Shown here: piece by piece, positions 1-64,000 of the stretch | Layout of the letters: every line of letters starts with the position of its first letter | How positions within the stretch are numbered: position 1 is the stretch's first letter | Source of the DNA: an uncultured bacterium | GTDB lineage: Bacteria; Omnitrophota; Gorgyraeia; Duberdicusellales; CBEUCJ01 | Assembly: GCA_965541615.1 (NCBI GenBank) | Contig: CBEUCJ010000004.1 | Coordinates: forward strand, 91,071-155,070 | Direction: 5' to 3' | Length of the DNA: 64,000 nt | Translations under genes and position numbers: made by a program | The notes under the pieces: generated by a model | Database searches by the model: none | The model's input: only the letters and a program-made list of their open reading frames with translations | Told to the model about the DNA's origin: nothing

Positions 1-2675
1 TGACTTTAGAAGCTGCCAAAGTAGTCTTTAAAAGAATGTTTTTAGATGTAAGAAGATACGATTTAGGTAAAGTTGGAAGATACATAATAAATAGAAAACT
101 AAAATTAGACTTTCCTTTAAGACATAGAGTCTTAGACAAACAAACTGTAACTGAGACTGTAAAGTATTTAGTGAAGATAAAATACGGTGAGGAAAAAGTA
201 GATGACATCGATCACTTAGGAAATAGGAGAGTAAAGACTACCTGTGAATTGTTACAAAATCAAGTAAGAATAGCTTTAGCAAGATTAGAGAGAGTCATTA
301 GAGAAAGATTTGCTCTTTTACAGGGAATGGAAAATATTACTGTTCAACATTTAATAAATTCTAAAATATTTAACGCTCAGATGATGAGTTTCTTTGGAAC
401 CTCCCCTTTAAGTCAATTTTTAGATCAGACTAACCCTTTAGCAGAGTTGACTCATAAGAGAAGATTAACTGCCACAGGTCCAGGAGGTGTTTCGCGTGAG
501 AGAGCAGGTTTTGAAGTAAGAGATGTGCATCCATCTCATTATGGAAGAATTTGTCCTATTGAGACTCCTGAAGGTCAAAATATAGGTTTGATAACTTCTT
601 TGACCTGCTATGCTAAGATTGGAGATTTAGGATTTTTGCAGACTCCTTATAGAAAAGTAGAAGGAGGCAAGATTACAAAGAAGATAGAATACTTAACAGC
701 AGATGTAGAAGAAGAAAAGATGATAGCTCAGGCAAATGTTCCTATAGATGAAGAAGGAAGGATATTAAGTAGTCTGGTAACTTGCAGACATAAAGGAAAG
801 TTTCCTATGGTCCCTCCTGAAAAAGTAGAATATATAGATATTTCTCCCAAACAAGTAGTTTCAGTGTCAGCTTCTTTAATTCCTTTTTTAGAGCATGATG
901 ATGCAAATAGAGCTTTAATGGGTTCAAATATGCAGAGGCAAGCAGTCCCTTTATTAGTTACCGAAGCTCCTTTGGTAGCCACAGGTATGGAAGAAAAAGT
1001 AGCTAGAGATTCAGGTTATGTAGTAATAGCTCAAGAGGAAGGTATAGTAAAAGAAGTAGATTCCCAACACATAAAGATAGGAGAGTATGTGTATAAATTA
1101 AGAAAATTTGATAGATCTAATCAGAATACTCTTATAAATCAAAAGCCTTTAGTAAAAGTTGGAGATAAAGTAAAAAAGAAACAGATAATAGCTGATGGGA
1201 GTGCCAGTTGTGGAGGAGAGTTATCTTTGGGAAGAAATCTCTTAGTAGCTTTTATGCCTTGGAGAGGTTATAATTTTGAAGATGCTATTGTGATCTCTGA
1301 AAGGTTAGTAAAAGAAGATATTTTAACTTCTATTCACATAGAGAGATTTGAAATTGAAGCTAGAGAAACCAGATTAGGTAATGAGGAGATAACAAGAGAC
1401 ATTCCAGGTGTGAGAGAAGAAGCTTTGGAGAATTTAGATGAATCAGGTATTGTAAGAATAGGTGCTGAAGTTGGACCAGATGATATTTTAGTAGGAAAAG
1501 TCTCTCCTAAGACAGAAAAAGAGCTCTCTCCTGAAGATAGGTTATTAAGAGCAATTTTTAGAGAGAAAGCAGCTGACGTCAAAGACACCTCATTAAGAGT
1601 TCCTCCAGGAATTTGGGGAGTAGTAATAGATGTGGAGGTCTTTGAAAGAAAAGATACAAAGAAAAAGACAAGAAAAGAAAAGAGAGAAGAGACTAAAAAG
1701 CTTAAGGAGATAGAAGAATACTATTCTCAAGAGAGAAAAGTTTTAGAAGAAGAGATGTATAAGAAGATATCTGAGAGATTAAATAAAGATGTGAGTGTTG
1801 TGAAGAGAATGAAATTAGAAGATATAGAAGAAGTGCAAGATATTTTAACCTTATATGATGAGAGATTTCAAGAGTTAGAACAAGAAAAGAACTTAGAAAT
1901 AATGAAAGTAAAAAGAGGAGATGAACTTCCTACAGGTGTGTTAAAAAGAGTCGTAGTGTATGTAGCTATGAAGAGAAAGATTCAAGTAGGAGATAAATTA
2001 GCTGGTCGCCATGGTAACAAAGGAGTTATTGCTAAGATTCTACCAGAAGAAGATATGCCTTATTTAGAAGATGGTACCCCAGTAGATATTGTTCTAAATC
2101 CATTGGGAGTTCCTTCAAGGATGAATGTAGGTCAGTTGTTAGAGACCCATTTAGGATGGGCAGCTAAAAAATTAGGATTAAGATTTATTTGTCCTGTATT
2201 TGATGGTGCTAAAGAAGATAAGATAAAAGAATTATTAAAGAAAGCAGGCTTACCTGAAGATGGGAAGGTGGTTCTTTATGATGGTTATACAGGAGAACCT
2301 TTTAGCCAGAAAGTAACAGTAGGTTACATGTATATAATGAAACTAATCCACATGGTAGATGATAAGATTCATGCTCGTGCAATAGGTCCTTATTCCTTAA
2401 TTACTCAGCAACCTTTAGGTGGCAAAGCCCAATTTGGTGGACAGAGATTTGGTGAGATGGAAGTGTGGGCTTTAGAAGCTTACGGAGCAGCTTTCACTTT
2501 ACAAGAGATACTCACAGTTAAGTCTGATGATGTAGAAGGAAGAACTCGTATTTATGAAGCTATAGTTAAAGGCGAGCATAAACTACATCCAGGTACCCCT
2601 GAGTCTTTTAATGTATTGATGAGAGAATTACAAGGATTGTGTTTAGATGTAAGGTTAATAAAGGAGGAGAAATGA
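1..2675 (+). CDS. rpoB: DNA-directed RNA polymerase beta subunit, 5'-truncated by the window edge. The reading frame is open from nt 3; the first 879 aa ORF runs 36-2675.
   Basis: Translation carries conserved beta-subunit segments ([49 protein letters not shown]). It lies upstream of rpoC. Confidence 0.95.
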
Positions 2676-5600
2676 TAGACGAAATCGTATCTTTTGATAA
2701 AGTAGCAATAAAAATAGCTTCTCCTCAAATAATAAGATCTTGGTCTTATGGAGAAGTAAAGAAAGCTGAGACTTTAAATTACAGAACACTCAAACCTGAA
2801 AGAGATGGTCTATTTTGTGAAAGAATATTTGGTCCTACTAAAGATTGGGAATGTCATTGTGGTAGGTACAAAGGTATAAAATACAGAGGAATGAAATGCG
2901 ATAGGTGTGGTGTAGAGATAACCAAAAGCAGTGTAAGAAGAGAAAGAATGGGACATATTGAGTTAGCTGCTCCCTGCACTCACATTTGGTTCTTCAAAGC
3001 AGTTCCTTCAAGGTTAGCAGCTCTCTTAGATATGAATTTAAGAGATTTAGAAAAAGTTATCTATTATGAAGAGTACATAGTAATAGATCCTCAAAAGACA
3101 GATTTAAAGAAAAAGCAGCTATTAAATGATGAAAGATATTATGAGCTTCAGAAAAAATATAAGGGAGACTTTATTGCTAAAATGGGAGCTGAAGCTATAA
3201 GAGATCTTTTAAAAGAATTAGATTTGGAAAAGATGTGCTGGGAATTGAGAAAACAGGCAGAAGAAGCAAGAGGTACTCCTAATGAAAAAAGAATTATAAA
3301 GAGACTTAAAATTATAGATGACTTTAGAAGATCAGGAAATAAACCTGAATGGATGGTATTAGAAGTTTTACCAGTTGTACCTCCTGATTTGAGACCTTTG
3401 GTTCCTTTGGAAGGAGGAAGATTTGCATCTTCAGATTTAAATGATCTTTATAGAAGAGTGATAAACAGGAATAATAGATTAAAGAAATTGATGGCTTTAA
3501 ATGCACCAGAAATCATTATTAGAAATGAGAAGAGAATGCTTCAAGAAGCAGTAGATGCTCTGTTAGAGAATGGTAGACATGGAAGACCTGTTATGGGTCA
3601 TCAAAATAGACCTTTAAAATCTTTATCAGATATGCTTAAAGGAAAGCAAGGTAGATTCAGACAGAATTTATTAGGAAAACGTGTAGATTACTCTGGAAGG
3701 AGTGTGATCGTTGTAGGGCCTGAGCTAAAAATGCATGAATGTGGTTTACCAAAAGTAATGGCATTGGAATTATTTGAGCCATTTATAATAAAAAAACTGA
3801 AAGAGAAAGGGTTTGTCCATACCATAAAAGGTGCTCGCAGAATGGTTGAACGCGCAAGGATTGAAGTTTGGGATATTTTGCAAGATGTAATAAAAGACCA
3901 CCCAGTCCTTTTAAACAGAGCTCCTACTCTTCATAGATTGAGCATTCAGGCTTTTTATCCTAAGTTAATAGAAGGTAAAGCCATAAAACTCCATCCTTTG
4001 GTATGTACACCTTTTAATGCAGATTTTGATGGAGACCAGATGGCAGTACACGTTCCTTTATCTATTGAAGCTCAAATGGAAGCTAAATTAATAATGTTAT
4101 CTGTTAACAATATCTTTTCTCCTGCAGATGGAAGGGTAATAGTTTCACCTACACAAGATATGGTTTTAGGTTTAAGATATCTTTCTTTAGTTAAAGAAGG
4201 AGTAAAAGGAGAAGGTAGGATTTTTAAAGATCCAGAAGAGGTGATTACCTGTTATCAAGATTCTGAAATAGACCTTCATGCAAAGATAAAGGTAAGAGTT
4301 AAGAATGAAGATGGCAAACACGAGTTAATAGAGACCACACCTGGAAGGGTGATAATAAATTCAATCTTGCCAGAAGGTTTTAGATTCGTTAATGAAGTTT
4401 TAGATAAAAAGAAGATTCAAGAGATAATTAAAGAATGTTATAAAAAATTTGGACATCACAGGACTATAATTCTATTAGACGATTTAAAAGACTTAGGTTT
4501 TGAATATGCAACTTTAGCAGGAGTTACTCTTTCTGTAGAAGATTTAAAGATTCCTCAAGAGAAACAGACTTGTATAAAAGAAGCAGAAAAAGAAGTAAAG
4601 AAAGTGGAAGAGCAATATAAAAAAGGCTTAATAACTGATCGTGAGCGTCACAATAAGATAATAGATATCTGGACACATACCACAGATAGGGTAGAAGAAT
4701 TCGTATTTAAAAATTTAGATCCTTTTAATCCAGTCTTTATGATGACAGACTCAGGTGCACGCGGTTCAAAACTTCAAGTAAGACAACTTTGTGGAATGAG
4801 AGGTTTAATGGCTAAACCTTCAGGAGAGATAATAGAAGTTCCTATAACTTCAAATTTTAGAGAAGGATTAAGTGTTTTAGAATACTTTATCTCCACTCAT
4901 GGTGCTCGTAAAGGTTTGGCAGACACTGCTTTAAAAACTGCAGATGCAGGATATTTGACAAGAAGATTAGTAGATGTAGCTCAAGATGTAATAATTGTGG
5001 AAGAAGACTGTGGCACAGTAAATGGAATTACAGTTTCAGCTATTGTAGAAGGAGATGAAGTTATAGTTAGTTTGAAAGAGAGAATTACAGGTAGAGTAGC
5101 TTTAGATAATATTGTTGATGTTATTACAGATGAAGTTATTGTAAAGGCAGGAGAAGTGATCACTGAAGAAGCTGCTGAAAAGATAGAAAAGTTAGGGATT
5201 GAAAAAATAAGGATTAGAAGTTGTTTGACTTGTGAGTCTGAAAGAGGGGTTTGCGCTAAATGCTATGGAGTGAATTTAGCTACACATAGAATGGTAGAAG
5301 TAGGAGAAGCTGTAGGGATAATAGCTGCTCAAAGTATAGGAGAGCCAGGTACTCAACTTACCATGAGAACTTTTCATATAGGAGGAACAGCTTCCAGAGT
5401 AGCTGAAAAATCTTTTATTAAAGCAAAGAGCGATGGTATTTTAAAATTCCATAATTTAAGGACTGTACCTAAAAAAGGAGGATTAATCGTTTTAAATAGA
5501 AATGGTATGATCTCTATAAATGATGAGTTAGGAAGAGAATTAGAACGTCACCCAATTCCTCAGGGAGCTCAGATAAGCAAAAAAGAAGGAGAGAAAGTCA

Positions 5601-6685
5601 AGAAAGGTGAAATATTTGTTAGATGGGATCCTTATTCTACTCCTATAATTACAGAAGTAGAAGGAAGAGTAGCTTATGAAGATATTATAGAAGGTGTTAC
5701 TATTCAAGAGGAACTGAATTTATATACGAATATTACTGAACGTGTAGTTACAGAATTCAGAGGAGATTATCATCCTCAGATAGTAATTTTGGGCGATAAA
5801 GATGAAGTTTTAGGAATCTATCCTCTACCAGTTGGAGCTCATATTTTGGTAAAAGATGGTGAAAGAGTAGAAGCTGGCGATTACTTAGCAAAGATTCCAA
5901 GAGTAGTTGTAAAGACTCGTGATATTACAGGTGGTTTACCCAGAGTAGCTGAATTATTTGAAGCAAGAAAACCCAAAAACCCAGCAATAATTAGTGAGAT
6001 AGATGGATTTGTAGAATTTCAAGAAACAAAAAAAGGAGAAAGAAAAATAATTGTAAGGTCTCCTACAGGAATGAAATGTGAATATATTCTGCCTCCAGGC
6101 AAACACCCTGTAGTTTACAAAGGAGATTATGTAACTGCAGGTCAACAATTAACTGACGGTCCAGTTGTCCTTCAAGATATTTTAAGAGTTTGTGGAGATA
6201 AAGTTTTGCAAGAATATTTAATGAATGAAATTCAGCAAGTGTATAGATTACAAGGTGTAAGGATTCACGATAAACACATTGAGATAATAATTAGACAAAT
6301 GTTAAGGAAAGTTAAGATCACTGACCCAGGTGATACAGATTTTCTACCTGCTCAATTGGTAGATAAATGGACTTTTAGAAAAAAGAATGAAGAGGTAATC
6401 AAAAAAGGTAAGAAACCTGCTCAAGCTCAACCTGTGCTTTTAGGGATTACCAAAGCTGCTTTAACTACAGATAGCTTTATCTCTGCTGCAAGCTTTCAAG
6501 AGACTACAAGAGTCTTGACAGAAGCTGCAGCAGCAGGTAAAGTAGATAATTTATATGGACTTAAAGAAAATGTAATTGTAGGACATTTAATACCAGCAGG
6601 TACAGGTTTTAAAAACCATAGACAAATAGATATTGTAAGATATGCCGACGATTCAACAACTGATAAGAAAAAAGAGGAAGCCTAA
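2672..6685 (+). CDS. rpoC: DNA-directed RNA polymerase beta' subunit
   Basis: N-terminal Zn finger ([10 protein letters not shown]) and the NADFDGD catalytic motif. The ATG at 2672 follows an AGGAGG RBS and overlaps the rpoB stop (ATGA). The ORF-track start at 2639 is a GTG upstream. Confidence 0.95.
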
Positions 6686-7013
6686 GAAAAGAAAGAGTAA
6701 GTCACCTGCTTTAGCAGGGTGTCCTCAGAGAAGAGGAGTCTGTGTGCAGGTGAGAACTATGACTCCTAAGAAGCCAAATTCTGCTTTAAGAAAAGTGGCC
6801 AGAGTCAGGTTAACTACAGGAGTAGAAGTTACAGCTTATATTCCTGGAGAAGGTCATAATTTACAAGAGCATTCTGTAGTTTTAGTAAGAGGAGGTAGAG
6901 TAAAAGATTTACCAGGAGTAAGATATCATATAGTTAGAGGAGCTTTAGATTGTGCAGGGGTGCAGAATAGAAAAAAATCGAGATCAAAATACGGAACAAA
7001 GAAACCTAAATAA
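6642..7013 (+). CDS. rpsL: 30S ribosomal protein S12
   Basis: [10 protein letters not shown]...[11 protein letters not shown]...[17 protein letters not shown] is canonical S12. The start overlaps the rpoC 3' end by 44 nt. Confidence 0.95.
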
Positions 7014-7020
7014 TTAAGTT

Positions 7021-7488
7021 ATGAGAAGAAGAAGAGCACCAAAAAGAGAAATTGAGCCTGATTTAGTATATAGAGACAAAGTAGTTGCCAAATTTATAAA
7101 CATTATCATGCAAAGAGGAAAGAAAACTATAGCCCAAAAGATAGTTTATGGAGCTTTTGATATTATAAGGGAAAAGATGAAAAAAGATCCTTTAGAAGTT
7201 TTTTACAAAGCTATAGAGAATGTTAGACCAAGATTAGAAGTAAGGCCAAGAAGGATAGGAGGAGCTACATATCAAATACCTATTGAAGTTCCAAAAGATA
7301 GAGGAATAGGAATAGCTTTAAGATGGCTTAGAGATGCAGCAAGAAGTAGAAAAGGAAAGCCTATGAAAGAAAAGTTAGCTGAAGAATTAATTTTAGCGTT
7401 TAAAAACCAAGGAACAGCAGTTAAAAAAAGAGATGATACGCACAGAATGGCAGAAGCAAACAAGGCTTTTGCACATTTTAGATGGTAA
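7021..7488 (+). CDS. rpsG: 30S ribosomal protein S7
   Basis: S7 signature (YQIPIEV...RW C-terminus) in str-operon position. Confidence 0.95.
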
Positions 7489-7507
7489 TAATTTAGATTT
7501 AAAAGAG

Positions 7508-9571
7508 ATGAATAAGTTAAGATTTTTAAGAAATATTGGTTTTGTTGCTCATATAGATGCAGGCAAAACCACAACTACTGAACGTATTTTATTTTATACA
7601 GGAAGGATTAAAAAATTAGGAGAAGTAGATGAAGGTACAGCTACGACTGACTGGATGCCTCAAGAGAAAGAGAGAGGTATCACGATAACCAGTGCTTGTA
7701 CGAGATGTTTTTGGAAAGAATATACTATTAACATAATCGATACTCCAGGTCATGTAGATTTCACAGTGGAAGTAGAGCGCGCTTTAAAAGTTTTAGATGG
7801 TGTAATAGTAATATTTTGTGGAGTAGGAGGAGTTGAACCTCAATCTGAAACTGTATGGAGACAAGCTGATAAATATCAGGTACCCAGAATCTGTTTTGTA
7901 AATAAGTTAGATAGAGTAGGAGCTGATTTCTTTAAGGTAATTGAGCAGATAAGAGAGAGGTTAGGTGTGAGATGTGCAGGTATCCAAATACCTATAGGAG
8001 AAGATGCTGATTTTAAAGGAGTAGTAGATTTAATTGAAATGAAAGCTTTTGTTTATGAAGAAAAAGATGAGTTAGGTTTAAATCCTATTCAGATAGAGAT
8101 TCCTAAAAGTTTATTAGAAAAAGCTGAATATTACAGAGAAGAGTTGTTAGAGACTTTATCTGAATGTGATGAGGAAGTTTTGGATTTTTATGTTCACAAT
8201 AAAGAGATCACTCCTAAATTTTTAAAATCTAAGATAAGGAAACTTGTGATTGAAAATAAATTTTTTCCAGTATTGTGTGGATCAGCATTAAGGAATAAAG
8301 GAATTCAAATGCTTTTAGATGCAATCTGTGAGTATCTTCCTTCGCCATTAGATTTACCACCTATGAAAGGTATAAATCTAAAAAAAGAAGAGTTTGAAGA
8401 AATTTTACCTGATTTGAAAGCTCCTCTTTGTGCATTTTGTTTTAAAGTATTTTCAGATCCTTTTGTAGGAAGGTTAAATTATGTAAGGATTTATTCAGGG
8501 AAAATAGAAAGAGGCAAAGATATTTACAATTCTTCCAAAAAAATTAAAGAAAGAGTAATTAAAATAGTAAGGATGCATGCTAACAAGCAAGAGATGATAG
8601 AAAAAGCAGGTGCTGGTGATATTGTAGCTTTAATAGGGTTAAAAGAAACTATGACAGGAGATACTCTTTGTGAAGAATCTTTTCCTATATTGTTAGAGTC
8701 TATAAAATTTCCAGAACCTGTAATCTCTATGTCTATAGAACCAGTATCAAAACATGATCAAGATAAGTTAAGTTTGGCTTTAAAAAAACTTACAGAAGAA
8801 GATCCTTCTTTTAAAGTAGAATATAATCCTGAAACGGGTCAAACTTTAATATATGGGATGGGTCAATTACATTTAGAAATATGTGTAGATAGGATGATAA
8901 GAGAATTTAATGTGAAAGCTAAATTAGGAAAGCCTCAAGTAGCTTACAGAGAGACTATTACAAAGAAGGTAAGTTCTGTAGGGAAATTTATTCATCAAAC
9001 AGGTGGAAGAGGACAATACGGTCACGTGGTCTTTGTTTTAGAACCTGCAGAAAGAGGACAAGGTCTAATATTTGAAGATAAGACAAAAGGGGGTATAATT
9101 CCTAAGGAATTTATTCCTTCAATAAAAGAAGGAGTCATGCAAGCTGCACGTACAGGAGTTGCTTTTGGATTTCCTGTTACAGATGTAAAAGTAAGTTTGG
9201 TGGATGGTTCTTGGCATGAAGTAGATTCTTCACCTTTTGCTTTTCAGATGGCAGCAGTACTTGGTTTCAAAGAAGGAGTAATGAAGGCAAATCCTATAAT
9301 TTTAGAACCTATAATGAATATGGAGATATTAGTTCCTGAGAATTTTTTGAGTAATGTGATAGCAGATTTAAATGCTAAGAGAGCTAAAATAGTTTCAATT
9401 TCTGAAAGGAGAAATGTAAAAGCAATAAGATGTTTTGTACCATTGGCAGAAATTTTTGATTATGCTAATATATTAAGGTCTATAACTCAAGGAAGAGGAG
9501 TTTATACGTGTGAGCCTGCATATTATGCTCCTCTTCCAGAGGAATTGAAGGCAAAAATTTTAGGGATTTAA
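7508..9571 (+). CDS. fusA: Elongation factor G
   Basis: GTPase motifs [20 protein letters not shown] and NKLD plus EF-G domains IV/V. The likely ATG at 7508 ([12 protein letters not shown]...) lies just after the rpsG stop; the ORF-track start 7433 overlaps rpsG. Confidence 0.93.
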
Positions 9572-9587
9572 AAGAGGGAGGTGTGAA

Positions 9588-10790
9588 ATGGGAAAGGAAA
9601 AATTTGTAAGAGCAAAACCACACGTAAATATTGGTACTATAGGGCACGTAGATCATGGAAAAACGACTTTAACTAGTGCTATAACAAAAATACTCTCTTT
9701 AAAAGGTTGGGCTCAGTATATGCCATATGAAGCTATCGATAAGGCTCCTGAGGAAAAAGAAAGAGGTTTAACTATTAATATAGCCCATATTGAATATGAG
9801 ACTGAAAAACGTCATTATGCTCATATTGATTGTCCAGGTCACGCAGATTACATTAAGAACATGATTACAGGAGCTGCTCAAATGGATGGTGCAATTTTAG
9901 TAGTATCAGCTGCTGATGGTCCAATGCCTCAAACTCGTGAACATATCCTCTTAGCAAGGCAAGTAAATGTTCCTGCAATAGTAGTATTTTTAAATAAGAC
10001 TGACCAAGTAGATGACCCTGAATTAATTGAATTAGTAGAATCTGAAGTTAGAGATCTGTTGTCTAAATATGAATTTCCAGGTGATAAAGTTCCTGTAATA
10101 AAAGGTTCAGCAATCAAAGCTTTAGAATGTGGTTGTGGAAAAGAAGATTGTCAAAACTGTGGTCCTATCTGGCAGTTATTGAAAGCAGTAGATGATTATA
10201 TTCCTGAACCTGTAAGAGAAATAGATAAACCCTTTTTATTAGCAATTGAAGATGTTTTTTCCATTACTGGAAGAGGAACAGTAGTCACAGGTCGTGTAGA
10301 GAGAGGTAAATTGAAGGTAGGAGATGAAGTAGAACTTGTAGGTTTAAATCCTGAAATTAAAAAGACAGTGGTTACAGGAATAGAGATGTTCAGAAAAATT
10401 TTAGATGAAGCTTTAGCAGGTGATAATGTAGGTTTACTTTTAAGAGGTATAGAAAAAGATGAAGTAGAACGCGGTATGGTTGTAGCTTTACCAGGTAGTA
10501 TTACTCCTCATACTAAATTTAAAGCTCAGGTATATGTTCTAAAGAAAGAAGAAGGTGGAAGACATACTCCATTTTTCTCAGGTTATAGACCTCAATTTTA
10601 TTTTAGAACTACAGATGTGACAGGGACTATTAAACTTCCTCAGGGAGTAGAAATGGTTATGCCAGGTGATAATATAGAATTAGAGGTTGAATTAATAAAA
10701 CCAGTAGCATTAGAACAAAATTTAAGATTTGCTATAAGAGAAGGTGGAAAGACAGTAGGAGCAGGAGTAGTTACACAGATCATAGAATAA
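9588..10790 (+). CDS. tuf: Elongation factor Tu, carrying a Cys4 insertion
   Basis: [23 protein letters not shown] and SAIKALE motifs; about 400 aa. It has an unusual [13 protein letters not shown] segment in domain 1. Confidence 0.95.
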
Positions 10791-10856
10791 TTTAAACTAC
10801 TCCACAAAGAACTGAGTTTATGTAGATTTTAAAAAGAAAAGAGGGAAGTTTTTACT

Positions 10857-11165
10857 ATGCAAAAGATAAGGATTAAATTAAGAGCTTACGATCATAGGAT
10901 TTTAGATCAATCTGCACAAGAAATAGCTGATGTTGCCAGACGCACGGGAGCAAAAGTGAGAGGACCTTTACCTTTACCTACTAAGAAAAAGATATTTACA
11001 GTTTTGAGGTCTACCAATATAGATAAGACTTCTAGAGAACAATTTATGTTAGCTATTCATAAAAGGTTATTGGAACTAATAGATCCAACAGCCAAAACTA
11101 TAGATGCATTGAGAAAATTGAATTTACCAGCAGGTGTAGATGTAGAAATAAAACACGAGTTATGA
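10857..11165 (+). CDS. rpsJ: 30S ribosomal protein S10
   Basis: [19 protein letters not shown]... is canonical S10. Confidence 0.95.
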
Positions 11166-11782
11166 TTACAGCATTGTTAGGAAAGAAAATTGGGATGTCT
11201 CAAATATTTAAAGAAGATAGTGTAATTCCTGTTACTCTTATAGAAGCAGGACCTTGTTACATTTTAGAAATAAAAGAAGTTAATGGAAAAAAGAAAGTGA
11301 CATTAGGATTTTTAGAAGTAAAAGAAAAGAAAGTAAAGAAACCTCAGTTAGGTTTTTTTAAAAAAATAGGCGTTAAACCTCTAAAATACATTAAAGAGTT
11401 TGATGTAGATTCTGTGGAAGGTTTAAAGATAGGTCAAAAAGTAGGTGTAGAGATTTTTAAAGATATAAAATACGTAGATGTTACAGGAAGATCTAAAGGA
11501 AGAGGTTTTAGTGGCGGTATGAAAAGATGGGGTTGGAGTGGAGGACCTGATTCTCATGGATCTACTTCTCACAGACGTATAGGTTCAGCAGGAGCTACTA
11601 CTGATCCTGGAAGAGTTTGGCCTGGTCATCATATGCCAGGAAGATATGGATTTGAGAAAGTTACAGTTCAGAATTTGGAGGTAGTGAGAATTGAACCAGA
11701 AGATAATCTTTTGTTTGTAAAAGGAGCTGTTCCTGGAGCAAGAAACACGCTTTTAATAATCAGGAAGGCAAAGAAAAAATGA
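11162..11782 (+). CDS. rplC: 50S ribosomal protein L3
   Basis: L3 signature; position after rpsJ. Confidence 0.93.
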
Positions 11783-12444
11783 AGAGTTTAGAAGTATATA
11801 ATTTGGAAGGAAAGGTTGTAGATAGAATAAATTTAGATCCTGAAATCTTTGATGGAAAAGTAAATCAAGCTCTTTTATGGGAATTAGTAAAAATGTATTT
11901 AGCTAATAAGAGACAAGGAACAGCCTCTACAAAGACAAGAGGAGAGAGAAGAGGAGGAGGTGCTAAACCCTGGCCTCAAAAAGGTACAGGGAGAGCAAGA
12001 GCAGGTTCAATTAGGTCACCTATATTCAGAAAAGGAGGAGTAGTTTTCGGACCAAAGCCTAGAAATTATCATTATAAAGTGCCTCAAAAGAAAAAAGCTT
12101 TAGGTTTAAAAAGTGCTCTTAATCAAAGAGTAAATGAAGCAAGATTAAAACTGATAGAAGTTTTAGAAGTCCAGGATCATAAAACAAAGAATTTTTATAA
12201 AATTTTAGAAAAATTAGGAATAAAAGAAAAATGTTTGATAATAGATACAGAATTTTCTGAGAATTTGAAATTAGCCTCTAGAAATATAGAATTTGTAGAA
12301 TTAGAAAGAGCACAAAATTTAAATGCTTATCAAGTTCTTAGTTTTAAAAGAATGTTAATTACAAAAAAGGCTTTAGTAGAGATTTGTGAGAGGATAAAAA
12401 GAGTTTTAAATAAGAATAAGATAAAAGTAAAAGTAGAAAAATGA
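11779..12444 (+). CDS. rplD: 50S ribosomal protein L4
   Basis: L4 family sequence; S10-operon order. Confidence 0.92.
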   Translation: MKSLEVYNLEGKVVDRINLDPEIFDGKVNQALLWELVKMYLANKRQGTASTKTRGERRGGGAKPWPQKGTGRARAGSIRSPIFRKGGVVFGPKPRNYHYKVPQKKKALGLKSALNQRVNEARLKLIEVLEVQDHKTKNFYKILEKLGIKEKCLIIDTEFSENLKLASRNIEFVELERAQNLNAYQVLSFKRMLITKKALVEICERIKRVLNKNKIKVKVEK

Positions 12445-12719
12445 AGTCTCCTTACGAAGTTATAATTTGTCCAATTTTGACAGAGAAAACTAAACTTCAA
12501 GAAAAGTATAGAAAATATACTTTTTTGGTAAATAAAGAGGCTAATAAAATAGAGATAAAGCAGGCTATAGAGAAGATTTACAACGTAAAGGTTAAAAAAG
12601 TTAACACTATAAATATAAAACCAAAACCAAAGAGATGGAGATTTAGAACAGGATTTACTCCTTCTAAGAAAAAAGCAATAGTTACTTTAAAGGAAGGGTA
12701 TAAAATAGAACTTAAATAA
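12441..12719 (+). CDS. rplW: 50S ribosomal protein L23
   Basis: Size of about 92 aa and position; L23-like sequence. Confidence 0.9.
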
Positions 12720-12721
12720 TC

Positions 12722-13552
12722 ATGGGATTAAAAAGATATAAACCTACAACTCCAGGTTTGAGGTTTGCTGTAAGACCTGATTTTTCAGAGATTACTAAAA
12801 CTGAACCTGAAAAGTCTTTAACAGTTCCTTTGAAAAAGACAGGTGGAAGAAATAATCAAGGAAGAATTACAGTTAGATTTAGAGGCAGAGGGCATAAAAG
12901 ATTATATAGAATTATAGATTTTAAGAGAGATAAGTTAGATATTGAAGGAAAAGTGATAGCTATAGAATATGATCCTAACAGAACTGCTCGTATAGCTTTG
13001 ATTGAATATCCAGATGGTGAAAAAAGATATATTTTGTGGCCTGAAGGTTTAAAGGTGGGAGACAGTATAATTAGCACTAAATCTGAGAAGGCTGAGATAA
13101 AAGTAGGAAATTGCATGCCTTTGAGGTTTATTCCTTTGGGAACTTATATTCACAATATTGAGTTGAAGATAGGTAAAGGCGGTCAACTAGTAAGAGCAGC
13201 AGGAACTTATGCTCAAATAATGGCAAAGGAAGGAAATTATGCTCATGTTAAGTTACCATCAGGAGAAATAAGGCTTATTCATTTAGATTGTAGAGCTACA
13301 ATTGGACAGGTAGGTAACATTGAGCATGATAAAGAGATGTTAGGTAAAGCAGGTAGAAAAAGATGGTTAGGTAGAAGACCTCATGTAAGAGGAGTGGCTA
13401 TGAATCCAGTAGACCATCCTCATGGTGGAGGTGAAGGGAGAGCTTCACAAGGTAATCCTCATCCAGTCAGTCCCACAGGTATACCTACTAAAGGATACAA
13501 GACAAGGAAAAGAAAACCTTCAGATAAATATATTGTAAAAAGGAGAAAATAA
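12722..13552 (+). CDS. rplB: 50S ribosomal protein L2
   Basis: Conserved L2 C-terminal block ([23 protein letters not shown]). Confidence 0.95.
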
Positions 13553-13553
13553 A

Positions 13554-13841
13554 ATGGGTAGGAGCAAGAAAAAAGGACCTTTTGTGGATCCTAAATTATT
13601 AAAAAAAGTCTTAAAAGCAAAAGAAACAGGTGACAGAAAACCTATTAAGACTTGGTCAAGAGCTTCAATGATTTTGCCAGAATTTGTAGGCTTAACTATA
13701 GCAGTCCATGATGGCAGAAAACATGTTCCTATATTCATAACAGAATCTATGGTGGGACACAGATTAGGAGAGTTTGCTCCTACTCGTAAGTTTATCCAAC
13801 ACGGAGGAGTAAAAGCTAAGAAGGCTTTACAGAAAAAATGA
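13554..13841 (+). CDS. rpsS: 30S ribosomal protein S19
   Basis: GRSKKKGPF...[13 protein letters not shown] is canonical S19. Confidence 0.95.
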
Positions 13842-14176
13842 TAGCAAAAGCTTGTGCTAAATACATAAGAATATCACCACGTAAAGTAAGACAGGTAATA
13901 AAACTCGTCAAAAATAAAGATGTAAACACAGCTTTAGCTATATTGAAAAATATAAATAAAAGAGCAAAGTATCCTTTAGAAAAAGTTATAAAATCAGCTG
14001 TAAATAATGCTAAACAAAAAGGTTTTAATCAAGATGTCCTTATGATTTCTAAGTTAATAGCTAATCCTGGACCAATTTTAAGAAGATATAGAGCTGCTTC
14101 TTTTGGAAGAGCTGTAAGAATAAGGAGGAGAACTTCTCATATATTAGTAGAATTAGATGTTAAAAAGGCAGGTTAA
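13838..14176 (+). CDS. rplV: 50S ribosomal protein L22
   Basis: L22 family sequence; operon position. Confidence 0.9.
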
Positions 14177-14179
14177 ACT

Positions 14180-14854
14180 ATGGGACAGAAAGTAAGTCCA
14201 GTAATTTTAAGAATAGGTTTGATAAGAGATTGGAGTTCAAAATGGTTTGTTCCAAAGAAAGTTTTTGCTCAGTTCGTTTATGAAGATTATAAGATAAGAG
14301 ATTTGATCAAAAAAAGTTATCCTCCTGCTACAATTGCAGAAGTTATTATTGAGAGATTATCTACAGGTTCTATAAAGATAAGAATAAGAACTTCAAGACC
14401 AGGAGTAGTAATTGGAAGAGGAGGTAGAGACATAGAAAGAATAAGAGAAGAGATTCAAGAGATGACGAATAAAGAAGTATATATTGAGGTAGAAGAGGTT
14501 TCAAATCCTGCTTTGGAGGCAGTTTTAGTAGCTGAGAATATAGCTTTTCAGTTGGAAAAACGTGTCAATCACAGGCGAGCTATGAAAAGAGCAATTCAGA
14601 TGTGTATGTTAGCAGGAGCAAAGGGAGTAAAAATTAGATGTTCAGGAAGATTAGCTGGAGCTGAAATTGCTAGATCTGAAGTTTATAAAGATGGAAAGAT
14701 TCCTTTATCTAGTTTGAGATGTGATATAGATTATGCATGTAGTGTAGCAAAGACAAGATATGGTACGATTGGAGTTAAAGTTTGGATATACAAAGGAGAT
14801 AAAGAAAAAGGTGCTTATGTAAAAAAAACTGAAACTGAAAAGGAGGCTTCTTAA
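14180..14854 (+). CDS. rpsC: 30S ribosomal protein S3
   Basis: MGQKVSP start and KH domain; S3. Confidence 0.94.
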
Positions 14855-14855
14855 A

Positions 14856-15269
14856 ATGCCTTTAATGCCTAAAAGAGTAAAATATAGAAAGTATCAGAGA
14901 GGGACGATGAAAGGAGTGAGTTTGACAGGAAACCGAGTCTCTTTTGGAGAATTTGGTTTGAAAGCTTTGGGATGTGGATGGTTGACTGCTAACCAAATTG
15001 AGACTTGCAGAGTTTTAATCGCTAGGAAATTAAGAAAAGGAGGAAAATTATGGATAAGAGTTTTTCCTGATAAATCTGTGACTAAAAAACCTGCAGAATC
15101 AAGGATGGGAAAAGGAAAAGGTGAAGTAGATCATTGGGTAGCAGTGGTCCGTAGAGGAAGAATCTTATTTGAGTTAGGAGGTGTTCCTGAAAGTTTGGCA
15201 AGGCAACTTTTTAAACAGTTAGCATATAAACTTCCTTTTAAAACAAAATTTGTAAAGAGGTTATCATGA
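14856..15269 (+). CDS. rplP: 50S ribosomal protein L16
   Basis: [12 protein letters not shown]... is canonical L16. Confidence 0.95.
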
Positions 15270-15472
15270 CAAAGCCTGATGTTTTTAGACAAATGTCAGA
15301 TGAAGAATTAAAACAAAAACTTGAAGAATTGAGAAAAAAATTATATGATTTAAACTTTCAAAGGGTTACTGGTAGTGTACAAAAGCCTCATTTATTTAAA
15401 GAAATAAGAAAAGATATTGCAAGAATTTTAACGATTTTAAATGAAAGGAAACGAAATGCATCAAAGAGGTAA
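15266..15472 (+). CDS. rpmC: 50S ribosomal protein L29
   Basis: Short helical protein ([14 protein letters not shown]) in L29 position. An AAGAGG RBS precedes the ATG at 15266. Confidence 0.9.
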
Positions 15473-15776
15473 GAGAAAAATCTTAGAAGGAGTCGTAGTA
15501 TCAGATAAAATGCAAAAGACTAGAGTAGTGGTAGTAGAGAGATTAAAAAGGCATCCTTTATATGGAAAAGTAATGAGAGTATACAAAAGATATAAAGTCC
15601 ATGATGAAAAAGAAACAGCTCAGGTAGGTGACAGAGTGAGAATAATTGAGACTAGACCTTTATCTAAAGAAAAAAGATTTAGAATATTAGAAATTATAAA
15701 AAAAGCAAGTTTACAGGAAAGAGAAGAAGTCTTAAGAAAAGAAGAGCTTAAAAAATTAAGAAATAAGAAAAAATGA
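15456..15776 (+). CDS. rpsQ: 30S ribosomal protein S17, with a Lys/Glu-rich C-terminal tail
   Basis: [19 protein letters not shown] is the S17 OB fold. The ATG at 15456 has an AAAGGA RBS. The ORF-track start 15441 is an upstream in-frame ATG without an RBS. Confidence 0.9.
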
Positions 15777-16141
15777 TATATCTAAGGACCAGATTGATAG
15801 TAGCAGATAACACAGGAGCAAAAAAGGTAGCTTGTATTGGAGTTATAGGTAAGAAAAATAAAAAGTATGCAGAAGTAGGAGATATCATTTCAGCTTCAGT
15901 AAAAGAAGCTTTACCTGAAAGTTCTGTTAAAAAGGGCGAAGTGGTTTGGTGTGTAGTTGTAAGACAAAGAAAGCCTATTAGAAGAAAAGATGGTTCTTGG
16001 GTAAGATTTGATACAAATGCCTGTGTAATAATAGATAAACAGGGAAATCCTAAAGGTACTCGTGTATTTGGACCTGTAGCTAGAGAATTGAGAGAGAAAA
16101 ATTTTACTAAGATTCTTTCTTTAGCTCCAGAGGTAGTATGA
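15773..16141 (+). CDS. rplN: 50S ribosomal protein L14
   Basis: [13 protein letters not shown] is canonical L14. Confidence 0.95.
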
Positions 16142-16452
16142 GTTTGAGAATTAAAAAAGGTGATTTAGTAGTAGTAATAGCTGGTAAAGATAAAGGTAAA
16201 AAAGGAAAGGTTTTAAAAGTCTTACCTAAGAAAAATAGAGCTATTGTGGAAGGAGTAAATTTAGTTAAAAAGCATATAAGAAGAAGATCTGAAGAGGAAA
16301 AAGGAGGTATAATTGAGATTCCTGCTCCTATTCATATTTCTAATTTGATGTTGTATTGTAAAAATTGTAATAGAGGAGTAAGATTTAAAACTCAAATTTT
16401 AGAAGATAACACTAAAGTAAGAGTATGCAAAAAATGTCACAGCCAACTTTAA
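16138..16452 (+). CDS. rplX: 50S ribosomal protein L24, with a C-terminal CxxC...CxxC extension
   Basis: N-terminal KOW motif ([21 protein letters not shown]). The C-terminus reads CKNC...CKKC. Confidence 0.92.
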
Positions 16453-17006
16453 AAGAAGAATATATACCAAATCTTTTGAAAAAATATAGAGAAAATATAG
16501 TACCTAAATTAATGCAAAAATTTGGTTATAAAAATCCTTTGCAAGTACCCAGATTAGTAAAAGTAGTGGTAAACATGGGATGTGGCGAAGCTGCTCACGA
16601 TAGTTCAATTTTAGATCAATTAATGAGAGATTTAGCTTTAATAACAGGTCAAAAACCAAAAGTTTGTAGAGCAAGAAAGCCAATATCTAATTTTAAGATA
16701 AAAAGAGGAAGTCCTGTGGGGTTAAAGGTGACTTTAAGAAGGAAGATGATGTATGAGTTTTTAGAAAGATTGCTTACTTTTGCTATTCCAAGAATTAAAG
16801 ATTTTAGAGGATTAAATCCAAATTCTTTTGATGATGCAGGTAATTACTCATTTGGAATTTCAGAGCATACTATTTTTTGTGAATTGGATTTAGATAAAGT
16901 AAAACATGTTCAAGGTATGGATATAAATGTAGTAACGACTGCCAAAACTAAAGAAGAAGCACGTGCTTTACTAGAAGAGTTAGGGTTTCCTTTTAAAAAG
17001 AGGTGA
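16425..17006 (+). CDS. rplE: 50S ribosomal protein L5
   Basis: L5 family ([11 protein letters not shown]...). The start is ambiguous: ATG at 16425 or at 16434. Either overlaps the rplX 3' end. Confidence 0.92.
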
Positions 17007-17013
17007 AAAACTT

Positions 17014-17202
17014 ATGGCAAGGAAAGCTAAATACATGAGATGGAAACAGCAGAGAGTGAAGTTTAAAACTAGGATTAGAAACAGATGTAATATCTGTGGA
17101 AGACCCAGAGGTTATATGAGAATGTTTGGGATATGTAGAATTTGTTTTAGAGAGTTAGCTTGGAAGGGTCAAATTCCTGGAGTAAAAAAAGCTAGCTGGT
17201 AA
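17014..17202 (+). CDS. rpsZ: 30S ribosomal protein S14, type Z (zinc-binding, 61-62 aa)
   Basis: CNICGRPRG...CRICFRE is the S14-Z zinc ribbon. Confidence 0.94.
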
Positions 17203-17204
17203 GA

Positions 17205-17597
17205 ATGCAAACAGATCCTATTGCTGATAGTTTAATAGCTATAAAGAACGCTTATATGGCAAAAAAAGATATTACAGAGATAAAGTCGTCTAAGTTGTTA
17301 GAGAAGATATGTGAGATTCTAAAGCGAGAAGGTTACATTGAAAATTACAGAAAGATAGAAGATAACAAGCAAGGGATTTTAAGGATATATTTAAAATATG
17401 AGAAAAATAGACCAGCAATTACTCAGATAAAAAGGATCTCTAAACCTGGAAGAAGAGTTTATGTTACTAAAGATAAGATTCCACAAGTTTTACAAGGGTA
17501 TGGAATAGCTATCCTTACTACTTCTAAAGGAGTGCTTACTGATAAAGAAGCTAGAAAGTTAGGAGTGGGAGGAGAAGTTATCTGTTATGTTTGGTAG
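17205..17597 (+). CDS. rpsH: 30S ribosomal protein S8
   Basis: [16 protein letters not shown]... is canonical S8. Confidence 0.95.
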
Positions 17598-17606
17598 GAG
17601 GTCTTT

Positions 17607-18146
17607 ATGAGTAAGATTGGGAGAAGACCTGTTCCTGTTCCTCAGAATGTAAAAGTGGAAATCAAAGAAAGAAAGGTAGTAGTTTCAGGACCTAAAGGGA
17701 ATTTGGAATGGGAGTTACCTGAAGGCATAAGTTGTGAGTTAAAAGATAATATGATTTTTGTGAAAAGAAAAGATGATTCAAAAAGACAAAAGTCTTTTCA
17801 TGGATTAGCAAGAGCTTTGATAAACAATATGGTTGTTGGAGTCTCTCAAGGTTATCAGAAAGAATTAGAGATTGTAGGAACAGGTTATAAAGCCCAGATG
17901 AAAGGAAAGACTCTTGTTCTAAATCTGGGATTTTCACATCCTGTGGAGGTAACACCTCCTGAAGGGATTGAAATTCAGACACCTAGTCCAGTAAGGATCG
18001 TAGTAAAAGGGATAGATAAACAGAAAGTAGGCCAAGTTGCAGCTGATATAAGGAAGATATATCCTCCTGAACCTTATAAAGGAAAAGGGATAAGATATGC
18101 AGGAGAAGAAGTTAGAAGGAAATTAGGAAAAGCTATGGGTAAATAA
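17607..18146 (+). CDS. rplF: 50S ribosomal protein L6
   Basis: [12 protein letters not shown] start; L6 two-domain repeat. Confidence 0.94.
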
Positions 18147-18147
18147 A

Positions 18148-18507
18148 ATGACACAGCTATTTGGAAGAGAGAGAAGAAGAAAGAGGATAAGAAAAAAAAT
18201 TAAAGGAACTCCAGAAAGACCTAGGTTAAATGTTTTCAGGTCTAACAAGCATATCTATGCACAGATTATAGATGACACAAAAGGACATACTTTAGTTTCA
18301 GCATCTACTTTGGATAAAGAATTTAAATCAAAAGCAGAAGAAAAAATGACTCGCACGCAAGCAGCTTATTTAGTTGGAGAACTATTGGCAAAAAAAGCCT
18401 TAGAAAAAAATATAAAAAAAGTATGTTTTGATAGAGCAGGTTATAAATACCATGGAAGAGTAAAGGCTTTGGCTGAAGGTGCAAGGAAAGGGGGTTTAGA
18501 GTTTTAA
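18148..18507 (+). CDS. rplR: 50S ribosomal protein L18
   Basis: [18 protein letters not shown] is canonical L18. Confidence 0.94.
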
Positions 18508-18510
18508 ATT

Positions 18511-19014
18511 ATGCAAGAGTTAAAAAAGATTGAGCAAAAAATAGAAAAGATAGAATCTGAATCTCAAGAACCAGAAGCATTTATTGAAAAGATAGTTCAC
18601 ATCAACAGATGCACTAAGGTAACAAAGGGTGGCAAAAACCTTCATTTTTCAGCTTTAGTGATAGTAGGAAATGGTAAAGGAAAAGTAGGTTTTGGTTTAG
18701 GAAAAGCAAATGAAGTAGCTGATGCCATCAGAAAAGGAATAAAATTAGCAAAAAAGAATTTAATAGAAGTCCCTTTAAAAGAATCAAGGACTATTCCTCA
18801 TGAAGTTAAAGTAAAATTTAGAGCTACAGAGGTTTTGCTTAAACCTGCTTCTCGTGGAACAGGTGTTATAGCTTGTAGTGTTATTAGAGCTATATGTGAA
18901 TGTTGTGGAATAAAAGATATTCTTACAAAAATTTTAAGAAAATCTTCAAATCCTATAAATGTTACTTACTGTGTGTTTAAAGCTTTTAGTTATTTAAAAC
19001 CTGTAAAAACTTAA
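18511..19014 (+). CDS. rpsE: 30S ribosomal protein S5
   Basis: S5 dsRBD plus C-terminal domain (VVGNGKGKVGFGLGKA). Confidence 0.94.
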   Translation: MQELKKIEQKIEKIESESQEPEAFIEKIVHINRCTKVTKGGKNLHFSALVIVGNGKGKVGFGLGKANEVADAIRKGIKLAKKNLIEVPLKESRTIPHEVKVKFRATEVLLKPASRGTGVIACSVIRAICECCGIKDILTKILRKSSNPINVTYCVFKAFSYLKPVKT

Positions 19015-19016
19015 AA

Positions 19017-19460
19017 ATGTTAGGGATTCATAATTTAAAAAAACCTAAAGGAGCTAGTAAAAAGAAAAAAAGAGTAGGTTGCGGGCCAGGTTCAGGTCAT
19101 GGTAAGACTTCCACTAGAGGTCATAAAGGTCAAGGTCAACATGCAGGTTCAAAGACATACATTGGTTTTGAAGGAGGAAAAATCCCATTTTTCAGACATA
19201 TTCCCAAAAGAGGCTTTACACCCCCTTTTAGAAAAATATACCAAGTAGTCAATCTTAAAGATATCCAAGAAAGATTTGAAGAAGGAGAAGAAGTCACCCC
19301 TATTACTCTTAGATTGAAAGGATTGATAAGAGATGAGAAAAAGCCAGTTAAAATTTTAGGAGAAGGCAATTTAAAAAAACCCTTGGTCTTTAAGGTAGAT
19401 AAATTGAGTAAGAAAGCAAAAGAAGTAATAGAAAGAGTAGGAGGAAAAATTTTATGTTAA
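19017..19460 (+). CDS. rplO: 50S ribosomal protein L15. It follows rpsE directly; no L30 gene lies between them.
   Basis: Gly-rich N-terminus (GCGPGSGHGKTSTRGHKGQ); L15. Confidence 0.93.
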   Translation: MLGIHNLKKPKGASKKKKRVGCGPGSGHGKTSTRGHKGQGQHAGSKTYIGFEGGKIPFFRHIPKRGFTPPFRKIYQVVNLKDIQERFEEGEEVTPITLRLKGLIRDEKKPVKILGEGNLKKPLVFKVDKLSKKAKEVIERVGGKILC

Positions 19461-20803
19461 AGAGTTTAATAAATTGTTTTAAAATTCCAGATTTAAGAAA
19501 AAAGTTACTTATAACTTTAGGGTTATTAGCTGTATACAGATTAGGATGTTTTATTCCTATTCCTGGTATAAACATAGAAGCTTTAGATGAGTATTTTAGA
19601 AAGATAGCTGAATCTCAAGGAGTACCTACTCTATTTGGATTTATGAACCTTTTTACAGGTGGTGCTTTTAGAAGATTGACTATATTTGCTTTAGGGATTA
19701 TGCCTTACATTTCTGCTTCTATTATTATGCAACTTTTAACAGCTGTAGTTCCTTACTTAGAAAAATTATCCAAGGAAGGAAGAGCAGGCTACTTAAAAAT
19801 AAATCAATATGCAAGAGTTTTGACTTTATTTTTATGTATTATACAAGGTTTTTTCATAGCTTTGTGGTTAGAAAATCCAGGCCAAAGATTTTCTAACATT
19901 GTAGAAAATCCTGGTTGGGGGTTTAGATTAAATACAATAATAACTTTGGCATGTGGAAGTATTTTTATAATGTGGTTAGGTGAACAGTTGCAAGAAAGAG
20001 GAGTAGGTGGAATATCTTTAATAATAGCTGTGAGTATTATTTCCAGAGTACCTGCAGCTTTAAGCTATTTAGGAATGTTATTAAGGGGTAAAGCTCCATT
20101 TTCAGGAGAATGGGATATTCTTAAATTAATTGTACTTTCTGTTATATGGATAGGAGTAGTAATAGGAGTAGTTTTAATGACACAAGCCCAAAGAAGAGTT
20201 CAAATTCAATATGCAAGAAGGATAGTTGGAAGAAGAGTATATGGAGGAGGAGTTACCTATCTTCCTATAAGAGTAGATCAAGCAGGAATATTAGCAATAA
20301 TTTTTGCTCAAGCTGTGCTATCTTTTCCAGCTACCATTGCTACTTTTTTTCCTGGTTCTAAAATGCAAAGTCTTTTTAAAATATTTTTTGTAAGAAATAT
20401 TTGGTACAATTTAATTTATGCAGGGTTAATAATATTTTTTATGTATTTTTATACAGCTATAGTGTTTAATCCTACCGAAATCAGCAATAATTTAAAAAAA
20501 TCAGGTGGTTTTATTCCAGGTGTAAGACCTGGAAGACAAACAGCTGATTTTTTAGATTATGTAGTCACAAGAATTACCTTTGTTGGAGCTTTATACATTG
20601 CTTTTATCGCACTTTTTCCAGATATAGTGATGGGATGGTTTAAATTACCTTCTTACATGATAGCTTCTTTTTTTGGAGGCACGACCCTTTTAATAGTAGT
20701 AGGTGTAATGTTAGATACTATGCGTCAGATAGAGTCACAGTTATTATTAAGACATTATGAAGGTTTTACAAAATCTGGCAGATTAAGAGGAAGAAGATGG
20801 TAA
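19454..20803 (+). CDS. secY: Preprotein translocase subunit SecY
   Basis: Ten-TM profile and SecY motifs (GIMPYISASIIMQLL); end of the spc operon. Confidence 0.95.
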   Translation: MLKSLINCFKIPDLRKKLLITLGLLAVYRLGCFIPIPGINIEALDEYFRKIAESQGVPTLFGFMNLFTGGAFRRLTIFALGIMPYISASIIMQLLTAVVPYLEKLSKEGRAGYLKINQYARVLTLFLCIIQGFFIALWLENPGQRFSNIVENPGWGFRLNTIITLACGSIFIMWLGEQLQERGVGGISLIIAVSIISRVPAALSYLGMLLRGKAPFSGEWDILKLIVLSVIWIGVVIGVVLMTQAQRRVQIQYARRIVGRRVYGGGVTYLPIRVDQAGILAIIFAQAVLSFPATIATFFPGSKMQSLFKIFFVRNIWYNLIYAGLIIFFMYFYTAIVFNPTEISNNLKKSGGFIPGVRPGRQTADFLDYVVTRITFVGALYIAFIALFPDIVMGWFKLPSYMIASFFGGTTLLIVVGVMLDTMRQIESQLLLRHYEGFTKSGRLRGRRW

Positions 20804-21447
20804 CTTTAGTCTTTTTAGGAGCACCAGGTGCTGGTAAAGGCACTCAAGCTCAAATTTTAAAAGAAAGATATAATTTTTTGCATATTTCTACAGGTGATAT
20901 TTTAAGGGCTGAAAAAGAAAAAAATACAGAGTTGAGTAAAAGGATAAGAGAGATAATGGAAAAAGGAGAATTAGTTCCAGATGAGATAGTGGTTCAAGTT
21001 CTAAAAGAGAATATTAAAGACTTAGATGCAAAAAATGGCATAATATTTGATGGATTTCCTAGAACAGTAAGACAAGCAGAAATGTTAGAGGAAATGTTAA
21101 AGGAGAAGAATTTAATTTTAGACAAAGTCTTCTTTTTTGAAGTTAGTAAAGATAAAGTGATAGAGAGATTATCAAAAAGACTTATTTGTAAAAATTGCGG
21201 GAAGATTTATCATTTAAAAAATATGCCTCCCAAAGTAGATGGAATCTGTGATGATTGTGGCGGAGAATTAATTCAAAGAGAAGACGATAAAGAAGAAGTG
21301 GTAGAAAATAGATGGAAAAACTATTTAGAGCAAACAAAGCCTTTAATAGATTTTTATTCAAAAAAAGGAATTTTAGTTAGAATAAATGCAGATTTGGAAA
21401 AAGAAGAAACTTTTAGAGAAATAAGAGAAATTCTTAATTTGAAATGA
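20797..21447 (+). CDS. adk: Adenylate kinase with a Zn-binding lid
   Basis: P-loop GAPGAGKGTQ and a C4 lid (CKNCG...CDDCG). Confidence 0.95.
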   Translation: MVTLVFLGAPGAGKGTQAQILKERYNFLHISTGDILRAEKEKNTELSKRIREIMEKGELVPDEIVVQVLKENIKDLDAKNGIIFDGFPRTVRQAEMLEEMLKEKNLILDKVFFFEVSKDKVIERLSKRLICKNCGKIYHLKNMPPKVDGICDDCGGELIQREDDKEEVVENRWKNYLEQTKPLIDFYSKKGILVRINADLEKEETFREIREILNLK

Positions 21448-22187
21448 TAGCAAAAACTTCTCAAGAAATGGAGATGTTAAAAAAGGCAGGCCGAATCTGT
21501 GCAGAATTGTTACGTTCTATAAAGAGTTTAATAAGACCAGGTATAAATACTAAAGAGCTCGATATCTTTGCTGAAAAGTTTATTAATGAAAAAGGAGCCA
21601 AACCTGCTTTTAAAGGGTACAGAGGATACCCAGCTACAATCTGTGTCTCTATAAATGAAGAGATAGTCCATGGTATTCCTCACGATAATAAGAAAATAAA
21701 AGAGGGAGATTTGGTTAGTATAGATGTAGGAGTGAATTTCCAAGGTTTTTATGCAGATGCAGCTAAAAGTTTTGGAGTAGGCAAAATCAAGAAAGTTTTA
21801 AAAAAATTGTTAAAGGTAACTTACCAAGCTCTTCTTTTAGGAATAAAGAAAGCTAAAGCAGGAAATTATGTAGGAGATATATCTTCTGCTATTCAAAATT
21901 TTGTTGAAAAAAATGGATTTAATGTTATAAGAGAATATACAGGTCATGGAATAGGAAGAAATTTGCATGAAGCACCACAAATTCCTAACTTTGGTAGAGA
22001 AAGAGAAGGAGAAAGATTAGAAGAAGGTATGGTTTTAGCTATAGAACCTATGGTAGCGGCTGGTTCTTATGAAGTGATAGTTTTAGATGATGGATGGACA
22101 GCAATAACTAAAGACAGATTACCTGCTGCTCATTTTGAACATACAGTTTTAGTTACAAAAAAAGGGGGTTATATCTTAACAAAATGA
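21444..22187 (+). CDS. map: Methionine aminopeptidase type I
   Basis: MetAP metal ligands in conserved context (D..D..H..E..E). Confidence 0.93.
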
Positions 22188-22402
22188 AGGAGGAAAAAAT
22201 AGAGGTAGATGGCACAGTCTTAGAAGCTTTGCCAAATGCTATGTTTAGGGTAGAGTTAGAGAATGGTTTAAAAGTTTTAGCTCATGTGTGTGGAAAGATG
22301 AGAATGCATTTTATAAGAATAGTTCCTGGTGATAAAGTTAAAGTGGAACTCTCACCTTACGACTTAACTAGAGGAAGAATAATCTATAGATATTCAAAAT
22401 GA
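22184..22402 (+). CDS. infA: Translation initiation factor IF-1
   Basis: 72 aa S1-like OB fold ([19 protein letters not shown]). Confidence 0.95.
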
Positions 22403-22512
22403 AGGTAAGGAGTTCAGTTAAAAAAATTTGTGATAAATGTAAGATAGTAAAAAGAAAAGGAATAGTGAGAGTTATCTGTAAAAATCCAAAACATAAGCAA
22501 AGGCAGGGTTAA
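22399..22512 (+). CDS. rpmJ: 50S ribosomal protein L36 (37 aa; not in the supplied ORF track)
   Basis: Manual translation gives [37 protein letters not shown], a canonical L36 C3H zinc ribbon. Its ATG overlaps the infA stop. Confidence 0.92.
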
Positions 22513-22514
22513 AG

Positions 22515-22892
22515 ATGGCAAGAATAGCAGGAGTAGAACTTCCTAAAGATAAAAAAATTTGGGTGAGTCTAACTTACATATATGGAGTAGGTCCTTCTAA
22601 TACTTTTTGGATATTAAAAGAAGCAGGAGTAGACCCTAATAAAAGAACAAGAGATTTGACAGATGAAGAGGTAGCTAAAATCAGTCAGGTAATATCCAGT
22701 AAGTATAAAGTAGAAGGAGAGTTAAGAAGGGAGGTGGCTCAAAATATAAGGAGATTGATAGAAATAAACTGTTATAGAGGAATAAGACATAAAAAAGGTT
22801 TACCTGTAAGAGGACAAAGGACAAGATGTAATGCAAGGACTAGGAAAGGACCTAGACCTAGAGTTGGTGGGATTAAGAAAAAGGAAAAGTAA
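22515..22892 (+). CDS. rpsM: 30S ribosomal protein S13
   Basis: [14 protein letters not shown]... is canonical S13. Confidence 0.95.
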
Positions 22893-22894
22893 AT

Positions 22895-23296
22895 ATGGCT
22901 AAAAAGAGAGATAAATTTAAAAAGAAAAAAAAGAAAAAGTTAGATAAAGAGATAACAAGAGGTATAGCACATATTAAAGCAACTTTTAATAATACTATAA
23001 TTACCATTACAGATCTTAATGGAAATACTATTGTGTGGTCTTCAGGAGGAGTAGCAGGTTTTAAAGGAACAAAGAAATCTACTCCATATGCAGCTCAACA
23101 AGCAGCGAGTGATGCTGCAAAACGTGCTAAAGAATTAGGGTTAAAAGAAGTTGAAGTAAAGGTTAAAGGTCCAGGACCAGGAAGAGAGGCAGCTATTAGA
23201 GCTATACAAGCTGCAGGTCTTCAAGTAGTAGCTATAAAAGATGTAACACCTGTTCCTCATAACGGGTGTAGACCTCCTAAAAAAAGGAGAGTTTAA
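22895..23296 (+). CDS. rpsK: 30S ribosomal protein S11, with a poly-Lys N-terminal extension
   Basis: S11 core ([18 protein letters not shown]). Confidence 0.94.
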
Positions 23297-23298
23297 AA

Positions 23299-23931
23299 AT
23301 GGCAAGATACACAGGTCCAAAATGCAGATTATGTAGAAGAGAAGGGATGAAATTATTTCTAAAAGGGTTAAAATGCTATACTGAAAAGTGCCCTTTTACT
23401 AAAAGACCTTTTCCTCCAGGTCAACATGGCAGAACTCCTCGTCCTAAACCTTCTTATTATGCTTTACAGTTAAGAGAAAAACAAAAATTGAAGAGAATAT
23501 ATGGAATGTTAGAAAAGCAATTTAAAAGGTTTTTTAAGATAGCTGAAAGAAAGAAAGGTGAAACTGGAAGGATTCTAATTCAACTTTTAGAAAGAAGATT
23601 AGACAATGTAGTGTTCAGAGCATGCTTTGCAGTTTCACGTAATCAAGCTCGTCAAATAGTAAGACATGGATTTGTGTTAGTAAATGGTAAAAAAGTGGAT
23701 ATACCCTCTTATTTAGTTAGAGAAGGAGATAAAATAACTTTAAAAGAAAAAGAAAATATTAGGAATATGGTAAAAGACAACATAAAGATAATAACACGAG
23801 AAAGATCTGTACCCAATTGGTTAGAGGTAGATTTTGATAAGTTGGAGATAAAAGTATTAAGATTGCCAGAAAAAGAAGATACAGGTTTACCTATCCAAGA
23901 GCAATTGATTGTGGAATTATATTCAAAATAA
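23299..23931 (+). CDS. rpsD: 30S ribosomal protein S4, with a zinc-binding N-terminus
   Basis: [16 protein letters not shown]...C..C; S4. Confidence 0.94.
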
Positions 23932-23946
23932 GGAGGGATTAAAAAA

Positions 23947-24933
23947 ATGGGAGTAAGATGGAGAGATTTTCAGCTCCCTAAATTTTTAATGACAGATGAG
24001 AAGACGTATTCGGCAACTTATGGAAAGTTTATTGCCGAACCATTTGAGAGAGGTTATGGGGTTACTTTAGGAAATGCTTTGAGGAGGGTATTGCTATCTT
24101 CTATAGAAGGATGTGCAATTACAAGTGTAAAGATAGATGGTGTTTTACATGAATTTACTTCAATCCCTGGAGTTTTAGAGGATGTTACAGACATTATTTT
24201 AAATTTGAAAGGTGTAGTATTGAAACCTTTAAATAGGGAGCCTAAAAAATTAGTTATAGAAAGGAATAAGAAAGGAGAAGTAAGAGCTGGCGACATCAAA
24301 ACAGATGGTACAGTAGAAGTAGTAAATGTTGACCATTTAATTTGTACTCTGACAGAAGACAGACCTTTAAGGATAGAAATGGAAGCAGGCTTAGGAAGAG
24401 GATGGGTTCCTGCTGAGGAGAATAAAAGAGAAGACCATCCTATAGGAGTCATAGCTATAGATTCCATTTTTACACCTGTTAAGAAAGTAAACTTTAAAGT
24501 AGAAAATACTCGTGTAGGGAAAAGAACAGATTACGATAGACTAATCTTAGAAATTTGGACAAATGGTGCTATGGAACCAAAAGATGCTTTGTTACATGCA
24601 GTTACTATTTTAAGAAAACATTTAGATGTATTTACTCAATTAGGAACTGTAGAGGAGATTGAGGAAGAAGAAGAATTAACTCCTGAAGAGAAAGCTTTAT
24701 ATGAGAAGTTAAAAATACCTGTACAAGAGTTAGAGTTATCTGTAAGAGCAGCAAATTGTTTGAGAGAAGCAGAAATAAAAACTTTAGCAGACTTAGTAGA
24801 GAAAACTGAGCAGGAGTTATTGAGTTACAGAAATTTTGGGAAAAAGTCTTTGAATGAAATTGTAGAGTTATTAAAATCTATGGGATTGTCTTTAGGAATG
24901 AAGATAGATAGAGAAAAATTAAAGAAAGTATGA
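23947..24933 (+). CDS. rpoA: DNA-directed RNA polymerase alpha subunit
   Basis: Alpha N-terminal dimerisation domain and C-terminal HhH domain (LELSVRAANCL). Confidence 0.95.
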   Translation: MGVRWRDFQLPKFLMTDEKTYSATYGKFIAEPFERGYGVTLGNALRRVLLSSIEGCAITSVKIDGVLHEFTSIPGVLEDVTDIILNLKGVVLKPLNREPKKLVIERNKKGEVRAGDIKTDGTVEVVNVDHLICTLTEDRPLRIEMEAGLGRGWVPAEENKREDHPIGVIAIDSIFTPVKKVNFKVENTRVGKRTDYDRLILEIWTNGAMEPKDALLHAVTILRKHLDVFTQLGTVEEIEEEEELTPEEKALYEKLKIPVQELELSVRAANCLREAEIKTLADLVEKTEQELLSYRNFGKKSLNEIVELLKSMGLSLGMKIDREKLKKV

Positions 24934-25442
24934 GACACAGAAAAGATAAAATAAAGTTGTCTAGGAATTTAGGACACAGGAAAGCTTTGTTGAGGAATTT
25001 ATGTAAGTCTCTCTTTATATCAGAATCAATTACTACTACTAAAGCCAAAGCAAAAGCAGCTCAAAGATTAGCAGAAAGATTGATAAGTTTAGCTAAAGAA
25101 GATACTCTTTGGCATAGAAGGCAAGTTTACAAGGTTCTTTGTGATCATAAGTTAGTGAAAAGACTTTTTGATAAAATAGCACCAAGATTTAAGGATATAG
25201 AGGGAGGTTATACTAGAATCTTTAATTTAGGTTTTAGGAAAGGAGATGGAGCTCAATTAGTGATTTTAGAGTTAACAAAGAAAGAGATAAAAAAGAAGGG
25301 AAAACCTGCTGAGAAAAAGAAAGAAATAGAAAAACCTAAAGAAGTAAAAGAACACGAACCTAAAGCTTTAAGAAAGCAACCAAAGCCTACATTCAGAGAA
25401 TTTATAAAGAGAGTCTTTAAAAGAGAAAGAGATTCTCTTTAA
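24930..25442 (+). CDS. rplQ: 50S ribosomal protein L17, with a long Lys/Glu/Pro-rich C-terminal extension
   Basis: L17 core (MRHRK...GHRKALLRNL); end of the alpha operon. Confidence 0.93.
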   Translation: MRHRKDKIKLSRNLGHRKALLRNLCKSLFISESITTTKAKAKAAQRLAERLISLAKEDTLWHRRQVYKVLCDHKLVKRLFDKIAPRFKDIEGGYTRIFNLGFRKGDGAQLVILELTKKEIKKKGKPAEKKKEIEKPKEVKEHEPKALRKQPKPTFREFIKRVFKRERDSL

Positions 25443-26596
25443 TGAACCCTATTTTTAAGACCTTAAAGCCTTCTGAGACTCTAAAGATCTCTGCAAAAGC
25501 TAAAGAGTTAGCAAAGAAAGGATTAGATGTTATAAATCTTTCAGCTGGTGAACCTGACTTTGATACTCCTCAATATATAAAAGATGCTATAAAAAAAGCT
25601 TTAGATAATTCTAAAACTAAATACACCCCTGCCACTGGAATAAAAGAATTGAAAGAAGTAATTTCAGAAAAGTTTAAGAAAGAAAATTCATTAGAATACC
25701 CTCCAGATAATATTATAATAAGCTGTGGAGCAAAACATGTATTATTCAATATACTCTTTTGTCTTTTAGAAAAGAATGATAAAGTTTTAATAATTTCTCC
25801 TTACTGGGTGAGTTATCCAGCACAAATAATTCTTTGCAGAGGAACTCCTGTTATTTTAGAAACAGAATTTGAAGATAAGTTTGATATAGATTTAGAAGAG
25901 TTTAGAAGGAAAGTAAAAGGATGTAAAGCAGTTATAATCAATACACCTTCAAATCCTACAGGAAAGATTTTAAAAAGAGAAATTCTAGAGAAAATAGCAA
26001 AAGTTTGTTTAGAAGAAAAAGTTTACATTATAAGTGATGAGATCTATGAGAAAATAGTATTTGAATCTGAACATTTTAGTATAGGATCAGTTTCCAAAGA
26101 GATTTTGAAGATAACTTTTACTGTGAATGGGGTTTCAAAATCTTTTTCTATGACAGGTTTAAGGATTGGATGGTGTGGAGCTCCAATTTTAGTTAAAGAA
26201 CTATCTGTTCTTCAATCACACACTACTTCTAATCCTACAAGTATATCTCAGTATGGGGCTTTGGAAGCTTTGAGTAATCCTTTATGTAGAGATTTTTATG
26301 AATTTATAAGAAAAGAATTTAAAGAGAGAAGAGATGTGTTCTGCAGAGAGTTAGAAAAAATAGATAAGTTAGAAGTCTTTGTGCCAGAAGGTGCTTTTTA
26401 TGTATTTTGCAAAATTAAAAATACAGGTTTAAGTTCAAGTGAATTTTGTGAAAAACTGTTAGAAAAAGAATTAGTCTCTTGTGTACCAGGGGTAGTTTTT
26501 GGTAAAGAAGGATTTGTAAGATTTAGTTTATCTCAAAGTAGAGAAAGATTAAAAGAAGCAGCTGTTAGAATTAAAAATTTTATAGCTTCTTTATGA
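25442..26596 (+). CDS. Class I/II PLP-dependent aminotransferase (aspartate aminotransferase family)
   Basis: Fold-type I AT motifs. The PLP-lysine sits in NGVSKSFSMTGLRIGW. The ATG overlaps the rplQ stop. Confidence 0.85.
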   Translation: MNPIFKTLKPSETLKISAKAKELAKKGLDVINLSAGEPDFDTPQYIKDAIKKALDNSKTKYTPATGIKELKEVISEKFKKENSLEYPPDNIIISCGAKHVLFNILFCLLEKNDKVLIISPYWVSYPAQIILCRGTPVILETEFEDKFDIDLEEFRRKVKGCKAVIINTPSNPTGKILKREILEKIAKVCLEEKVYIISDEIYEKIVFESEHFSIGSVSKEILKITFTVNGVSKSFSMTGLRIGWCGAPILVKELSVLQSHTTSNPTSISQYGALEALSNPLCRDFYEFIRKEFKERRDVFCRELEKIDKLEVFVPEGAFYVFCKIKNTGLSSSEFCEKLLEKELVSCVPGVVFGKEGFVRFSLSQSRERLKEAAVRIKNFIASL

Positions 26597-27843
26597 CTAT
26601 AGCTGAAAAAATAATTTCTGCCCATTGTGGAAAAAAAGTAAGACCTGGAGATTTAGTTTTGTGTGAAGTAGATCTATGTTTTGGTCAGGATGGCACCTCA
26701 AACCTAATAATTGAAAGATTAGAAGAACTAAATGCAAATAAACTAAAAATAAGAAAAGCTTTTCTAGTTATAGACCATAACTCTCCTCCACCAAATGCAG
26801 ATGCTAGTAATATTCACAAAAGAATGCGTCAATTTGCAGAAAGATTTAGTTTGAGATTATTCGATGTAGGAGAGGGAGTCTGTCATCAAGTAGTATTAGA
26901 ATCAGGTGAAGTTCTGCCTTCAAGATTAATCTTAGGTGCAGATTCTCACACTACTACTCACGGAGCTTTAAATACTTTTAGTGCAGGAATAGGTTCTACA
27001 GATGCTGCTGTTTGTTTTTACACAGGAAAATTATGGCTGAAAACCCCTCCTACTATTAGGGTAGAGTTTGAAGGCAGTTTGAATAAAGGTGTTGAAGGAA
27101 AAGATATAGCTTTATATTTGTTAAAAATTCTGGGTTTAAATAGAGCAATTTATAAAGTTTTAGAATTTGGGGGAAAAAGCTTAAAAGAATTACCTCAGGA
27201 TTTTAGATTTACTATCTCTAATATGAGTGTAGAAGCAGGAGCAAAAGCTGCTATATTTGAGTATGATAGTATCACTGAAAGTTGGATAAAAACAGAATTA
27301 CTAGATTTTGATAAGTATGAACCTATTTTTCCAGATAAAAATGCAGAGTATTTAGAGAGAATAGTGATAAATCTTTCAGAAATAGAACCTATGGTAAGCA
27401 TTCCTCATTCACCTGCAAATGTTAAGAGAATTTCAGAGCTCAGAGATGTTAAAATAGATATGGGATTTATAGGGACTTGTACTAATGGAAGGTTAGAAGA
27501 TTTAAGAAGAGCTGCTAAGATTTTGAAAGGAAGGAAGATAAAAAAGAATGTAAGACTTATAGTTGCGCCTGCTTCAAAAAGAGTATTTGAAAAAGCTTTA
27601 AAAGAAGGGTTAATAGAAATATTCTTGCAAGCAGGAGCTGTAGTCTTTCCACCTGGATGTGGAGTATGTGTGGGAGCTCATGGAGGAGTTCCTGCAGATA
27701 GGGAAAATGTGATATCAACTTCTAATAGAAATTTTAAAGGAAGGATGGGGAATCCTAATAGTTTTATATATTTAGGTTCTCCTTCAACAGTTGCAGCTTC
27801 CTGTATAGAAGGTAAAATTACAGACCCTAGAAATTTTTTGTAA
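26593..27843 (+). CDS. Aconitase-family dehydratase large subunit. It is the archaeal-type short LeuC: 3-isopropylmalate dehydratase or homoaconitase large subunit.
   Basis: 416 aa. Fe-S ligand cysteines in GTCTNG and PPGCGVCVG contexts. Confidence 0.85.
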   Translation: MTIAEKIISAHCGKKVRPGDLVLCEVDLCFGQDGTSNLIIERLEELNANKLKIRKAFLVIDHNSPPPNADASNIHKRMRQFAERFSLRLFDVGEGVCHQVVLESGEVLPSRLILGADSHTTTHGALNTFSAGIGSTDAAVCFYTGKLWLKTPPTIRVEFEGSLNKGVEGKDIALYLLKILGLNRAIYKVLEFGGKSLKELPQDFRFTISNMSVEAGAKAAIFEYDSITESWIKTELLDFDKYEPIFPDKNAEYLERIVINLSEIEPMVSIPHSPANVKRISELRDVKIDMGFIGTCTNGRLEDLRRAAKILKGRKIKKNVRLIVAPASKRVFEKALKEGLIEIFLQAGAVVFPPGCGVCVGAHGGVPADRENVISTSNRNFKGRMGNPNSFIYLGSPSTVAASCIEGKITDPRNFL

Positions 27844-27865
27844 AAGAAAGGGAGGTGAGAATAAA

Positions 27866-28918
27866 ATGACACCTGATATTAGAGAGTTATTAAAATTAAC
27901 TATGGAGATGGGAGCTTCAGATCTACATTTGACAGAAAATACACCCCCTGTATTAAGGATAGATGGAAGACTTATGAGGACAGATTTCCCTCCTTTAACA
28001 AGAGAAGATACAAAAAGATTAGTTTACAGTATTTTAAATGATATTCAGAGAGAGACTTTTGAAAGAGACAAAGAATTAGATTTTTCACTTAACTTACCAG
28101 GATTAGATAGATTCAGAGTTAATGTCCATATTCAAAGAGGGAGTGTAGAAGCTGCTTTCAGAAGGATTCCTAGAGTTATTCCTTCTTTTGAGGAGTTAGG
28201 TTTACCTCCTATAGTTGAAGAGCTAGCTAGAAAACCTAATGGGTTGGTTTTAGTTACAGGTCCTACAGGAATGGGAAAGACCACAACTTTAGCTGCTATG
28301 ATAAATTTAATTAACAATGAGAGAGAATGTTTGATAATTACTATTGAGGATCCTATTGAATTCGTTCATACAAACAAAAAAGCTATTATAAAACAAAGAG
28401 AGGTGTATTCTGATACAAAATCTTTTGCTGAAGCTTTAAAAAGAGTCTTAAGACAAGATCCCGATGTTATAGTGGTAGGTGAAATGAGAGATTTAGAAAC
28501 GATATCTACTACTCTTACAGCAGCTGAAACTGGCCACTTAGTTTTAGCTACTCTTCATACTCCTGATGCTCCTCAGACAGTTCAAAGAATAATAGATGTA
28601 TTTCCTCCTCACCAACAACAACAAGTAAGATTACAGTTAGCTGATTGTATTCAAGGAGTAATCTCTCAATTACTTTTACCTAATGCTTCTGGAAGAGGAA
28701 GGGTTTTGGCTACAGAGATAATGATAGGCACACCTGCTATAAGAAATTTAATAAGAGAAGCTGAAATCGAACAAATCCCTACTCTTATTCAGACAGGCGC
28801 TCAATATGGAATGAGAACTATGGATAAATCTTTAAAAGAATTGTATAAAAAAGGATTAATTACTTATGAGGTAGCTATAAGTAAAGTAAAGAATATTCAG
28901 GAATTTAAAAATCTATGA
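27866..28918 (+). CDS. pilT: PilT-family (type IV pilus retraction-type) hexameric ATPase
   Basis: Walker [10 protein letters not shown], Asp box [10 protein letters not shown], Walker B VVGEMRD, His box ATLHT; 350 aa. Confidence 0.85.
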
Positions 28919-29418
28919 TATTTGAAGGAAGAGTATTTAAATTTGCAGATGATATAAACACAGATTACATAATTTCAGGTAAGAGAAAGTTTTCAATTTC
29001 AGACATTAAAGAATTGTGCAAATATTTATTTGAGGATATAAGACCTGGATTTTATGAAGCAGTAAAAAATACTCAAAGTATAATTGTAGCAGGTAAAAAC
29101 TTTGGATGTGGCTCATCTAGAGAACAAGCCCCTTTAGTTATAAAAGAAGTAGGGATAAAATGTATAATAGCAAAATCTTTTGCAAGAATATTTTATAGAA
29201 ATGCTTTTAATGTAGGTTTAGCTTTAATAGAGTGTGATACTGATTTGATAAGTGAAGGAGATTTCTTAAGAGTAGATTTAGAGAAAGGGCTCATTTTTAA
29301 TCAGACTCAAAATTCTCAAATAAAATTTAAGGAGTTGCCTAATTTTATGGAAAAGATTTTAAAAGAAGGTGGATTAATTAATCTCATTAAAAAATATGAA
29401 GGCTGGCCCCAAATATAG
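28915..29418 (+). CDS. Aconitase-family dehydratase small subunit (LeuD-type)
   Basis: 167 aa. The swivel-domain family motif FGCGSSRE (LeuD-type GSSRE). Confidence 0.85.
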
Positions 29419-30487
29419 AGTAACTCTGATTCCAGGTGATGGTATAGGACCTGAAGTAATAGAAGCAACTTTAATGTGTATCTCAGCTTTAGGAGTAGAT
29501 ATTGAATGGGAGAAAGTCTGTGCAGGCCAGAAAGCTTTAGAAAAATATGGGACGCCTTTGCCTGATTTTGTCTTAGAATCGATAAGAAAAAATAAGGTAG
29601 CTTTAAAAGGACCTATAATTACTCCTGTAGGAAAAGGATTTAGATCAGTAAATGTAGCTATAAGAAAAGAGTTAGATTTATATGCATGTTTGAGACCTGT
29701 TAAGTCTTTGGAGGGAGCGAGTTCTTTAAAGCCTAATATAGATATTGTAGTTATAAGAGAAAACACAGAAGGGCTTTATATAGGCATTGAATTTGAAGCA
29801 AAGAGTTCAGAGAGTTTGAAATTCATAAATTTTTTAAAAAATGAGTTTGATATTCATTTAAAAGAAGATTCTGGTGTTTCTTTAAAAGTAATATCTGAAA
29901 AAGCAAGTAGAAGAATAATCAAATTTGCTTTTGAATACGCTTTAAAGAATAATAAAAAGAAAGTTACCTGTGTCCATAAAGCAAATATTTTGAAATTCTC
30001 TGATGGACTTTTTTTAAAGGTTTTTTATGAGGTAGCTTCTGATTATCCTCAGATCATAGCAGAAGATGTTATCATAGATAATTTATGTATGCAGTTGGTG
30101 TTAAAACCCGAAAATTTTCAAGTTTTAGTTTTGCCTAATTTGTATGGAGATATAGTTTCAGACTTATGTGCAGGTTTAGTAGGAGGGTTGGGATTAGCTC
30201 CTGGAGCTAATATAGGAGACCAAATAGCAGTCTTTGAGCCTGTGCATGGAGCAGCTCCTAAATACCAAGGTCAATATAAAGTAAATCCTACTGCTACCAT
30301 TTTATCAGCAGTCTTAATGTTAGAATATTTGGGTGAGAAAACAGCTGCTTTAAGATTAGAAAAAGCTGTAAGAGAAGTTATAAGAGAAGGAAAATACCTA
30401 ACCTATGATTTTAAAAAAGACGTACCAGATTTTAAGCCAGTAAGTACCTTAGAAATGGCTCAAGCTATATGCAGAAAGTTGCAGTAA
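29396..30487 (+). CDS. Beta-decarboxylating dehydrogenase of isocitrate/homoisocitrate type
   Basis: [12 protein letters not shown]-terminus. The substrate loop [22 protein letters not shown] has the Ser-x-Asn of IDH/HICDH rather than IPMDH. The start overlaps the leuD-type gene by 23 nt. Confidence 0.8.
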
Positions 30488-31377
30488 TAGGAGCAGGACA
30501 AGTAGGTAGTCAAACGGCTTTCTGGTTACTCTTAAAAAAAATATGTGAAGTCGTACTCATAGATATCAGTGGAGATTTAGCTAAAGGTAAAGCTTTAGAT
30601 TTAGAAGATTTAGGAGCAGGTTTAGGTATAGATTTTAATGTTAAGGGAACAAAGGATTTCTCAAAAATTAGAGATTCTGATATTTGTATAATAACAGCAG
30701 GGTTGACTCGTAAACCTGGTATGAGTAGAGAAGATCTATTGAAAGAAAATAAAGAGATCGTAAAAAGGATCTGTAATAAGATTAAGAAATTAGCCCCTCA
30801 ATCTATAGTGATAGTAGTTACCAATCCTGTAGATATATTAACTTATTTTGTCTTTAAGAATTTAGGTTTCTCAAGAAACAGAATTTTAGGGATGGGAAGC
30901 AGTTTAGATACTTACAGATTAAAAAACTTAATTTCTAAAAGATTAAAAGTCTCTATAGATTGTGTTGAATCCTTAGTGATAGGAGAACATGGAAAATGTA
31001 TGGTCCCTCTTTTTAGTAGAACTTACGTAAATCTCATTCCTATAAGAGAAATATTAAATAAAAAAGATTTAGATAGTTTGAAAGAAGAACTTTTAGATAG
31101 AGGAAAAAGAATAGTAGAGAGTTTGGGTAAAGGAAGTGCGTATTTAGCCCCTGGATTTTGTTGTGCTGAGATAGTTGAGAGCATCTTACAGAATTTAAAA
31201 AGAACTATACCTGTAAGTTTTTATCTAGAAGGAGAATACAGAGCAAAGAATGTATGTATAGGAGTACCTTGTGTTATTTCAAGAAAAGGTGTCCAAAATG
31301 TTGTGGAGATAAAAATTGACAAAGAAGAAGAGCAATTGTTCTTAGAAGCAGTTCGATTTTTAAAAGAGTATACATAA
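30469..31377 (+). CDS. mdh: Malate (or L-lactate) dehydrogenase, LDH-like family
   Basis: Rossmann [10 protein letters not shown], then NPVD and a catalytic GEHG block. Confidence 0.85.
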   Translation: MQKVAVIGAGQVGSQTAFWLLLKKICEVVLIDISGDLAKGKALDLEDLGAGLGIDFNVKGTKDFSKIRDSDICIITAGLTRKPGMSREDLLKENKEIVKRICNKIKKLAPQSIVIVVTNPVDILTYFVFKNLGFSRNRILGMGSSLDTYRLKNLISKRLKVSIDCVESLVIGEHGKCMVPLFSRTYVNLIPIREILNKKDLDSLKEELLDRGKRIVESLGKGSAYLAPGFCCAEIVESILQNLKRTIPVSFYLEGEYRAKNVCIGVPCVISRKGVQNVVEIKIDKEEEQLFLEAVRFLKEYT

Positions 31378-31422
31378 CTTTTCATCAAAATTCACTAAAA
31401 ATCAAAGAGGAGGGAGGTGAGT

Positions 31423-31695
31423 ATGAAGAAGGTAGTTTTACCTGATTTAGGAGAAGGAATTGAAAAAGCTACTATAAGCTACTGGTATGCTAATGAAGGC
31501 GAACATGTAGAAGAAGGAGACAATTTAGTAGAAGTAGCTACAGAAAATTCAGTAATTAACATTCCTGCTCCGTGTTCAGGGATAGTAAGTGAGATATATT
31601 ATGGGGAAGGTGAGGTAGCCAGAGTAGGAGAGGTTATATGTGTAATAAGAGAAGAGACTGAAGACTTAGATTTAGGATTAGAATTTGAAGAATAA
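31423..31695 (+). CDS. Stand-alone lipoyl/biotinyl-attachment-like domain protein whose modifiable Lys is replaced by Asn
   Basis: Reads like an E2 lipoyl domain (VLPDLGEGIEKATISYWYANEGEHVEEGDNLVEV..IPAPCSGIV). The hairpin motif is ATENS instead of ETDKA. The ATG at 31423 follows a GGAGGGAGGTGA RBS; the track start 31417 is a GTG. Confidence 0.6.
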   Translation: MKKVVLPDLGEGIEKATISYWYANEGEHVEEGDNLVEVATENSVINIPAPCSGIVSEIYYGEGEVARVGEVICVIREETEDLDLGLEFEE

Positions 31696-31707
31696 AAATA
31701 AATTTTA

Positions 31708-32835
31708 ATGAGAATATTTGTTTTTTATATCACTCAATTTTCTGGACATTATAAGGTAGCTTGTTCTATAGCAGAATACCTGAAAAGTATAAAAGATGTT
31801 AAGGTAAGAGAATTAGATCTTTTTAAATATCTTTTTCCCTTCACAGAAAGGATTATAAATTTTTTGTATACTCTTACTATCAGAAAGTTCCCTTTCATTT
31901 GGCAGGGTGTTTATGATAAAGAATTTGTAGTAAAGAATTTAGGAAGGTTAGAGAAAGTAATATTTAAATTAGCTTTTAAGAAATTAAATAAATTATTCTC
32001 TGAATACAGACCTTGTTGTGTAATATGCACTCAAGCTTTTCCGTGTATTTTGACTTCATATTATAAAGAAAAAACTTCTTCAAATTTTTTAATATTTGCA
32101 ATTTTAACTGATTTTTTGCCCCACAGATTTTGGTTAAATAAAAATATTGATTTTTACGTAACTTCTACTCTTGAGGCAAAAAAAAGATTATTAAAAGAAG
32201 GTGTAAACCCCCAAAAAATTTTGGAATTTGGTATCCCAATAAGAAAAGAATTTTTTGAAGTTTTTGAAGAAGAAAAAATTTTAAAGGAGTTTAATTTACC
32301 TAAGAATAAACCTAAGATTCTTTTAATGGGAGGAGGTCAAGGAATAGGTCCAATTGCAAATTTAGTCAGAGAATTTTTAAGACAGAATATAAAAGCACAT
32401 TTAATAGTTGTGTGTGGAAGAAATAAAAAATTGTATTTAAAAGTAAAAAAAATCATTTCTAATTCTAATGAAAATTCAGTATCTGTATTTGGATATTTAG
32501 AAGAGATATATAAATTAATGGAAGTTTCAAAAATTTTGATCTCAAAACCAGGAGGAGCTACTCTCACTGAAGCCTTAGTAAAAGAGTTATCTATAATAAT
32601 CTTAAATCCTCTCCCAGGTCAAGAGAATAACAATCTTAAGATAATTTCAAAATATAACTTAGCATTTAAAGCTAAAGATACCCAAGATGCTTTTAGAATA
32701 GCTAAAGAAATTATAGAAAATAAAAAAGATCTAGAAGAATTGAAATTCAGAATAAGAGATTTTAAGAAAAATTGGTCTCCTCAAAAACTTGCAAATTTTA
32801 TAACAGAAAAATGCTCTACTATTTCTACCTTATAG
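31708..32835 (+). CDS. Diacylglycerol glycosyltransferase, UgtP/MGDG-synthase-like (GT28 family)
   Basis: Blocks matching B. subtilis UgtP: FSGHYKVA, ILTDFLPHRFW, GIPIRKEF, LIVVCGRN, ISKPGGATLTEA, PLPGQE. Confidence 0.75.
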   Translation: MRIFVFYITQFSGHYKVACSIAEYLKSIKDVKVRELDLFKYLFPFTERIINFLYTLTIRKFPFIWQGVYDKEFVVKNLGRLEKVIFKLAFKKLNKLFSEYRPCCVICTQAFPCILTSYYKEKTSSNFLIFAILTDFLPHRFWLNKNIDFYVTSTLEAKKRLLKEGVNPQKILEFGIPIRKEFFEVFEEEKILKEFNLPKNKPKILLMGGGQGIGPIANLVREFLRQNIKAHLIVVCGRNKKLYLKVKKIISNSNENSVSVFGYLEEIYKLMEVSKILISKPGGATLTEALVKELSIIILNPLPGQENNNLKIISKYNLAFKAKDTQDAFRIAKEIIENKKDLEELKFRIRDFKKNWSPQKLANFITEKCSTISTL

Positions 32836-33650
32836 GAAGATTCATTAGTTTATTACTTCCTCTAAAATTAGCTTACATCTTAGGTGTATATTTAGCAGAT
32901 TTAAAATATTGTTTTTCTATAAAAGATAGAAGGATATTAAGAGAAAATTTACAAGCAATTTTCCCTTATAGAGAGAAGAAGTTTTATAAAAGATGTGTAA
33001 GACAAATTTTTAGAAATTTTGCTAAATACCTTGTAGATTTTTTTAGAGCAAAAAAGATCGATTTAGATTTTATAAAGAAAAAAGTTAAAATAATAAATAA
33101 AGAAAATTTAGATAGAGCTCAAAGTTTAAACAAAGGAGTAATAATTTTAACTGCACACTTAGGAAATTGGGAGTTAGGAGGTCAAGTAGCTTCTCTTTTG
33201 GGGTACCCTATATGGGCAATAGCTCTCCCTCATAAAAATAAGAAGATAGATAGTTTTTTTAATTATCAAAGAAAAATTAAAGGAGTAAATGTGATCCCTA
33301 CAGGCAAAAGAGTAAAAAAAATACTTACTCTTTTGAAACAAAGGAAAATCGTTTGCTTTTTAGGTGATAGAGATTTTTCAGGAACAGGCTTATATACAGA
33401 ATTTTTTGGGAAAAAAGCTCAAATCCCTAAGGGAGCAGCTTTTTTTTCTTTAAGGACAGGAGCTCCAATTTTGCCAGTATTTTTTATAAGGAAAGAAAAC
33501 GATAAATTTGAATTAATATTTGAAAAACCAATATATCCTACAAAAAGAGAACAAGATTTAGTAAAAGATTATGTTAAAGTAATGCAGGAGTATATAAAAA
33601 AGTATCCTGAGCAATGGTTTATGTTTCAAAGATTTTGGAAAGAGGAATGA
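32811..33650 (+). CDS. Lipid A biosynthesis acyltransferase family (LpxL/HtrB/PatA-type) acyltransferase
   Basis: LTAHLGNWELGG (H..NWE) motif and a basic N-terminal hydrophobic helix. The start is ambiguous: ATG at 32811 or TTG at 32772, both overlapping the upstream gene. Confidence 0.7.
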   Translation: MLYYFYLIGRFISLLLPLKLAYILGVYLADLKYCFSIKDRRILRENLQAIFPYREKKFYKRCVRQIFRNFAKYLVDFFRAKKIDLDFIKKKVKIINKENLDRAQSLNKGVIILTAHLGNWELGGQVASLLGYPIWAIALPHKNKKIDSFFNYQRKIKGVNVIPTGKRVKKILTLLKQRKIVCFLGDRDFSGTGLYTEFFGKKAQIPKGAAFFSLRTGAPILPVFFIRKENDKFELIFEKPIYPTKREQDLVKDYVKVMQEYIKKYPEQWFMFQRFWKEE

Positions 33651-34339
33651 ACGTATTTGCATTGTTGCCTTCTTACAATGAAGAAAAAAATATAGGAAAA
33701 TTAGTTAGAGAATTAAGGAAAAAAGGTATAAATGTGTTAGTAATAGATGATGGTTCACAAGATAACACTTCTCAAATAGCAAAAAAGTGTGGAGCTTTAG
33801 TCTTAAGAAACGAAAAAAATTTAGGTAAAGGAGCAGCTTTAAAGAAAGGTTTTGAGTTTTTAAAAAAGAAAGATTTTGATGCTTTATTGATCTTAGATGC
33901 AGATGGTCAACATTCTCCAAAAGAAGTAGATAAATTTCTTACAGAGTTTGTAAAGAAAGGCTCTGATCTTATTATAGGAAATAGATTTTCTACTTCTCCA
34001 AAAGGTATGCCTTTGATAAGATACATTACTAATAAAGTTATGTCTTTTTTAATTTCATTTTTAGTTAAGAAGAAAATTAGAGACTCTCAATGTGGATTTA
34101 GATTAATGAGTAAGAGGTTTTTAGAAAAATTAGAATTGGAGACCGCTCATTTTGAAGTAGAATCAGAAATGATTTTTCAAGCTATATTAAAAGGATTCAA
34201 TATTTCAGAAGTCTGCATAGATAGTATCTATAGAAAAGAAAAATCAAAAATAAATCCTTTTTTAGATACTTTAAGATTTTTTAAATTCCTTTTTAAGTAT
34301 CTTCCAAAGATATGGAAAAAGAATTTAAAGAAGAGTTAG
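33647..34339 (+). CDS. Family 2 glycosyltransferase (polyprenyl-phosphate sugar transferase-like)
   Basis: GT2 motifs (LPSYNEEKNI, VIDDGSQDNT, DADGQH). The ATG at 33647 follows an AAGAGGA RBS and overlaps the upstream stop (ATGA). Confidence 0.75.
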   Translation: MNVFALLPSYNEEKNIGKLVRELRKKGINVLVIDDGSQDNTSQIAKKCGALVLRNEKNLGKGAALKKGFEFLKKKDFDALLILDADGQHSPKEVDKFLTEFVKKGSDLIIGNRFSTSPKGMPLIRYITNKVMSFLISFLVKKKIRDSQCGFRLMSKRFLEKLELETAHFEVESEMIFQAILKGFNISEVCIDSIYRKEKSKINPFLDTLRFFKFLFKYLPKIWKKNLKKS

Positions 34340-34962
34340 AGAAGATGATAGAGACTCAACTTGTAAAAAGAGGGATAACCAATGAAAGAGTATTAAATGC
34401 TATCAGAAAAACTCCTCGCCACCTCTTTGTCCCAGAAGATTCAAAACATTTAGCTTATGAAGACCATCCTTTATCCATTGGATATAATCAAACTATATCT
34501 CAACCCTATATAGTAGCATTAATGACTCAACTTTTAGACCCCAAAGATACTGACAAAGTTTTAGAGATAGGCACAGGTTCTGGTTGGCAGGCAGGTATTT
34601 TATCTTTTTTATGCAAAGAAGTTTATACTGTAGAAAGGATTCCAGAGTTAGCTGATTTTGCCAAGAATAATTTAGAAAAATTGAATATAAGAAACGTGCA
34701 TATATTTGTGAAAGACGGAACAAAAGGCTTAGAGGAGTTTTCCCCTTACGATAAGATAATAGTGACTTGTGCAGCTCCTCAAATTCCAAAAATACTTATT
34801 GAGCAATTAAAATTAAAAGGTAAAATGGTAATACCTGTGGGCAGTTTTTATTCTCAAGAGTTAATGTTAGTTAGAAAAATAGCTTCTGAAAAAGTAGAAA
34901 AAGAAGTAGTTTGTGGATGTGTATTTGTACCTATGATAGGTGAGTATGGTTTTAAAGAATGA
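34312..34962 (+). CDS. pcm: Protein-L-isoaspartate O-methyltransferase
   Basis: PCMT motifs (SQPYIVALM, LEIGTGSGWQA, TCAAPQIP). Confidence 0.88.
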   Translation: MEKEFKEELEKMIETQLVKRGITNERVLNAIRKTPRHLFVPEDSKHLAYEDHPLSIGYNQTISQPYIVALMTQLLDPKDTDKVLEIGTGSGWQAGILSFLCKEVYTVERIPELADFAKNNLEKLNIRNVHIFVKDGTKGLEEFSPYDKIIVTCAAPQIPKILIEQLKLKGKMVIPVGSFYSQELMLVRKIASEKVEKEVVCGCVFVPMIGEYGFKE

Positions 34963-35401
34963 GTTAATAGTCTTTTTATCTGCGAGTTTACCTGTCACTG
35001 AATTAAGAGGAGCTATTCCTTTGGGGTTATGTTTGGGATTGGGGCCTTTAAAGACTTTTTTTCTTTCAATATTAGGGAATACTTTGCCTGTCTTACCGCT
35101 ATTATATTTTTTTAAACCTTTGCATAGATTTTTTAAGAAAAATCCTTTAACCAGAAGAATATTCAATCTGATTTTAGAAAGGACTCATAAAAAAGCAAAG
35201 TTGATTGAAAAGTATGAACTATTAGGATTAATGTTACTGGTAGCAATACCCTTACCTGGGACAGGAGCTTGGACAGCAAGTATTGCAGCTTCTATATTTG
35301 GATTGAGAATAAAGTTAGCATTTATCTTTATACTTATAGGTATTTTTTTATCAGGAATAATCGTTTTATCTTTTAGTTTACCGATAACTATTATAAGATA
35401 A
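34946..35401 (+). CDS. Small integral membrane protein (putative small multidrug export, COG2426-like family)
   Basis: Four predicted TM helices and an ELRGAIPLG motif. ATG at 34946; the track start 34940 is a GTG. Confidence 0.5.
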   Translation: MVLKNELIVFLSASLPVTELRGAIPLGLCLGLGPLKTFFLSILGNTLPVLPLLYFFKPLHRFFKKNPLTRRIFNLILERTHKKAKLIEKYELLGLMLLVAIPLPGTGAWTASIAASIFGLRIKLAFIFILIGIFLSGIIVLSFSLPITIIR

Positions 35402-35403
35402 AA

Positions 35404-36579
35404 ATGGCAAAGTTTTTAGACTATAAGAAAGAATTAGAGACAGCTGCAAAGTCTACTATACTAATACATGATCCAAAAGTCCTTATAAAACTAATAATAA
35501 GGATGATAGTAAGAAAAATAGAAGTCCTACATGCAGGAATATTTTTGTATGATAGAAAAAAATCTCTCTATATACTTACTGCTTCTAAAGGTAAGAGTCA
35601 ATTAAAACTGCCTGCAGGTTTTTTATCTGTAAGAAAAACTTCACCTTTAATAAGATTTTTTGTAGAAGACAGATGGGATTTATGGGGTAAAAAAATATTA
35701 ATTTACAAGAATATAAAGAACGCTCTTAAAAGAACTCGTGTAAAAAAAGATCCAGAGATTTTTAATTTTTACAAAAGGTTAAAAGAGCTTTTAGAGATAT
35801 ACCAATCTACAGCTTGTATACCAAGTTTTTTTAGAAAAGAGTTGATAGCTCTTTTGATACTAGGAAAAAAATTAGATAACACTGAATTTACAGAAGAAGA
35901 ATTAGAGTTTTTGGAGGCTTTAGCTTCAGATGTAGCTATGAGTGTTAGAAATGCTCAGCTTTTTGAAGATTTATTATCTCAAGTAGAAAAACACAGAAAG
36001 TTATTTTACAGTGTAGTTCAAGCTTTAGTAGAAGCTATAGATGCCAAAGATAGATACACAAGAGGACATACTCAAAGAGTTACTCAAGTTTCTTTAAGGA
36101 TAGCAGAGGAATTATTAAAAGATAAAAGGAGAAAATTTTCTCCTAATTTTTTGGAGAATCTAAAGATAGCAGCTCTTTTGCATGATATAGGTAAAATCGG
36201 AATCTCAGAGAGTATACTCAATAAAAATGGAAAGTTAACATCTAAAGAGAGAGAAGAGATAGAAAAACATCCTAACATAGGAGCTTCAATATTAGAACCA
36301 ATAGAAGAGTTAAAAGAGGTAATAGAAGGAGTTAAATACCATCACGAAAGATACGATGGTAAAGGTTATCCTGAAAAGTTAAAAAGGAAAAAGATCCCTT
36401 TGATAGCAGCTATAATAAGCTGTGCAGATGCTTACGATGCTATGAGTACAGACAGACCTTACAGAAAAGCTCTAACTAAAGAAGAAATATGCAAAGAGTT
36501 TATCTTGCAAAAAGGAAAACAATTTCATCCTCAAATAGCAAATATAGTTGTGAGGTTAATTAAAAAGAATAAGATTTAA
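35404..36579 (+). CDS. HD-GYP domain c-di-GMP phosphodiesterase with an N-terminal GAF-like sensory domain
   Basis: HD..LHDIGK..HHERYDGKGYP contains the GYP motif. Confidence 0.85.
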   Translation: MAKFLDYKKELETAAKSTILIHDPKVLIKLIIRMIVRKIEVLHAGIFLYDRKKSLYILTASKGKSQLKLPAGFLSVRKTSPLIRFFVEDRWDLWGKKILIYKNIKNALKRTRVKKDPEIFNFYKRLKELLEIYQSTACIPSFFRKELIALLILGKKLDNTEFTEEELEFLEALASDVAMSVRNAQLFEDLLSQVEKHRKLFYSVVQALVEAIDAKDRYTRGHTQRVTQVSLRIAEELLKDKRRKFSPNFLENLKIAALLHDIGKIGISESILNKNGKLTSKEREEIEKHPNIGASILEPIEELKEVIEGVKYHHERYDGKGYPEKLKRKKIPLIAAIISCADAYDAMSTDRPYRKALTKEEICKEFILQKGKQFHPQIANIVVRLIKKNKI

Positions 36580-36582
36580 GCA

Positions 36583-38010
36583 ATGCAGGATGTGTTTAAA
36601 ATAAGAAAAGATAAATTAGAAAAATTAAAAGAGAAAAATTTAGATCCTTTTAAGATAAATAGATTTTGCAAAACTCAGATTTCTAAAATAAAAGAGGAAT
36701 TTATAGAAGGTAAATTAGTAAAGACTGCAGGCAGAATCCTTTCTCAAAGGTTGCACGGTAAGAGTTGCTTTATAGACATAAAAGATTTTACAGATAAGAT
36801 TCAAGTTTACGCTAGAAAAGATATTTTAAAAGAAAGATATGAAGATTTTTTAGACTTAGATATAGGAGATATTGTAGGCATAGAAGGAGAACTTTTTAAG
36901 ACAAGAACAGGTGAAGTAACCATCAATGTTAAAGATTTTGTTCTTTTATCAAAATCTTTGAGAGTTTTACCTGAAAAATGGCATGGGTTAAAAGATACAG
37001 AACTAAGGTTTAGGTACAGATATTTAGATTTGATATCTAATCCTAAAACAAAAGAGATTTTTTTAATGAGGACAAAGATTTTAGATTTTATAAGAAACTT
37101 TTTAAAAGAGAAAGGTTTTATAGAAGTTGAGACTCCTATTTTACAGATCCTACCAGGAGGAGCAGCAGGTTCACCTTTTAAAACTCACCATAAAGTTTTA
37201 GATTTAGACCTCTACTTAAGGATAGCTCCAGAGTTATACTTAAAAAGATTACTTGTAGGTGGTTTTGAGAGAGTATTTGAAATAGGAAGGAATTTTAGAA
37301 ATGAAGGAATATCTACTAAACACAATCCTGAATTTACAATGTTAGAAGCTTATGCAGCTTATACAGACTATGAGTTTATGATGGATTTATGTGAGGAGTT
37401 ATTTTCAAGTATGGCAAAAGAATTTTTCAAAAAAGAAGAGATTACATTTGCACACAAGAAAATAGATTTAAAGAGACCTTGGAAAAGGATTTCATTTGCT
37501 AAGATTTTGGAAGAAAAATTAGGAGTTTTACCTACTGATTCTGAAAAAGAAATTTCAGAGAAGATTTTGAGATATAAAGATTTAAACTCTCAAAAGCTGA
37601 GTAGATCTCAAATAACAAAATTATGTGAAGAAATAGTAGAATCTGAATGCAAATCTCAGCCTGTTTTTATCACAGATTACTTTTCTTTCATGAGTCCTTT
37701 AGCAAAACCTAAAGCTGAAAATCCTAATATAGCTGAAAGATTTGAGTTGTTCATTGGAGGTTTAGAGATAGGAAATGCTTACACAGAATTAAATGATCCC
37801 TTTTTGCAAAGAAAAAAATTTGAGGAACAATTAGAAGATGAAGATGCAGATCTAAAGAAAATAGATGAAGATTTTTTAACAGCTTTAGAATATGGAATGC
37901 CTCCTGCTTCAGGTTTGGGTTTAGGGATAGATAGAATCTGTATGCTCTTTACAGATACTACCTCCATAAGAGAAGTTATTCTTTTTCCTCTTCTTAAGCC
38001 TTCACAATGA
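36583..38010 (+). CDS. lysS: Lysyl-tRNA synthetase, class II
   Basis: N-terminal OB domain and class II motifs (FRNEG, GLGIDR). Confidence 0.93.
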   Translation: MQDVFKIRKDKLEKLKEKNLDPFKINRFCKTQISKIKEEFIEGKLVKTAGRILSQRLHGKSCFIDIKDFTDKIQVYARKDILKERYEDFLDLDIGDIVGIEGELFKTRTGEVTINVKDFVLLSKSLRVLPEKWHGLKDTELRFRYRYLDLISNPKTKEIFLMRTKILDFIRNFLKEKGFIEVETPILQILPGGAAGSPFKTHHKVLDLDLYLRIAPELYLKRLLVGGFERVFEIGRNFRNEGISTKHNPEFTMLEAYAAYTDYEFMMDLCEELFSSMAKEFFKKEEITFAHKKIDLKRPWKRISFAKILEEKLGVLPTDSEKEISEKILRYKDLNSQKLSRSQITKLCEEIVESECKSQPVFITDYFSFMSPLAKPKAENPNIAERFELFIGGLEIGNAYTELNDPFLQRKKFEEQLEDEDADLKKIDEDFLTALEYGMPPASGLGLGIDRICMLFTDTTSIREVILFPLLKPSQ

Positions 38011-39158
38011 GATTAGGATTTTTTTTAATAAAAAGAATAATCTTACCAAAAAGAAAAGAAGGTTTTGTGTTTTTAATGAGCATAGTTTCAATTATAGGAA
38101 TATTTATTGGTACAGCTTCTTTAATTACAGTCTTAGGGGTTATGACAGGTTTTGATGAAAAGATAACTCAAAGGATTTTAAACTCAGATTTTCATTTGAC
38201 TATTTTAGTTCCTCAATTAAAAGAAGCTCAAGCTTTAAAGAAAAAAATAGGTTCTATAAAAGAGATAAAAAACTCAACTTTATTTTTAGATGCCTATGCT
38301 ATTTTAAATATAGAGAATAGATTTATACCTATTTTTTTGAGAGGTATAGAAAGAAGTTATTTTTCCAATTTTAAAGAATTTTTAAGAAAAGGAAAAGTTA
38401 ACTTAAATAAAGATGAAGTTTTAATAGGAAAAGTACTTGCACAAAAGTTTTTTTTAAGACCAGGAGAAAAGATAACTATAATAGATTTTGAAGGTAAGTC
38501 TCATATATTGAAAGTAGGAGGAGTAATTGAGACTGGCTTTTATGAATTTGATTTTAGAGGAGTCTTAGTACCTTTAGAGATAATTTTAAACAAAGGAGAC
38601 GAAATTTCAGGAATAGGAGTAAGATTAAAAGACATAAAAATGACTGATATTGTAAAAAAGAAAATTTTAAAAAGAACCTTTTGGCAGATTTTGACCTGGA
38701 AGGAAAAAAATAAAAGTCTCTATTCAGCTTTAAAGCTCGAAAAAATAATTATGTTTATATTATTAAGCTTAATTATTTTGGTGGCAAGTTTTAATATTTT
38801 TTCTCTGTTGTTGGTAAAAGTAACCTACAAGACAAAAGAGATTGGAATTTTGAAATCTTTAGGATTGCAGGACTTAGCAATTTTAAAAATATTTTGTATA
38901 GGAGGTTTAATCTTAGGAATTATAGGAGGAATTTTAGGGATAGGAACAGGTTTAGGGATTTGCGTTTTATTAGAGAAATATCACTTAATAAGCCTTCCTC
39001 CAGATGTATACACTATAGACTATCTTCCAGCAAAAGTGAGATTTGGAGATTTAGTAGCTGTATTTCTATGTGTAGGATTTTTGAGTGTATTTTCTTCATT
39101 CTTTGCAGCTTTGAAGGCTTCCAAAATTAATCCTTCTTTAGCTTTAAGATATGAGTGA
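38007..39158 (+). CDS. ABC transporter permease, FtsX/LolC/LolE family
   Basis: N-terminal TM helix, periplasmic domain and C-terminal 3-TM FtsX domain. Paired with the downstream ATPase. Confidence 0.75.
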   Translation: MRLGFFLIKRIILPKRKEGFVFLMSIVSIIGIFIGTASLITVLGVMTGFDEKITQRILNSDFHLTILVPQLKEAQALKKKIGSIKEIKNSTLFLDAYAILNIENRFIPIFLRGIERSYFSNFKEFLRKGKVNLNKDEVLIGKVLAQKFFLRPGEKITIIDFEGKSHILKVGGVIETGFYEFDFRGVLVPLEIILNKGDEISGIGVRLKDIKMTDIVKKKILKRTFWQILTWKEKNKSLYSALKLEKIIMFILLSLIILVASFNIFSLLLVKVTYKTKEIGILKSLGLQDLAILKIFCIGGLILGIIGGILGIGTGLGICVLLEKYHLISLPPDVYTIDYLPAKVRFGDLVAVFLCVGFLSVFSSFFAALKASKINPSLALRYE

Positions 39159-39831
39159 GATAGAGGCTTTAAATATTAAAAAGTCTTTTTATATAGATGG
39201 AAAAGAAATAGAGGTTTTAAAAGGAATAAATTTAAAAATACCCAAAGGGAAAATAACTCTTATCTGGGGACCATCAGGAGCTGGAAAGACCACACTTTTA
39301 CATATTTTAGGAACTTTAGACACTCCTACACAAGGTAAAGTCATCTGGGAAGGAAAAGATCTTTCAGAATTAAAAGAGTCAGAGATACTAAAATTGAGAA
39401 GAGAAAAGATAGGTTTTGTATTTCAATTCTTTAATCTACTGCAAGATTTAACTTGTTATGAAAATGTAATTTTACCTTTATTAATAAAAAGGTTGAAAAT
39501 TAAAGAATTTCAAGGTAAGATAGAAAGAATTTTGAGAGAGTTGGATATTTATAAAAGAAAAGATCATTTCCCTTCACAACTTTCAGGAGGGGAACAACAA
39601 AGAGTGTGTATTGCAAGGAGTTTAGTTAGTGACCCTGAGTATATTTTTTGTGATGAGCCTACAGGAAGTTTAGATTCTATAAATTCAAAGAAGATAATAG
39701 AGATTTTATTAAATTTAAATAAGAGATATAAAAAAACAATAATATTGGTCACTCACCAAAGAGAGTTGACAGAAATAGCAGATAACTCATATTATTTATA
39801 TGATGGAATTTTAAGAAAGGAGGAGAAATGA
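39151..39831 (+). CDS. ABC transporter ATP-binding protein, LolD/MacB-type
   Basis: Walker A GPSGAGKTT, signature LSGGEQQR, Walker B IFCDEPT. Confidence 0.85.
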   Translation: MSEIEALNIKKSFYIDGKEIEVLKGINLKIPKGKITLIWGPSGAGKTTLLHILGTLDTPTQGKVIWEGKDLSELKESEILKLRREKIGFVFQFFNLLQDLTCYENVILPLLIKRLKIKEFQGKIERILRELDIYKRKDHFPSQLSGGEQQRVCIARSLVSDPEYIFCDEPTGSLDSINSKKIIEILLNLNKRYKKTIILVTHQRELTEIADNSYYLYDGILRKEEK

Positions 39832-40694
39832 AAATATGGATTAATGGCAGTTTATATGAGAAAGATGAAGCTAAAATCAGTGTTTTAGATCATGGATTTT
39901 TATATGGAGATGGTGTTTTTGAAGGAATAAGAGCTTATAACAGAGTAATCTTTAAGTTAGATGAACATTTAGATAGGTTATATAAGAACGCACATGTTAT
40001 CCTTTTGAAAGTTCCTTTAAAAAAAGAAGAGTTAAAAAAGGCAATTATAACTACCCTAAAAGCAAATAGATTAAAAGATGCTTACATAAGAGTAGTAGTT
40101 ACTAGAGGAGAAGGTGATTTAGGTTTAGATCCAAGAAAATGCAAAGATCCAAATGTAGTTATAATCACAGATAAAATAGTTTTGTATCCAGAGAAAATAT
40201 ATAAAGAAGGTTTAGAGATAATTACTGTGCCTACAAGAAGAAACTTATGTGAAGCTTTAAATCCAAATATTAAGTCTTTAAACTATTTGAATAATATATT
40301 AGCAAAAATTGAAGCTATAAATTGTGGGTACCAAGAGGCAATTATGCTTAACCAGCAAGGATTTGTGGCTGAATGCACAGGTGATAATATTTTTATAGTA
40401 AAAGATAATACTTTGGTTACTCCCCCTTCTTATTTAGGAGTTCTAAAAGGGATAACTGCTCAGACTGTAAAGGAATTAGCTAAAAAAATAAAAGTAAGTT
40501 ATTCAGAAGAAGTTTTTACAAGGTATGAACTCTATACAGCTCAGGAAGTATTTTTAACAGGGACAGCAGCTGAGATCGTCCCTGTAGTAAAAATAGATGG
40601 AAGAATAATAGGAGATGGCAAACCTGGTAAAGTTACTTTAAAGTTAATTAAAGAATTTCGTAAAATAGTAGAAAAAGAAGGGGTCAGATACTAA
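39828..40694 (+). CDS. ilvE: Branched-chain amino acid aminotransferase (fold-type IV PLP enzyme)
   Basis: Class IV AT pattern (GFLYGDGVFEGIRAY, EAIMLN..G.V.E). Confidence 0.85.
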   Translation: MKIWINGSLYEKDEAKISVLDHGFLYGDGVFEGIRAYNRVIFKLDEHLDRLYKNAHVILLKVPLKKEELKKAIITTLKANRLKDAYIRVVVTRGEGDLGLDPRKCKDPNVVIITDKIVLYPEKIYKEGLEIITVPTRRNLCEALNPNIKSLNYLNNILAKIEAINCGYQEAIMLNQQGFVAECTGDNIFIVKDNTLVTPPSYLGVLKGITAQTVKELAKKIKVSYSEEVFTRYELYTAQEVFLTGTAAEIVPVVKIDGRIIGDGKPGKVTLKLIKEFRKIVEKEGVRY

Positions 40695-41188
40695 TGCTTT
40701 GTGATATATGTGGTAAAAAAATAGCTACTGTTCATCTTACAGAGATTATAAATGGAGAAGTAAGAGAGCTCCATTTATGTGAAGATTGTGCTTTAAAAAA
40801 ATCCCAAGAAGTTCAACAACAGTTTTCTTTAGGAGATATATTAGCAGGTTTAGTAGAAGAGATAACTACACCTGAAGCAAGAGAGATTTTAAAATGCAAA
40901 AAATGTCAAATGACTTATCAGGAATTTAAAAAGATTGGGAGGTTAGGTTGTAGTAACTGTTATTTAGCTTTTAAAAAACAACTTTCACAACTTCTAAGAG
41001 CAATACATGGTTCAAATGCTCATCAGGGCAAAGTTCCTCCTACAAAGTTTAAGTTAAAAATAGATATAGAAATAGAAGAGTTAAAAAAAAGATTGAAAAG
41101 AGCAATAGAATTAGAAGAATTTGAAGAGGCAGCTAAAATAAGAGATAAGATAAAGGAGTTGGAAAAAAAGAAAAATGAATCTCAATGA
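40694..41188 (+). CDS. mcsA: McsA-like protein arginine kinase activator (two CxxC zinc fingers plus a UVR motif)
   Basis: CDICG...CEDC and CKKCQ...CSNC, then a C-terminal UvrB/C-like EEFEEAAKIRDKIKELE. Directly upstream of mcsB. Confidence 0.8.
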   Translation: MLCDICGKKIATVHLTEIINGEVRELHLCEDCALKKSQEVQQQFSLGDILAGLVEEITTPEAREILKCKKCQMTYQEFKKIGRLGCSNCYLAFKKQLSQLLRAIHGSNAHQGKVPPTKFKLKIDIEIEELKKRLKRAIELEEFEEAAKIRDKIKELEKKKNESQ

Positions 41189-42218
41189 TTTTTTAAAAAA
41201 GCCTCCTTGTTGGCTTAAAGAGAGTTCAGAATCTCAAAATATAGTAATATCTTCTAGAATAAGGATCGCCAGAAATTTAACAGATATTCCTTTCCCTCAC
41301 CGCGCTTCTTTAGCTCAAAAAGAAGAGATAATAAGAAGATTTTTAGAAGCAAAAGACAATGTAGAAAGATTTAAAGAAAGCGTATTTTTTAGAATCGATG
41401 AACTTTCTCATGTCGATAAACAGTTTTTGATCGAAAGGCATTTAATAAGTCCAGATTTAGCTCAGAATTCAAAAGGAGCAGCTTTACTAGTGACTTGTGA
41501 TGAATTAATTTCAGTAATGGTAAATGAAGAGGATCATTTTAGAATACAGATACTAAGTGCAGGAGCTCAATTAAAGAATTTATGGTATCAGTTAAACAGT
41601 ATAGATGATAAATTATCTGAAAAGTTAAATTTTGCTTTTTCTAAAGAATGGGGATATCTTACAGCTTGCCCTACAAATGTAGGAACAGGTTTAAGAGGCT
41701 CAGTTATGCTACATTTACCAGGATTGGTGTTATTAAAAAGGATAAATAAGGTTCTGCATGCTATCTCTAAATTGAGTTTTAATACAAGAGGTTTATTCGG
41801 TGAAGGCACTCAAGCTATAGGAAATCTATTTCAGATTTCTAACCAAATAAGCTTAGGACAGAGTGAGTCTGATATCTTAGATAATATTGAAGGAGTAATA
41901 AAACAAGTTACTGAGCAAGAGTTATCTGCAAGAGAACACTTATTAAAGACTCAAAGGATGTTTATAGAGGATAAAGTATGGAGAGCGTATGGAATTCTTA
42001 AAAATTCTAGAATAATAAATTCTCAAGAGGCTTTAGAATTGTTTTCTATGTTGAGATTAGGGTTAGATTTAGGTATAATAGAAAAAGTTAGTTACGCAGA
42101 TTTAAATGAATTGTTTTTAATTATACAGCCTGCTCACTTGCAAAAGAAAGAAGGAAGGATTTTGAGTGCTCAAGAGAGAGATATAAAAAGAGCAGAGTTA
42201 ATAAGGAGAAAGCTTTAG
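41175..42218 (+). CDS. mcsB: Protein arginine kinase McsB (ATP:guanido phosphotransferase family)
   Basis: Phosphagen-kinase catalytic motif [10 protein letters not shown](G/A)S. Confidence 0.88.
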
Positions 42219-42220
42219 AA

Positions 42221-44668
42221 ATGTTTAACAGATTTACTGAAAGAGCAAGGAAAGTAATTTTATTAGCTAAAGAAGAAGCCAAACGCTTCAACCATGATTA
42301 CATAGGTACTGAACACATTCTGTTAGGTCTAATTAAGGAATCTGAAGGAGTAGCTGTTGCAGTTTTAGAAAATTTAGGAGTTAATTTGAATGGATTAAAA
42401 AGAGAGATAGAAAAATACATACATCCTAATCCAAGTTCTGTACATATAGTAGGAGACATTCCTTTTACTCCCAGAGCAAAGAAAGCTTTAGAATTAGCAG
42501 CAGAAGAGGCACGCAACTTAGGGCATAGTTATATAGGTACTGAACATTTACTTTTAGGTTTATTAAAAGAAGGAGAAGGAATAGCTGCGCAGGTTTTAAA
42601 TGATTTGGGTGTAGATTTTCAGAAAGTAAGAACTGAAGTTATGAATCTCTTGGGATTTTCAACTGCGTCTAGTAGTTTTCCAGGTAGTCACAAAACGCAT
42701 GTTAAAACACCTGCTTTAGATGCATTTGGAAGAGATTTAACACAGTTAGCTAAAGAAGGCAAATTAGATCCAGTCATTGGCAGAGAGAATGAGATTCAGA
42801 GAGTAATGCAGGTCTTATGCAGAAGGACAAAGAATAATCCTGTTCTCTTAGGAGAAGCAGGTGTAGGAAAAACTGCTATTGTAGAAGGGTTAGCTCAAAG
42901 AATAATAAAAGGAGAAGTCCCTGAGTTATTAAAAAACAAAAGAATAGTCGCTTTAGATTTAGCTTTAATGGTTGCAGGTACAAAATACAGAGGACAATTT
43001 GAAGAAAGAATAAAAGCAGTTATGGAAGAGATAAAGCAAGCCAAAGATGTAATATTATTTATAGATGAGTTACATACCTTAGTTGGAGCAGGAGCTGCAG
43101 AAGGAGCAATAGATGCTTCAAATATTTTAAAACCTGCTCTATCTAGAGGTGAGATTCAATGTATAGGAGCTACTACTTTTGATGAGTACAGAAAACATAT
43201 TGAGAAAGATGCAGCTTTAGAAAGGAGGTTTCAGCCTATTTTTGTAGACCCTCCGACTGTAGAACAGACTATAGAGATATTAAAAGGGCTAAGAGACAGA
43301 TATGAAGCTCATCACAGAGTAAGGTTTTTAGATCAAGCTTTAGAATCTGCAGCCAAATTATCAGATAGATATATTTCAGGCAGATACCTTCCTGATAAAG
43401 CTATAGATTTAATAGATGAAGCAGGTGCACGTGCAAGACTAAGGGTTTTGACTCCTCCTCCAGAGATAAAGGAATTAGAAAATAAACTAGAACATATAAG
43501 AAAAGAAAAAGAAGCCTACATAAAACAACAAAATTTTGAAGCAGCTGCTAACTTAAGAGACGAAGAAAGAGCTATACGCATGAAGTTAGAAGCTTTAAGA
43601 AAAGAATGGTCTCAAAAGAGAGAATCACTGATACCCACAGTTACTGCTGAAGACATAGCAAAGATAGTTTCTCAATGGACAGGAATTCCTTTATACAGAT
43701 TAGAAGAGACTGAGTCTGAAAAATTACTAAGGTTAGAAGAGGAAATATCCAAAAGAGTAGTAGGACAATCAGAAGCTATAAAAGCTGTAGCCAGAGCTAT
43801 AAGAAGATCAAGAGCAGGAATTAAAGATCCTAAAAGACCTATAGGTTCTTTTATATTTTTGGGCCCAACAGGTGTAGGTAAAACTTTATTAGCAAGAGCT
43901 TTAGCTGAGTATATGTTTGGAAATGAGGAAGCATTAATCCAAATAGATATGTCTGAATACATGGAGAAATTTAATGTTTCAAGATTAATTGGAGCTCCTC
44001 CTGGATATGTAGGATATGAAGAAGGAGGCCAGTTAACAGAAGCTGTAAGAAGAAAACCTTATAGTGTAGTACTTTTAGATGAGATAGAGAAAGCTCACCC
44101 TGATGTTTTCAATCTTCTTTTGCAAATATTAGAAGATGGTAGGCTTACAGATAGTTTTGGAAGAAAGGTAGATTTTAGAAATACAATTTTAATCATGACT
44201 TCAAATGTAGGAGCTGAGATTATAAGAAAAAAAGGTTCCTTAGGTTTTAAAGTATTAAAAGAAGAGATTTCTTATGAAGAGATGAAAGAAAGGTTGTTAG
44301 AAGAAGTTAAGAAAACATTTAAGCCTGAATTTTTAAACCGAATAGATGAGATAATTGTTTTTAGACCTTTAAATAAAGAAGATTTGGAGAAAATTGTAGA
44401 TATTGAGATGAGCTTTGTGAAAGAGAGATTAAAGGAAAAAGGAGTAGATATCGAGTTAACAAAATCAGCTAAAGAGTTTTTAATCGAAAAAGGCTTTGAT
44501 CCTGCTTTTGGAGCCAGACCCTTAAAAAGAGTAATTCAAAGGTATATAGAAGATTCATTAGCAGAAGAGTTAATAGCTCAGAAGTTTTCACACAAAACCC
44601 CAGATCCTCAAACCAAACTCATCAAGATAAAAATAGATTTTAAAGATAATAAGATTATATTTGAATGA
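42221..44668 (+). CDS. clpC: ATP-dependent Clp protease ATP-binding subunit ClpC
   Basis: Two Clp-N repeats, two AAA+ modules ([16 protein letters not shown]), an internal UVR motif and a ClpP-docking loop region. Confidence 0.93.
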
Positions 44669-45453
44669 GATGCTTGGTTTTTTTAGTATCTTTCTTTTTA
44701 ACTTTACCTGTCTGGAGTCTTCAATTTAGAGGTGTCTTTAAAGAAAAGATTTTAGAATTTAATTTAGATTCTGAGAAAAATCCTTTTGTAAAAGGAAGAA
44801 TAATCTTTGATTCAGAAAAAATAAAAATCCCTTTTATAAAAGCTTCAAATTTTAAATTTTCAGGAATCTTTAATACACAGACTAAAAGCTCAAAATTTTA
44901 TTTAGAATTTGAAGATATAGATTTGAAAATTATAGCTTTCCTTTTTGGATTTACAGAGAAAGAGTTAGAAAATTTTAATTGTAAAGTAACAGGTTCTCTA
45001 AAATTAGATTCTAATACTTTAGAGGTTTTTCTTAAAAGTAAAGAATGTTTAATTTTTGGAGACAAGTTTAAATATGCTCAAATTGCAGGGAGAGGAGATA
45101 TTGAAAATTTTATTTTAAAAGACTCTTATTTGGAAAAGCCAGATGGTACCAAAATTTTTATTAAAGGTGTAGTAAATTTTAAAAAAATAAAAGATTCAAT
45201 AAGAAGTTTACATTTAGAATCAGAAAGCATAGAGTTTTTAAATAATTTTAAATTGACTTCTTATCAAGGCAGAATATATTTTTTAAAAAAGGGAGAGAAA
45301 GGAGATTTAGAGATTTGGCCTATATTCTATGATGATCAAAAAAATCTCCAAAGTTGGGAATTTAGATACAAGTTAGATGAAAGTGATTTTTTAAGAATAA
45401 GATTTAGCAATCAAGACACTATTTTAGGATTTGAGAAAAGATTTAAATTTTAA
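44665..45453 (+). CDS. Hypothetical secreted protein with an N-terminal signal peptide. It is translationally coupled between clpC and mlaE.
   Basis: [18 protein letters not shown] is a signal peptide. There are no recognisable family motifs. It overlaps both neighbours by ATGA/TAATG. Confidence 0.55.
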
Positions 45454-46196
45454 TGAAATTTTTCAAATATTTAGGAGAAATAACTATTTTCTTTTTAAGA
45501 ACTCTTTATGCAACAGTCTCGCCCCCTTTTAGAATATCCAGAATAATAGAACAGATTTATGTATCAGGCACTCAAAGCTTACCTTTAGTAAGTATAATTA
45601 GTTTTTTTGTAGGTGTAATACTAGCTTTGCAATCTGCTTATCAACTTCAAAGATTGTCTTCAGAGATTTACATTGCTCCTTTGGTATCTTTATCTCTTTG
45701 CAGAGAATTGGGGCCAGTTTTGGCTTCTCTGATAGTAGCAGGAAGAGTAGGATCCTCAGTTGCAGCTTCATTTGGGAGTATGAAGATAACTGAACAAATA
45801 GATGCTTTAAGGAGTTTAGGGATTTCGCCCATAAAATTTTTGGTAACACCTCGTTTTGTAGGACTTTTAATATCATTGCCACTCTTAATTATCTGGGCAG
45901 ATTTAGTAGGAATTTTAGGAGGATTTTTGGTCTGTGTGACTAAATTAAAGATTAATCCTTACACTTATTTAAAAATGAGTTTTGATGTTTTAAGATTTAA
46001 AGATTATTTTATCGGTATATTCAAAGGGTTTATATTTGGAGGTTGTATAAGTATAATAAGTTCTTTTGAAGGTTTTAGGACTGAATTTGGAGCTGAAGGT
46101 GTAGGTAAAGCTGTGATAAAAGCTGTAGTAAAATCATTTTTATTAATAATATTTTTAGATTGTATTTTGACTTTTATATTTTTCTTTGCCTTATGA
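45453..46196 (+). CDS. mlaE: Mla-type ABC transporter permease (MlaE family)
   Basis: MlaE-like conserved core (CRELGPVLASLIVAGRVGSSVAA...EQIDALRSLGISP). Confidence 0.85.
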   Translation: MKFFKYLGEITIFFLRTLYATVSPPFRISRIIEQIYVSGTQSLPLVSIISFFVGVILALQSAYQLQRLSSEIYIAPLVSLSLCRELGPVLASLIVAGRVGSSVAASFGSMKITEQIDALRSLGISPIKFLVTPRFVGLLISLPLLIIWADLVGILGGFLVCVTKLKINPYTYLKMSFDVLRFKDYFIGIFKGFIFGGCISIISSFEGFRTEFGAEGVGKAVIKAVVKSFLLIIFLDCILTFIFFFAL

Positions 46197-46951
46197 TAAG
46201 AGTAAGAGGCGTAAAAAAATCATTTGGAGACTTAAAAGTATTAAGAGGAATAGATTTAGATATTCATGATGGCGAAACTTTGGTTATATTGGGAAAATCT
46301 GGTGAAGGTAAAACTGTTTTTTTAAAGATACTCACAGGACTTTTAGAGCCTGATTCTGGAAGCGTGATTATAAACGGAATAGATATTACTAAACTAACTG
46401 AGAGAGAATTGAATGATATAAGATTAGGTATGGGCATTGTGTTCCAAGAGAATGCTTTATTCGATTTTTTGACGGTTAAAGAAAATGTGAGTATATTATT
46501 CAAAGAGCTCGCTAAAAAATTGTTAAAAAAAGAAATCAAGAAAGAAAACATAGATAAAAAGGTAAAGAATATTTTGAAATTAGTAGGCTTAGAAGGTAAA
46601 GAAGACTTTTATCCTCAAGCTTTAAGTGGAGGGATGAAAAAAAGAGTAGCTATTGCAAGAGCTTTAATTTTGAATCCTTATATTCTTTTTTATGATGAAC
46701 CTACCTCAGGAATAGATCCAGTTACAGCTTCAAAAATAAATTTTTTAATTAAAGATCTCCATGATAAACTAAATATAACTTCAATTGTAGTAACTCATGA
46801 TTTAAATTGCGCTTTCTTCATTTGTGATAGGATAGCTTTGTTAAGTTCAGGTAAGATAGTATTTTGTGGTAAGAAGGAGGAGTTTTTAAATAGCAAGATA
46901 CCTCAAGTTAAAGAATTTTTAGAGAGTTATTATGCAATAAAAAGCATATGA
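46193..46951 (+). CDS. mlaF: Mla-type ABC transporter ATP-binding protein (MlaF family)
   Basis: Walker A GKSGEGKT, signature LSGGMKKR, Walker B LFYDEPTSG. The ATG at 46193 overlaps the mlaE stop; the track start 46160 is upstream. Confidence 0.85.
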   Translation: MIRVRGVKKSFGDLKVLRGIDLDIHDGETLVILGKSGEGKTVFLKILTGLLEPDSGSVIINGIDITKLTERELNDIRLGMGIVFQENALFDFLTVKENVSILFKELAKKLLKKEIKKENIDKKVKNILKLVGLEGKEDFYPQALSGGMKKRVAIARALILNPYILFYDEPTSGIDPVTASKINFLIKDLHDKLNITSIVVTHDLNCAFFICDRIALLSSGKIVFCGKKEEFLNSKIPQVKEFLESYYAIKSI

Positions 46952-47628
46952 AAAAAATTAATTATTTAAAAGTAGGTTTATTTGTATTTTTAAGTTGCAT
47001 AATTTTCTTAGTTTTTATAATTTCATTAGGAGATAAAAGATTTTTAAGTAAAAGAAAAGAATTTATTGTAGAATTTAAATATGTTTGGGGATTAAAAGAA
47101 TATTCTCCTGTAAAAGTGTTAGGAGTAGATGTAGGTTTTGTAAGAAAAATAAAGTTAGATACTCTTAATAAAAGAGTATTAGTTTATCTTAGCATAAAAA
47201 AGGATATAGACTTACCTGCAGATTCAACATTTTTCATAAATACTTTAGGACTCTTTGGAGAAAAATACTTAGAGATAACCCCTGGCAAAGAGAAAAACTT
47301 AATAAGACCTGGACAAATAGTAAAAGGAGAAGAACTCTTAGATTTTCATAGTGTATTTAAAAAGTTTTCAGATTTAACTTTTCATTTAGAGAAGGTAGTA
47401 AAAGATGAAGATTTGAAACTCAGATTTAAAAATCTAATTGCAAATTTTAACACTCTTTTGAAAGATTTTGATATTGTTTTAAAAAATTTGAGGTCTAAAA
47501 AGGGAACTTTAGGTAAGATTCTTTTTGAAGATGAACTCTACAATAACATAAATGATCTAATTAAAGATTTAAAAGAACATCCATGGAAGTTATTAAGGAG
47601 ACCTAAAAGGAGATATAAAAGGAAATGA
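46948..47628 (+). CDS. mlaD: MCE-domain periplasmic protein (MlaD family)
   Basis: N-terminal TM anchor plus an MCE domain. Confidence 0.8.
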   Translation: MKKINYLKVGLFVFLSCIIFLVFIISLGDKRFLSKRKEFIVEFKYVWGLKEYSPVKVLGVDVGFVRKIKLDTLNKRVLVYLSIKKDIDLPADSTFFINTLGLFGEKYLEITPGKEKNLIRPGQIVKGEELLDFHSVFKKFSDLTFHLEKVVKDEDLKLRFKNLIANFNTLLKDFDIVLKNLRSKKGTLGKILFEDELYNNINDLIKDLKEHPWKLLRRPKRRYKRK

Positions 47629-48971
47629 AAGAAAAGTTCTATTGTGTTAATTGTGGATATCAATCTCAAAAATGGTTAGGAAGATGTCCACAGTGTAAAA
47701 GTTGGGATTCTTTTAAAATCTTAAAGGAAGAAAAGAAAACTCAAATTTTAGAAGAGGATTCAGAGTTGATAAAATTAAGCAAAGTAAAAATAGACAAAGA
47801 TTTAAAGATAACTACAGATTATGAAGAGTTAGATAGAGTTTTAGGAGGAGGATTCGTCTTAGGAAGTAGTGTTTTAATTGGGGGTTGGCCAGGAATAGGA
47901 AAATCAACTTTGGCTCTTCAAATAGCTTCAAGATTAACGCATAAAGGGAAAAAAGTGTTGTACATTTCAGGAGAAGAATCCTTAAAACAGATAAAACTAA
48001 GAGCACAAAGACTTAAAGAGTTAAATTTAGATTTTTATATACTTTCTACTCAAAATTTGAAAAAAGCTTTAGAGAGTATAAAAGAGATAAAACCAGATTT
48101 AGTGATCGTAGACTCAATACAAGTCTTTTTCTTAGAGGAGTTGGATTCTGCTCCAGGAAGCATAGTTCAGGTAAGAGAGTGCGCTTTCTTATTAATAAAG
48201 ACTTGTAAAACTCATAATATTTGTTTGCTTTTAATAGGTCATGTTACAAAAGAAGGTTTAATAGCAGGTCCTAAAATATTAGAACACATGGTAGATGTAG
48301 TCTTGTACTTTGAAGGAGAAAGTAATACTGATTTCAGAATTTTAAGAGCTCAGAAGAATAGATTTGGAGCCACAAATGAAATAGCTGTTTTTGAAATGAC
48401 AGGTTCAGGTTTAAGAGAAGTCAAAAATCCTTCTGAATATTTTTTAAGTTATTATCAAAAGCCTATTAGTGGAGTCTGTGTAGGGTGTGTTTTGGAGGGA
48501 ACAAGACCTATATTTGTGGAATTTCAAGCTTTGGTATGTAAGAGCAGTTTTGGACAAGTAAGAAGAAGATCTGAAGGGTTTGATTACAACAGATTCAGTT
48601 TATTAACTGCTGTTATAGAAAAAAAAGCAGGCTTATTTTTGGCTAATCAAGATATATTTGTAAATGTAGCAGGTGGTTTAAAGATAGAAGATCCTTGTGC
48701 AGATTTAGCTTTGGTAAGCAGTATTTTTTCCTCATTTAAAGAAAAAGCTATTCCTTTAGATTGGTGTTTTATGGGTGAGATAAGTTTAACAGGGGATTTA
48801 AGAAGGGTAAATAGACTTAATTTGAGATTGAGAGAAGCTAAGAAATTAGGTTTTAAAAGAGTATTCTTGCCTGAAGTTAATGAAAGAGATTTTAGAAAAG
48901 ATATTTTTTCTGAAGTAGTTTTTATTTCAAATATTAAAGAACTTTTTAGTATTTTAGAAGAGGAGGTTTAA
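47625..48971 (+). CDS. radA: DNA repair protein RadA/Sms
   Basis: N-terminal C4 zinc finger (CVNCG..CPQC), RecA-like Walker A GWPGIGKST, KNRFG motif and a Lon-like C-terminal domain. Confidence 0.92.
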   Translation: MKEKFYCVNCGYQSQKWLGRCPQCKSWDSFKILKEEKKTQILEEDSELIKLSKVKIDKDLKITTDYEELDRVLGGGFVLGSSVLIGGWPGIGKSTLALQIASRLTHKGKKVLYISGEESLKQIKLRAQRLKELNLDFYILSTQNLKKALESIKEIKPDLVIVDSIQVFFLEELDSAPGSIVQVRECAFLLIKTCKTHNICLLLIGHVTKEGLIAGPKILEHMVDVVLYFEGESNTDFRILRAQKNRFGATNEIAVFEMTGSGLREVKNPSEYFLSYYQKPISGVCVGCVLEGTRPIFVEFQALVCKSSFGQVRRRSEGFDYNRFSLLTAVIEKKAGLFLANQDIFVNVAGGLKIEDPCADLALVSSIFSSFKEKAIPLDWCFMGEISLTGDLRRVNRLNLRLREAKKLGFKRVFLPEVNERDFRKDIFSEVVFISNIKELFSILEEEV

Positions 48972-48974
48972 ATA

Positions 48975-49964
48975 ATGCTTATTTGGTTTATTAGATTATT
49001 TTTCTTAATTTCTTTAACTATTATAGGTAGTGAATTAGGGCAAAGTTTTCAGAAACCAGAGTTGGGAATGATATTAGGAGGAGTATTAGCAATTTTAGTT
49101 ATTATTCTTGAGATCTTTACGAGAAAAATATCTTTAAGAGGTTTATCGAGTGCAGTTTTTGGTTTATTGTTAGGAATAATTATGGCAAAGATTCTTATTC
49201 AACCTGTTAAGTTTTTACCTCTTTCAGAAAGTATGATCTCTGGATTAGAGATTATTTTTATTTTTGTATTTTCTTATTTAGGAGTAGTATTAGCTTTGAG
49301 AGGTAAAGATGAATTCAATATCATAATTCCTTATGTTAAATTTAAAAGAATAGACTTAAAAGAAGAAAATTACATTTTAGATACCTCTTCTATAATCGAT
49401 GGAAGAATTTTAGATGTAATAAAAACAGGTTTTTTAGAAGGAAGGTTTATAATTCCTAGATTCATATTAGCTGAACTTCAAAAGATTTCTGATTCTCAAG
49501 ACCCTTTGAAAAGACAAAGAGGAAGGAGAGGTTTAGAGATTTTAAATTCTATAAAACGAGAACCTAAAATAGACTTAAAGATTCATGCTCAGGATTTTGA
49601 AGAGATAAAAGATGTAGATGCTAAAATTGTGAGATTAGCTCAGATGTTAGATGCTAAGGTTATAACTACAGATTATAATTTAAATAGAATCTGTGAATTA
49701 GAAGGGATAAAAGTATTAAACATAAATGAATTAGCTAATGCTTTAAAGCCTATATTTTTACCTGGTGAAAGATTAAATATTAAGTTGATAAAAGAAGGTA
49801 AAGAATACAATCAAGCTGTAGGCTATTTAGATGATGGTACCATGGTAGTAGTAGAGAATGCAAAAAGTTTAATAGGCAAAGAAGTAGAAGTAATAGTTTC
49901 CTCTATTCTTCAAACTCCTGCTGGAAGGATAATCTTTTGTAAGCTCCCTCATGAGTTCAGATAA
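48975..49964 (+). CDS. PIN/TRAM-domain membrane protein (YacL-like)
   Basis: N-terminal TM helices, a PIN domain (ILDTSSIIDGRI) and a C-terminal TRAM domain. Adjacent to radA, as in Bacillus. Confidence 0.75.
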   Translation: MLIWFIRLFFLISLTIIGSELGQSFQKPELGMILGGVLAILVIILEIFTRKISLRGLSSAVFGLLLGIIMAKILIQPVKFLPLSESMISGLEIIFIFVFSYLGVVLALRGKDEFNIIIPYVKFKRIDLKEENYILDTSSIIDGRILDVIKTGFLEGRFIIPRFILAELQKISDSQDPLKRQRGRRGLEILNSIKREPKIDLKIHAQDFEEIKDVDAKIVRLAQMLDAKVITTDYNLNRICELEGIKVLNINELANALKPIFLPGERLNIKLIKEGKEYNQAVGYLDDGTMVVVENAKSLIGKEVEVIVSSILQTPAGRIIFCKLPHEFR

Positions 49965-50649
49965 GGTAAGTTGTATTTTAGTAGGTGCAGGAAGAGGCGC
50001 AAGATTAGGTAAAAATCAAAGTAAAGCTTTGATTAAGATAAATAATATTCCTCTTTTTTATCATACTTTAAAAAGATTTTTGAATATTAAAGAAATAGAG
50101 GAGATAATCTTGGTATTAAGAAAAGAAGATATCAAAACAGTAAAAAAAATTCTAAAAAATAAGTTAAAAAAAGAGATAAACATAAAGTTAACAACAGGAG
50201 GCAAAAGAAGACAAGATTCAGTTAAAAAAGGATTAAAATTGACTTCTGCTTTTACTAAATACGTACTTATTCATGATATAGCTCGACCCTTTATTAAAAA
50301 AAATTTAATTAGAAAGATGATAAAAGAAATTCAAAATGCTAAAGTTCAAGGATTAGTTTTGGGTAGAAGAGCAGTAAATACTCTTAAAGAAGTAAATTTT
50401 GTAAAGAATCAAGTGTATATAAAAAGAACTTTAGATAGAAAAAAAATTTTTGAAGTCTACACGCCTCAAATATTTGAAAAAGAATCCTTCTTAAAAAGTT
50501 ACTTTTCTCTTAATAAAAAAGAAGTCTTCGATGATTCCCAAATATTTGAACATTTAAAGAAAATGAAGATAAAGGTTTTTGAGACCCAAGAGTTAAATAT
50601 TAAAATCACTTATCCTCAAGATTTAGTTTTGGCTAAAAAGCTCTTATAA
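49951..50649 (+). CDS. ispD: 2-C-methyl-D-erythritol 4-phosphate cytidylyltransferase
   Basis: ILVGAGRGARLG N-terminal motif; about 230 aa. Confidence 0.85.
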   Translation: MSSDKVSCILVGAGRGARLGKNQSKALIKINNIPLFYHTLKRFLNIKEIEEIILVLRKEDIKTVKKILKNKLKKEINIKLTTGGKRRQDSVKKGLKLTSAFTKYVLIHDIARPFIKKNLIRKMIKEIQNAKVQGLVLGRRAVNTLKEVNFVKNQVYIKRTLDRKKIFEVYTPQIFEKESFLKSYFSLNKKEVFDDSQIFEHLKKMKIKVFETQELNIKITYPQDLVLAKKLL

Positions 50650-50657
50650 AGATTTAG

Positions 50658-50686
50658 TTGATTTTTTTCAAAAAAATGTTATATTT
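50658..50686 (+). promoter_or_regulatory. Candidate sigma70-type promoter for pckG
   Basis: TTGATT (50658-63), then a 16 nt spacer, then TGtTATATT (50677-85), 28 nt upstream of the pckG ATG. This is one of only two >60 nt intergenic regions. Such hexamers are frequent by chance in AT-rich DNA. Confidence 0.25.
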
Positions 50687-50713
50687 ATTTGACTTTCAGT
50701 TTATAAAATACCT

Positions 50714-52591
50714 ATGGAAAGCTTAGAGTTTTTAAAGAATAAACTTTCAGAAAATGATTTTAAAAAAATATCTTCTTTAGAAAACCCTTATCTTAATGAT
50801 TTCCTTCATTTTTACATAAAGCTTTGCAATCCTACTAAGATTTATGTTCTTACCAAACAAGAAGATATAGATTTTATAAGAAAAGAAGCTTTAAAAAACA
50901 AAGAGGAATTTGAGCTTAAAATAAAAGGTCATACAGTCCATTTTGATGGAATAAAAGATCAAGCCAGAGATAAAAAAAATACAAGATTTTTACTTCCTAA
51001 AGGAGAGGAATTGGAAAATATAAATTTCTTAGAAAGAGAAAAAGGTTTGAATGAGGTTTACTCGCTTTTAAAAGATAGTATGAAAGATAGAGCTTTATAT
51101 GTGTGTTTTTTCCTATTAGGACCTAAGAATTCAAAATTCTCTATTCCTTGTGTTCAATTAACAGATTCTGCTTATGTAGCTCATAGTGAATTTATTCTTT
51201 ACAGGACAGGTTTTGAGGAGTTTAAAGATTTAAAGAATAAGAACGATTTTTTTAAATTTGTACATAGTCAAGGAGAGTTAGATGAGAATAAGAATAGTAA
51301 GAATATAGAAAATCGTAGGATTTATATAGATTTAGTGACAAACACTGTACTGAGTGTAAACACCCAATATGGAGGAAACACCATAGGATTAAAAAAGTTA
51401 GCTTTAAGATTAGCTATTAAGAAAGCTTCAAAAGAAGGATGGTTGGCAGAGCACATGTTTATAATGGGAGTAAAAGGTGTTGGTAACAGGGTAACTTATT
51501 TTACAGGAGCTTTTCCTTCCATGTGTGGAAAGACATCCACAGCTATGTTAAAGACTGAATCTATAATAGGAGATGATTTAGCTTATTTGAGAAATGTAGA
51601 TGGAAAAGTTAAAGCTATGAATCCTGAAAAAGGAATGTTTGGTATTCTTCAAGGTATAAATGAAAAAGATGATCCCATTTTGTGGAAAGTTTTGCATTCA
51701 GAGGGAGAGATAATCTTTTCAAATGTCCTTGTAACAGATAACAAAGAAGTATGGTGGCTTGACAAAACACCTGAAGTTCCAAAAAAAGGGAGAAATTTTT
51801 CTGGAAATTGGTTTTTAGGTAAAAAAGATAAAGAAGGAAAAGAAATTCTACCTGCTCATAAAAATGCTAGGTTTACTTTAGATTTAAAATTGTTAGAAAA
51901 TGCAGACCCTAACTTAGATAATCCTGAAGGAGTAGAAATAAAAGCTATATTATATGGAGGCAGAGATTCAGATACTTGGCCACCAATTGAACAAGCTTTT
52001 GATTGGGTGCACGGAGTAATTACTAAAGGAGCTTCTCTAGAGTCAGAGACTACAGCTGCTACTTTAGGAAAAGAAGGTGAAAGAAAATTTGACCCCTTTT
52101 CTAATTTAGATTTTTTATCTGTTCCTATAGGCAAATATATAGAGATGTATTTAAAATTTGGAGAAGGTTTAAAAGAAAAACCTTTAATATTTTCTGTGAA
52201 CTATTTTCTTAAAAATAAAGATGGCAAATTTCTAAACTCTAAAGAAGACAAACTCATATGGTTAAAGTGGGCTGAGTTAAGAGTACACAGAGAAGTGAAA
52301 GCAATTAAAACACCAACAGGATTCATTCCTAAATATGAAGATTTAAGAAGATTATTTAAAGAGTTTCTAAAAAAAGATTATTCTGAGTCTGAATATATTG
52401 AGCAATTTAGTTTAAGGACGAAGGAAAATCTTTCTAAGATCGATAGGATAATAAATATTTATAAAAAACTTTCAAATATTCCTCAAATTCTTTTTGAGGT
52501 ATTAGAAGCACAAAAAGAAAGAATCTTAAAAGCTAAAGAGATTTTTGGAGATTACATTTCTCCATTTAAATTTTCTGAGTGTGAAATATAA
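50714..52591 (+). CDS. pckG: Phosphoenolpyruvate carboxykinase (GTP)
   Basis: GTP-PEPCK motifs (YGGNT, kinase-1a AFPSMCGKTSTAM, IIGDDLAYL); about 625 aa. Confidence 0.85.
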   Translation: MESLEFLKNKLSENDFKKISSLENPYLNDFLHFYIKLCNPTKIYVLTKQEDIDFIRKEALKNKEEFELKIKGHTVHFDGIKDQARDKKNTRFLLPKGEELENINFLEREKGLNEVYSLLKDSMKDRALYVCFFLLGPKNSKFSIPCVQLTDSAYVAHSEFILYRTGFEEFKDLKNKNDFFKFVHSQGELDENKNSKNIENRRIYIDLVTNTVLSVNTQYGGNTIGLKKLALRLAIKKASKEGWLAEHMFIMGVKGVGNRVTYFTGAFPSMCGKTSTAMLKTESIIGDDLAYLRNVDGKVKAMNPEKGMFGILQGINEKDDPILWKVLHSEGEIIFSNVLVTDNKEVWWLDKTPEVPKKGRNFSGNWFLGKKDKEGKEILPAHKNARFTLDLKLLENADPNLDNPEGVEIKAILYGGRDSDTWPPIEQAFDWVHGVITKGASLESETTAATLGKEGERKFDPFSNLDFLSVPIGKYIEMYLKFGEGLKEKPLIFSVNYFLKNKDGKFLNSKEDKLIWLKWAELRVHREVKAIKTPTGFIPKYEDLRRLFKEFLKKDYSESEYIEQFSLRTKENLSKIDRIINIYKKLSNIPQILFEVLEAQKERILKAKEIFGDYISPFKFSECEI

Positions 52592-53060
52592 GATAGGTTT
52601 AGGTTACGATATCCATAAGTTAGAAAAAAATATTCCTCTTTATTTAGGAGGAAGAAAAATAAAATCTCAGTTAGGTTTAAAAGGACATTCTGATGGAGAT
52701 GTTATTTTGCATGCGATTTCAGACGCTATCTTAGGAGCATTAGGAAAAGGAGATATAGGCAAATATTTTCCTCCAACCGATAAAAAAATAAAAGGAATAA
52801 GAAGCACAAAGATAATAGAGAAAGTTTTAGAGATTATGAGATCACAAAAGTTTAAAATTGAAAATTTGGATTTGGTAGTGGTTACCAATTATATAAAATT
52901 AATTGAAATCAAAGAGTTATTAAGAGAAAGTCTCTCTAAAATTTTAAAAGTAAAGAAAGAAGTTATAAATATAAAAGGAAAAACAAATCAAGGGATTGGT
53001 TTAGTAGGAAAAAGTAAAGCTATAGCTTGTTTTTGCACTGTTTTATTAAAAAATGCTTAA
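52581..53060 (+). CDS. ispF: 2-C-methyl-D-erythritol 2,4-cyclodiphosphate synthase
   Basis: IGLGYDIHKL...HSDGDV..HAISDAILGA is canonical IspF. The start is uncertain: in-frame GTG at 52581, or an ATG at 52545 that would overlap pckG by 47 nt. Confidence 0.85.
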   Translation: MKYKIGLGYDIHKLEKNIPLYLGGRKIKSQLGLKGHSDGDVILHAISDAILGALGKGDIGKYFPPTDKKIKGIRSTKIIEKVLEIMRSQKFKIENLDLVVVTNYIKLIEIKELLRESLSKILKVKKEVINIKGKTNQGIGLVGKSKAIACFCTVLLKNA

Positions 53061-54468
53061 GATTTATAATACCCTCACTAGAAAAAAAGAAATATTTTCT
53101 CCTCAAAATAAAGACGAAGTATTAATGTATACGTGTGGGATAACTTCCTATGATTTCTGTCACATAGGACATGCAAGGAGTCTGTATTTTTTTGAAGTTT
53201 TAAGAAGAGTCTTAGAGTTTTTAGGATTTAAAGTAAAATGGGTTAGAAACATAACAGATATCGATGATAAAATAATAGAAAAAGCAAAATTAGAATTTAA
53301 AGATTTAGATATCCAAATTGCAACAAAACTCTTAGCAGAAAAATATATAAAGAGCTATTACCAAGATTTAGAACTTTTAGGGTTAGATACTGCCACAATA
53401 GAACCTAAAGCTACTGAGAATATAAAAGAGATGATAGAGTTTATAGAAGGTTTGATAAAAAAAGGTCATGCTTATTGTGTAAAGGGAAATGTGTATTTTA
53501 AAGTTAAGAGTTTTCCTTCATATGGAAAGTTATCTTTGCAGGATTTAGACTCTCTTTTGAAGAATGTGAGGATAGAGAAAGATGAGAATAAAAAAGATCC
53601 TTTAGATTTTGCTCTTTGGAAGGCTTCAAAAAAAGATGAGCCTTGTTGGGATAGTCCTTGGGGAAAGGGAAGACCTGGTTGGCATATTGAATGTTCAACT
53701 ATGAGTTTAAAGTTTTTAGGCGAAACTCTAGATATTCATGGAGGAGGCACAGATTTAATCTTTCCTCACCATGAAAATGAGATAGCCCAGTCTGAAAGTC
53801 TTACTCAAAAAAAATTTTCTTTGTATTGGGTTCATCACGGGATGGTTTTGGTAGAAGGAAAAAAGATGTCAAAGTCTTTAGGAAATTTTATAACGATAAA
53901 AGATTTTTTAAAAACAAATTCACCTGATGCTCTTAAAATTTTAATTTTGAATTCCCATTATCGTCAACCTTTAGACTTCTCAAAAAGAGTTTTAGATAAT
54001 GCAGAGAATACAAAATTAAGTTTGCAAAAGATACTTTATTTTCTTTTAGAAGTTGCTGATACAGATAGAATAGAGATAGATGAATTGAGGAATTTAGAAA
54101 AAAGATTTACTGAATTTTTAGAAGACGATATAAACACACCAGGAGCTTTAAGTGTATTATTTGAATTGCAAAAAAGAATCTTAGATTTTATAATCCAAAA
54201 TTCTGAGGATTTTGAAAGAAAAGAATTCCTAATTCAGGCAAAAGCTCTTTTTAAAAAAATGTTAGGAGTTTTAGGGTTATTTAAGAAATTCAGTGTAGAT
54301 AAAGAAGAGGTAAATTTTATTAAAGAGAAAATAGCACAGAGAGCTCTTTTAAGAAAAAAGAAAGAATTTAAAAAAGCTGATATCATAAGAGAAGAGTTGA
54401 AAAATAAAGGTATTGTATTAGAAGACTTACCAAAGAGAACTTTATGGTACAGAAAAGAGCTTTCATAG
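53053..54468 (+). CDS. cysS: Cysteinyl-tRNA synthetase
   Basis: Class I HIGH (CHIGHARS) and KMSKS motifs, plus a CysRS zinc ligand context. Confidence 0.92.
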   Translation: MLKIYNTLTRKKEIFSPQNKDEVLMYTCGITSYDFCHIGHARSLYFFEVLRRVLEFLGFKVKWVRNITDIDDKIIEKAKLEFKDLDIQIATKLLAEKYIKSYYQDLELLGLDTATIEPKATENIKEMIEFIEGLIKKGHAYCVKGNVYFKVKSFPSYGKLSLQDLDSLLKNVRIEKDENKKDPLDFALWKASKKDEPCWDSPWGKGRPGWHIECSTMSLKFLGETLDIHGGGTDLIFPHHENEIAQSESLTQKKFSLYWVHHGMVLVEGKKMSKSLGNFITIKDFLKTNSPDALKILILNSHYRQPLDFSKRVLDNAENTKLSLQKILYFLLEVADTDRIEIDELRNLEKRFTEFLEDDINTPGALSVLFELQKRILDFIIQNSEDFERKEFLIQAKALFKKMLGVLGLFKKFSVDKEEVNFIKEKIAQRALLRKKKEFKKADIIREELKNKGIVLEDLPKRTLWYRKELS

Positions 54469-55088
54469 TCAGTTTTGAAGGGATAGAAGCTTGTGGTAAG
54501 AGTACACAGTTTAAAATGTTATGTAATTTTTTAAGAAAGAAGAAAATAAAATTTTTAAGCTTTTCTGAGCCAGGTTCCACTAAAGTAGGTAAAGTAATAA
54601 GAAGTTTACTGTTAGATCCAAAATTTAAATTGTTCCCTTTGACTGAAGCTTTGCTATTTATGGCTTGTAGAACTCAACTCTTGAAAGAAAAAGTAATACC
54701 CAATTTAAATAAGGCTCAGATAATTCTATTTGACCGATACATAGATTCAACTTTAGCTTATCAGTTTTTAAGTCAAAATACACAAATAGACTTCAAAACT
54801 GCATTAAATTTAGTTAAAAAGTTTAGTTTTGAAATCTTACCTGATTTAACTTTTGTTTTAGATATTTCTCCATATCTTTCTTTAAAGAGAAAAAAAGACA
54901 AAGATAGATTTTTTAAGAAATCTTTAAATTTCCATGCTAAGGTAAGGAAGGCTTATAAGGAATTAGCAAAAATTTTTCCTAAAAGGATAGTGATTTTAAA
55001 TGCTTTGAAAAGTAGAGAAGAGTTATTCAAAGAGATATTAGAAATTCTTTCTAAAAGATGCAATGTTTTTATGAACTTCAACCTCTAA
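54444..55088 (+). CDS. tmk: Thymidylate kinase
   Basis: P-loop FEGIEACGKSTQ; the DRY motif appears as DRYIDS. Confidence 0.9.
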   Translation: MVQKRAFIVSFEGIEACGKSTQFKMLCNFLRKKKIKFLSFSEPGSTKVGKVIRSLLLDPKFKLFPLTEALLFMACRTQLLKEKVIPNLNKAQIILFDRYIDSTLAYQFLSQNTQIDFKTALNLVKKFSFEILPDLTFVLDISPYLSLKRKKDKDRFFKKSLNFHAKVRKAYKELAKIFPKRIVILNALKSREELFKEILEILSKRCNVFMNFNL

Positions 55089-55987
55089 TCTGGAAATTTT
55101 TAACTTTGAGATTTTCTCACAAAAACCTTTCACATTCTCTTTTATTTTTAGGAAGAGAAACGCAATTTGAGATAGCTTTAGATTTTGCAAAATTTGTATT
55201 TTGTAATTCTGAAAATAAGCCTTGCAATACCTGCCAAGATTGTCTAAAAGTAAATGCTAAGATTCACCCTGACCTTTTTATATTAGAATCAGATAATAAA
55301 ACTATAAAAATAGAAATGATCAGAGATTTGATAAAGAAAGCACATTCTACACCTGTAAGAGCTGAGTATAAAATATTTATAATAAAAGATGCTAAAGATT
55401 TTAATTTAGAATCTGCAAACGCTTTCTTAAAAACTTTAGAAGAACCACCCTTAGATTGTTTTTTTATACTCATCACAGAGTCTAAAGAAAATCTTTTACC
55501 AACGATCGTATCTAGATGCTTTAGGATTTACTTTCCCTATCCAGATAAACTTCAGTTAATAAAATTTATAATTAAAAATTATAATCTGTCAGAAGAAGAA
55601 GCTAAAGTCTTAGCAAAAAAATCTGGTTATTCTTTAAATAAATTGAGAGAGTTGAAAGATAAAAATCTGATAACACAAAAAAAAGATGTTTTAAAAAGAG
55701 CCTTTTCTCATCAATACAAGGAGTTTGCAGATAGAGAGAAATTAAAAAAAGATTTGGATGTTTTGATAAGTTTTTTAAGAGATCTAATATTTTATAAACT
55801 AGATCTTAAAGAAGAGATATTTAATATAGATTTAAATGAATATCTCCAAAAGATTTCTTTTTCTTTTAAAATAGAAAATATTTTGAAAATTTTGGAAACC
55901 TTTTTTAAAATAAAAGAAGCACAAAACAACATCAATTTAAGATTAGCGAGTTTGTTAGTAAATGAAGTTTTAAGATGGCAAAGTTAG
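55058..55987 (+). CDS. holB: DNA polymerase III delta' subunit
   Basis: AAA+-like clamp-loader fold with a zinc module (C..C..CQDC) and the KTLEEPP motif. Confidence 0.85.
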   Translation: MQCFYELQPLIWKFLTLRFSHKNLSHSLLFLGRETQFEIALDFAKFVFCNSENKPCNTCQDCLKVNAKIHPDLFILESDNKTIKIEMIRDLIKKAHSTPVRAEYKIFIIKDAKDFNLESANAFLKTLEEPPLDCFFILITESKENLLPTIVSRCFRIYFPYPDKLQLIKFIIKNYNLSEEEAKVLAKKSGYSLNKLRELKDKNLITQKKDVLKRAFSHQYKEFADREKLKKDLDVLISFLRDLIFYKLDLKEEIFNIDLNEYLQKISFSFKIENILKILETFFKIKEAQNNINLRLASLLVNEVLRWQS

Positions 55988-56748
55988 TAGAAGTAAGACT
56001 GAGAGAAATAGGTTGGACAGAACCTTTTTTAACTGAAATCGATTTGAATTTGGGAGAGTTAGTAATAGTAGAGCAAGAGAGAGGTATTGATTGGGGAGAA
56101 GTAATTTCAGAATCTGTAGAGTTCATGGAGACTCAAAAAAAAGAGTATAAAAAAGTAATAAGAAAGGTTAACAAAGAAGATTTAAAACAAATCCAAGAAA
56201 ATAAAAAAGCTGCTAAGTCAGCTTTAAAAGTTTGTGAAAAGAAGGTCTTAGAACATAAATTGCCTATGAAGTTAGTAGGAGCTGAATACTCTTTTGATAG
56301 AACAAAAGTCATCTTTTACTTTACAGCTGATCACAGGATAGATTTTAGAGCTTTAGTTAGAGATTTGGCAAAGATATTTAAGATAAGAATAGAAATGCGC
56401 CAGATTGGAGTTAGAGATGAGGCGAAGATTTTTGGAGGATTAGGGATCTGTGGGAGACCTTTATGTTGTGCTACTTTTTTAAAAAGTTTTTCTCCAGTGA
56501 GTATAAAATTAGCTAAAGAACAGCAGTTGCCTTTGAATCCTCAAAAGATATCAGGGGTATGTGGGAAATTGATGTGTTGTTTAGGTTTTGAGGCAGATAT
56601 TTATAAAGAGATTTTAAAAAAATTACCTAAAGTCGGAAAGGAGATAAAAACTCCTCAAGGAAAAGGAAAAGTCGTAGCTTTAAATCCATTAAAACAATCA
56701 GTGATTGTAGAATTAGAAGATAGACAAATAGAATATTTTATAAAATGA
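55975..56748 (+). CDS. PSP1-domain protein (RicT/YaaT-like)
   Basis: PSP1 C-terminal region with a conserved Cys cluster (GICGRPLCCATFL...VCGKLMCCLGF). Confidence 0.8.
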   Translation: MAKLVEVRLREIGWTEPFLTEIDLNLGELVIVEQERGIDWGEVISESVEFMETQKKEYKKVIRKVNKEDLKQIQENKKAAKSALKVCEKKVLEHKLPMKLVGAEYSFDRTKVIFYFTADHRIDFRALVRDLAKIFKIRIEMRQIGVRDEAKIFGGLGICGRPLCCATFLKSFSPVSIKLAKEQQLPLNPQKISGVCGKLMCCLGFEADIYKEILKKLPKVGKEIKTPQGKGKVVALNPLKQSVIVELEDRQIEYFIK

Positions 56749-58265
56749 AGATTATTTATATTACCACTCCTCTTTACTATGTAAATGCACCTCCCCACAT
56801 AGGTCATGCTTATACTAACATAATAGCAGATTCTTATAATAGGGCTTTAAAACTCTTAGGAAAAAAAACCTTTTTTTTAACAGGTACTGATGAACATGGA
56901 CAAAAAGTATTGAATGAAGCTAAGAAAAGAAATCAAGACGTTAAAGAATTTGTAGATTCAGTTCAAGAGAATTTTAAAAAACTATGGAAAATTTTAAATA
57001 TTGAATATGATGATTTTATAAGAACTACACAACCCCGACACACCAAAATAGTCAAAAAAGTATTAGAGATTCTTTTTAAAAAAGGAGAGATCTATGAAGG
57101 GTTTTATGAAGGGTTTTATTGTGTTCCATGTGAGACTTTTTGGAATAAAAAAGATTTAATTTCAGGAGAAAGATGCCCTCAATGTAAAAGGAAAGTAGAG
57201 TTTTTAAAAGAGAAGAATTATTTTCTAAAGATATCAAAGTATCAAAAAGATTTAGAAAAATTTTTAAAAGAAAATCCAGATTTCATTTATCCTACACAGA
57301 GATTCAATGAGATAATAGGTTTCTTGAACACACATAATTTAGAGGATATTTGTATTACTCGTCCTAAAAAAAGACTAAGTTGGGGAGTAGAAGTTCCCTT
57401 TTCTCCTGAATATGTAACTTATGTGTGGTTCGACGCGCTTTTAAATTATATAAGTGCACCCGGTTTCTTAGAAGATGAAGATAAATTTTCCAAACTATGG
57501 CCAGCAGATGTCCATTTTATAGGTAAAGATATATTACGTCAGCATGCAATATTGTGGCCTATAATTTTAAAAACTTTGGATTTAGATTTTCCTAAAAAAA
57601 TAGTAGCTCATGGTTGGTGGTTGGTGGGAGAAGAGAAGATGTCTAAATCTAAAGGAAATATAGTTTCGCCTTTTATATTTTGTGAAAAATATTCAAGCGA
57701 TGCTTTAAGGTTTTTTATGTTAAGGGAAGTACCTTTAGGTCAAGATGGAAACTTTAATGAGGAAAATTTTGTTCACAGGTACAATTCAGACTTAGCAAAT
57801 GATTTAGGAAATCTTATATTTAGAACCCTTACTATGGTAGAAAAATATTTTAATTGTGAGTTAGAACCATCTGAAAAAGCTCCTTTTTCTGGGTTTTCTC
57901 AATTTTTAGATAAGAAAGATTTGTTAAAAAGATACTTAGAGGAGATAAATTTCTATAACTATTTAGAAGAAGTATTTAAATTCATTAATACAGCTAATAA
58001 GTTCATAGAAGAAGAAAAACCTTGGCAGATGGCAAAAGAAAACAGAAAAGACCTTCTAAGAGATTTCCTCTATCAGCTTTTAGAAGTATTGAGATTGGTA
58101 GCTTTATTACTTTCACCAGTGTTACCTGTTACTTCCAAAAAGATCTTTGAACAATTAAATTTTGAATCAGAGTTAAATTTTGAGAAAGAATTTGTTTGGG
58201 GATACATGAAAAGAAAGATAGTCATTAAGAAATTTCCCCCTCTTTTTCCAAGGATTAAATGGTAG
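56745..58265 (+). CDS. metG: Methionyl-tRNA synthetase (short form without the C-terminal tRNA-binding domain)
   Basis: HIGH (PHIGHAYT), KMSKS and a Zn knuckle (CVPCE...CPQC). Confidence 0.92.
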   Translation: MKIIYITTPLYYVNAPPHIGHAYTNIIADSYNRALKLLGKKTFFLTGTDEHGQKVLNEAKKRNQDVKEFVDSVQENFKKLWKILNIEYDDFIRTTQPRHTKIVKKVLEILFKKGEIYEGFYEGFYCVPCETFWNKKDLISGERCPQCKRKVEFLKEKNYFLKISKYQKDLEKFLKENPDFIYPTQRFNEIIGFLNTHNLEDICITRPKKRLSWGVEVPFSPEYVTYVWFDALLNYISAPGFLEDEDKFSKLWPADVHFIGKDILRQHAILWPIILKTLDLDFPKKIVAHGWWLVGEEKMSKSKGNIVSPFIFCEKYSSDALRFFMLREVPLGQDGNFNEENFVHRYNSDLANDLGNLIFRTLTMVEKYFNCELEPSEKAPFSGFSQFLDKKDLLKRYLEEINFYNYLEEVFKFINTANKFIEEEKPWQMAKENRKDLLRDFLYQLLEVLRLVALLLSPVLPVTSKKIFEQLNFESELNFEKEFVWGYMKRKIVIKKFPPLFPRIKW

Positions 58266-59023
58266 ATTCTCATTGTCATTTAGATTTTCAACAGTTTGAT
58301 AAGGATAGATTTTTTGTAATAAAGAGATGCCAAGAGACTTTAAATTTTTGTATTAATCCTACAGTTAATGCAGAGTCTGTTAAAAAATCTTTAGAAGTAT
58401 TAAAAGACTATGAGTTTATCTATATTCTTTTAGGATTTCATCCTCATTATGCAAAAGATTTTAAAAATGAAATCTTAGAGTTTTACAAAGATTTACTTAG
58501 AAAAGAAAAGAAGATAGTAGGAATAGGAGAAGTTGGATTAGATTTTTACAAAAACCTTTCTCCTAAAAATATACAAATCAATGTCTTTGAAAAATTTTTG
58601 GAGTTAGCTATGCAATACAAACTTCCTTTAGTTATCCATTTGAGAGAAGCTGAATCTGAAGCAGAGAGAATACTAAATAATTATAAATTTAATTCACCTG
58701 TAATAATGCATTGTTTTTCACATTCATATAGATTTTTTGAGTATTGTCTTGAGAGAGGATTTTATTTAAGCTTTGCAGGAAACATAACTTATCCTCAAAA
58801 TAATCTTTTGAGAGAGATTTTAAAGAAAACCCCTTTAGATAGACTTCTTTTAGAGACAGATTCTCCTTATCTTACTCCTCAAGAGAAGAGAGGTTTAAGA
58901 AATGAACCCAGTTTTATAATTTATACTTTAAGATTTGTCTCTGAACTTATAAATTTGGAAGAAAAGAAATTAGAGAAAATAATTGAAGAAAATTCAAAAA
59001 AAGCTTTTATGATAAACAGATGA
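58259..59023 (+). CDS. tatD: TatD-family metal-dependent hydrolase/DNase
   Basis: MVDSHCHLDF start and TatD His/Glu/Asp ligand pattern. Confidence 0.88.
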   Translation: MVDSHCHLDFQQFDKDRFFVIKRCQETLNFCINPTVNAESVKKSLEVLKDYEFIYILLGFHPHYAKDFKNEILEFYKDLLRKEKKIVGIGEVGLDFYKNLSPKNIQINVFEKFLELAMQYKLPLVIHLREAESEAERILNNYKFNSPVIMHCFSHSYRFFEYCLERGFYLSFAGNITYPQNNLLREILKKTPLDRLLLETDSPYLTPQEKRGLRNEPSFIIYTLRFVSELINLEEKKLEKIIEENSKKAFMINR

Positions 59024-60054
59024 AAGGATTTAAGACTCTTTATTTTAAATCAGGTTTTCTTTATATTTTAGATCAAAAAAAACTCCCTCAAAAATTAAGT
59101 TATATAAAATGTAAAACTGTAAAGGATGTATTTAGAGCTATTAAAAACATGCATGTAAGAGGAGCTCCAGCTATTGGAGTAGCTGCTGGATTTGGAGTAT
59201 ATTTAGGTATAAAAAATGAAAAGAAATACATCTATAAAAAAGCAAAACAGAGTATAGAATTATTAAAGAAATCTAGACCCACAGCTAGGAATCTCTTTTG
59301 GGTATTAGAGAGAATGGAAAAAATTTTAGAGGAAAACAAAACTATTGCTCTGAATGCGCTTAAAAAAAAGATTTTGAAAGAAGCTAAAACTATCTATGAA
59401 TGGGAGAAAAAGGTAGCTTACCAGATAGGAAAAGAAGGTGCTAAACTCATAAAAAAGGGAGATAGGATTCTTACTATATGCAATGCTGGAGCATTAGCTA
59501 CTGTAGATTGGGGGACTGCTTTAAGTGTAATTTACATAGCTTCAAAGAATAAAAAGAATATAAAAGTTTATGCTTTAGAGACAAGACCTTTATTACAAGG
59601 TGCAAGATTAACCTGTTGGGAGTTAAAAAGAGAAGGAGTAAATACAATTCTTATTTGTGATAATGCAGCTGCTAAATTGATGGCTGAAGGAAAGATAGAC
59701 AAAATCATAGTAGGAGCTGATAGGATAACTTTGAATGGAGATACAGCCAATAAAATTGGTACTTTAAATTTGGCAATTTTAGCAAAGTATTTTAATATTC
59801 CTTTTTATGTAGCAGCTCCTACTTCTACTTTTGATCTTTCTTTAGAAACAGGTTCTCAAATTCCTATAGAAGAAAGAGATAAAAAAGAAGTACTTTTTAT
59901 AAATAATAAACCCATAGCTCCTTTAGATGTAAAAGTTTATAACCCAGCTTTTGATGTTACTCCTCATACTTTAATAACAGCATTCATAACAGAAAGAGGA
60001 ATTATACAAAGACCTTTCAGAAGAAATATTCTGAAAACTTTTAAGGAAAGATGA
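59020..60054 (+). CDS. mtnA: S-methyl-5-thioribose-1-phosphate isomerase (eIF-2B alpha/beta/delta family)
   Basis: Family motifs (RGAPAIGVAAG, ICNAGALAT, GADRI). Confidence 0.82.
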   Translation: MKGFKTLYFKSGFLYILDQKKLPQKLSYIKCKTVKDVFRAIKNMHVRGAPAIGVAAGFGVYLGIKNEKKYIYKKAKQSIELLKKSRPTARNLFWVLERMEKILEENKTIALNALKKKILKEAKTIYEWEKKVAYQIGKEGAKLIKKGDRILTICNAGALATVDWGTALSVIYIASKNKKNIKVYALETRPLLQGARLTCWELKREGVNTILICDNAAAKLMAEGKIDKIIVGADRITLNGDTANKIGTLNLAILAKYFNIPFYVAAPTSTFDLSLETGSQIPIEERDKKEVLFINNKPIAPLDVKVYNPAFDVTPHTLITAFITERGIIQRPFRRNILKTFKER

Positions 60055-60932
60055 TAGGTTCTAATTTAGAATTGGATTTGGTAAAAAGATTAGAAAAAAT
60101 AAATTTTAAAGATAAATTTCTAGTAAAGGGAATAGGTGATGATTGTGCAGTTATAAAATATTTAGGTGATTATTATCTTTTAATTTCTAGTGATGTTTCA
60201 GTAAACAAAGTTCATTTTGATTTGAAGAAAGATCCTTTAAAATTTATTTTAGAAAAAGCAGTTTTAAGTAGTGTTTCAGATATTTTAGCTTGTGGAGGAA
60301 GACCTTTATACTTGATTTTGAGTGCAGCTTTTCCTAAAGATATTTTGAAAAAGTATAAAGAGATAATAGAGATTTTAAAAAAAATAAGTAAAAAATTTAA
60401 TTTAAAGCTTATAGGAGGAGATACGAGTAAAGCTCAAACTGCTTTTATAGATGCAACTGTTATTGGTTTGGTGAGAAAAAAAGAGCTTCTTTTGAGAGAT
60501 AATGTGAATTTGGGAGATAAGATTTTTGTCACAGGCACTTTAGGAAAAGGAAAGTTTAAAAAATGGAAATTAAGATATAAAGAAGTAGAGTTGATTAAAA
60601 AATACAGTCCTAAAGGAGTAATAGATATAACAGATGGTTTAGTCTTAGATTTATATAGAGTTTTAAGCAAGAAAAAGTTAGGAGCTTATCTCTATAAAGA
60701 AAATATTCCTTTATTTAAAAAAGCTAGTTTGGAAGACGCTCTATTTTGGGGAGAAGATTTTGAGATTCTTTTTTTCTTATCATCTCAAAAAACTAAAACC
60801 TTTTTAAATTCAGAAGATTTTAAAAAAGCTAAATTTTCTTTTATTGGAGAAGTAATACCAGAAAAAGCTATTTACTTAAAAGATAAAAGTTCCAAAAAAA
60901 AGCTACCTATAAAAGGCTATTTACATTTCTAA
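60051..60932 (+). CDS. thiL: Thiamine-monophosphate kinase (AIR-synthase-related fold)
   Basis: GIGDDCAV motif. Gene order thiL-tsaE-tsaB as in Bacillus. Confidence 0.75.
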   Translation: MIGSNLELDLVKRLEKINFKDKFLVKGIGDDCAVIKYLGDYYLLISSDVSVNKVHFDLKKDPLKFILEKAVLSSVSDILACGGRPLYLILSAAFPKDILKKYKEIIEILKKISKKFNLKLIGGDTSKAQTAFIDATVIGLVRKKELLLRDNVNLGDKIFVTGTLGKGKFKKWKLRYKEVELIKKYSPKGVIDITDGLVLDLYRVLSKKKLGAYLYKENIPLFKKASLEDALFWGEDFEILFFLSSQKTKTFLNSEDFKKAKFSFIGEVIPEKAIYLKDKSSKKKLPIKGYLHF

Positions 60933-60933
60933 A

Positions 60934-61395
60934 ATGGTTTTAAACTCAGATTCTTACAAAGATACTCTTTTTATAGCACAAACTTTAGGTAATTTCTTAA
61001 AAGAAAAGGATGTCGTTTTGTTTTCAGGAGAGTTAGGTGCAGGAAAGACTACATTCATAAAAGGAATATGTAAGGCAAAAGGTGTAAATTTTAACAGAGT
61101 AAATTCCCCTTCTTTTGTAATTTTAAATATTTATGAAGGCAAAATAAAAATATTCCATTTTGATTTCTTTAGATTAGATACTTATCAAATCTTAGACTTA
61201 GGAATCTACGATTATTTAGAAGAAAATGCTCTTTTTTTAATAGAATGGTCTTGTAAGATTAAAGAATTTTTGGAAAGAAAAGATATTGAGGTAGAGTTAG
61301 AGTATTTAGATTTAAATAGAAGAAAGATAACATTTAGATATTTTTCAAAAAGGGGAAAAAATATTTTAGAAGGATTCAAAAAAGCTTTAAAATGA
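60934..61395 (+). CDS. tsaE: tRNA threonylcarbamoyladenosine biosynthesis ATPase TsaE
   Basis: P-loop GELGAGKTTF; about 150 aa. Confidence 0.88.
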   Translation: MVLNSDSYKDTLFIAQTLGNFLKEKDVVLFSGELGAGKTTFIKGICKAKGVNFNRVNSPSFVILNIYEGKIKIFHFDFFRLDTYQILDLGIYDYLEENALFLIEWSCKIKEFLERKDIEVELEYLDLNRRKITFRYFSKRGKNILEGFKKALK

Positions 61396-62057
61396 AAGCA
61401 TTCTGTTTGGAAATGTCAAATTCTAAAAATTTAGTTTTAGCATTTAAGAACGATGATTCAGAATATTTTGTAGAGTTAAAGACTCAAATCTATAAATCAG
61501 AGATTGTATGGGATTTGGTAAAGGAAGGTTTTGAGAGAATAAATTTAGTGCCTTCTGATTTAGATTTTATAGGAACAGGTTTAGGGCCAGGTTCTTTTAC
61601 AGGCTTAAGAGTAGGTTTAAGCATAATAAAAGGGATAGCTTTAAGTTTAAATATTCCTGTAGTAGGTGTTAGCAGTTTTGATCTGTTAGCTAAAGGTGTT
61701 TTTTTTAATGGGAGACTGTGTATTCTTTTTGATGCTAAGAAAGGATTGTTTTACACAGCTATTTATACTAAAGATTTTAAATTAAGGAAAGTATTAAAAG
61801 AGTCTTTAAAAACTTTAGATGATTTAAAAAAGATCTTGGAACCTGGAATTTTTATTTTAGGTGATGGAGTAAAGTTATTAAATAAAAAGTTTATTAAAAG
61901 ATTTAAAGTTCTTGAAGAAGATTTTTCCTATGTAAATCCCAGAGTGCTCTTAAATGAATGCATAAATAGATTTAAAAAGAAGAGGTTTTTAAAATTAGAG
62001 AGATTAAAACCTTTGTACTTACACCCATTAGAATGTCAAGCGGCAAAAGCTTTTTAA
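61392..62057 (+). CDS. tsaB: tRNA threonylcarbamoyladenosine biosynthesis protein TsaB
   Basis: GTGLGPGSFTGLRVG is the YeaZ/TsaB motif. Confidence 0.88.
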   Translation: MKAFCLEMSNSKNLVLAFKNDDSEYFVELKTQIYKSEIVWDLVKEGFERINLVPSDLDFIGTGLGPGSFTGLRVGLSIIKGIALSLNIPVVGVSSFDLLAKGVFFNGRLCILFDAKKGLFYTAIYTKDFKLRKVLKESLKTLDDLKKILEPGIFILGDGVKLLNKKFIKRFKVLEEDFSYVNPRVLLNECINRFKKKRFLKLERLKPLYLHPLECQAAKAF

Positions 62058-63157
62058 GTTGGGCAGAGATAGATTTAAAAGCTTTAAGAGATAATTTTTT
62101 GAATTTAAGGAAGTATTTACCTCCGCAAGTAAAAATTTTAGTTACAGTAAAAAAAGATGCTTATGGACATGGAATTTTAGAGATAAGCAGAGAACTCCAA
62201 AAATTAGGCTGTGATTTTTTAGGTATAAATGGGATAGAAGAAGCTCAAATTTTAAGGAAAAATAATATAACTCTTCCCATATTGAACTTAGGATTAATTC
62301 TAGATAAATACCAGGCAGAAGAGATTTTAAGACTAAATGTATCTCAAACTGTAAGTAGCATAAAAATATGTAAAATTTTAAATGGATTAGCTTCTAAATT
62401 TAAAAAGAGACAAGCTGTGCATTTAAAAATAGATACAGGTATGAGAAGGTTAGGTATTCATATAAAAAAGTTAAAGAGTTTCTTAAAAGATTTTAAGAAA
62501 TTTGAGAATCTATATTTAGAAGGAGTCTTTACTCATTTTCCAAGTGCAGATATAGATAAAGAATTCACGTTAGCGCAGATAAGAGAGTTTAAAAAGATCA
62601 TAAAAGATATAGAAGAATCTGGTCTTCATCCTAAATTTTACCACTCTTCAAATAGTGCAGGTCTATTAAGATTTAAAAAAGCCTATTTTAATATGGTAAG
62701 ACCAGGTTTGTTAATCTATGGAATAAATCCTTTGGATAAAAAGATAGGTTTAGACTTAAAACCTGTAATGAGCGTAAAGAGCAGAGTGATCTTTGAGAGG
62801 ATAGTCAATAAAGGAGAAGGGATAAGTTATCATCAGACTTACATTGCAAAAAGGAGGATGAAAGTTTATACCATAGCTATTGGGTATGGCGATGGTTTAC
62901 CTTTTCTCTTATCGAACAGAGGCAGAGTCTTGATTAAAGATAAGTTTTATAAAATAGTAGGAAGGGTTTGTATGGATTTTATAATGTGTAAAGCTCCATT
63001 AAAAGAAAATATAAAAATAGGTCAAGAAGTAATTATTATGGGAAAGAGTATGAATAAAGAGATAAGATGCCAAGATATAGCAAAGTTAGCACAAACTATT
63101 CCTTATGAGATCTTATGTAGGTTTGGAAGTTCTCTTAAAAGGAAATACATAAAATAA
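62033..63157 (+). CDS. alr: Alanine racemase
   Basis: PLP-Lys context VKKDAYGHG, then the C-terminal beta domain. Confidence 0.88.
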   Translation: MSSGKSFLSWAEIDLKALRDNFLNLRKYLPPQVKILVTVKKDAYGHGILEISRELQKLGCDFLGINGIEEAQILRKNNITLPILNLGLILDKYQAEEILRLNVSQTVSSIKICKILNGLASKFKKRQAVHLKIDTGMRRLGIHIKKLKSFLKDFKKFENLYLEGVFTHFPSADIDKEFTLAQIREFKKIIKDIEESGLHPKFYHSSNSAGLLRFKKAYFNMVRPGLLIYGINPLDKKIGLDLKPVMSVKSRVIFERIVNKGEGISYHQTYIAKRRMKVYTIAIGYGDGLPFLLSNRGRVLIKDKFYKIVGRVCMDFIMCKAPLKENIKIGQEVIIMGKSMNKEIRCQDIAKLAQTIPYEILCRFGSSLKRKYIK

Positions 63158-63159
63158 CT

Positions 63160-64000
63160 CTAATTGAGACTTAAAAAATTTAATATCCCCCACAAACAAG
63201 CCAAAAAAGGAAGGAGCCAACAACTTAAGAAAGGATTTAGAAAACCTGTTTTTCCCAAAGCCACACTTATGCTTAAAGCTACATAGAATACAAATGAACA
63301 CAACACACTCATTCCTAAATTTGAAAGAAGATAAGTAGTTTTTTTAATTCTCAAGAAAATCCCTAAAAAAGTAAGGTTTAAAAATATAGGTAAAAAACAT
63401 ATTACATATTTCTTATTTAACTCTGCAATTAAGTTTTTGGCTATCTCATAAGCATTTATTTTTTTAAAATACTTTATTTTTTCTTTTAATATTTTAGTAG
63501 GTAAAATTTCAAAAGGTCCACTCCTTAACATTAACTTTTGAGGAGGAGGAAGATGTAATTTTAGTTCATTGTAAAAGAAGATAGGTTTTTCAGAGGAGAA
63601 AAGATCAGAAACACTTACTTTCTTTAATATCCATTTTTTATCTTTATAGATTCCTTCTTGAGCATATATTTTTTTAAAATTATTCTGATCAAAGACTAAG
63701 ATACCTTTTGCTAAGTTTTTTTTAAGATGAAATTCACTGATTATGATTGCCTGTCCTTTTTCACTGAAATTCATGATGTCTTTAAGAACTTGTTTTTTCT
63801 GGATCTTTTGCGAGAAGATTGTAGACTTTAATTCTTTGTATTTTTTTGAGATTTCTGGTAGCCAATATTCACAAAAGTAAAGAGAAAATAAAGAGAGCAA
63901 AAAAAGAAAGATTATAATAGGAATAATTATTTTAAAATTACTAATCCCAAAGCTCCTCAAAGCTAATATTTCATTATTTTTATTTAATTCAGTTAAACAA
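63160..64000 (-). CDS. LptF/LptG-family (YjgP/YjgQ) permease, C-terminal part. The gene continues beyond the window edge.
   Basis: Multi-TM protein with a periplasmic beta-jellyroll-like middle region. The reading frame is open through nt 64000 on the - strand; the track's M at 63960 is an internal TTG. Convergent with alr. Confidence 0.7.
   Translation of the reverse strand, partial: CLTELNKNNEILALRSFGISNFKIIIPIIIFLFLLSLFSLYFCEYWLPEISKKYKELKSTIFSQKIQKKQVLKDIMNFSEKGQAIIISEFHLKKNLAKGILVFDQNNFKKIYAQEGIYKDKKWILKKVSVSDLFSSEKPIFFYNELKLHLPPPQKLMLRSGPFEILPTKILKEKIKYFKKINAYEIAKNLIAELNKKYVICFLPIFLNLTFLGIFLRIKKTTYLLSNLGMSVLCSFVFYVALSISVALGKTGFLNPFLSCWLLPFLACLWGILNFLSLN

Follow-up and report, generated by a model that had tools for sequence, protein, structure and literature searches.

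Why does a gene for PilT, the ATPase that retracts type IVa pili, lie between the genes for the two subunits of an aconitase-type dehydratase, and does this position tie pilus retraction to metabolism? The question arises from a 64-kb window, the whole stretch of DNA analysed here, from an uncultured member of the Omnitrophota. A preliminary description had suggested either an orphan PilT with a non-pilus role or a regulatory coupling of motility to metabolic state.

Gene order and junctions of the locus

The features of the locus considered below are the following.

22515-25442, + strand: S13, S11, S4, rpoA and L17 genes, forming the upstream end of the gene string (precomputed Pfam calls on an identical contig)
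23947-24933, + strand: rpoA (RNA polymerase alpha)
24930-25442, + strand: L17
25442-26596, + strand: class I/II (aspartate-type) aminotransferase, 384 aa (PF00155, 236 bits)
26593-27843, + strand: aconitase/IPM-isomerase-family large subunit, 416 aa (PF00330, 330 bits; NF001614, 529 bits)
27844-27865, + strand: 22-nt spacer with Shine-Dalgarno sequence GGGAGGTGA (direct sequence reading)
27866-28918, + strand: PilT, type IVa pilus retraction ATPase, 350 aa (TIGR01420, 484 bits)
28915-29418, + strand: aconitase/IPM-isomerase-family small subunit, 167 aa (TIGR02087, 190 bits)
29396-30487, + strand: isocitrate-dehydrogenase-type beta-decarboxylating dehydrogenase, 363 aa (PF00180, 357 bits)
30469-31377, + strand: malate dehydrogenase (LDH/MDH family), 302 aa (NF004863, 365 bits; cut-off 283)
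31417-31695, + strand: free-standing lipoyl-domain protein, next member of the conserved block (PF00364, 58 bits)
35404-36579, + strand: HD-GYP phosphodiesterase (PF13487, 116 bits; PF01966, 78 bits; motif HHERYDGKGYP)
50714-52591: GTP-PEPCK, in the same window

The coordinates of the dehydratase and pilT reading frames, the spacer with its ribosome-binding site and the four-nucleotide overlap are exactly those of the preliminary description. The large-subunit stop codon TAA (27841-27843) is followed by the 22-nt spacer aagaaagggaggtgagaataaa and then by the PilT ATG, which lies 8 nt beyond the end of GGGAGGTGA. At 28915-28918, the sequence ATGA joins the PilT stop to the small-subunit start. 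The other genes are packed in the same manner, with junctions of -4 nt between rpoA and L17, -1 between L17 and the aminotransferase, -4 between the aminotransferase and the large subunit, +22 between the large subunit and PilT, -4 between PilT and the small subunit, -23 between the small subunit and the isocitrate dehydrogenase (IDH), and -19 between IDH and malate dehydrogenase (MDH). The lipoyl-domain protein gene keeps its downstream position in relatives.

A scan for transcription signals, uninformative in this AT-rich DNA, gave 26 promoter-like sites against 44 expected and 4 terminator-like sites against 5 expected. Because the genes are packed and overlapping and have no detectable internal signals, pilT would be part of one long transcript. 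Its co-expression with the enzyme genes, already put forward in the preliminary description, thus seems the natural reading of the junctions. As also described before, no pilus gene turned up in the window: Pfam scans covered ORFs of 100 aa or more in the 1-13.5 kb and 25.4-64 kb segments, precomputed Pfam calls covered 17.9-38.9 kb, and between 13.8 and 17.8 kb the small ORFs were taken as ribosomal by size and order only.

Identity of PilT and of the flanking enzymes

The product of the middle gene matches the PilT/PilU family profile TIGR01420 at 483.8 bits (cut-off 319.1) over profile positions 2-341 of 343. Alignment with solved PilTs showed that Walker A (GPTGMGKTT), the Asp box, Walker B and the His box are all intact, in agreement with the earlier reading of four signature boxes. 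The C-terminal domain carries at residues 290-300 the AIRNLIRE motif, which marks PilT proper as opposed to PilU, and PilT structures score 351-415 bits against the protein, compared with 285 bits for the PilU structure 9n32. The best solved matches are Geobacter PilT (5zfq/6ojx, 414 bits). Together with the PilTs of Aquifex aeolicus (2ewv, 2gsz) and Pseudomonas aeruginosa (3jvv), they align over their full length at 375-415 bits, belong to the same length class and share the four boxes and AIRNLIRE with the window protein, whereas the genomic context differs. In Walker A, the window PilT has Met and Thr where most PilTs have Ser (GPTGSGKST), with the lysine retained. The motifs are conserved in 51 (37 + 14) Omnitrophota-type PilTs and in 45 other PilTs. 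We sought Omnitrophota-specific residues and found none, and the protein has neither an extra domain nor a c-di-GMP-binding domain. Judged by its sequence, its identity as a canonical pilus-retraction ATPase like the solved PilTs is unambiguous.

The dehydratase had been described as LeuCD-like and as belonging to an amino-acid or 2-oxoacid pathway. Its membership of the aconitase/IPM-isomerase family is confirmed, with the large-subunit motifs GTCTNG and GCGVCVG supplying three Cys for a 4Fe-4S cluster, but a LeuCD amino-acid pathway is not supported. The proteins pass the cut-offs of the two-subunit archaeal-type branch (NF001614, 529 vs 385; TIGR02086, 521 vs 410; TIGR02087, 190 vs 109). 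They do not reach those of the LeuC/LeuD equivalogs (large, TIGR02083, 440 vs 611; small, TIGR02084, 180.5 vs 245.9) or of the HacA/HacB equivalogs (large, NF040615, 452 vs 550; small, NF040604 and NF040625, 173 and 151 vs 230), and they score below the cut-offs of every aconitase equivalog. The closest solved structure for the large subunit is that of the homoaconitase HacAB of Methanocaldococcus jannaschii (4kp2, 2pkp; large 383 bits, small 136 bits), compared with 343 and 144 bits for the isopropylmalate/citramalate isomerase LeuCD of the same organism (4kp1/4nqy, 3vba). The fold, the split into large and small subunits and the Fe-S ligand motifs are common to all three enzymes. Unlike HacAB and LeuCD, the window enzyme pairs with an IDH-type dehydrogenase, and its subunit genes are split by pilT. 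Its small-subunit substrate loop, IISGKRKF, is of the 'IISG[RK]YKF' subfamily, as opposed to ILPARYLVY in LeuD and IIPGPYLRT in HacB. A leucine-type identity was therefore rejected on the sub-cut-off scores, the non-LeuD loop and a neighboring dehydrogenase that resembles IDH rather than isopropylmalate dehydrogenase, and a methanogen-type homoaconitase on the sub-cut-off scores and the differing loop, which lacks YLRT.

For the dehydrogenase at 29396-30487, the best 24 PDB matches are all isocitrate dehydrogenases (top match 6lky), with 357 bits for isocitrate dehydrogenase, 265 for homoisocitrate dehydrogenase and at most 205 for isopropylmalate dehydrogenase. The aminotransferase is best matched in NCBIfam by aspartate aminotransferase, at 409 bits, below the equivalog cut-off of 550. 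Because the dehydrogenase is best matched by IDH, and a malate dehydrogenase and an aspartate-type aminotransferase lie on either side of the module, the module is predicted to be TCA-type (aconitase with isocitrate and malate dehydrogenases), not leucine-type, which corrects the annotation of the enzyme around pilT. Citrate/isocitrate hydro-lyase activity may be predicted for the dehydratase from the IDH and MDH neighbors and from published reconstructions. Seymour et al. 2023 (PMC10066038) described a horseshoe TCA in Omnitrophota and took PF00330/PF00694 proteins as aconitase, and a fragmentary TCA was reported for 176 complete genomes, with IDH in 165/176 and MDH in 166/176 (bioRxiv 10.64898/2026.06.07.730766). 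In these reconstructions oxaloacetate is supplied by GTP-PEPCK (PMC10066038; bioRxiv 10.64898/2026.06.07.730766), the enzyme encoded at 50714-52591.

Distribution of the arrangement in Omnitrophota

The order rpoA-L17-aminotransferase-large-PilT-small-IDH-MDH was found in 19 species-level Omnitrophota genomes, including the complete genome of Ca. Velamenicoccus archaeovorus (LiM), and in 18 of the approximately 26 Omnitrophota-type metagenome contigs located from the large-subunit side. Synteny had been named in the preliminary description as a check, with adjacent subunit genes and a pilT elsewhere in relatives pointing to a recent rearrangement; most relatives carry the interrupted order instead. 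Identity among them is 66-78% for PilT (median 72%, the highest in the block) and approximately 50% for the large subunit, and the -4 nt overlap between PilT and the small subunit is identical in 10 of the 19. The retained overlap, and an order kept despite this divergence of the large subunit, could reflect selection for co-expression beyond inertia.

Other states of the locus also exist. In a clade of 14 genomes (support 200/200), aminotransferase-PilT-IDH is kept and both dehydratase genes are lost. In L029, an intact PilT lies beside a large-subunit ORF that is missing two Fe-S cysteines, GADSHT and SNRNFKGRMG and is predicted to be catalytically dead, and there is no small subunit. Another clade, represented by 7-8 contigs, has the same operon with large and small subunits adjacent and no PilT. 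Because large-small(-IDH) are adjacent in approximately 32 outgroup contigs, the insertion of pilT would be the derived state. The PilTs from this locus form one clade relative to canonical-context PilTs (bootstrap 81-85/100), and members of this PilT lineage are found in unrelated gene neighborhoods as well (L039, L040).

The PilT-less operon clade is nested in an unbootstrapped large-subunit tree and sister in a bootstrapped large+small tree; the window sequence sits on a long branch. We dropped secondary loss of PilT as the interpretation of this clade, as the bootstrapped large+small and independent-marker trees leave the root unfixed, and it may represent either a pre-insertion lineage or a secondary excision. 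On these comparisons, the insertion of pilT appears to be ancient, vertically inherited and common to much of the Omnitrophota. The four states (large-PilT-small, dead large-PilT, PilT only, large-small) constitute a discrete character that could be useful for resolving deep relationships within the Omnitrophota.

Literature searches on pilT with Omnitrophota, aconitase gene order or leuC/leuD returned no description of this arrangement, and a search for pilT in the text of PMC10066038 and bioRxiv 10.64898/2026.06.07.730766 gave no account of the gene order or of a pilT within it. Nor did a search for pilT or twitching in the accessible portions of the supplements to PMC10066038, and the supplements of a 2025 omics paper hold no PilT or aconitase entries. 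Placement of pilT between the subunit genes thus appears to be previously unreported.

Origin of the arrangement and alternative explanations

The arrangement is probably the product of a single ancient insertion of pilT into a packed housekeeping operon, with constitutive co-expression, the adjacency being historical and not mechanistic. The gene would have entered once, early in the evolution of the Omnitrophota, into a pre-existing aconitase-large/aconitase-small/isocitrate-dehydrogenase module at the downstream end of the S13-S11-S4-rpoA-L17 operon. It would be read within one long housekeeping transcript. Ribosomes would start on PilT at the strong ribosome-binding site in front of its gene and re-initiate on the small subunit at the ATGA overlap, a presumed case of translational coupling. 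The outcome would be a hexameric retraction motor made constitutively and in step with growth, acting on type IVa pili encoded elsewhere in Omnitrophota genomes, presumably including this one, with PilT and the dehydratase independent of each other. Constitutive motor expression, as predicted from a pilT in an operon linked to ribosomal-protein genes and rpoA, is consistent with the pilus-dependent lifestyle, predatory or episymbiotic, that has been proposed. The proteins themselves are ordinary and offer no new pilus or aconitase biochemistry, so that the value of the locus is comparative. It appears to be a historical accident frozen in place, with no new mechanism, and a clean example of an unrelated gene held between the subunit genes of one enzyme over much of a phylum, and it cautions that conserved gene order does not prove functional or physical interaction.

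Alternatively, the adjacency might be adaptive, with retraction co-regulated with aconitase, IDH and MDH, or tied to them stoichiometrically by translational coupling, so that a host-dependent cell matches host or prey contact to carbon and energy. We consider this rather unlikely. The order does survive deep divergence with very tight junctions, PilT stays beside the aminotransferase and IDH after loss of the dehydratase, and the Omnitrophota lifestyle is predicted to be pilus-dependent (PMC10066038). However, every combination is seen, and a coupling of motility to metabolism, although possible, is not required, because PilT occurs without the dehydratase and the dehydratase operon without PilT. 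The occurrence of the same PilT lineage in unrelated contexts and its lack of an extra domain or lineage-specific residues also argue against adaptation, and clearly unrelated genes are also conserved in this functionally mixed block (lipoamide dehydrogenase, lipoate ligase, lipoyl protein, MGDG synthase, lipid A acyltransferase). The HD-GYP gene, from which a c-di-GMP link had been suggested, was correctly identified: its motif fits the signature HHExxDGxGYP of this predicted c-di-GMP phosphodiesterase class. Its orthologues recur inside the block in five relatives (L013, L017, L018, L021, L025), which would favor the adaptive reading, but its tie to PilT seems weak because PilT has no c-di-GMP-binding domain, and we regard the gene as neighborhood context.

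In a related proposal, which we find unlikely, the placement itself would have been selected in host-dependent Omnitrophota, holding the motor at a constant ratio to the products of the ribosomal/RNA-polymerase operon and of the aconitase-IDH-MDH module, with translation of PilT directly priming that of the small subunit. If so, the capacity for retraction, and with it contact with prey or host, would be linked firmly to growth and carbon status with no dedicated regulator, a simple operon-level metabolic control of the pilus motor.

It is very unlikely that this is an orphan PilT serving something other than pili, for instance driving a different secretion or uptake apparatus or working on DNA. 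Three observations would favor such a role: no pilus gene was found in the window, PilT is strongly retained (its median identity being the block maximum), and in none of the examined loci was a PilT of this clade beside pilB or pilC. However, in well-studied bacteria pilT often lies apart from the genes for pilus assembly: in Pseudomonas and Neisseria, pilT(-pilU) loci make small operons of their own, away from pilBCD and pilMNOPQ. The window pilT is likewise apart from the assembly genes but, unlike those loci, sits inside the two-gene unit of another enzyme at the end of a ribosomal-protein/rpoA operon. With AIRNLIRE and all catalytic boxes intact, its motif pattern is identical to that of outgroup PilTs. 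Type IVa pilus genes are reported to be present in 135/141 Velamenicoccia and in most genomes of other classes and are expressed in LiM (PMC10066038); a role without pili is unlikely because nearly all Omnitrophota thus encode them.

Finally, a recent rearrangement, a mis-assembly or a degenerate or frame-shifted middle gene can practically be dismissed, given an intact ORF, an order shared by dozens of species and uniform GC content across the large-PilT-small region. This order is no artefact, because it recurs, with an identical PilT, on six contigs from independent assemblies of different samples.

Organization of the locus

We examined three consecutive genes of the window, whose coordinates are exactly those of the preliminary description:

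26593-27843, + strand, aconitase-family large subunit, 416 aa (PF00330, 330 bits; NF001614, 529 bits, cut-off 385)
27866-28918, + strand, PilT, 350 aa (TIGR01420, 484 bits, cut-off 319)
28915-29418, + strand, small subunit, 167 aa (TIGR02087, 190 bits, cut-off 109)

The ribosome-binding site and start-stop overlap described for these genes were both read in the sequence. The 22-nt spacer between the large-subunit and PilT genes contains GGGAGGTGA, ending 8 nt upstream of the pilT start codon (ATG). At the other end of pilT, the stop codon overlaps the start of the small-subunit gene as ATGA. The other junctions measure -4 nt (rpoA to L17), -1 (L17 to aminotransferase), -4 (aminotransferase to large subunit), -23 (small subunit to the isocitrate dehydrogenase-type gene, IDH) and -19 (IDH to malate dehydrogenase, MDH). 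The -4 overlap of PilT with the small subunit was identical in 10 of 19 relatives, the remaining gaps being short. A consensus scan revealed no excess of promoters or terminators. The large-PilT-small arrangement is not an artefact. A PilT of identical sequence, with its neighbors in the same order, recurs on six contigs that come from independent assemblies of JGI, ENA and Logan samples, and GC content was flat across the region (0.31-0.33).

The window (GC of approximately 30%) carries rpoB-rpoC-S12-S7-EF-G-EF-Tu-S10-L3-L4-L2, followed further on by L6-L18-S5-L15-SecY-Adk-Map-IF1-S13-S11-S4-rpoA-L17. It continues without a break into genes for an aspartate-type aminotransferase, the large subunit, PilT, the small subunit, IDH, MDH and a lipoyl-domain protein. 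As stated previously for pilus structural genes, none was found among the annotated genes of the 64-kb window, nor was any other pilus gene. The 38- to 64-kb part encodes housekeeping functions, including Lol/Mla transporters, McsA-McsB-ClpC, RadA, IspD/IspF, GTP-PEPCK and three tRNA synthetases.

Up to position 63157, all ORFs of at least 100 aa are on the + strand except an antisense ORF overlapping rpoA; the only other one off that strand is the last gene, LptF/G (63160-63960). GC skew is strongly positive throughout positions 1-63157 (0.16-0.41) and start/stop overlaps are numerous, making this a co-directional, tightly packed stretch of unusual length. An operon at 40694-44668 encodes an McsA-like protein (UVR motif), McsB (ATP:guanido phosphotransferase, protein arginine kinase type) and ClpC, an arginine-phosphorylation protein-quality-control system best known from Firmicutes. 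Directly upstream of the MlaE/MlaF/MlaD-like transporter genes, a 262-aa ORF (44665-45453) had no Pfam match at E <= 1e-5.

Distribution and history of the gene order

A PilT scan of one genome per species (GTDB) yielded 80 loci, whose flanks were annotated against the window proteins. The order first described as leuC-pilT-leuD, in full rpoA-L17-aminotransferase-large-PilT-small-IDH-MDH, is conserved in 19 species-level Omnitrophota genomes (PilT identity, 69-78%), including the complete genome of "Candidatus Velamenicoccus archaeovorus" LiM. In 14 further genomes both dehydratase genes and MDH are missing, leaving rpoA-L17-aminotransferase-PilT-IDH-lipoyl protein. Operon genes were absent from the 47 more distant loci; in most of those from Sumerlaeota, Actinomycetota, Firmicutes and Deltaproteobacteria (L043-L086), a PilB-sized paralogue lies immediately upstream. 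The closest named PilTs were from Omnitrophota throughout, which identifies the source of the window as a "Candidatus Omnitrophota" genome. Of the proteins encoded in the conserved block, PilT has the highest median identity to the window (72%), followed by rpoA (63%), IDH (60%), the small (55%) and large (50%) subunits, aminotransferase (44%) and MDH (42%).

We also scanned metagenomes with the large subunit as the query, giving a sample unbiased as to PilT; counts cover contigs with room downstream of that gene. PilT was adjacent on 18 contigs, and all those reaching far enough upstream showed the Omnitrophota-type operon. Approximately 32 outgroup clusters have large-small(-IDH) adjacent without the rpoA/aminotransferase context, and 7 to 8 contigs have the operon with adjacent subunits and no PilT (L097, L108, L109, L112, L119, L131, L135 and probably L096). 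Therefore, the large-small-IDH module predates the insertion of PilT, which is the derived state.

PilTs of this locus form one clade relative to canonical-context PilTs (81-85/100 neighbor-joining bootstraps), a pattern that fits one insertion and subsequent vertical inheritance. The genomes without the dehydratase also form a clade (200/200). L029, a locus from a different lineage, retains IDH, MDH and the following genes, with no small-subunit gene downstream:

L029:5717-6982, intact large-subunit ORF, 421 aa
L029:6995-8044, intact PilT

Two of the three Fe-S cysteines are gone from this ORF (GYGPSNG in place of GCGVCVG), and GADSHT and SNRNFKGRMG have become GTAKFVST and GDDNSRGVMG. Judging from these changes, it appears to show the same decay in progress as in the dehydratase-less clade. 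The gene either encodes a pseudo-enzyme that is retained for some other reason or is at an early, frameshift-free stage of decay.

The PilT-less operon loci form one clade (197/200), which may either have split off before the insertion or have lost pilT later; the trees disagree. It is nested in the large-subunit tree but sister to the rest in the bootstrapped large+small tree, where the AT-rich window sequence is misplaced on a long branch. The unrooted rpoA+L17+aminotransferase and aminotransferase+IDH trees place it beside the PilT-bearing L102/L106.

The clade of PilTs from the large-PilT-small locus also includes those of L039 and L040, two loci whose neighborhoods are unrelated (sugar epimerases, lytic transglycosylase, glycosyltransferases) and devoid of pilus genes. 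L040:5891-8044 holds two tandem PilT-family genes (341 and 518 bits to the window PilT) between glycosyltransferase/CBM9 and TPR genes, possibly a PilT-PilU-like pair in a lineage with Omnitrophota-type PilT. The taxonomic labels of some metagenome-assembled genomes look inconsistent with gene content: L035 (DYOU01000005.1), L011-L013, L016, L024, L028 and L042 carry the block under labels such as "Candidatus Elulimicrobium sp." (Patescibacteria group at NCBI), "Planctomycetales" or "Planctomycetia," and L039, without the block, is labelled "Desulfobacterales." In a PilT-only subgroup (L019, L022, L026, L028), PilT is followed by a longer (405-aa), much more divergent Iso_dh-family protein (L019:8074-9288; 146-166 bits to the window IDH versus 444-490 in other PilT-only members), which may reflect replacement or a change of function.

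Identity of the flanking enzyme

The description of the enzyme as LeuCD-like holds at the fold level only. Neither subunit reached the equivalog cut-offs for LeuC/LeuD or HacA/HacB. The substrate-recognition loop of the small subunit, IISGKRKF in the window and IISG[RK]YKF in 33 Omnitrophota relatives and most outgroup clusters, is unlike those of Methanocaldococcus jannaschii LeuD (ILPARYLVY) and HacB (IIPGPYLRT). The best 24 PDB matches of the adjacent dehydrogenase were all isocitrate dehydrogenases (top, 357 bits), compared with 265 bits for homoisocitrate dehydrogenase and at most 205 for isopropylmalate dehydrogenases. Seymour et al. reconstructed a "horseshoe" TCA pathway for Omnitrophota, counting PF00330/PF00694 proteins as aconitase. 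The IDH, MDH, aminotransferase and GTP-PEPCK of the window match that pathway, and the module also matches the fragmentary TCA of 176 complete genomes, in which IDH/MDH are retained. We infer that the two subunits function as an aconitase. Within the loop (residues 19-26), the window differs from the IISGRYKF of all 33 other large-PilT-small relatives by a Tyr-to-Arg change at a position implicated in LeuD/HacB substrate recognition.

PilT and its place in the operon

The best-supported reading is that a canonical pilT entered the aconitase-IDH module, at the end of the rpoA-L17 operon, in a single ancient event and was then kept there by tight packing. The gene would be transcribed together with its neighbors, its translation starting at a strong Shine-Dalgarno site of its own, and the small subunit would be translated by re-initiation at ATGA, such that PilT would be made constitutively in a growth-linked manner. 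A regulatory coupling of motility to metabolism, as proposed earlier, is not required, and adaptive co-regulation of PilT with the aconitase module seems improbable. Both together, PilT alone and the dehydratase alone all occur in the same operon frame, and plainly unrelated genes are also conserved in the block (lipoamide dehydrogenase, lipoate ligase, lipoyl protein, MGDG synthase, lipid A acyltransferase and sometimes HD-GYP); a specific functional link is thus unnecessary to explain the data.

The four signature boxes of PilT are intact as first described (Walker A, Asp box, Walker B and His box), the PilT-specific AIRNLIRE motif is likewise present, and the alignment to solved PilT structures spans the whole protein (414 bits to Geobacter 5zfq/6ojx). 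Conservation of the catalytic motifs did not differ between the large-PilT-small and PilT-only groups and the outgroups, and no position in an alignment of Omnitrophota-type and other PilTs was fixed in Omnitrophota and different elsewhere. By sequence there is nothing special about this PilT. The suggestion of an orphan PilT with a non-pilus role is unlikely, because type IVa pilus gene sets were reported in nearly all Omnitrophota (135/141 Velamenicoccia, 19/23 Omnitrophia, 11/13 Aquiviventia and 38/40 Gorgyraia), and these genes are expressed in LiM. In Walker A (residues 132-140, GPTGMGKTT), the fifth position is mostly Met in the large-PilT-small group and Ser in the PilT-only clade and outgroups.

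We found no published description of the large-PilT-small order in the open literature. All of the proteins fall in known families and are unremarkable in themselves, and their arrangement is a synteny trait specific to the lineage. It neatly illustrates how gene order can be conserved with no obvious functional coupling, might serve as a phylogenetic marker, and hints that the retraction motor may be made constitutively in these pilus-dependent ultra-small bacteria.

The block varies in its downstream part. MDH and the free-standing lipoyl protein are separated in the window by a non-coding gap of about 40 nt (31378-31416), and in relatives by a dihydrolipoamide-dehydrogenase-like gene (Pyr_redox_2 and dimerisation domains) and a lipoate-protein ligase gene (PF21948; e.g., L037:10651-12621 in LiM). 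Five relatives have HD-GYP orthologues (367-397 bits) between the lipoyl protein and MGDG synthase genes (L013:12337-13509, L017:12622-13788, L018:12236-13399, L021:12563-13726 and L025:9841-11016), a position different from that of the window HD-GYP gene (35404-36579).

Follow-up and report, generated by a model that had tools for sequence, protein, structure and literature searches.

The locus lies in a 64,000-nt stretch of DNA from an uncultured Omnitrophota bacterium (assembly GCA_965541615.1, contig CBEUCJ010000004.1), hereafter the window. The gene of interest, which we call LIPO for a Lys-less free-standing lipoyl-domain protein, occupies positions 31423..31695 of the forward strand and was characterized by translation, Pfam, AlphaFold2 (AF2) modelling and Foldseek. 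Its open reading frame comprises 90 codons and a TAA stop (91 including the stop), and the 90-residue product, MKKVVLPDLGEGIEKATISYWYANEGEHVEEGDNLVEVATENSVINIPAPCSGIVSEIYYGEGEVARVGEVICVIREETEDLDLGLEFEE, is matched exactly by the gene calls of public contigs. A purine-rich Shine-Dalgarno sequence, GAGGAGGGAGG, is read at 31407..31417 (+), 5 nt before the ATG. The reading frame ends with neither a C-terminal catalytic domain (DHRxxDG) nor a subunit-binding domain. The early stop and the initiation signal bear out the original prediction of a separate small gene with a strong ribosome-binding site, and not the N-terminus of an E2 protein.

LIPO is embedded in an operon-like string of genes on the same strand. 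Its upstream neighbour is the malate dehydrogenase gene mdh (30469..31377, +; Pfam Ldh_1_N and Ldh_1_C), whose product matches NCBIfam NF004863 with 364.7 bits. The junction between mdh and LIPO measures 45 bp (31378..31422, +), and comparison of loci revealed that relatives hold lpd and lipB or lipA at this place. Further upstream (25442..30487, +), Pfam and NCBIfam identify genes for an aminotransferase, an aconitase-family large subunit, a pilT-type ATPase, the small subunit and an isocitrate-type dehydrogenase (icd), and this aminotransferase-to-icd string recurs with its order unchanged in about 80 Omnitrophota loci. Downstream of LIPO lies a gene for an MGDG-synthase/UgtP-like glycosyltransferase (mgdg, 31708..32835, +; Pfam MGDG_synth and Glyco_tran_28_C), followed by genes for an LpxL-type lipid acyltransferase and a GT2 glycosyltransferase (32772..34339, +; Pfam Lip_A_acyltrans and Glycos_transf_2). 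These three genes form a glycolipid cluster whose order is kept in relatives. The neighbourhood is therefore as originally described, with 2-oxoacid metabolism genes upstream and a glycolipid glycosyltransferase/acyltransferase cluster downstream. The start of mgdg is only 12 nt past the LIPO stop and, on reading the sequence, has no Shine-Dalgarno of its own, and for these reasons mgdg is probably translationally coupled to LIPO. No promoter-like or terminator-like site was found between mdh, LIPO and mgdg. Given this lack of a break, together with the short gap and the missing ribosome-binding site, it is likely that LIPO is co-produced with the glycolipid enzymes.

Lipoyl domains carry a cofactor, and everything they are known to do hangs on one lysine. 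The likeness of LIPO to the lipoyl domains of E2 proteins had been proposed from an alignment by eye, and profile and structural comparisons now give it firm support. The Pfam profile Biotin_lipoyl (PF00364) aligns over profile positions 2-73 of 73 to residues 3-75 of LIPO, with an E-value of 7.8e-16 and 58.1 bits (cut-off 22.1). From the NCBIfam E2 models only the N-terminal lipoyl domain (about 80 positions) aligns, with scores far below the cut-offs. All Pfam and NCBIfam matches are of E2 type or BCCP type, the GcvH-type family being absent among them; weak Pfam matches to HlyD_3 and NQRA_N were also recorded. The AF2 model, built on the family alignment, has a mean pLDDT of 88 and seven beta elements by DSSP, in keeping with the flattened eight-stranded beta-barrel of the superfamily. 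Its top Foldseek matches are the E2 lipoyl domains 2L5T, 2DNC, 3CRK, 1GHJ and 1LAB, and lipoyl domains are matched with a probability of 1.00 and TM-scores (normalised to the query) of up to 0.85. The E2 lipoyl domains 1LAB, 2L5T and 1GHJ have the same fold and clear homology to LIPO, with 26-39% identity in the Foldseek alignments, and they have in common with it the N-terminal LPxLGEG motif, the PxPxxG motif and the hairpin site. By contrast with E2 proteins, LIPO is free-standing, without linker, peripheral-subunit-binding domain or catalytic domain, and has asparagine in place of the lipoyl-lysine. The protein ends in an acidic C-terminal tail, REETEDLDLGLEFEE (31648..31692, +), which is predicted to be disordered (pLDDT below 50 for residues 81-90). 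Endings of the kind L/F-x-EE(E), akin to this tail, occur in some orthologs.

The substitution at the hairpin was examined in alignments and in the model. In phmmer comparisons with the PDB, the LIPO segment V-A-T-E-N-S-V-I-N-I-P aligns without gaps to V-S-T-D-K-V-D-T-E-I-P of E2, and V-A-T-E-N-S falls on V-S-T-D-K-V or E-T-D-K-A of E2 lipoyl domains. All pairwise and family alignments place Asn42 at the lipoyl-lysine position; its codon, AAT (31546..31548, +), corresponds to the tip of the beta4-beta5 hairpin in HMMER alignments to E2 lipoyl domains. Consistent with this, strands 34-39 and 44-48 of the AF2 model flank a four-residue turn, T40-E41-N42-S43. Both lines of evidence uphold the original assignment of asparagine to the modified lysine, and the defining feature of a lipoyl carrier, a hairpin-tip lysine in the context D/E-K-A/S/V, is missing from LIPO. 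That no other lysine lies nearby also proved correct, as the protein contains only K2, K3 and K15. We considered K15 as a relocated attachment site and rejected it, since this residue is equally present in Lys42-bearing orthologs, 83% of which have it. N-glycosylation of Asn42 by the neighbouring glycosyltransferases was rejected as well, since N42-S43-V44 and N46-I47-P48 are not N-x-S/T sequons.

One third-position change suffices to turn a lysine codon (AAA or AAG) into AAT, and an artefact could be suspected on this ground, either a sequencing or assembly error or a genetic code in which AAT is read as lysine. Against an error, the identical protein (P0001) recurs in at least 13 contigs, which stem from about 10 independent samples (JGI, ENA and Logan) and different assemblers, with the same neighbours each time. 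The variants P0012 and P0013 of its 90% cluster also read ATENS. P0012, which shows 6 differences from LIPO, is encoded in a different assembly, GCA_053996315.1, where the gene order is unchanged. Over 20 syntenic genes, that assembly and the window genome are separated by dS values of about 0.7-1.9 and by protein identities from 65% to 97%, and to judge from this divergence the two are different species. Sequencing error and strain polymorphism were rejected on the strength of the recurring identical protein and of the same asparagine in a second species, from which LIPO is separated by a dS of 1.26. Codon reassignment was rejected because AAT codons of the window genome, compared with orthologs, align to asparagine in 47% of cases and to lysine in 10%, much like AAC, which aligns to asparagine in 53%. 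We therefore attach only a negligible probability to an artefact.

To place LIPO in its family, we scanned for relatives with one genome per species. A relative was found in 319 genomes; the best 80 of the 319 were compared, and nearly all of these 80 are annotated as Omnitrophota MAGs. The Lys-bearing orthologs were collected in two sets: 86 unique sequences from the loci and a first search, and 120 further members drawn from a profile search that gave 3,006 proteins at E ≤ 1e-10, which makes 206. In an exhaustive profile search, which covered 1.84 billion representatives, multi-lipoyl-domain E2 proteins filled the top ranks. Lys42 and Phe45 are found in 86/86 unique and 120/120 further orthologs, hence in all 206 others checked. 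The hairpin reads T-[D/E]-K-x-x-F-N in 80/80 species-level loci, in 10/10 homologs from the first search and in the 120 further members, against T-E-N-S-V-I-N in LIPO. The orthologs are 50-71% identical to LIPO and share with it a conserved order of about 15 genes. When reference proteins were mapped, the 5' part of this string was found to run rpoA-rplQ-aminotransferase-aconitase-family large subunit-pilT-small subunit-icd-mdh-lpd. The 3' part continues from lpd through lipB, lipA, both or neither to the LIPO ortholog, and then through an HD-domain gene or an aminotransferase gene to mgdg-lpxL-gt2. Sequence and gene order thus concur that LIPO belongs, as an ortholog, to a family of free-standing lipoyl proteins of E2 type that spans the Omnitrophota.

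In every one of the best 80 loci that includes upstream sequence, lpd, with or without lipB or lipA, stands between mdh or icd and the LIPO ortholog. The Lpd proteins of relatives score 500.8 and 445.3 bits against the dihydrolipoyl dehydrogenase equivalog TIGR01350 (cut-off 408.8); both the CLNxGC disulfide and the HPTxSE motif at the C-terminus are present in them. The 244-residue neighbour in relatives is LipB (TIGR00214, 164 bits, cut-off 83.55) and the radical-SAM neighbour is LipA (TIGR00510, 324.4 bits, cut-off 310.25). Since they are encoded behind lpd, and often behind lipB or lipA, the Lys-bearing orthologs very probably receive lipoate and serve as small dithiol/disulfide carriers that Lpd cycles. 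No E1 or E2 gene was found in the neighbourhood of LIPO, and a search of 1.34 Mb, comprising the window and 90 related loci, gave no E2 catalytic domain. Our literature search found no description of the Omnitrophota free-standing lipoyl protein, or of Omnitrophota lipoate metabolism bearing on this family.

The lineage of the window departs from this arrangement both in the gene and in its surroundings. Lysine is the ancestral residue at position 42, and the ancestral linkage to lpd and to lipB or lipA has been lost. The genes lpd and lipB are missing between mdh and LIPO in the window and in L001-L003, L019 and L020; every contig of the two Asn-bearing species shows this absence, with a gap of about 45-50 bp. 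Within the approximately 72 kb of contiguous sequence inspected, we found neither lipoate-related genes nor another lipoyl domain or an E2 core; the extra 7 kb or so gained along the contig beyond the window contains no lipoate gene. With respect to the 86 unique Lys-bearing sequences, LIPO has changed in two columns that are 100% invariant, K42N and F45I, the latter with the codon ATT at 31555..31557 (+) in the family alignment. Near-unique changes in the same comparison are D41E, D34N, A73C and R76. Of the replacements specific to the lineage, D41E, K42N and F45I are grouped at the hairpin, and A73C and R76 are located elsewhere. All the invariant residues that define the fold are kept (W21, G26, V36, E37, T40, N46, P48, P50, G53 and G63). 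The original prediction had left the conservation of the K-to-N variant and its synteny to be checked: reading frame and synteny are conserved, but the asparagine is confined to two species-level genomes, all 206 other orthologs having lysine.

The nearest relatives of LIPO (P0002, P0003 and P0284; 66-71% identity) form a subclade in which lysine is always kept. In P0284, from locus L104, the hairpin reads TDKSVIN, with the lysine in place and Ile45 already present. No lipB is adjacent, and the Lpd of this locus has only 391 residues, with two internal deletions, while its catalytic motifs remain. P0002 and P0003 keep both lysine and phenylalanine and have no lpd or lipB directly upstream, where we found either a non-coding stretch of at least 177 bp or polyamine genes in divergent orientation. 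Judged by hairpin and gene order, these three relatives look like intermediate stages. The gene mgdg directly follows LIPO in L014, L101, L104 and L019, and in the nearest relatives the two genes abut, with anything between an overlap of 1 bp and a separation of 15 nt.

Selection on LIPO was estimated from the two Asn-bearing species, which makes this a single species pair, a gene of 90 codons and about 7 nonsynonymous differences, with dS near saturation. The two LIPO proteins are 93% identical (dS 1.26, dN 0.035, dN/dS 0.028), and 14 of the 15 residues of the acidic tail are the same. Among the 20 syntenic genes no dN/dS is lower, and pilT alone exceeds LIPO in protein identity or falls below it in dN; in the same pair of species, mdh is 72% and mgdg 65% identical. 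As a reference we took 150 pairs of Lys-bearing species whose mdh has diverged to a similar degree (62-82% identity). The ratio of dN(LIPO) to dN(mdh) is 0.22 in the Asn pair and below that of all 150 Lys-bearing pairs, whose median is 0.75 (5-95%: 0.48-1.03). At the usual rate of the family about 24 nonsynonymous differences would be expected, and about 7 were observed. Relative to mdh, LIPO thus evolves approximately 3 times more slowly than the Lys-bearing Omnitrophota family. These substitution rates indicate that LIPO is under very strong purifying selection and is more constrained than its lipoylatable orthologs. A stronger constraint on the protein that has lost its lysine argues for a retained or newly gained function of the polypeptide itself.

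The same data bear on the notion that LIPO is a functionless relic, its reading frame being kept to deliver initiation to the abutting mgdg, or its loss of function being too recent to have left traces. Such a relic would fit with the disappearance of lpd, lipB and Lys42, and with the position of mgdg, 12 nt behind LIPO and without a ribosome-binding site. However, translational coupling constrains the reading frame only, and not the amino acids. A dN/dS of 0.028 at a dS of 1.26, tighter than functional orthologs in 150/150 pairs, led us to reject a decaying pseudogene, and an undisrupted reading frame is shared by both diverged species and by many samples. We therefore strongly disfavour this explanation and regard it as very improbable.

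LipB and LplA modify only the hairpin-tip lysine. Because this lysine is gone from LIPO, and because these enzymes act nowhere else, we infer that LIPO is not lipoylated and carries no lipoate. It could still be a redox or cofactor carrier by means of another group, namely Lys15, or a thiol pair of Cys51 and the gained Cys73. Cys51 is shared by 81% of family members; Cys73 occurs in the Asn lineage alone, where it replaces an alanine conserved at 91%. Lys15 is located in the beta1-beta2 loop, which adjoins the hairpin in known lipoyl domains. Lys15 is just as common in Lys42-bearing orthologs, however, hence not compensatory; lipoyl and octanoyl transferases are strict for the hairpin-tip lysine, and the locus contains none of their genes. 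To judge from the strand topology, Cys51 and Cys73 are probably not adjacent either. A carrier function based on these residues consequently seems quite improbable, only a little less so than a relic.

We consider it somewhat better than an even bet that LIPO is a former Lpd-coupled lipoyl carrier kept for a role independent of lipoate, which would probably be the binding of a partner. Its ancestor would have been a free-standing lipoyl carrier of E2 type, with the hairpin T-D-K-A/S-T-F, encoded behind lpd and often behind lipB or lipA. In the lineage of the window, lpd and lipB disappeared from the operon, the attachment residue Lys42 was replaced by asparagine and the co-invariant Phe45 by isoleucine, and without Lys42 a canonical lipoyl arm could no longer be attached. 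The barrel fold and the acidic tail are maintained by very strong purifying selection. LIPO may now work via protein-protein contacts, as an adaptor or a regulatory subunit of which the partner recognises the body of the domain. As LIPO did not decay, and as its fold and tail are under strong selection, action through protein contacts is, by elimination, the most likely role. The partner might be the product of a co-transcribed gene, for example the apparently coupled glycolipid glycosyltransferase. The gene mgdg evolves fast, with 65% identity between the two species, and a tight, co-evolving complex with LIPO is not supported by this rate.

The roles originally suggested for LIPO were a domain repurposed as an adaptor, or a regulatory decoy for lipoate ligase or E1/E3. 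The stronger purifying selection favours the repurposed domain. The decoy for ligase or E3 has become less likely, because lpd and lipB or lipA are gone from the locus, unless they are present elsewhere in the genome. In the decoy hypothesis, LIPO would be a dominant-negative protein that competes with genuine lipoyl domains for Lpd, for a lipoyl-dependent E1 or P-protein, or for a ligase encoded elsewhere, and thus tunes their activity. The body of the domain is intact, with the fold-defining invariant residues kept, and the strong constraint is compatible with a regulatory binder. There is also a precedent on the biotin side: the BADC proteins of plants, which are homologous to BCCP but lack the biotinyl site, inhibit acetyl-CoA carboxylase (bioRxiv 10.1101/634550, PMC12706156). 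Nevertheless, the genes that adjoin the ortholog in relatives and encode its natural partners (lpd, and lipB or lipA) have been deleted from the LIPO locus, and the roughly 72 kb inspected contains no lipoate-related gene, second lipoyl domain or E2 core. Moreover, the hairpin residues most likely to contact the enzymes (41, 42 and 45) are exactly those that have changed. Weighing these points, we find a decoy unlikely, and retain the lipoate-independent binding of a partner as the preferred reading.

Among known systems, BADC is the one that LIPO resembles in its fate: in both, a swinging-arm carrier domain of the barrel-sandwich fold has lost the modified lysine and was kept as a protein. 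The differences are that BADC belongs to the biotin branch, is eukaryotic (plastid), and coexists with a true BCCP and the target enzyme, the heteromeric acetyl-CoA carboxylase that it regulates. The likeness is an analogy, and not homology at the level of the family. The HlyD/AcrA-type membrane fusion 'lipoyl domains' and the N-terminal domain of NqrA have the same fold, are devoid of the lysine and act by protein contacts. These domains are distant, ancient and part of multi-domain proteins, whereas LIPO has arisen recently from a genuine lipoyl domain of E2 type. Small single-domain carriers comparable to LIPO include GcvH, LbpA, LarG-type H-proteins (which are paired with Lpd) and BLAP/YngHB. 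The GcvH-type proteins constitute a different family and keep the modified lysine. BLAP/YngHB of Bacillus subtilis (PDB 1Z6H) is among the fold matches of LIPO; it is of biotinyl type, and its modified lysine is also kept. Compared to the Lys-bearing Omnitrophota family, to which it is orthologous by sequence and gene order, LIPO is distinguished by K42N, F45I and A73C, and by the absence of lpd and lipB or lipA from its locus. The original prediction knew of no described K-to-N lipoyl-like protein, and our search of the accessible literature likewise found no report of a Lys-less lipoyl protein of the E2 type.

It is unusual for a protein that has lost its cofactor site and its partner genes to be under raised constraint. 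A lysine and the adjacent E3 and lipoylation genes have been lost, yet conservation is stronger, which implies a function that resides in the domain body itself. LIPO offers a natural experiment for identifying proteins whose recognition of a lipoyl domain does not depend on lipoate. If the lineage should prove to be without lipoate metabolism altogether, it would be a clean case of a carrier fold reused after loss of the cofactor. A bolder proposal, which we put forward tentatively as a serious but minority possibility, is that LIPO is a natural 'pseudo-lipoyl' protein, free of cofactor, which acquired a new and more tightly constrained function after the loss of lpd and lipB. It would then be the lipoyl counterpart of BADC, and its Lys-bearing parents, as free lipoyl proteins, would form with Lpd a redox couple present throughout the phylum, with no E1 or E2 encoded nearby.

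The string lpd-(lipB/lipA)-free lipoyl protein is a conserved operon element in an uncultured phylum, and the lack of nearby E1 and E2 genes suggests an unstudied NAD(H)-linked dithiol carrier system. In Pelobacter, an H-protein-like carrier has been proposed to serve together with Lpd as a disulfide electron carrier (PMC3543383). In public sources the Omnitrophota orthologs are annotated as 'biotin/lipoyl-containing protein' or as 'E2 component'.

A module combining lpd (dihydrolipoyl dehydrogenase), lipB (octanoyltransferase) and/or lipA (lipoyl synthase) with a gene for a free-standing lipoyl protein is common to the Omnitrophota. It was found at L011 (7901-10270), at L013 (7853-10261), and around position 10001 in L021-L100, the related loci from the best 80 of the 319 genomes with a relative of the lipoyl protein. 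No E1 or E2 core of a 2-oxoacid dehydrogenase complex was found near this module in the Omnitrophota loci, and a search of 1.34 Mb of loci gave no E2 catalytic domain. The searchable literature yielded no description of a role for the Omnitrophota Lpd/lipoyl-protein couple. In loci of the lipA type, about 23 nt are shared between the lipoyl synthase ORF and the beginning of the lipoyl-protein gene, as exemplified by L013 (ORF at 9166-10023, lipoyl-protein gene at 10001-10261). This overlap suggests that the enzyme is translationally coupled with its own substrate protein.

Two cysteines of the window's lipoyl protein are of note. Cys51 (31573-31575) lies in a PxPCSG turn, where 81% of the family have a cysteine; a cysteine in this turn is probably unusual among lipoyl domains. 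Cys73 (31639-31641) is exclusive to the lineage in which asparagine occupies the lipoyl-lysine position, and 91% of orthologs have alanine there. The protein ends in an acidic tail (31648-31692), predicted to be disordered and terminating in LGLEFEE, of which 14 of 15 residues are identical in the two diverged species of this lineage. Most orthologs end at about 78 aa, and some have similar C-termini, with hydrophobic residues followed by EE(E), such as ALFEEEE and LSLEEE. The tail may be a docking motif.

The sister-lineage locus L104 (GCA_964397495.1, 3499-5047) may show the system partway through its loss. The hairpin of its lipoyl protein reads TDKSVIN, retaining the lysine, with the invariant phenylalanine already changed to isoleucine. 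Its Lpd, shortened to 391 aa and with deletions of 16 and 7 residues, still has the CxxxxC and HPxxSE motifs.

In an odd arrangement at 26593-29418 of the window, the genes for the large (acnL, 26593-27843) and small (acnS, 28915-29418) subunits of an aconitase/isopropylmalate-isomerase-type dehydratase are split by a gene for a PilT-type (T2SSE) ATPase (pilT, 27866-28918). This order is kept in most of the best 80 Omnitrophota loci (out of 319 genomes), and among these the lipA-type loci lack all three genes as well as mdh. Of the 20 genes compared between the two diverged species, the ATPase gene is the most conserved, with 96.6% identity of its product. An HD-domain gene, HD-GYP-like by our own reading, sits downstream of the glycolipid cluster in the window (35404-36579), and in the related locus L030 (10333-11499) it lies between the lipoyl-protein and glycolipid genes. 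In about half of the loci the latter position shows a gap of about 1.3-1.7 kb, which matches such a gene in size. The difference in placement is a local rearrangement.

Elsewhere in the window, which belongs to a 31% GC Omnitrophota genome, a 262-aa ORF (44665-45453) without a match in Pfam immediately precedes mlaE/mlaF/mlaD-like genes. Standing in a row at 40694-44668 are genes for a UVR-domain protein and for an ATP:guanido phosphotransferase that carries an McsB_C domain, together with an AAA+ chaperone-like ORF of 815 aa, the last named by eye from its sequence; we read them as a putative mcsA-mcsB-clpC arginine-kinase protein-quality-control module, with clpC likewise assigned by eye.

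Follow-up and report, generated by a model that had tools for sequence, protein, structure and literature searches.

Three adjacent genes in an Omnitrophota genome, encoding a GT28 glycosyltransferase, an acyltransferase and a GT2 glycosyltransferase, may form the core of an acylated glycosyl-diacylglycerol pathway in Omnitrophota and related PVC phyla. A probability of about 0.4 is assigned to this reading, which is supported by the families and motifs of the proteins, their conserved order, a GT28-acyltransferase fusion and the leaning of the acyltransferase towards PatA. Nearly as likely is a PVC-type LpxL located in a mixed envelope operon.

Organization of the gene trio

The window, a 64-kb stretch of DNA, contains the trio as three consecutive open reading frames on the + strand: a UgtP/MGD (MGDG_synth)-type GT28 gene (31708..32835, 375 aa), classified by Pfam, NCBIfam and PDB relatives; a LABLAT/LPLAT acyltransferase gene of the PatA/LpxL family (32811..33650, 279 aa, PF03279); and a GT2 gene of the DPM1/PpgS/AglJ type (33647..34339, 230 aa, PF00535). 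The Pfam matches of all three proteins exceed the gathering cutoffs. The three overlapping genes of the original prediction are thus all present, and its GT28/acyltransferase overlap of 25-64 nt is reproduced, measuring 25 nt from ATG 32811 or 64 nt from the alternative start TTG 32772 (292 aa). ATG 32811 is favoured by the orthologue alignment and by the identical public gene call (P0001, 279 aa). The GT2 gene most likely starts at ATG 33647, where this codon and the stop of the acyltransferase gene overlap as ATGA; the alternative, ATG 33614, gives 241 aa. Since overlapping junctions are a genome-wide property (40/67), the overlaps provide no specific evidence of coupling, and translational coupling, previously put forward as a trait of the trio, does not distinguish it.

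The two glycosyltransferases

The N-domain of the GT28 protein matches the entire MGDG_synth model (PF06925, 4.4e-26, 92.4 bits, cutoff 25, model 1-169/169), and the C-domain matches Glyco_tran_28_C (PF04101, 2.4e-08, 34.6 bits, cutoff 22). The likeness to UgtP that had been noticed earlier is confirmed by phmmer against the solved structure of this processive diacylglycerol beta-glucosyltransferase (3e-40, PDB), with an alignment spanning the SGH, KPGGATLTE and PLPGQE blocks; solved MGD1 follows at 3.8e-22. Of 70 orthologues, at least 90% keep the motifs SGH (12-14), with the N-terminal catalytic histidine, LTD..PH..W, KPGG.T..E and P.PGQE, and the nucleotide-sugar motifs KPGGATLTE and PLPGQE occupy residues 280-288 and 301-306. 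In NCBIfam, the protein matches the diglucosyl-DAG synthase model PRK13609 over its full length (213 bits, cutoff 500) and PRK13608 at 143 bits (cutoff 557), reaching neither cutoff. On these profiles it is a member of the UgtP/MGD family and not an equivalog, and its product is predicted to be beta-hexosyl-diacylglycerol. It has no predicted transmembrane segment and is soluble or peripheral.

The protein does not group with MurG, a candidate identity that was rejected: the murG model TIGR01133 scores 55.5 bits (cutoff 250) and covers residues 168-365 in the C-terminal half only, against the full-length match to PRK13609.

The GT2 protein belongs to Glycos_transf_2 (PF00535, 1.9e-28, 99.9 bits). 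Its scores against the NCBIfam models for AglJ (133 bits, cutoff 325), PpgS (114, cutoff 370) and Dol-P-hexose transferase (81.5, cutoff 375) stay below the cutoffs, and its seven best solved relatives comprise Dol-P-Man synthase (1.2e-17), ArnC and the GtrB-like sll0501. The motifs DDGS.D.T, D.DGQH (95-100) and D.QCGFR are kept across 66 orthologues. No transmembrane segment is predicted, and with polyprenyl-phosphate glycosyltransferases as the best solved relatives, the earlier description of a soluble GT2 of the polyprenyl-phosphate type holds. A function as a polyprenyl-phosphate hexose synthase, DPM1/PpgS-like, is inferred from these matches; the protein may instead act as a soluble LPS-core GT2.

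The acyltransferase between PatA and LpxL

The acyltransferase, which carries one N-terminal hydrophobic helix, belongs to the lipid A acyltransferase family as predicted (Lip_A_acyltrans PF03279, 1.8e-49, 169 bits, cutoff 22.3). H116-x4-E121 and D186 are invariant across both alignments of the family (A1, A2), and D186 aligns with E200 of PatA. The top NCBIfam model for the window protein is PatA PRK07920 (148.6 bits, cutoff 209), followed by the epsilon-type LpxL PRK08419 (142.3 bits, cutoff 248), neither cutoff being reached. PRK07920 is also the top model, below the same cutoff, for relatives from two other loci (107.9 bits in L083 and 164 bits in L101, of Kiritimatiellia), so that PatA compares with the best LpxL model at 149 vs 142, 108 vs 94 and 164 vs 93 bits in three lineages. 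TIGR02207 (98 bits, cutoff 297.8), TIGR02208 (66.7, cutoff 336) and the Chlamydia LpxL model (47 bits) score lower. When the profile of the acyltransferase family is used, PatA scores 96.8 bits, AbLpxM 80.7, E. coli LpxL 50.6 and E. coli LpxM 24.9. By these scores, the acyltransferase leans to PatA over LpxL/LpxM in every profile comparison, while lying below all curated cutoffs. As to a grouping with bona fide LpxL/LpxM, the protein does not group with the E. coli enzymes. The predicted fold (AF2, pLDDT 90) matches PatA (TM 0.76) and LpxM (TM 0.78) equally.

The same comparisons bear on the possibility, somewhat better than one in three, that the protein is a PVC-type lipid A late (secondary) acyltransferase, functionally LpxL. 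Its PatA-like look would then stem from the curated LpxL models, which are mostly from Proteobacteria. The epsilon-type LpxL model lies near PatA on the window protein, AbLpxM is a close second in the profile and fold comparisons, tandem double-acyltransferase proteins exist that are reminiscent of the LpxL/LpxM pair, and the IMG label is ‘KDO2-lipid IV(A) lauroyltransferase’. However, the protein falls far under every curated LpxL/LpxM cutoff, its most distant references are E. coli LpxL and LpxM, the Kiritimatiellia relative separates PatA most widely from the best LpxL model, and even the Chlamydia LpxL model yields just 47 bits.

Conservation of gene order

In Omnitrophota, the GT28 gene is located immediately upstream of the acyltransferase gene in 67/75 judgeable loci, the GT2 gene immediately downstream in 69/72, and both flank it in 61/68; these loci span 38-53% acyltransferase identity. 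Unbiased clustering of open reading frames recovers the same core. The order GT28-acyltransferase-GT2 extends to Aureabacteria, Kiritimatiellia and Lentisphaerae, where a small membrane protein, either Sm_multidrug_ex or DedA, mostly comes next, as seen in Kiritimatiellia and Lentisphaerae. Judged by gene order, the trio is a conserved unit far beyond the source genome. The tightest pair is acyltransferase-GT2 rather than GT28-acyltransferase, with the GT28 gene displaced or missing in six loci (L060, L071, L078, L082, L085 and L103). A metagenomic protein of 687 aa, found on two contigs (P0405), fuses MGDG_synth, GT28_C and Lip_A_acyltrans. This fusion is confined to one lineage, and in close relatives both genes lie in the same frame with one stop codon between them; it could therefore reflect an error or have arisen by a trivial mutation. 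Lipoate genes, functionally unrelated, likewise stay in synteny with the trio from phylum to phylum, showing that old synteny alone can persist.

These features are read differently if the acyltransferase is an LpxL. The GT28, as a glycosyl-DAG synthase, and the GT2, supplying a polyprenyl-phosphate sugar perhaps for LPS decoration in the manner of ArnC with ArnE/F, would have separate jobs, and the three genes would simply be neighbours in an ‘envelope lipid’ operon of ancient synteny. The equal long-range synteny of the lipoate genes favours this, as does the set of acyltransferase, GT2 and small membrane protein, which recalls a lipid A modification set. The fusion and the adjacency of GT28, kept across phyla, stand against it.

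Downstream of the trio, the window encodes a small polytopic membrane protein of the Sm_multidrug_ex family (34946..35401, + strand, PF06695, 1.2e-39), which may be the fourth member of the module and would serve as a flippase or in handling the carrier lipid. In 32/60 judgeable Omnitrophota loci, its gene is located no more than 2.6 kb downstream of the acyltransferase gene, and in Kiritimatiellia L101 it comes immediately after GT2; in L102 and L103, a DedA/VTT protein holds this slot. Between GT2 and the membrane protein is a protein-L-isoaspartate O-methyltransferase (34312..34962, + strand, PCMT 4e-62; PRK00312 262.8, above the cutoff of 188), present downstream in 34/60 loci and probably an unrelated passenger. 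A GAF + HD_5 (HD-GYP-type) protein follows (35404..36579, + strand, HD_5 1.5e-33); its gene is immediately upstream of GT28 in 29/69 judgeable loci and downstream of the trio here. This recurrent neighbour is possibly a regulator, and its membership of the module is uncertain. The conserved neighbourhood of the trio includes no GT-C transferase.

The LPS context

No lpx, kds or waa gene lies inside the 64-kb window, as originally noted, and this part of the prediction stands literally; the window nevertheless encodes LolCDE, MlaEFD and an LPS export permease. The latter is an LptG-type gene cut by the window end (63160..64000, - strand, PF03739, 7.8e-32). Locus L098, 99.2% identical to window positions 50934-64000, contains the full-length copy (173 bits in Pfam, 122.6 on LptG), followed past the window end by an LptF-type gene (184 bits) and then by the lipid A deacylase PagL (65.4 bits, cutoff 23). 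In Aureabacteria, the one lineage with such linkage, lpxA is located immediately upstream of the trio; LpxA is seen in this sister lineage and on short MAG contigs labelled Omnitrophota. The acyltransferase subfamily is found solely in LPS-bearing PVC phyla, with one copy per sampled locus. A role other than lipid A late acylation had been argued from the missing LPS context, and with LptF, LptG and PagL present, lpxA adjoining the trio in Aureabacteria and the subfamily confined to LPS-bearing phyla, this argument fails. Because the organism probably also makes LPS, glycosyl-diacylglycerol and lipid A both stay candidate targets of the acyltransferase.

The LPS export genes with PagL, LolCDE and MlaEFD, the PVC-wide single-copy distribution and the Aureabacteria lpxA all favour an LpxL function; the once-per-locus spread in LPS-bearing PVC bacteria alone is the pattern expected of a vertically inherited LpxL, and as such it weighs against the acylation of a glycosyl-diacylglycerol. 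Conversely, the neighbourhoods sampled, about 1.5 Mb in total, never show waaA, lpxK, lpxB or msbA beside the acyltransferase gene.

It is improbable that the trio as a whole serves a non-canonical route to lipid A or the LPS inner core, in which the GT28 would glycosylate a lipid A precursor in a step like that of LpxB or WaaA, the acyltransferase would add late chains and the GT2 would provide a polyprenyl-phosphate sugar for lipid A decoration. Like LpxB, GT28 enzymes are inverting GT-B enzymes with lipid acceptors, the lpxA-GT28-acyltransferase order of Aureabacteria mirrors the canonical lpxA-lpxB, the fusion exists, and the sampled loci contain no homologue of GT19 LpxB or GT30 WaaA. The last point carries little weight, since these loci are local neighbourhoods only. 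Moreover, the GT28 fits the N-domain model of diacylglycerol glycosyltransferases end to end with the UgtP/MGD motifs kept, and the lpxA linkage is limited to one lineage. No LPS pathway that dispenses with LpxB or WaaA is known to us. For related PVC bacteria, ordinary LPS gene sets have been reported (PMC5148204). The same Aureabacteria gene order, the fusion and the lack of lpxB/waaA in the sampled loci hint, at similarly long odds, at a non-canonical LPS arm in Omnitrophota, Aureabacteria and PVC bacteria, in which the GT28 would either glycosylate a lipid A precursor in place of LpxB or WaaA or make a diacylglycerol-anchored LPS-like glycolipid, the PatA/LpxL-like enzyme would acylate the product and LptFG would export it.

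Least probable is a general lysophospholipid/glycerolipid remodelling enzyme, for example one re-acylating lyso-lipids for the diacylglycerol pool of the GT28: the PGAP name ‘lysophospholipid acyltransferase family protein’, weak NCBIfam matches to PRK08905 and PRK05645 and the catalytic motif common to the LPLAT superfamily (PMC9597891) agree with it, but PGAP uses this name as a fallback that reflects no tested function, and the protein matches the sugar-lipid acyltransferases PatA/LpxL/LpxM far better than PlsC-type enzymes.

A proposed glycolipid pathway and its closest relatives

In the favoured acylated glycosyl-diacylglycerol pathway, the trio would act at the cytoplasmic face of the inner membrane. 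The GT28, to judge from its family and catalytic motifs, would glycosylate diacylglycerol with a hexose taken from a UDP-sugar, yielding beta-hexosyl-diacylglycerol. The His116/Asp186 dyad of the acyltransferase would then add a fatty acyl chain onto a sugar hydroxyl of the glycolipid, as PatA does on PIM, giving a putative tri-acylated glycolipid; this is the weakest step. The GT2 would charge polyprenyl phosphate with hexose, Sm_multidrug_ex (DedA in other lineages) would handle the carrier lipid across the membrane, and the glycolipid or another envelope glycan may be extended or decorated periplasmically; no GT-C partner is found nearby. The pathway would run alongside LPS, not replacing it. 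LPLAT-type enzymes are known to acylate non-lipid-A glycolipids in LPS-bearing bacteria, such as VexE (PMC9597891), and a cultured Kiritimatiellota species has LPS genes alongside two glycolipids and phosphoglycolipids (PMC5148204).

Several observations were counted against this pathway. The acyltransferase and GT28 reach no curated PatA or UgtP cutoff, and the fold is equally that of PatA and LpxM. The organism has LptF/LptG/PagL, lpxA lies beside the Aureabacteria trio, and GT28 is sometimes displaced. The lipoate synteny, the single-lineage fusion and the conserved neighbourhood devoid of GT-C were also included.

Among known systems, the trio resembles the early mycobacterial/corynebacterial PIM-lipomannan pathway (PimA, PatA, Ppm1/PpgS), which likewise combines a cytoplasmic GT-B enzyme acting on a glycerolipid, a LABLAT that acylates the sugar and a soluble DPM1-like synthase for polyprenyl-phosphate sugar, with adjoining glycosyltransferase and acyltransferase genes; of the characterised relatives, PatA scores best for the acyltransferase and PpgS for the GT2. 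Unlike this pathway, the trio uses a UgtP-like GT28, which replaces the GT4 PimA as partner of the acyltransferase in the window and about 100 related loci, where neither PI synthase PgsA1 nor PimA lies beside it. It also has no inositol context, remains under the PatA and PpgS cutoffs, has no GT-C elongating enzyme nearby and is hosted by LPS-bearing diderms.

Among characterised proteins, the GT28 is closest to UgtP (YpfP) of the Firmicute glycolipid anchor, and a GT2 making a polyprenyl-phosphate sugar next to a small multi-pass membrane protein has a parallel in the CsbB/GtcA-type C55-P-sugar system. The trio differs in having no LTA synthase, in its GT2 without transmembrane helices and in the GT28 score (213 bits, cutoff 500), whereas the UgtP systems have no LABLAT partner. 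LpxL/LpxM share the Pfam family, the fold and the catalytic His/acidic dyad, together with host LPS export, PagL and the IMG LpxL label; the acyltransferase differs in its scores under all curated cutoffs, its distance from the E. coli enzymes and, in the sampled loci, its linkage to a DAG-type glycosyltransferase instead of waaA/lpxK/msbA. ArnC with ArnE/ArnF, which synthesize and flip undecaprenyl-phosphate sugars for lipid A modification, also pairs a GT2 with a small multi-pass membrane protein, and the solved relatives of the trio's GT2 include ArnC; here, however, the GT2 does not have the ArnC transmembrane helices, and the module contains no ArnT-like GT-C or sugar-modifying enzymes. 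VexE, the acyltransferase for the Vi-antigen glycolipid anchor, is an LPLAT/LABLAT with the same His/Asp dyad that acylates the sugar of a non-lipid-A glycolipid in an LPS-bearing Gram-negative (PMC9597891); it differs in its TPR domain, in acting on UDP-GlcNAc in a capsule locus, and in showing no specific sequence relationship with the acyltransferase subfamily.

Implications

Each of the enzyme families is well known; the combination of GT28, acyltransferase, GT2 and small membrane protein as a conserved unit has not been described before. If the acyltransferase is the LpxL of PVC bacteria, its link to a DAG glycosyltransferase stays without explanation; that outcome matters for metabolic reconstructions, because IMG counts the protein as a K02517-type LpxL and NCBI does not. 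If the acyltransferase acylates the product of the GT28, a bacterial enzyme for acyl-glycosyl-diacylglycerols would be identified, and LPS-bearing PVC bacteria would carry a second, PIM-like envelope glycolipid pathway.

The trio within the window

In the window, three successive + strand ORFs occupy positions 31708-34339, and HMM assignment agrees with the families named in the original prediction. The first ORF (31708-32835, +) encodes the GT28 glycosyltransferase, with a complete MGDG_synth N-domain (model positions 1-169 of 169, 4.4e-26) joined to a GT28 C-domain; the second (+) encodes the acyltransferase, which matches Lip_A_acyltrans over its full length (1.8e-49), and the third (+) the GT2, which matches Glycos_transf_2 (1.9e-28). 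According to orthologue alignments and public gene calls, the acyltransferase most likely starts at ATG 32811, overlapping GT28 by 25 nt, and the GT2 most likely at ATG 33647, which shares an ATGA with the stop codon of the acyltransferase gene. Translational coupling had been proposed as a particular property of these genes, but 40 of the 67 gene junctions in the window overlap and 56 are spaced by no more than 15 nt. Since dense overlaps run throughout the window, those of the trio are a genome-wide property and no sign of special coupling.

Homologues with taxon names assign the window to Omnitrophota. Its layout (GC about 30%) points to a co-oriented and extremely compact part of the genome. 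Up to 63157, each of the 68 large ORFs is on the + strand, with only one large ORF otherwise, and GC skew stays positive (0.16-0.41) across all 2-kb bins of 1-63157. The gene run consists of rpoBC and a ribosomal-protein region, followed by housekeeping genes, and the strain is 99.2-99.6% identical to public contigs. At 26593-29418, a PilT-type ATPase gene lies between the genes for two dehydratase subunits, an aconitase/LeuC-like large one and a LeuD-like small one, the order PilT-LeuD-Icd-Mdh being repeated in many Omnitrophota loci (L004, L011, L014 and others). An operon at 40694-44668 encodes McsA-McsB (protein arginine kinase) and a ClpC/ClpB-like AAA+ protein, a stress system best known from Firmicutes and here present in an Omnitrophota genome. 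At 49951-53060, ispD and ispF have a gene for a GTP-dependent PEP carboxykinase between them.

Conservation of the module

Scanning of GTDB species genomes with the acyltransferase alignment yielded 532 confirmed relatives, of which the best 80 loci, all from Omnitrophota or close kin and one per genome, were used. Among loci with enough flank, GT28 is the immediate upstream neighbour of the acyltransferase in 67 of 75, GT2 its immediate downstream neighbour in 69 of 72, and the two flank it together in 61 of 68, at an identity to the window proteins of only 30-53%. Unbiased ORF clustering of the same 80 loci returns the same core (acyltransferase in 80, GT28 in 73, GT2 in 69), with PCMT (41), Sm_multidrug_ex (36), HD_5 (35) and a CobA/BtuR-like gene (34) as less constant neighbours. 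A stepping-stone search from L082, a high-GC member, shows the acyltransferase subfamily also in MAGs that carry the labels Kiritimatiellia, Lentisphaerota, Verrucomicrobiia and Planctomycetota. Contigs L101 (Kiritimatiellia) and L102 (Lentisphaerae) both read LipA, GT28, acyltransferase and GT2, then a small membrane protein followed by an ORF of ~150 aa. So far as gene order can tell, the trio is a unit, with three caveats: the variable place of GT28, the narrow origin of a gene fusion, and lipoate genes of equally deep synteny.

The tightest pair is acyltransferase-GT2, with GT28 absent or displaced by an aminotransferase insertion at several loci. In one subclade (L060 8782-9969, L071 8691-9875, L078 382-1569, L085 8487-9671), the acyltransferase is immediately preceded by an inserted class I/II aminotransferase gene, and GT28 is found several kb further upstream or is not detected. 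A 687-aa metagenomic protein, P0405, present on two contigs and representing a single lineage, fuses MGDG_synth, GT28_C and Lip_A_acyltrans. In its relatives (L104 8001-9965, L105 7522-9525, L106 8001-9965), GT28 and acyltransferase are in frame, with one stop codon and 3-6 nt between them.

The deep synteny of the trio is shared by functionally unrelated lipoate genes. LipB, LipA, a lipoyl protein and Lpd are syntenic with the module from Omnitrophota through Kiritimatiellia and Lentisphaerae (L083 1996-3795, L082 9099-9959, L101 7014-7895, L102 6956-7864), and in the window a 92-aa free-standing lipoyl-domain protein is encoded upstream of the trio (31417-31695). The slot after GT2 holds Sm_multidrug_ex, a family encoded in the window somewhat further downstream (34946-35401, +), in L101 (10631-11347) and a DedA/VTT protein in L102 (10628-11296) and L103, another PVC contig (10617-11237); homology between Sm_multidrug_ex and DedA was not detected by hhalign (probability 0.3%). 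The ORF of ~150-160 aa after the slot protein matches ferritin-like families weakly in two contigs, L101 and L102, whereas that of L103 has no Pfam match. Genes for cobalamin salvage, lipoate, TonB and shikimate functions recur in the conserved neighbourhoods. In other Omnitrophota, genes for the salvage and uptake of cobalamin (CobA/BtuR-like, BtuF-like, FecCD, CobU, CobT, CobS and a TonB-dependent receptor) are commonly downstream of the module (L004 9529-12966, L006 10715-16888, L018, L030 and other loci); none lies within the window.

The two glycosyltransferases

GT28 is UgtP/MGD-like. It matches the NCBIfam diglucosyl-DAG synthase model end to end at 213 bits, under the equivalog cutoff of 500, and its nearest solved structures are a processive diacylglycerol beta-glucosyltransferase (3e-40) and then plant MGD1. 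Of 70 orthologues, at least 90% keep the N-terminal S-G-H motif and the KPGG.T..E and PGQE motifs. MurG, held open as an alternative in the original prediction, is ruled out, the murG model covering just the C-terminal half, at 55 bits.

Because GT2 has no predicted TM segment, retains a D-x-D-G-Q-H motif, has AglJ, PpgS and Dol-P-hexose transferase as top profile models and is closest among solved structures to Dol-P-Man synthase, ArnC and GtrB-like sll0501, it is a candidate polyprenyl-phosphate hexose synthase of the DPM1/PpgS-like type. A GT-C user of the polyprenyl-P-sugar (ArnT/PMT/YfhO-like) was not found in the conserved neighbourhoods of the module.

Affinities of the acyltransferase

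The acyltransferase carries an N-terminal hydrophobic helix, an H-x4-E motif and an invariant Asp186, whose counterpart in an alignment to PatA is the catalytic Glu200. The NCBIfam PatA model ranks first in all three lineages compared, ahead of the epsilon-type LpxL model in the window (148.6 vs 142.3 bits) and first also in Aureabacteria (108 vs 94) and Kiritimatiellia (164 vs 93), the PatA cutoff of 209 being reached in none of them. The family profile scores PatA at 96.8 bits and A. baumannii LpxM at 80.7, with the E. coli references LpxL and LpxM at 50.6 and 24.9. The confident AF2 model (pLDDT 90) superposes on PatA with TM 0.76 and rmsd 2.5 Å and on LpxM with TM 0.78 and rmsd 4.5 Å, at the same E-values, and fold comparison is uninformative as a discriminator. 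All sequence comparisons thus lean towards PatA, none decisively.

An exhaustive profile search (E <= 1e-30) recovered 3,769 clusters at 50% identity. These include the P0405 fusion and several metagenomic proteins, P0361, P0366, P0407, P0422 and P0478 (468-622 aa), that carry Lip_A_acyltrans twice in tandem; each half matches the subfamily profile, an arrangement that suggests two successive acylations in some lineages.

The wider family comprises lipid A secondary acyltransferases, the PIM sugar acyltransferase PatA and VexE, with a common His/acidic dyad (PMC9597891). VexE, an enzyme of LPS-bearing bacteria, has a capsule glycolipid precursor as its acylation substrate, and a role outside lipid A in a Gram-negative organism therefore has precedent (PMC9597891). 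Cultured Kiritimatiella glycovorans combines LPS genes with two glycolipids and phosphoglycolipids (PMC5148204).

Lipopolysaccharide context

The window encodes LolCDE and MlaEFD, and its last ORF, cut by the window end, is an LptF/G permease of LptG type (63160-64000, -). L098, a public contig 99.2% identical to the window end and running beyond it, has LptG-type and LptF-type genes at full length (173 and 184 Pfam bits) as well as a member of the PagL family of lipid A 3-O-deacylases (65 bits, cutoff 23), at 12227-14340 and 18929-19501. LptG, LptF and PagL in the window and L098 show that LPS is handled by the window organism. The observation that lpx, kds and waa genes are missing nearby is literally true of the window, but the setting is that of an LPS-bearing diderm, and the step from it to a role outside lipid A fails.

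In the Aureabacteria loci L083 and L086, lpxA is directly upstream of GT28; these genes are bona fide, their products being 38-40% identical to E. coli LpxA and having the LpxA-specific C-domain. Tblastn with E. coli queries for divergent lpx, kds and waa genes, over the window and ~1.5 Mb of related loci, matched only LpxA and FabZ, LpxA in the Aureabacteria loci and in lpxA contigs fetched separately. None of lpxB, lpxC, lpxD, lpxK and waaA occurs in the ~1.5 Mb of sampled neighbourhoods, a weak negative covering local neighbourhoods only. Omnitrophota lpxA is solitary or on contigs too short to show neighbours such as lpxB, and the literature yielded nothing usable on Omnitrophota LPS or lipid A.

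Assignment of the pathway

Family membership, motifs, conservation of the module and the LPS setting are established by the data. The reading placed first, at a probability of roughly 0.40, is that the trio may form a pathway for an acylated glycosyl-diacylglycerol, for which we infer every substrate and product. Slightly less probable, and itself tentative, is a PVC-type LpxL within a mixed envelope operon. Where a phylum bears LPS, a LABLAT enzyme is a priori more likely to act on lipid A, and this agrees with the lpxA linkage and with a distribution that is PVC-wide at one copy per locus. Four points weigh on the other side: the linkage to a DAG-type glycosyltransferase persists across phyla, a GT28-acyltransferase fusion exists, the PatA lean is consistent, and the acyltransferase lacks any linkage to waaA, lpxK or msbA. 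A non-canonical LPS branch using GT28 is improbable, and a generic lysolipid acyltransferase slightly more so.

Of the proposal that the genes serve a glycolipid rather than lipid A, the real and conserved trio and the PatA lean stand, but it has not been established that lipid A is excluded, and the reasoning offered for this was wrong. The trio module is real, widespread and uncharacterised; its enzymes are variants of already known kinds, in a combination not previously described.
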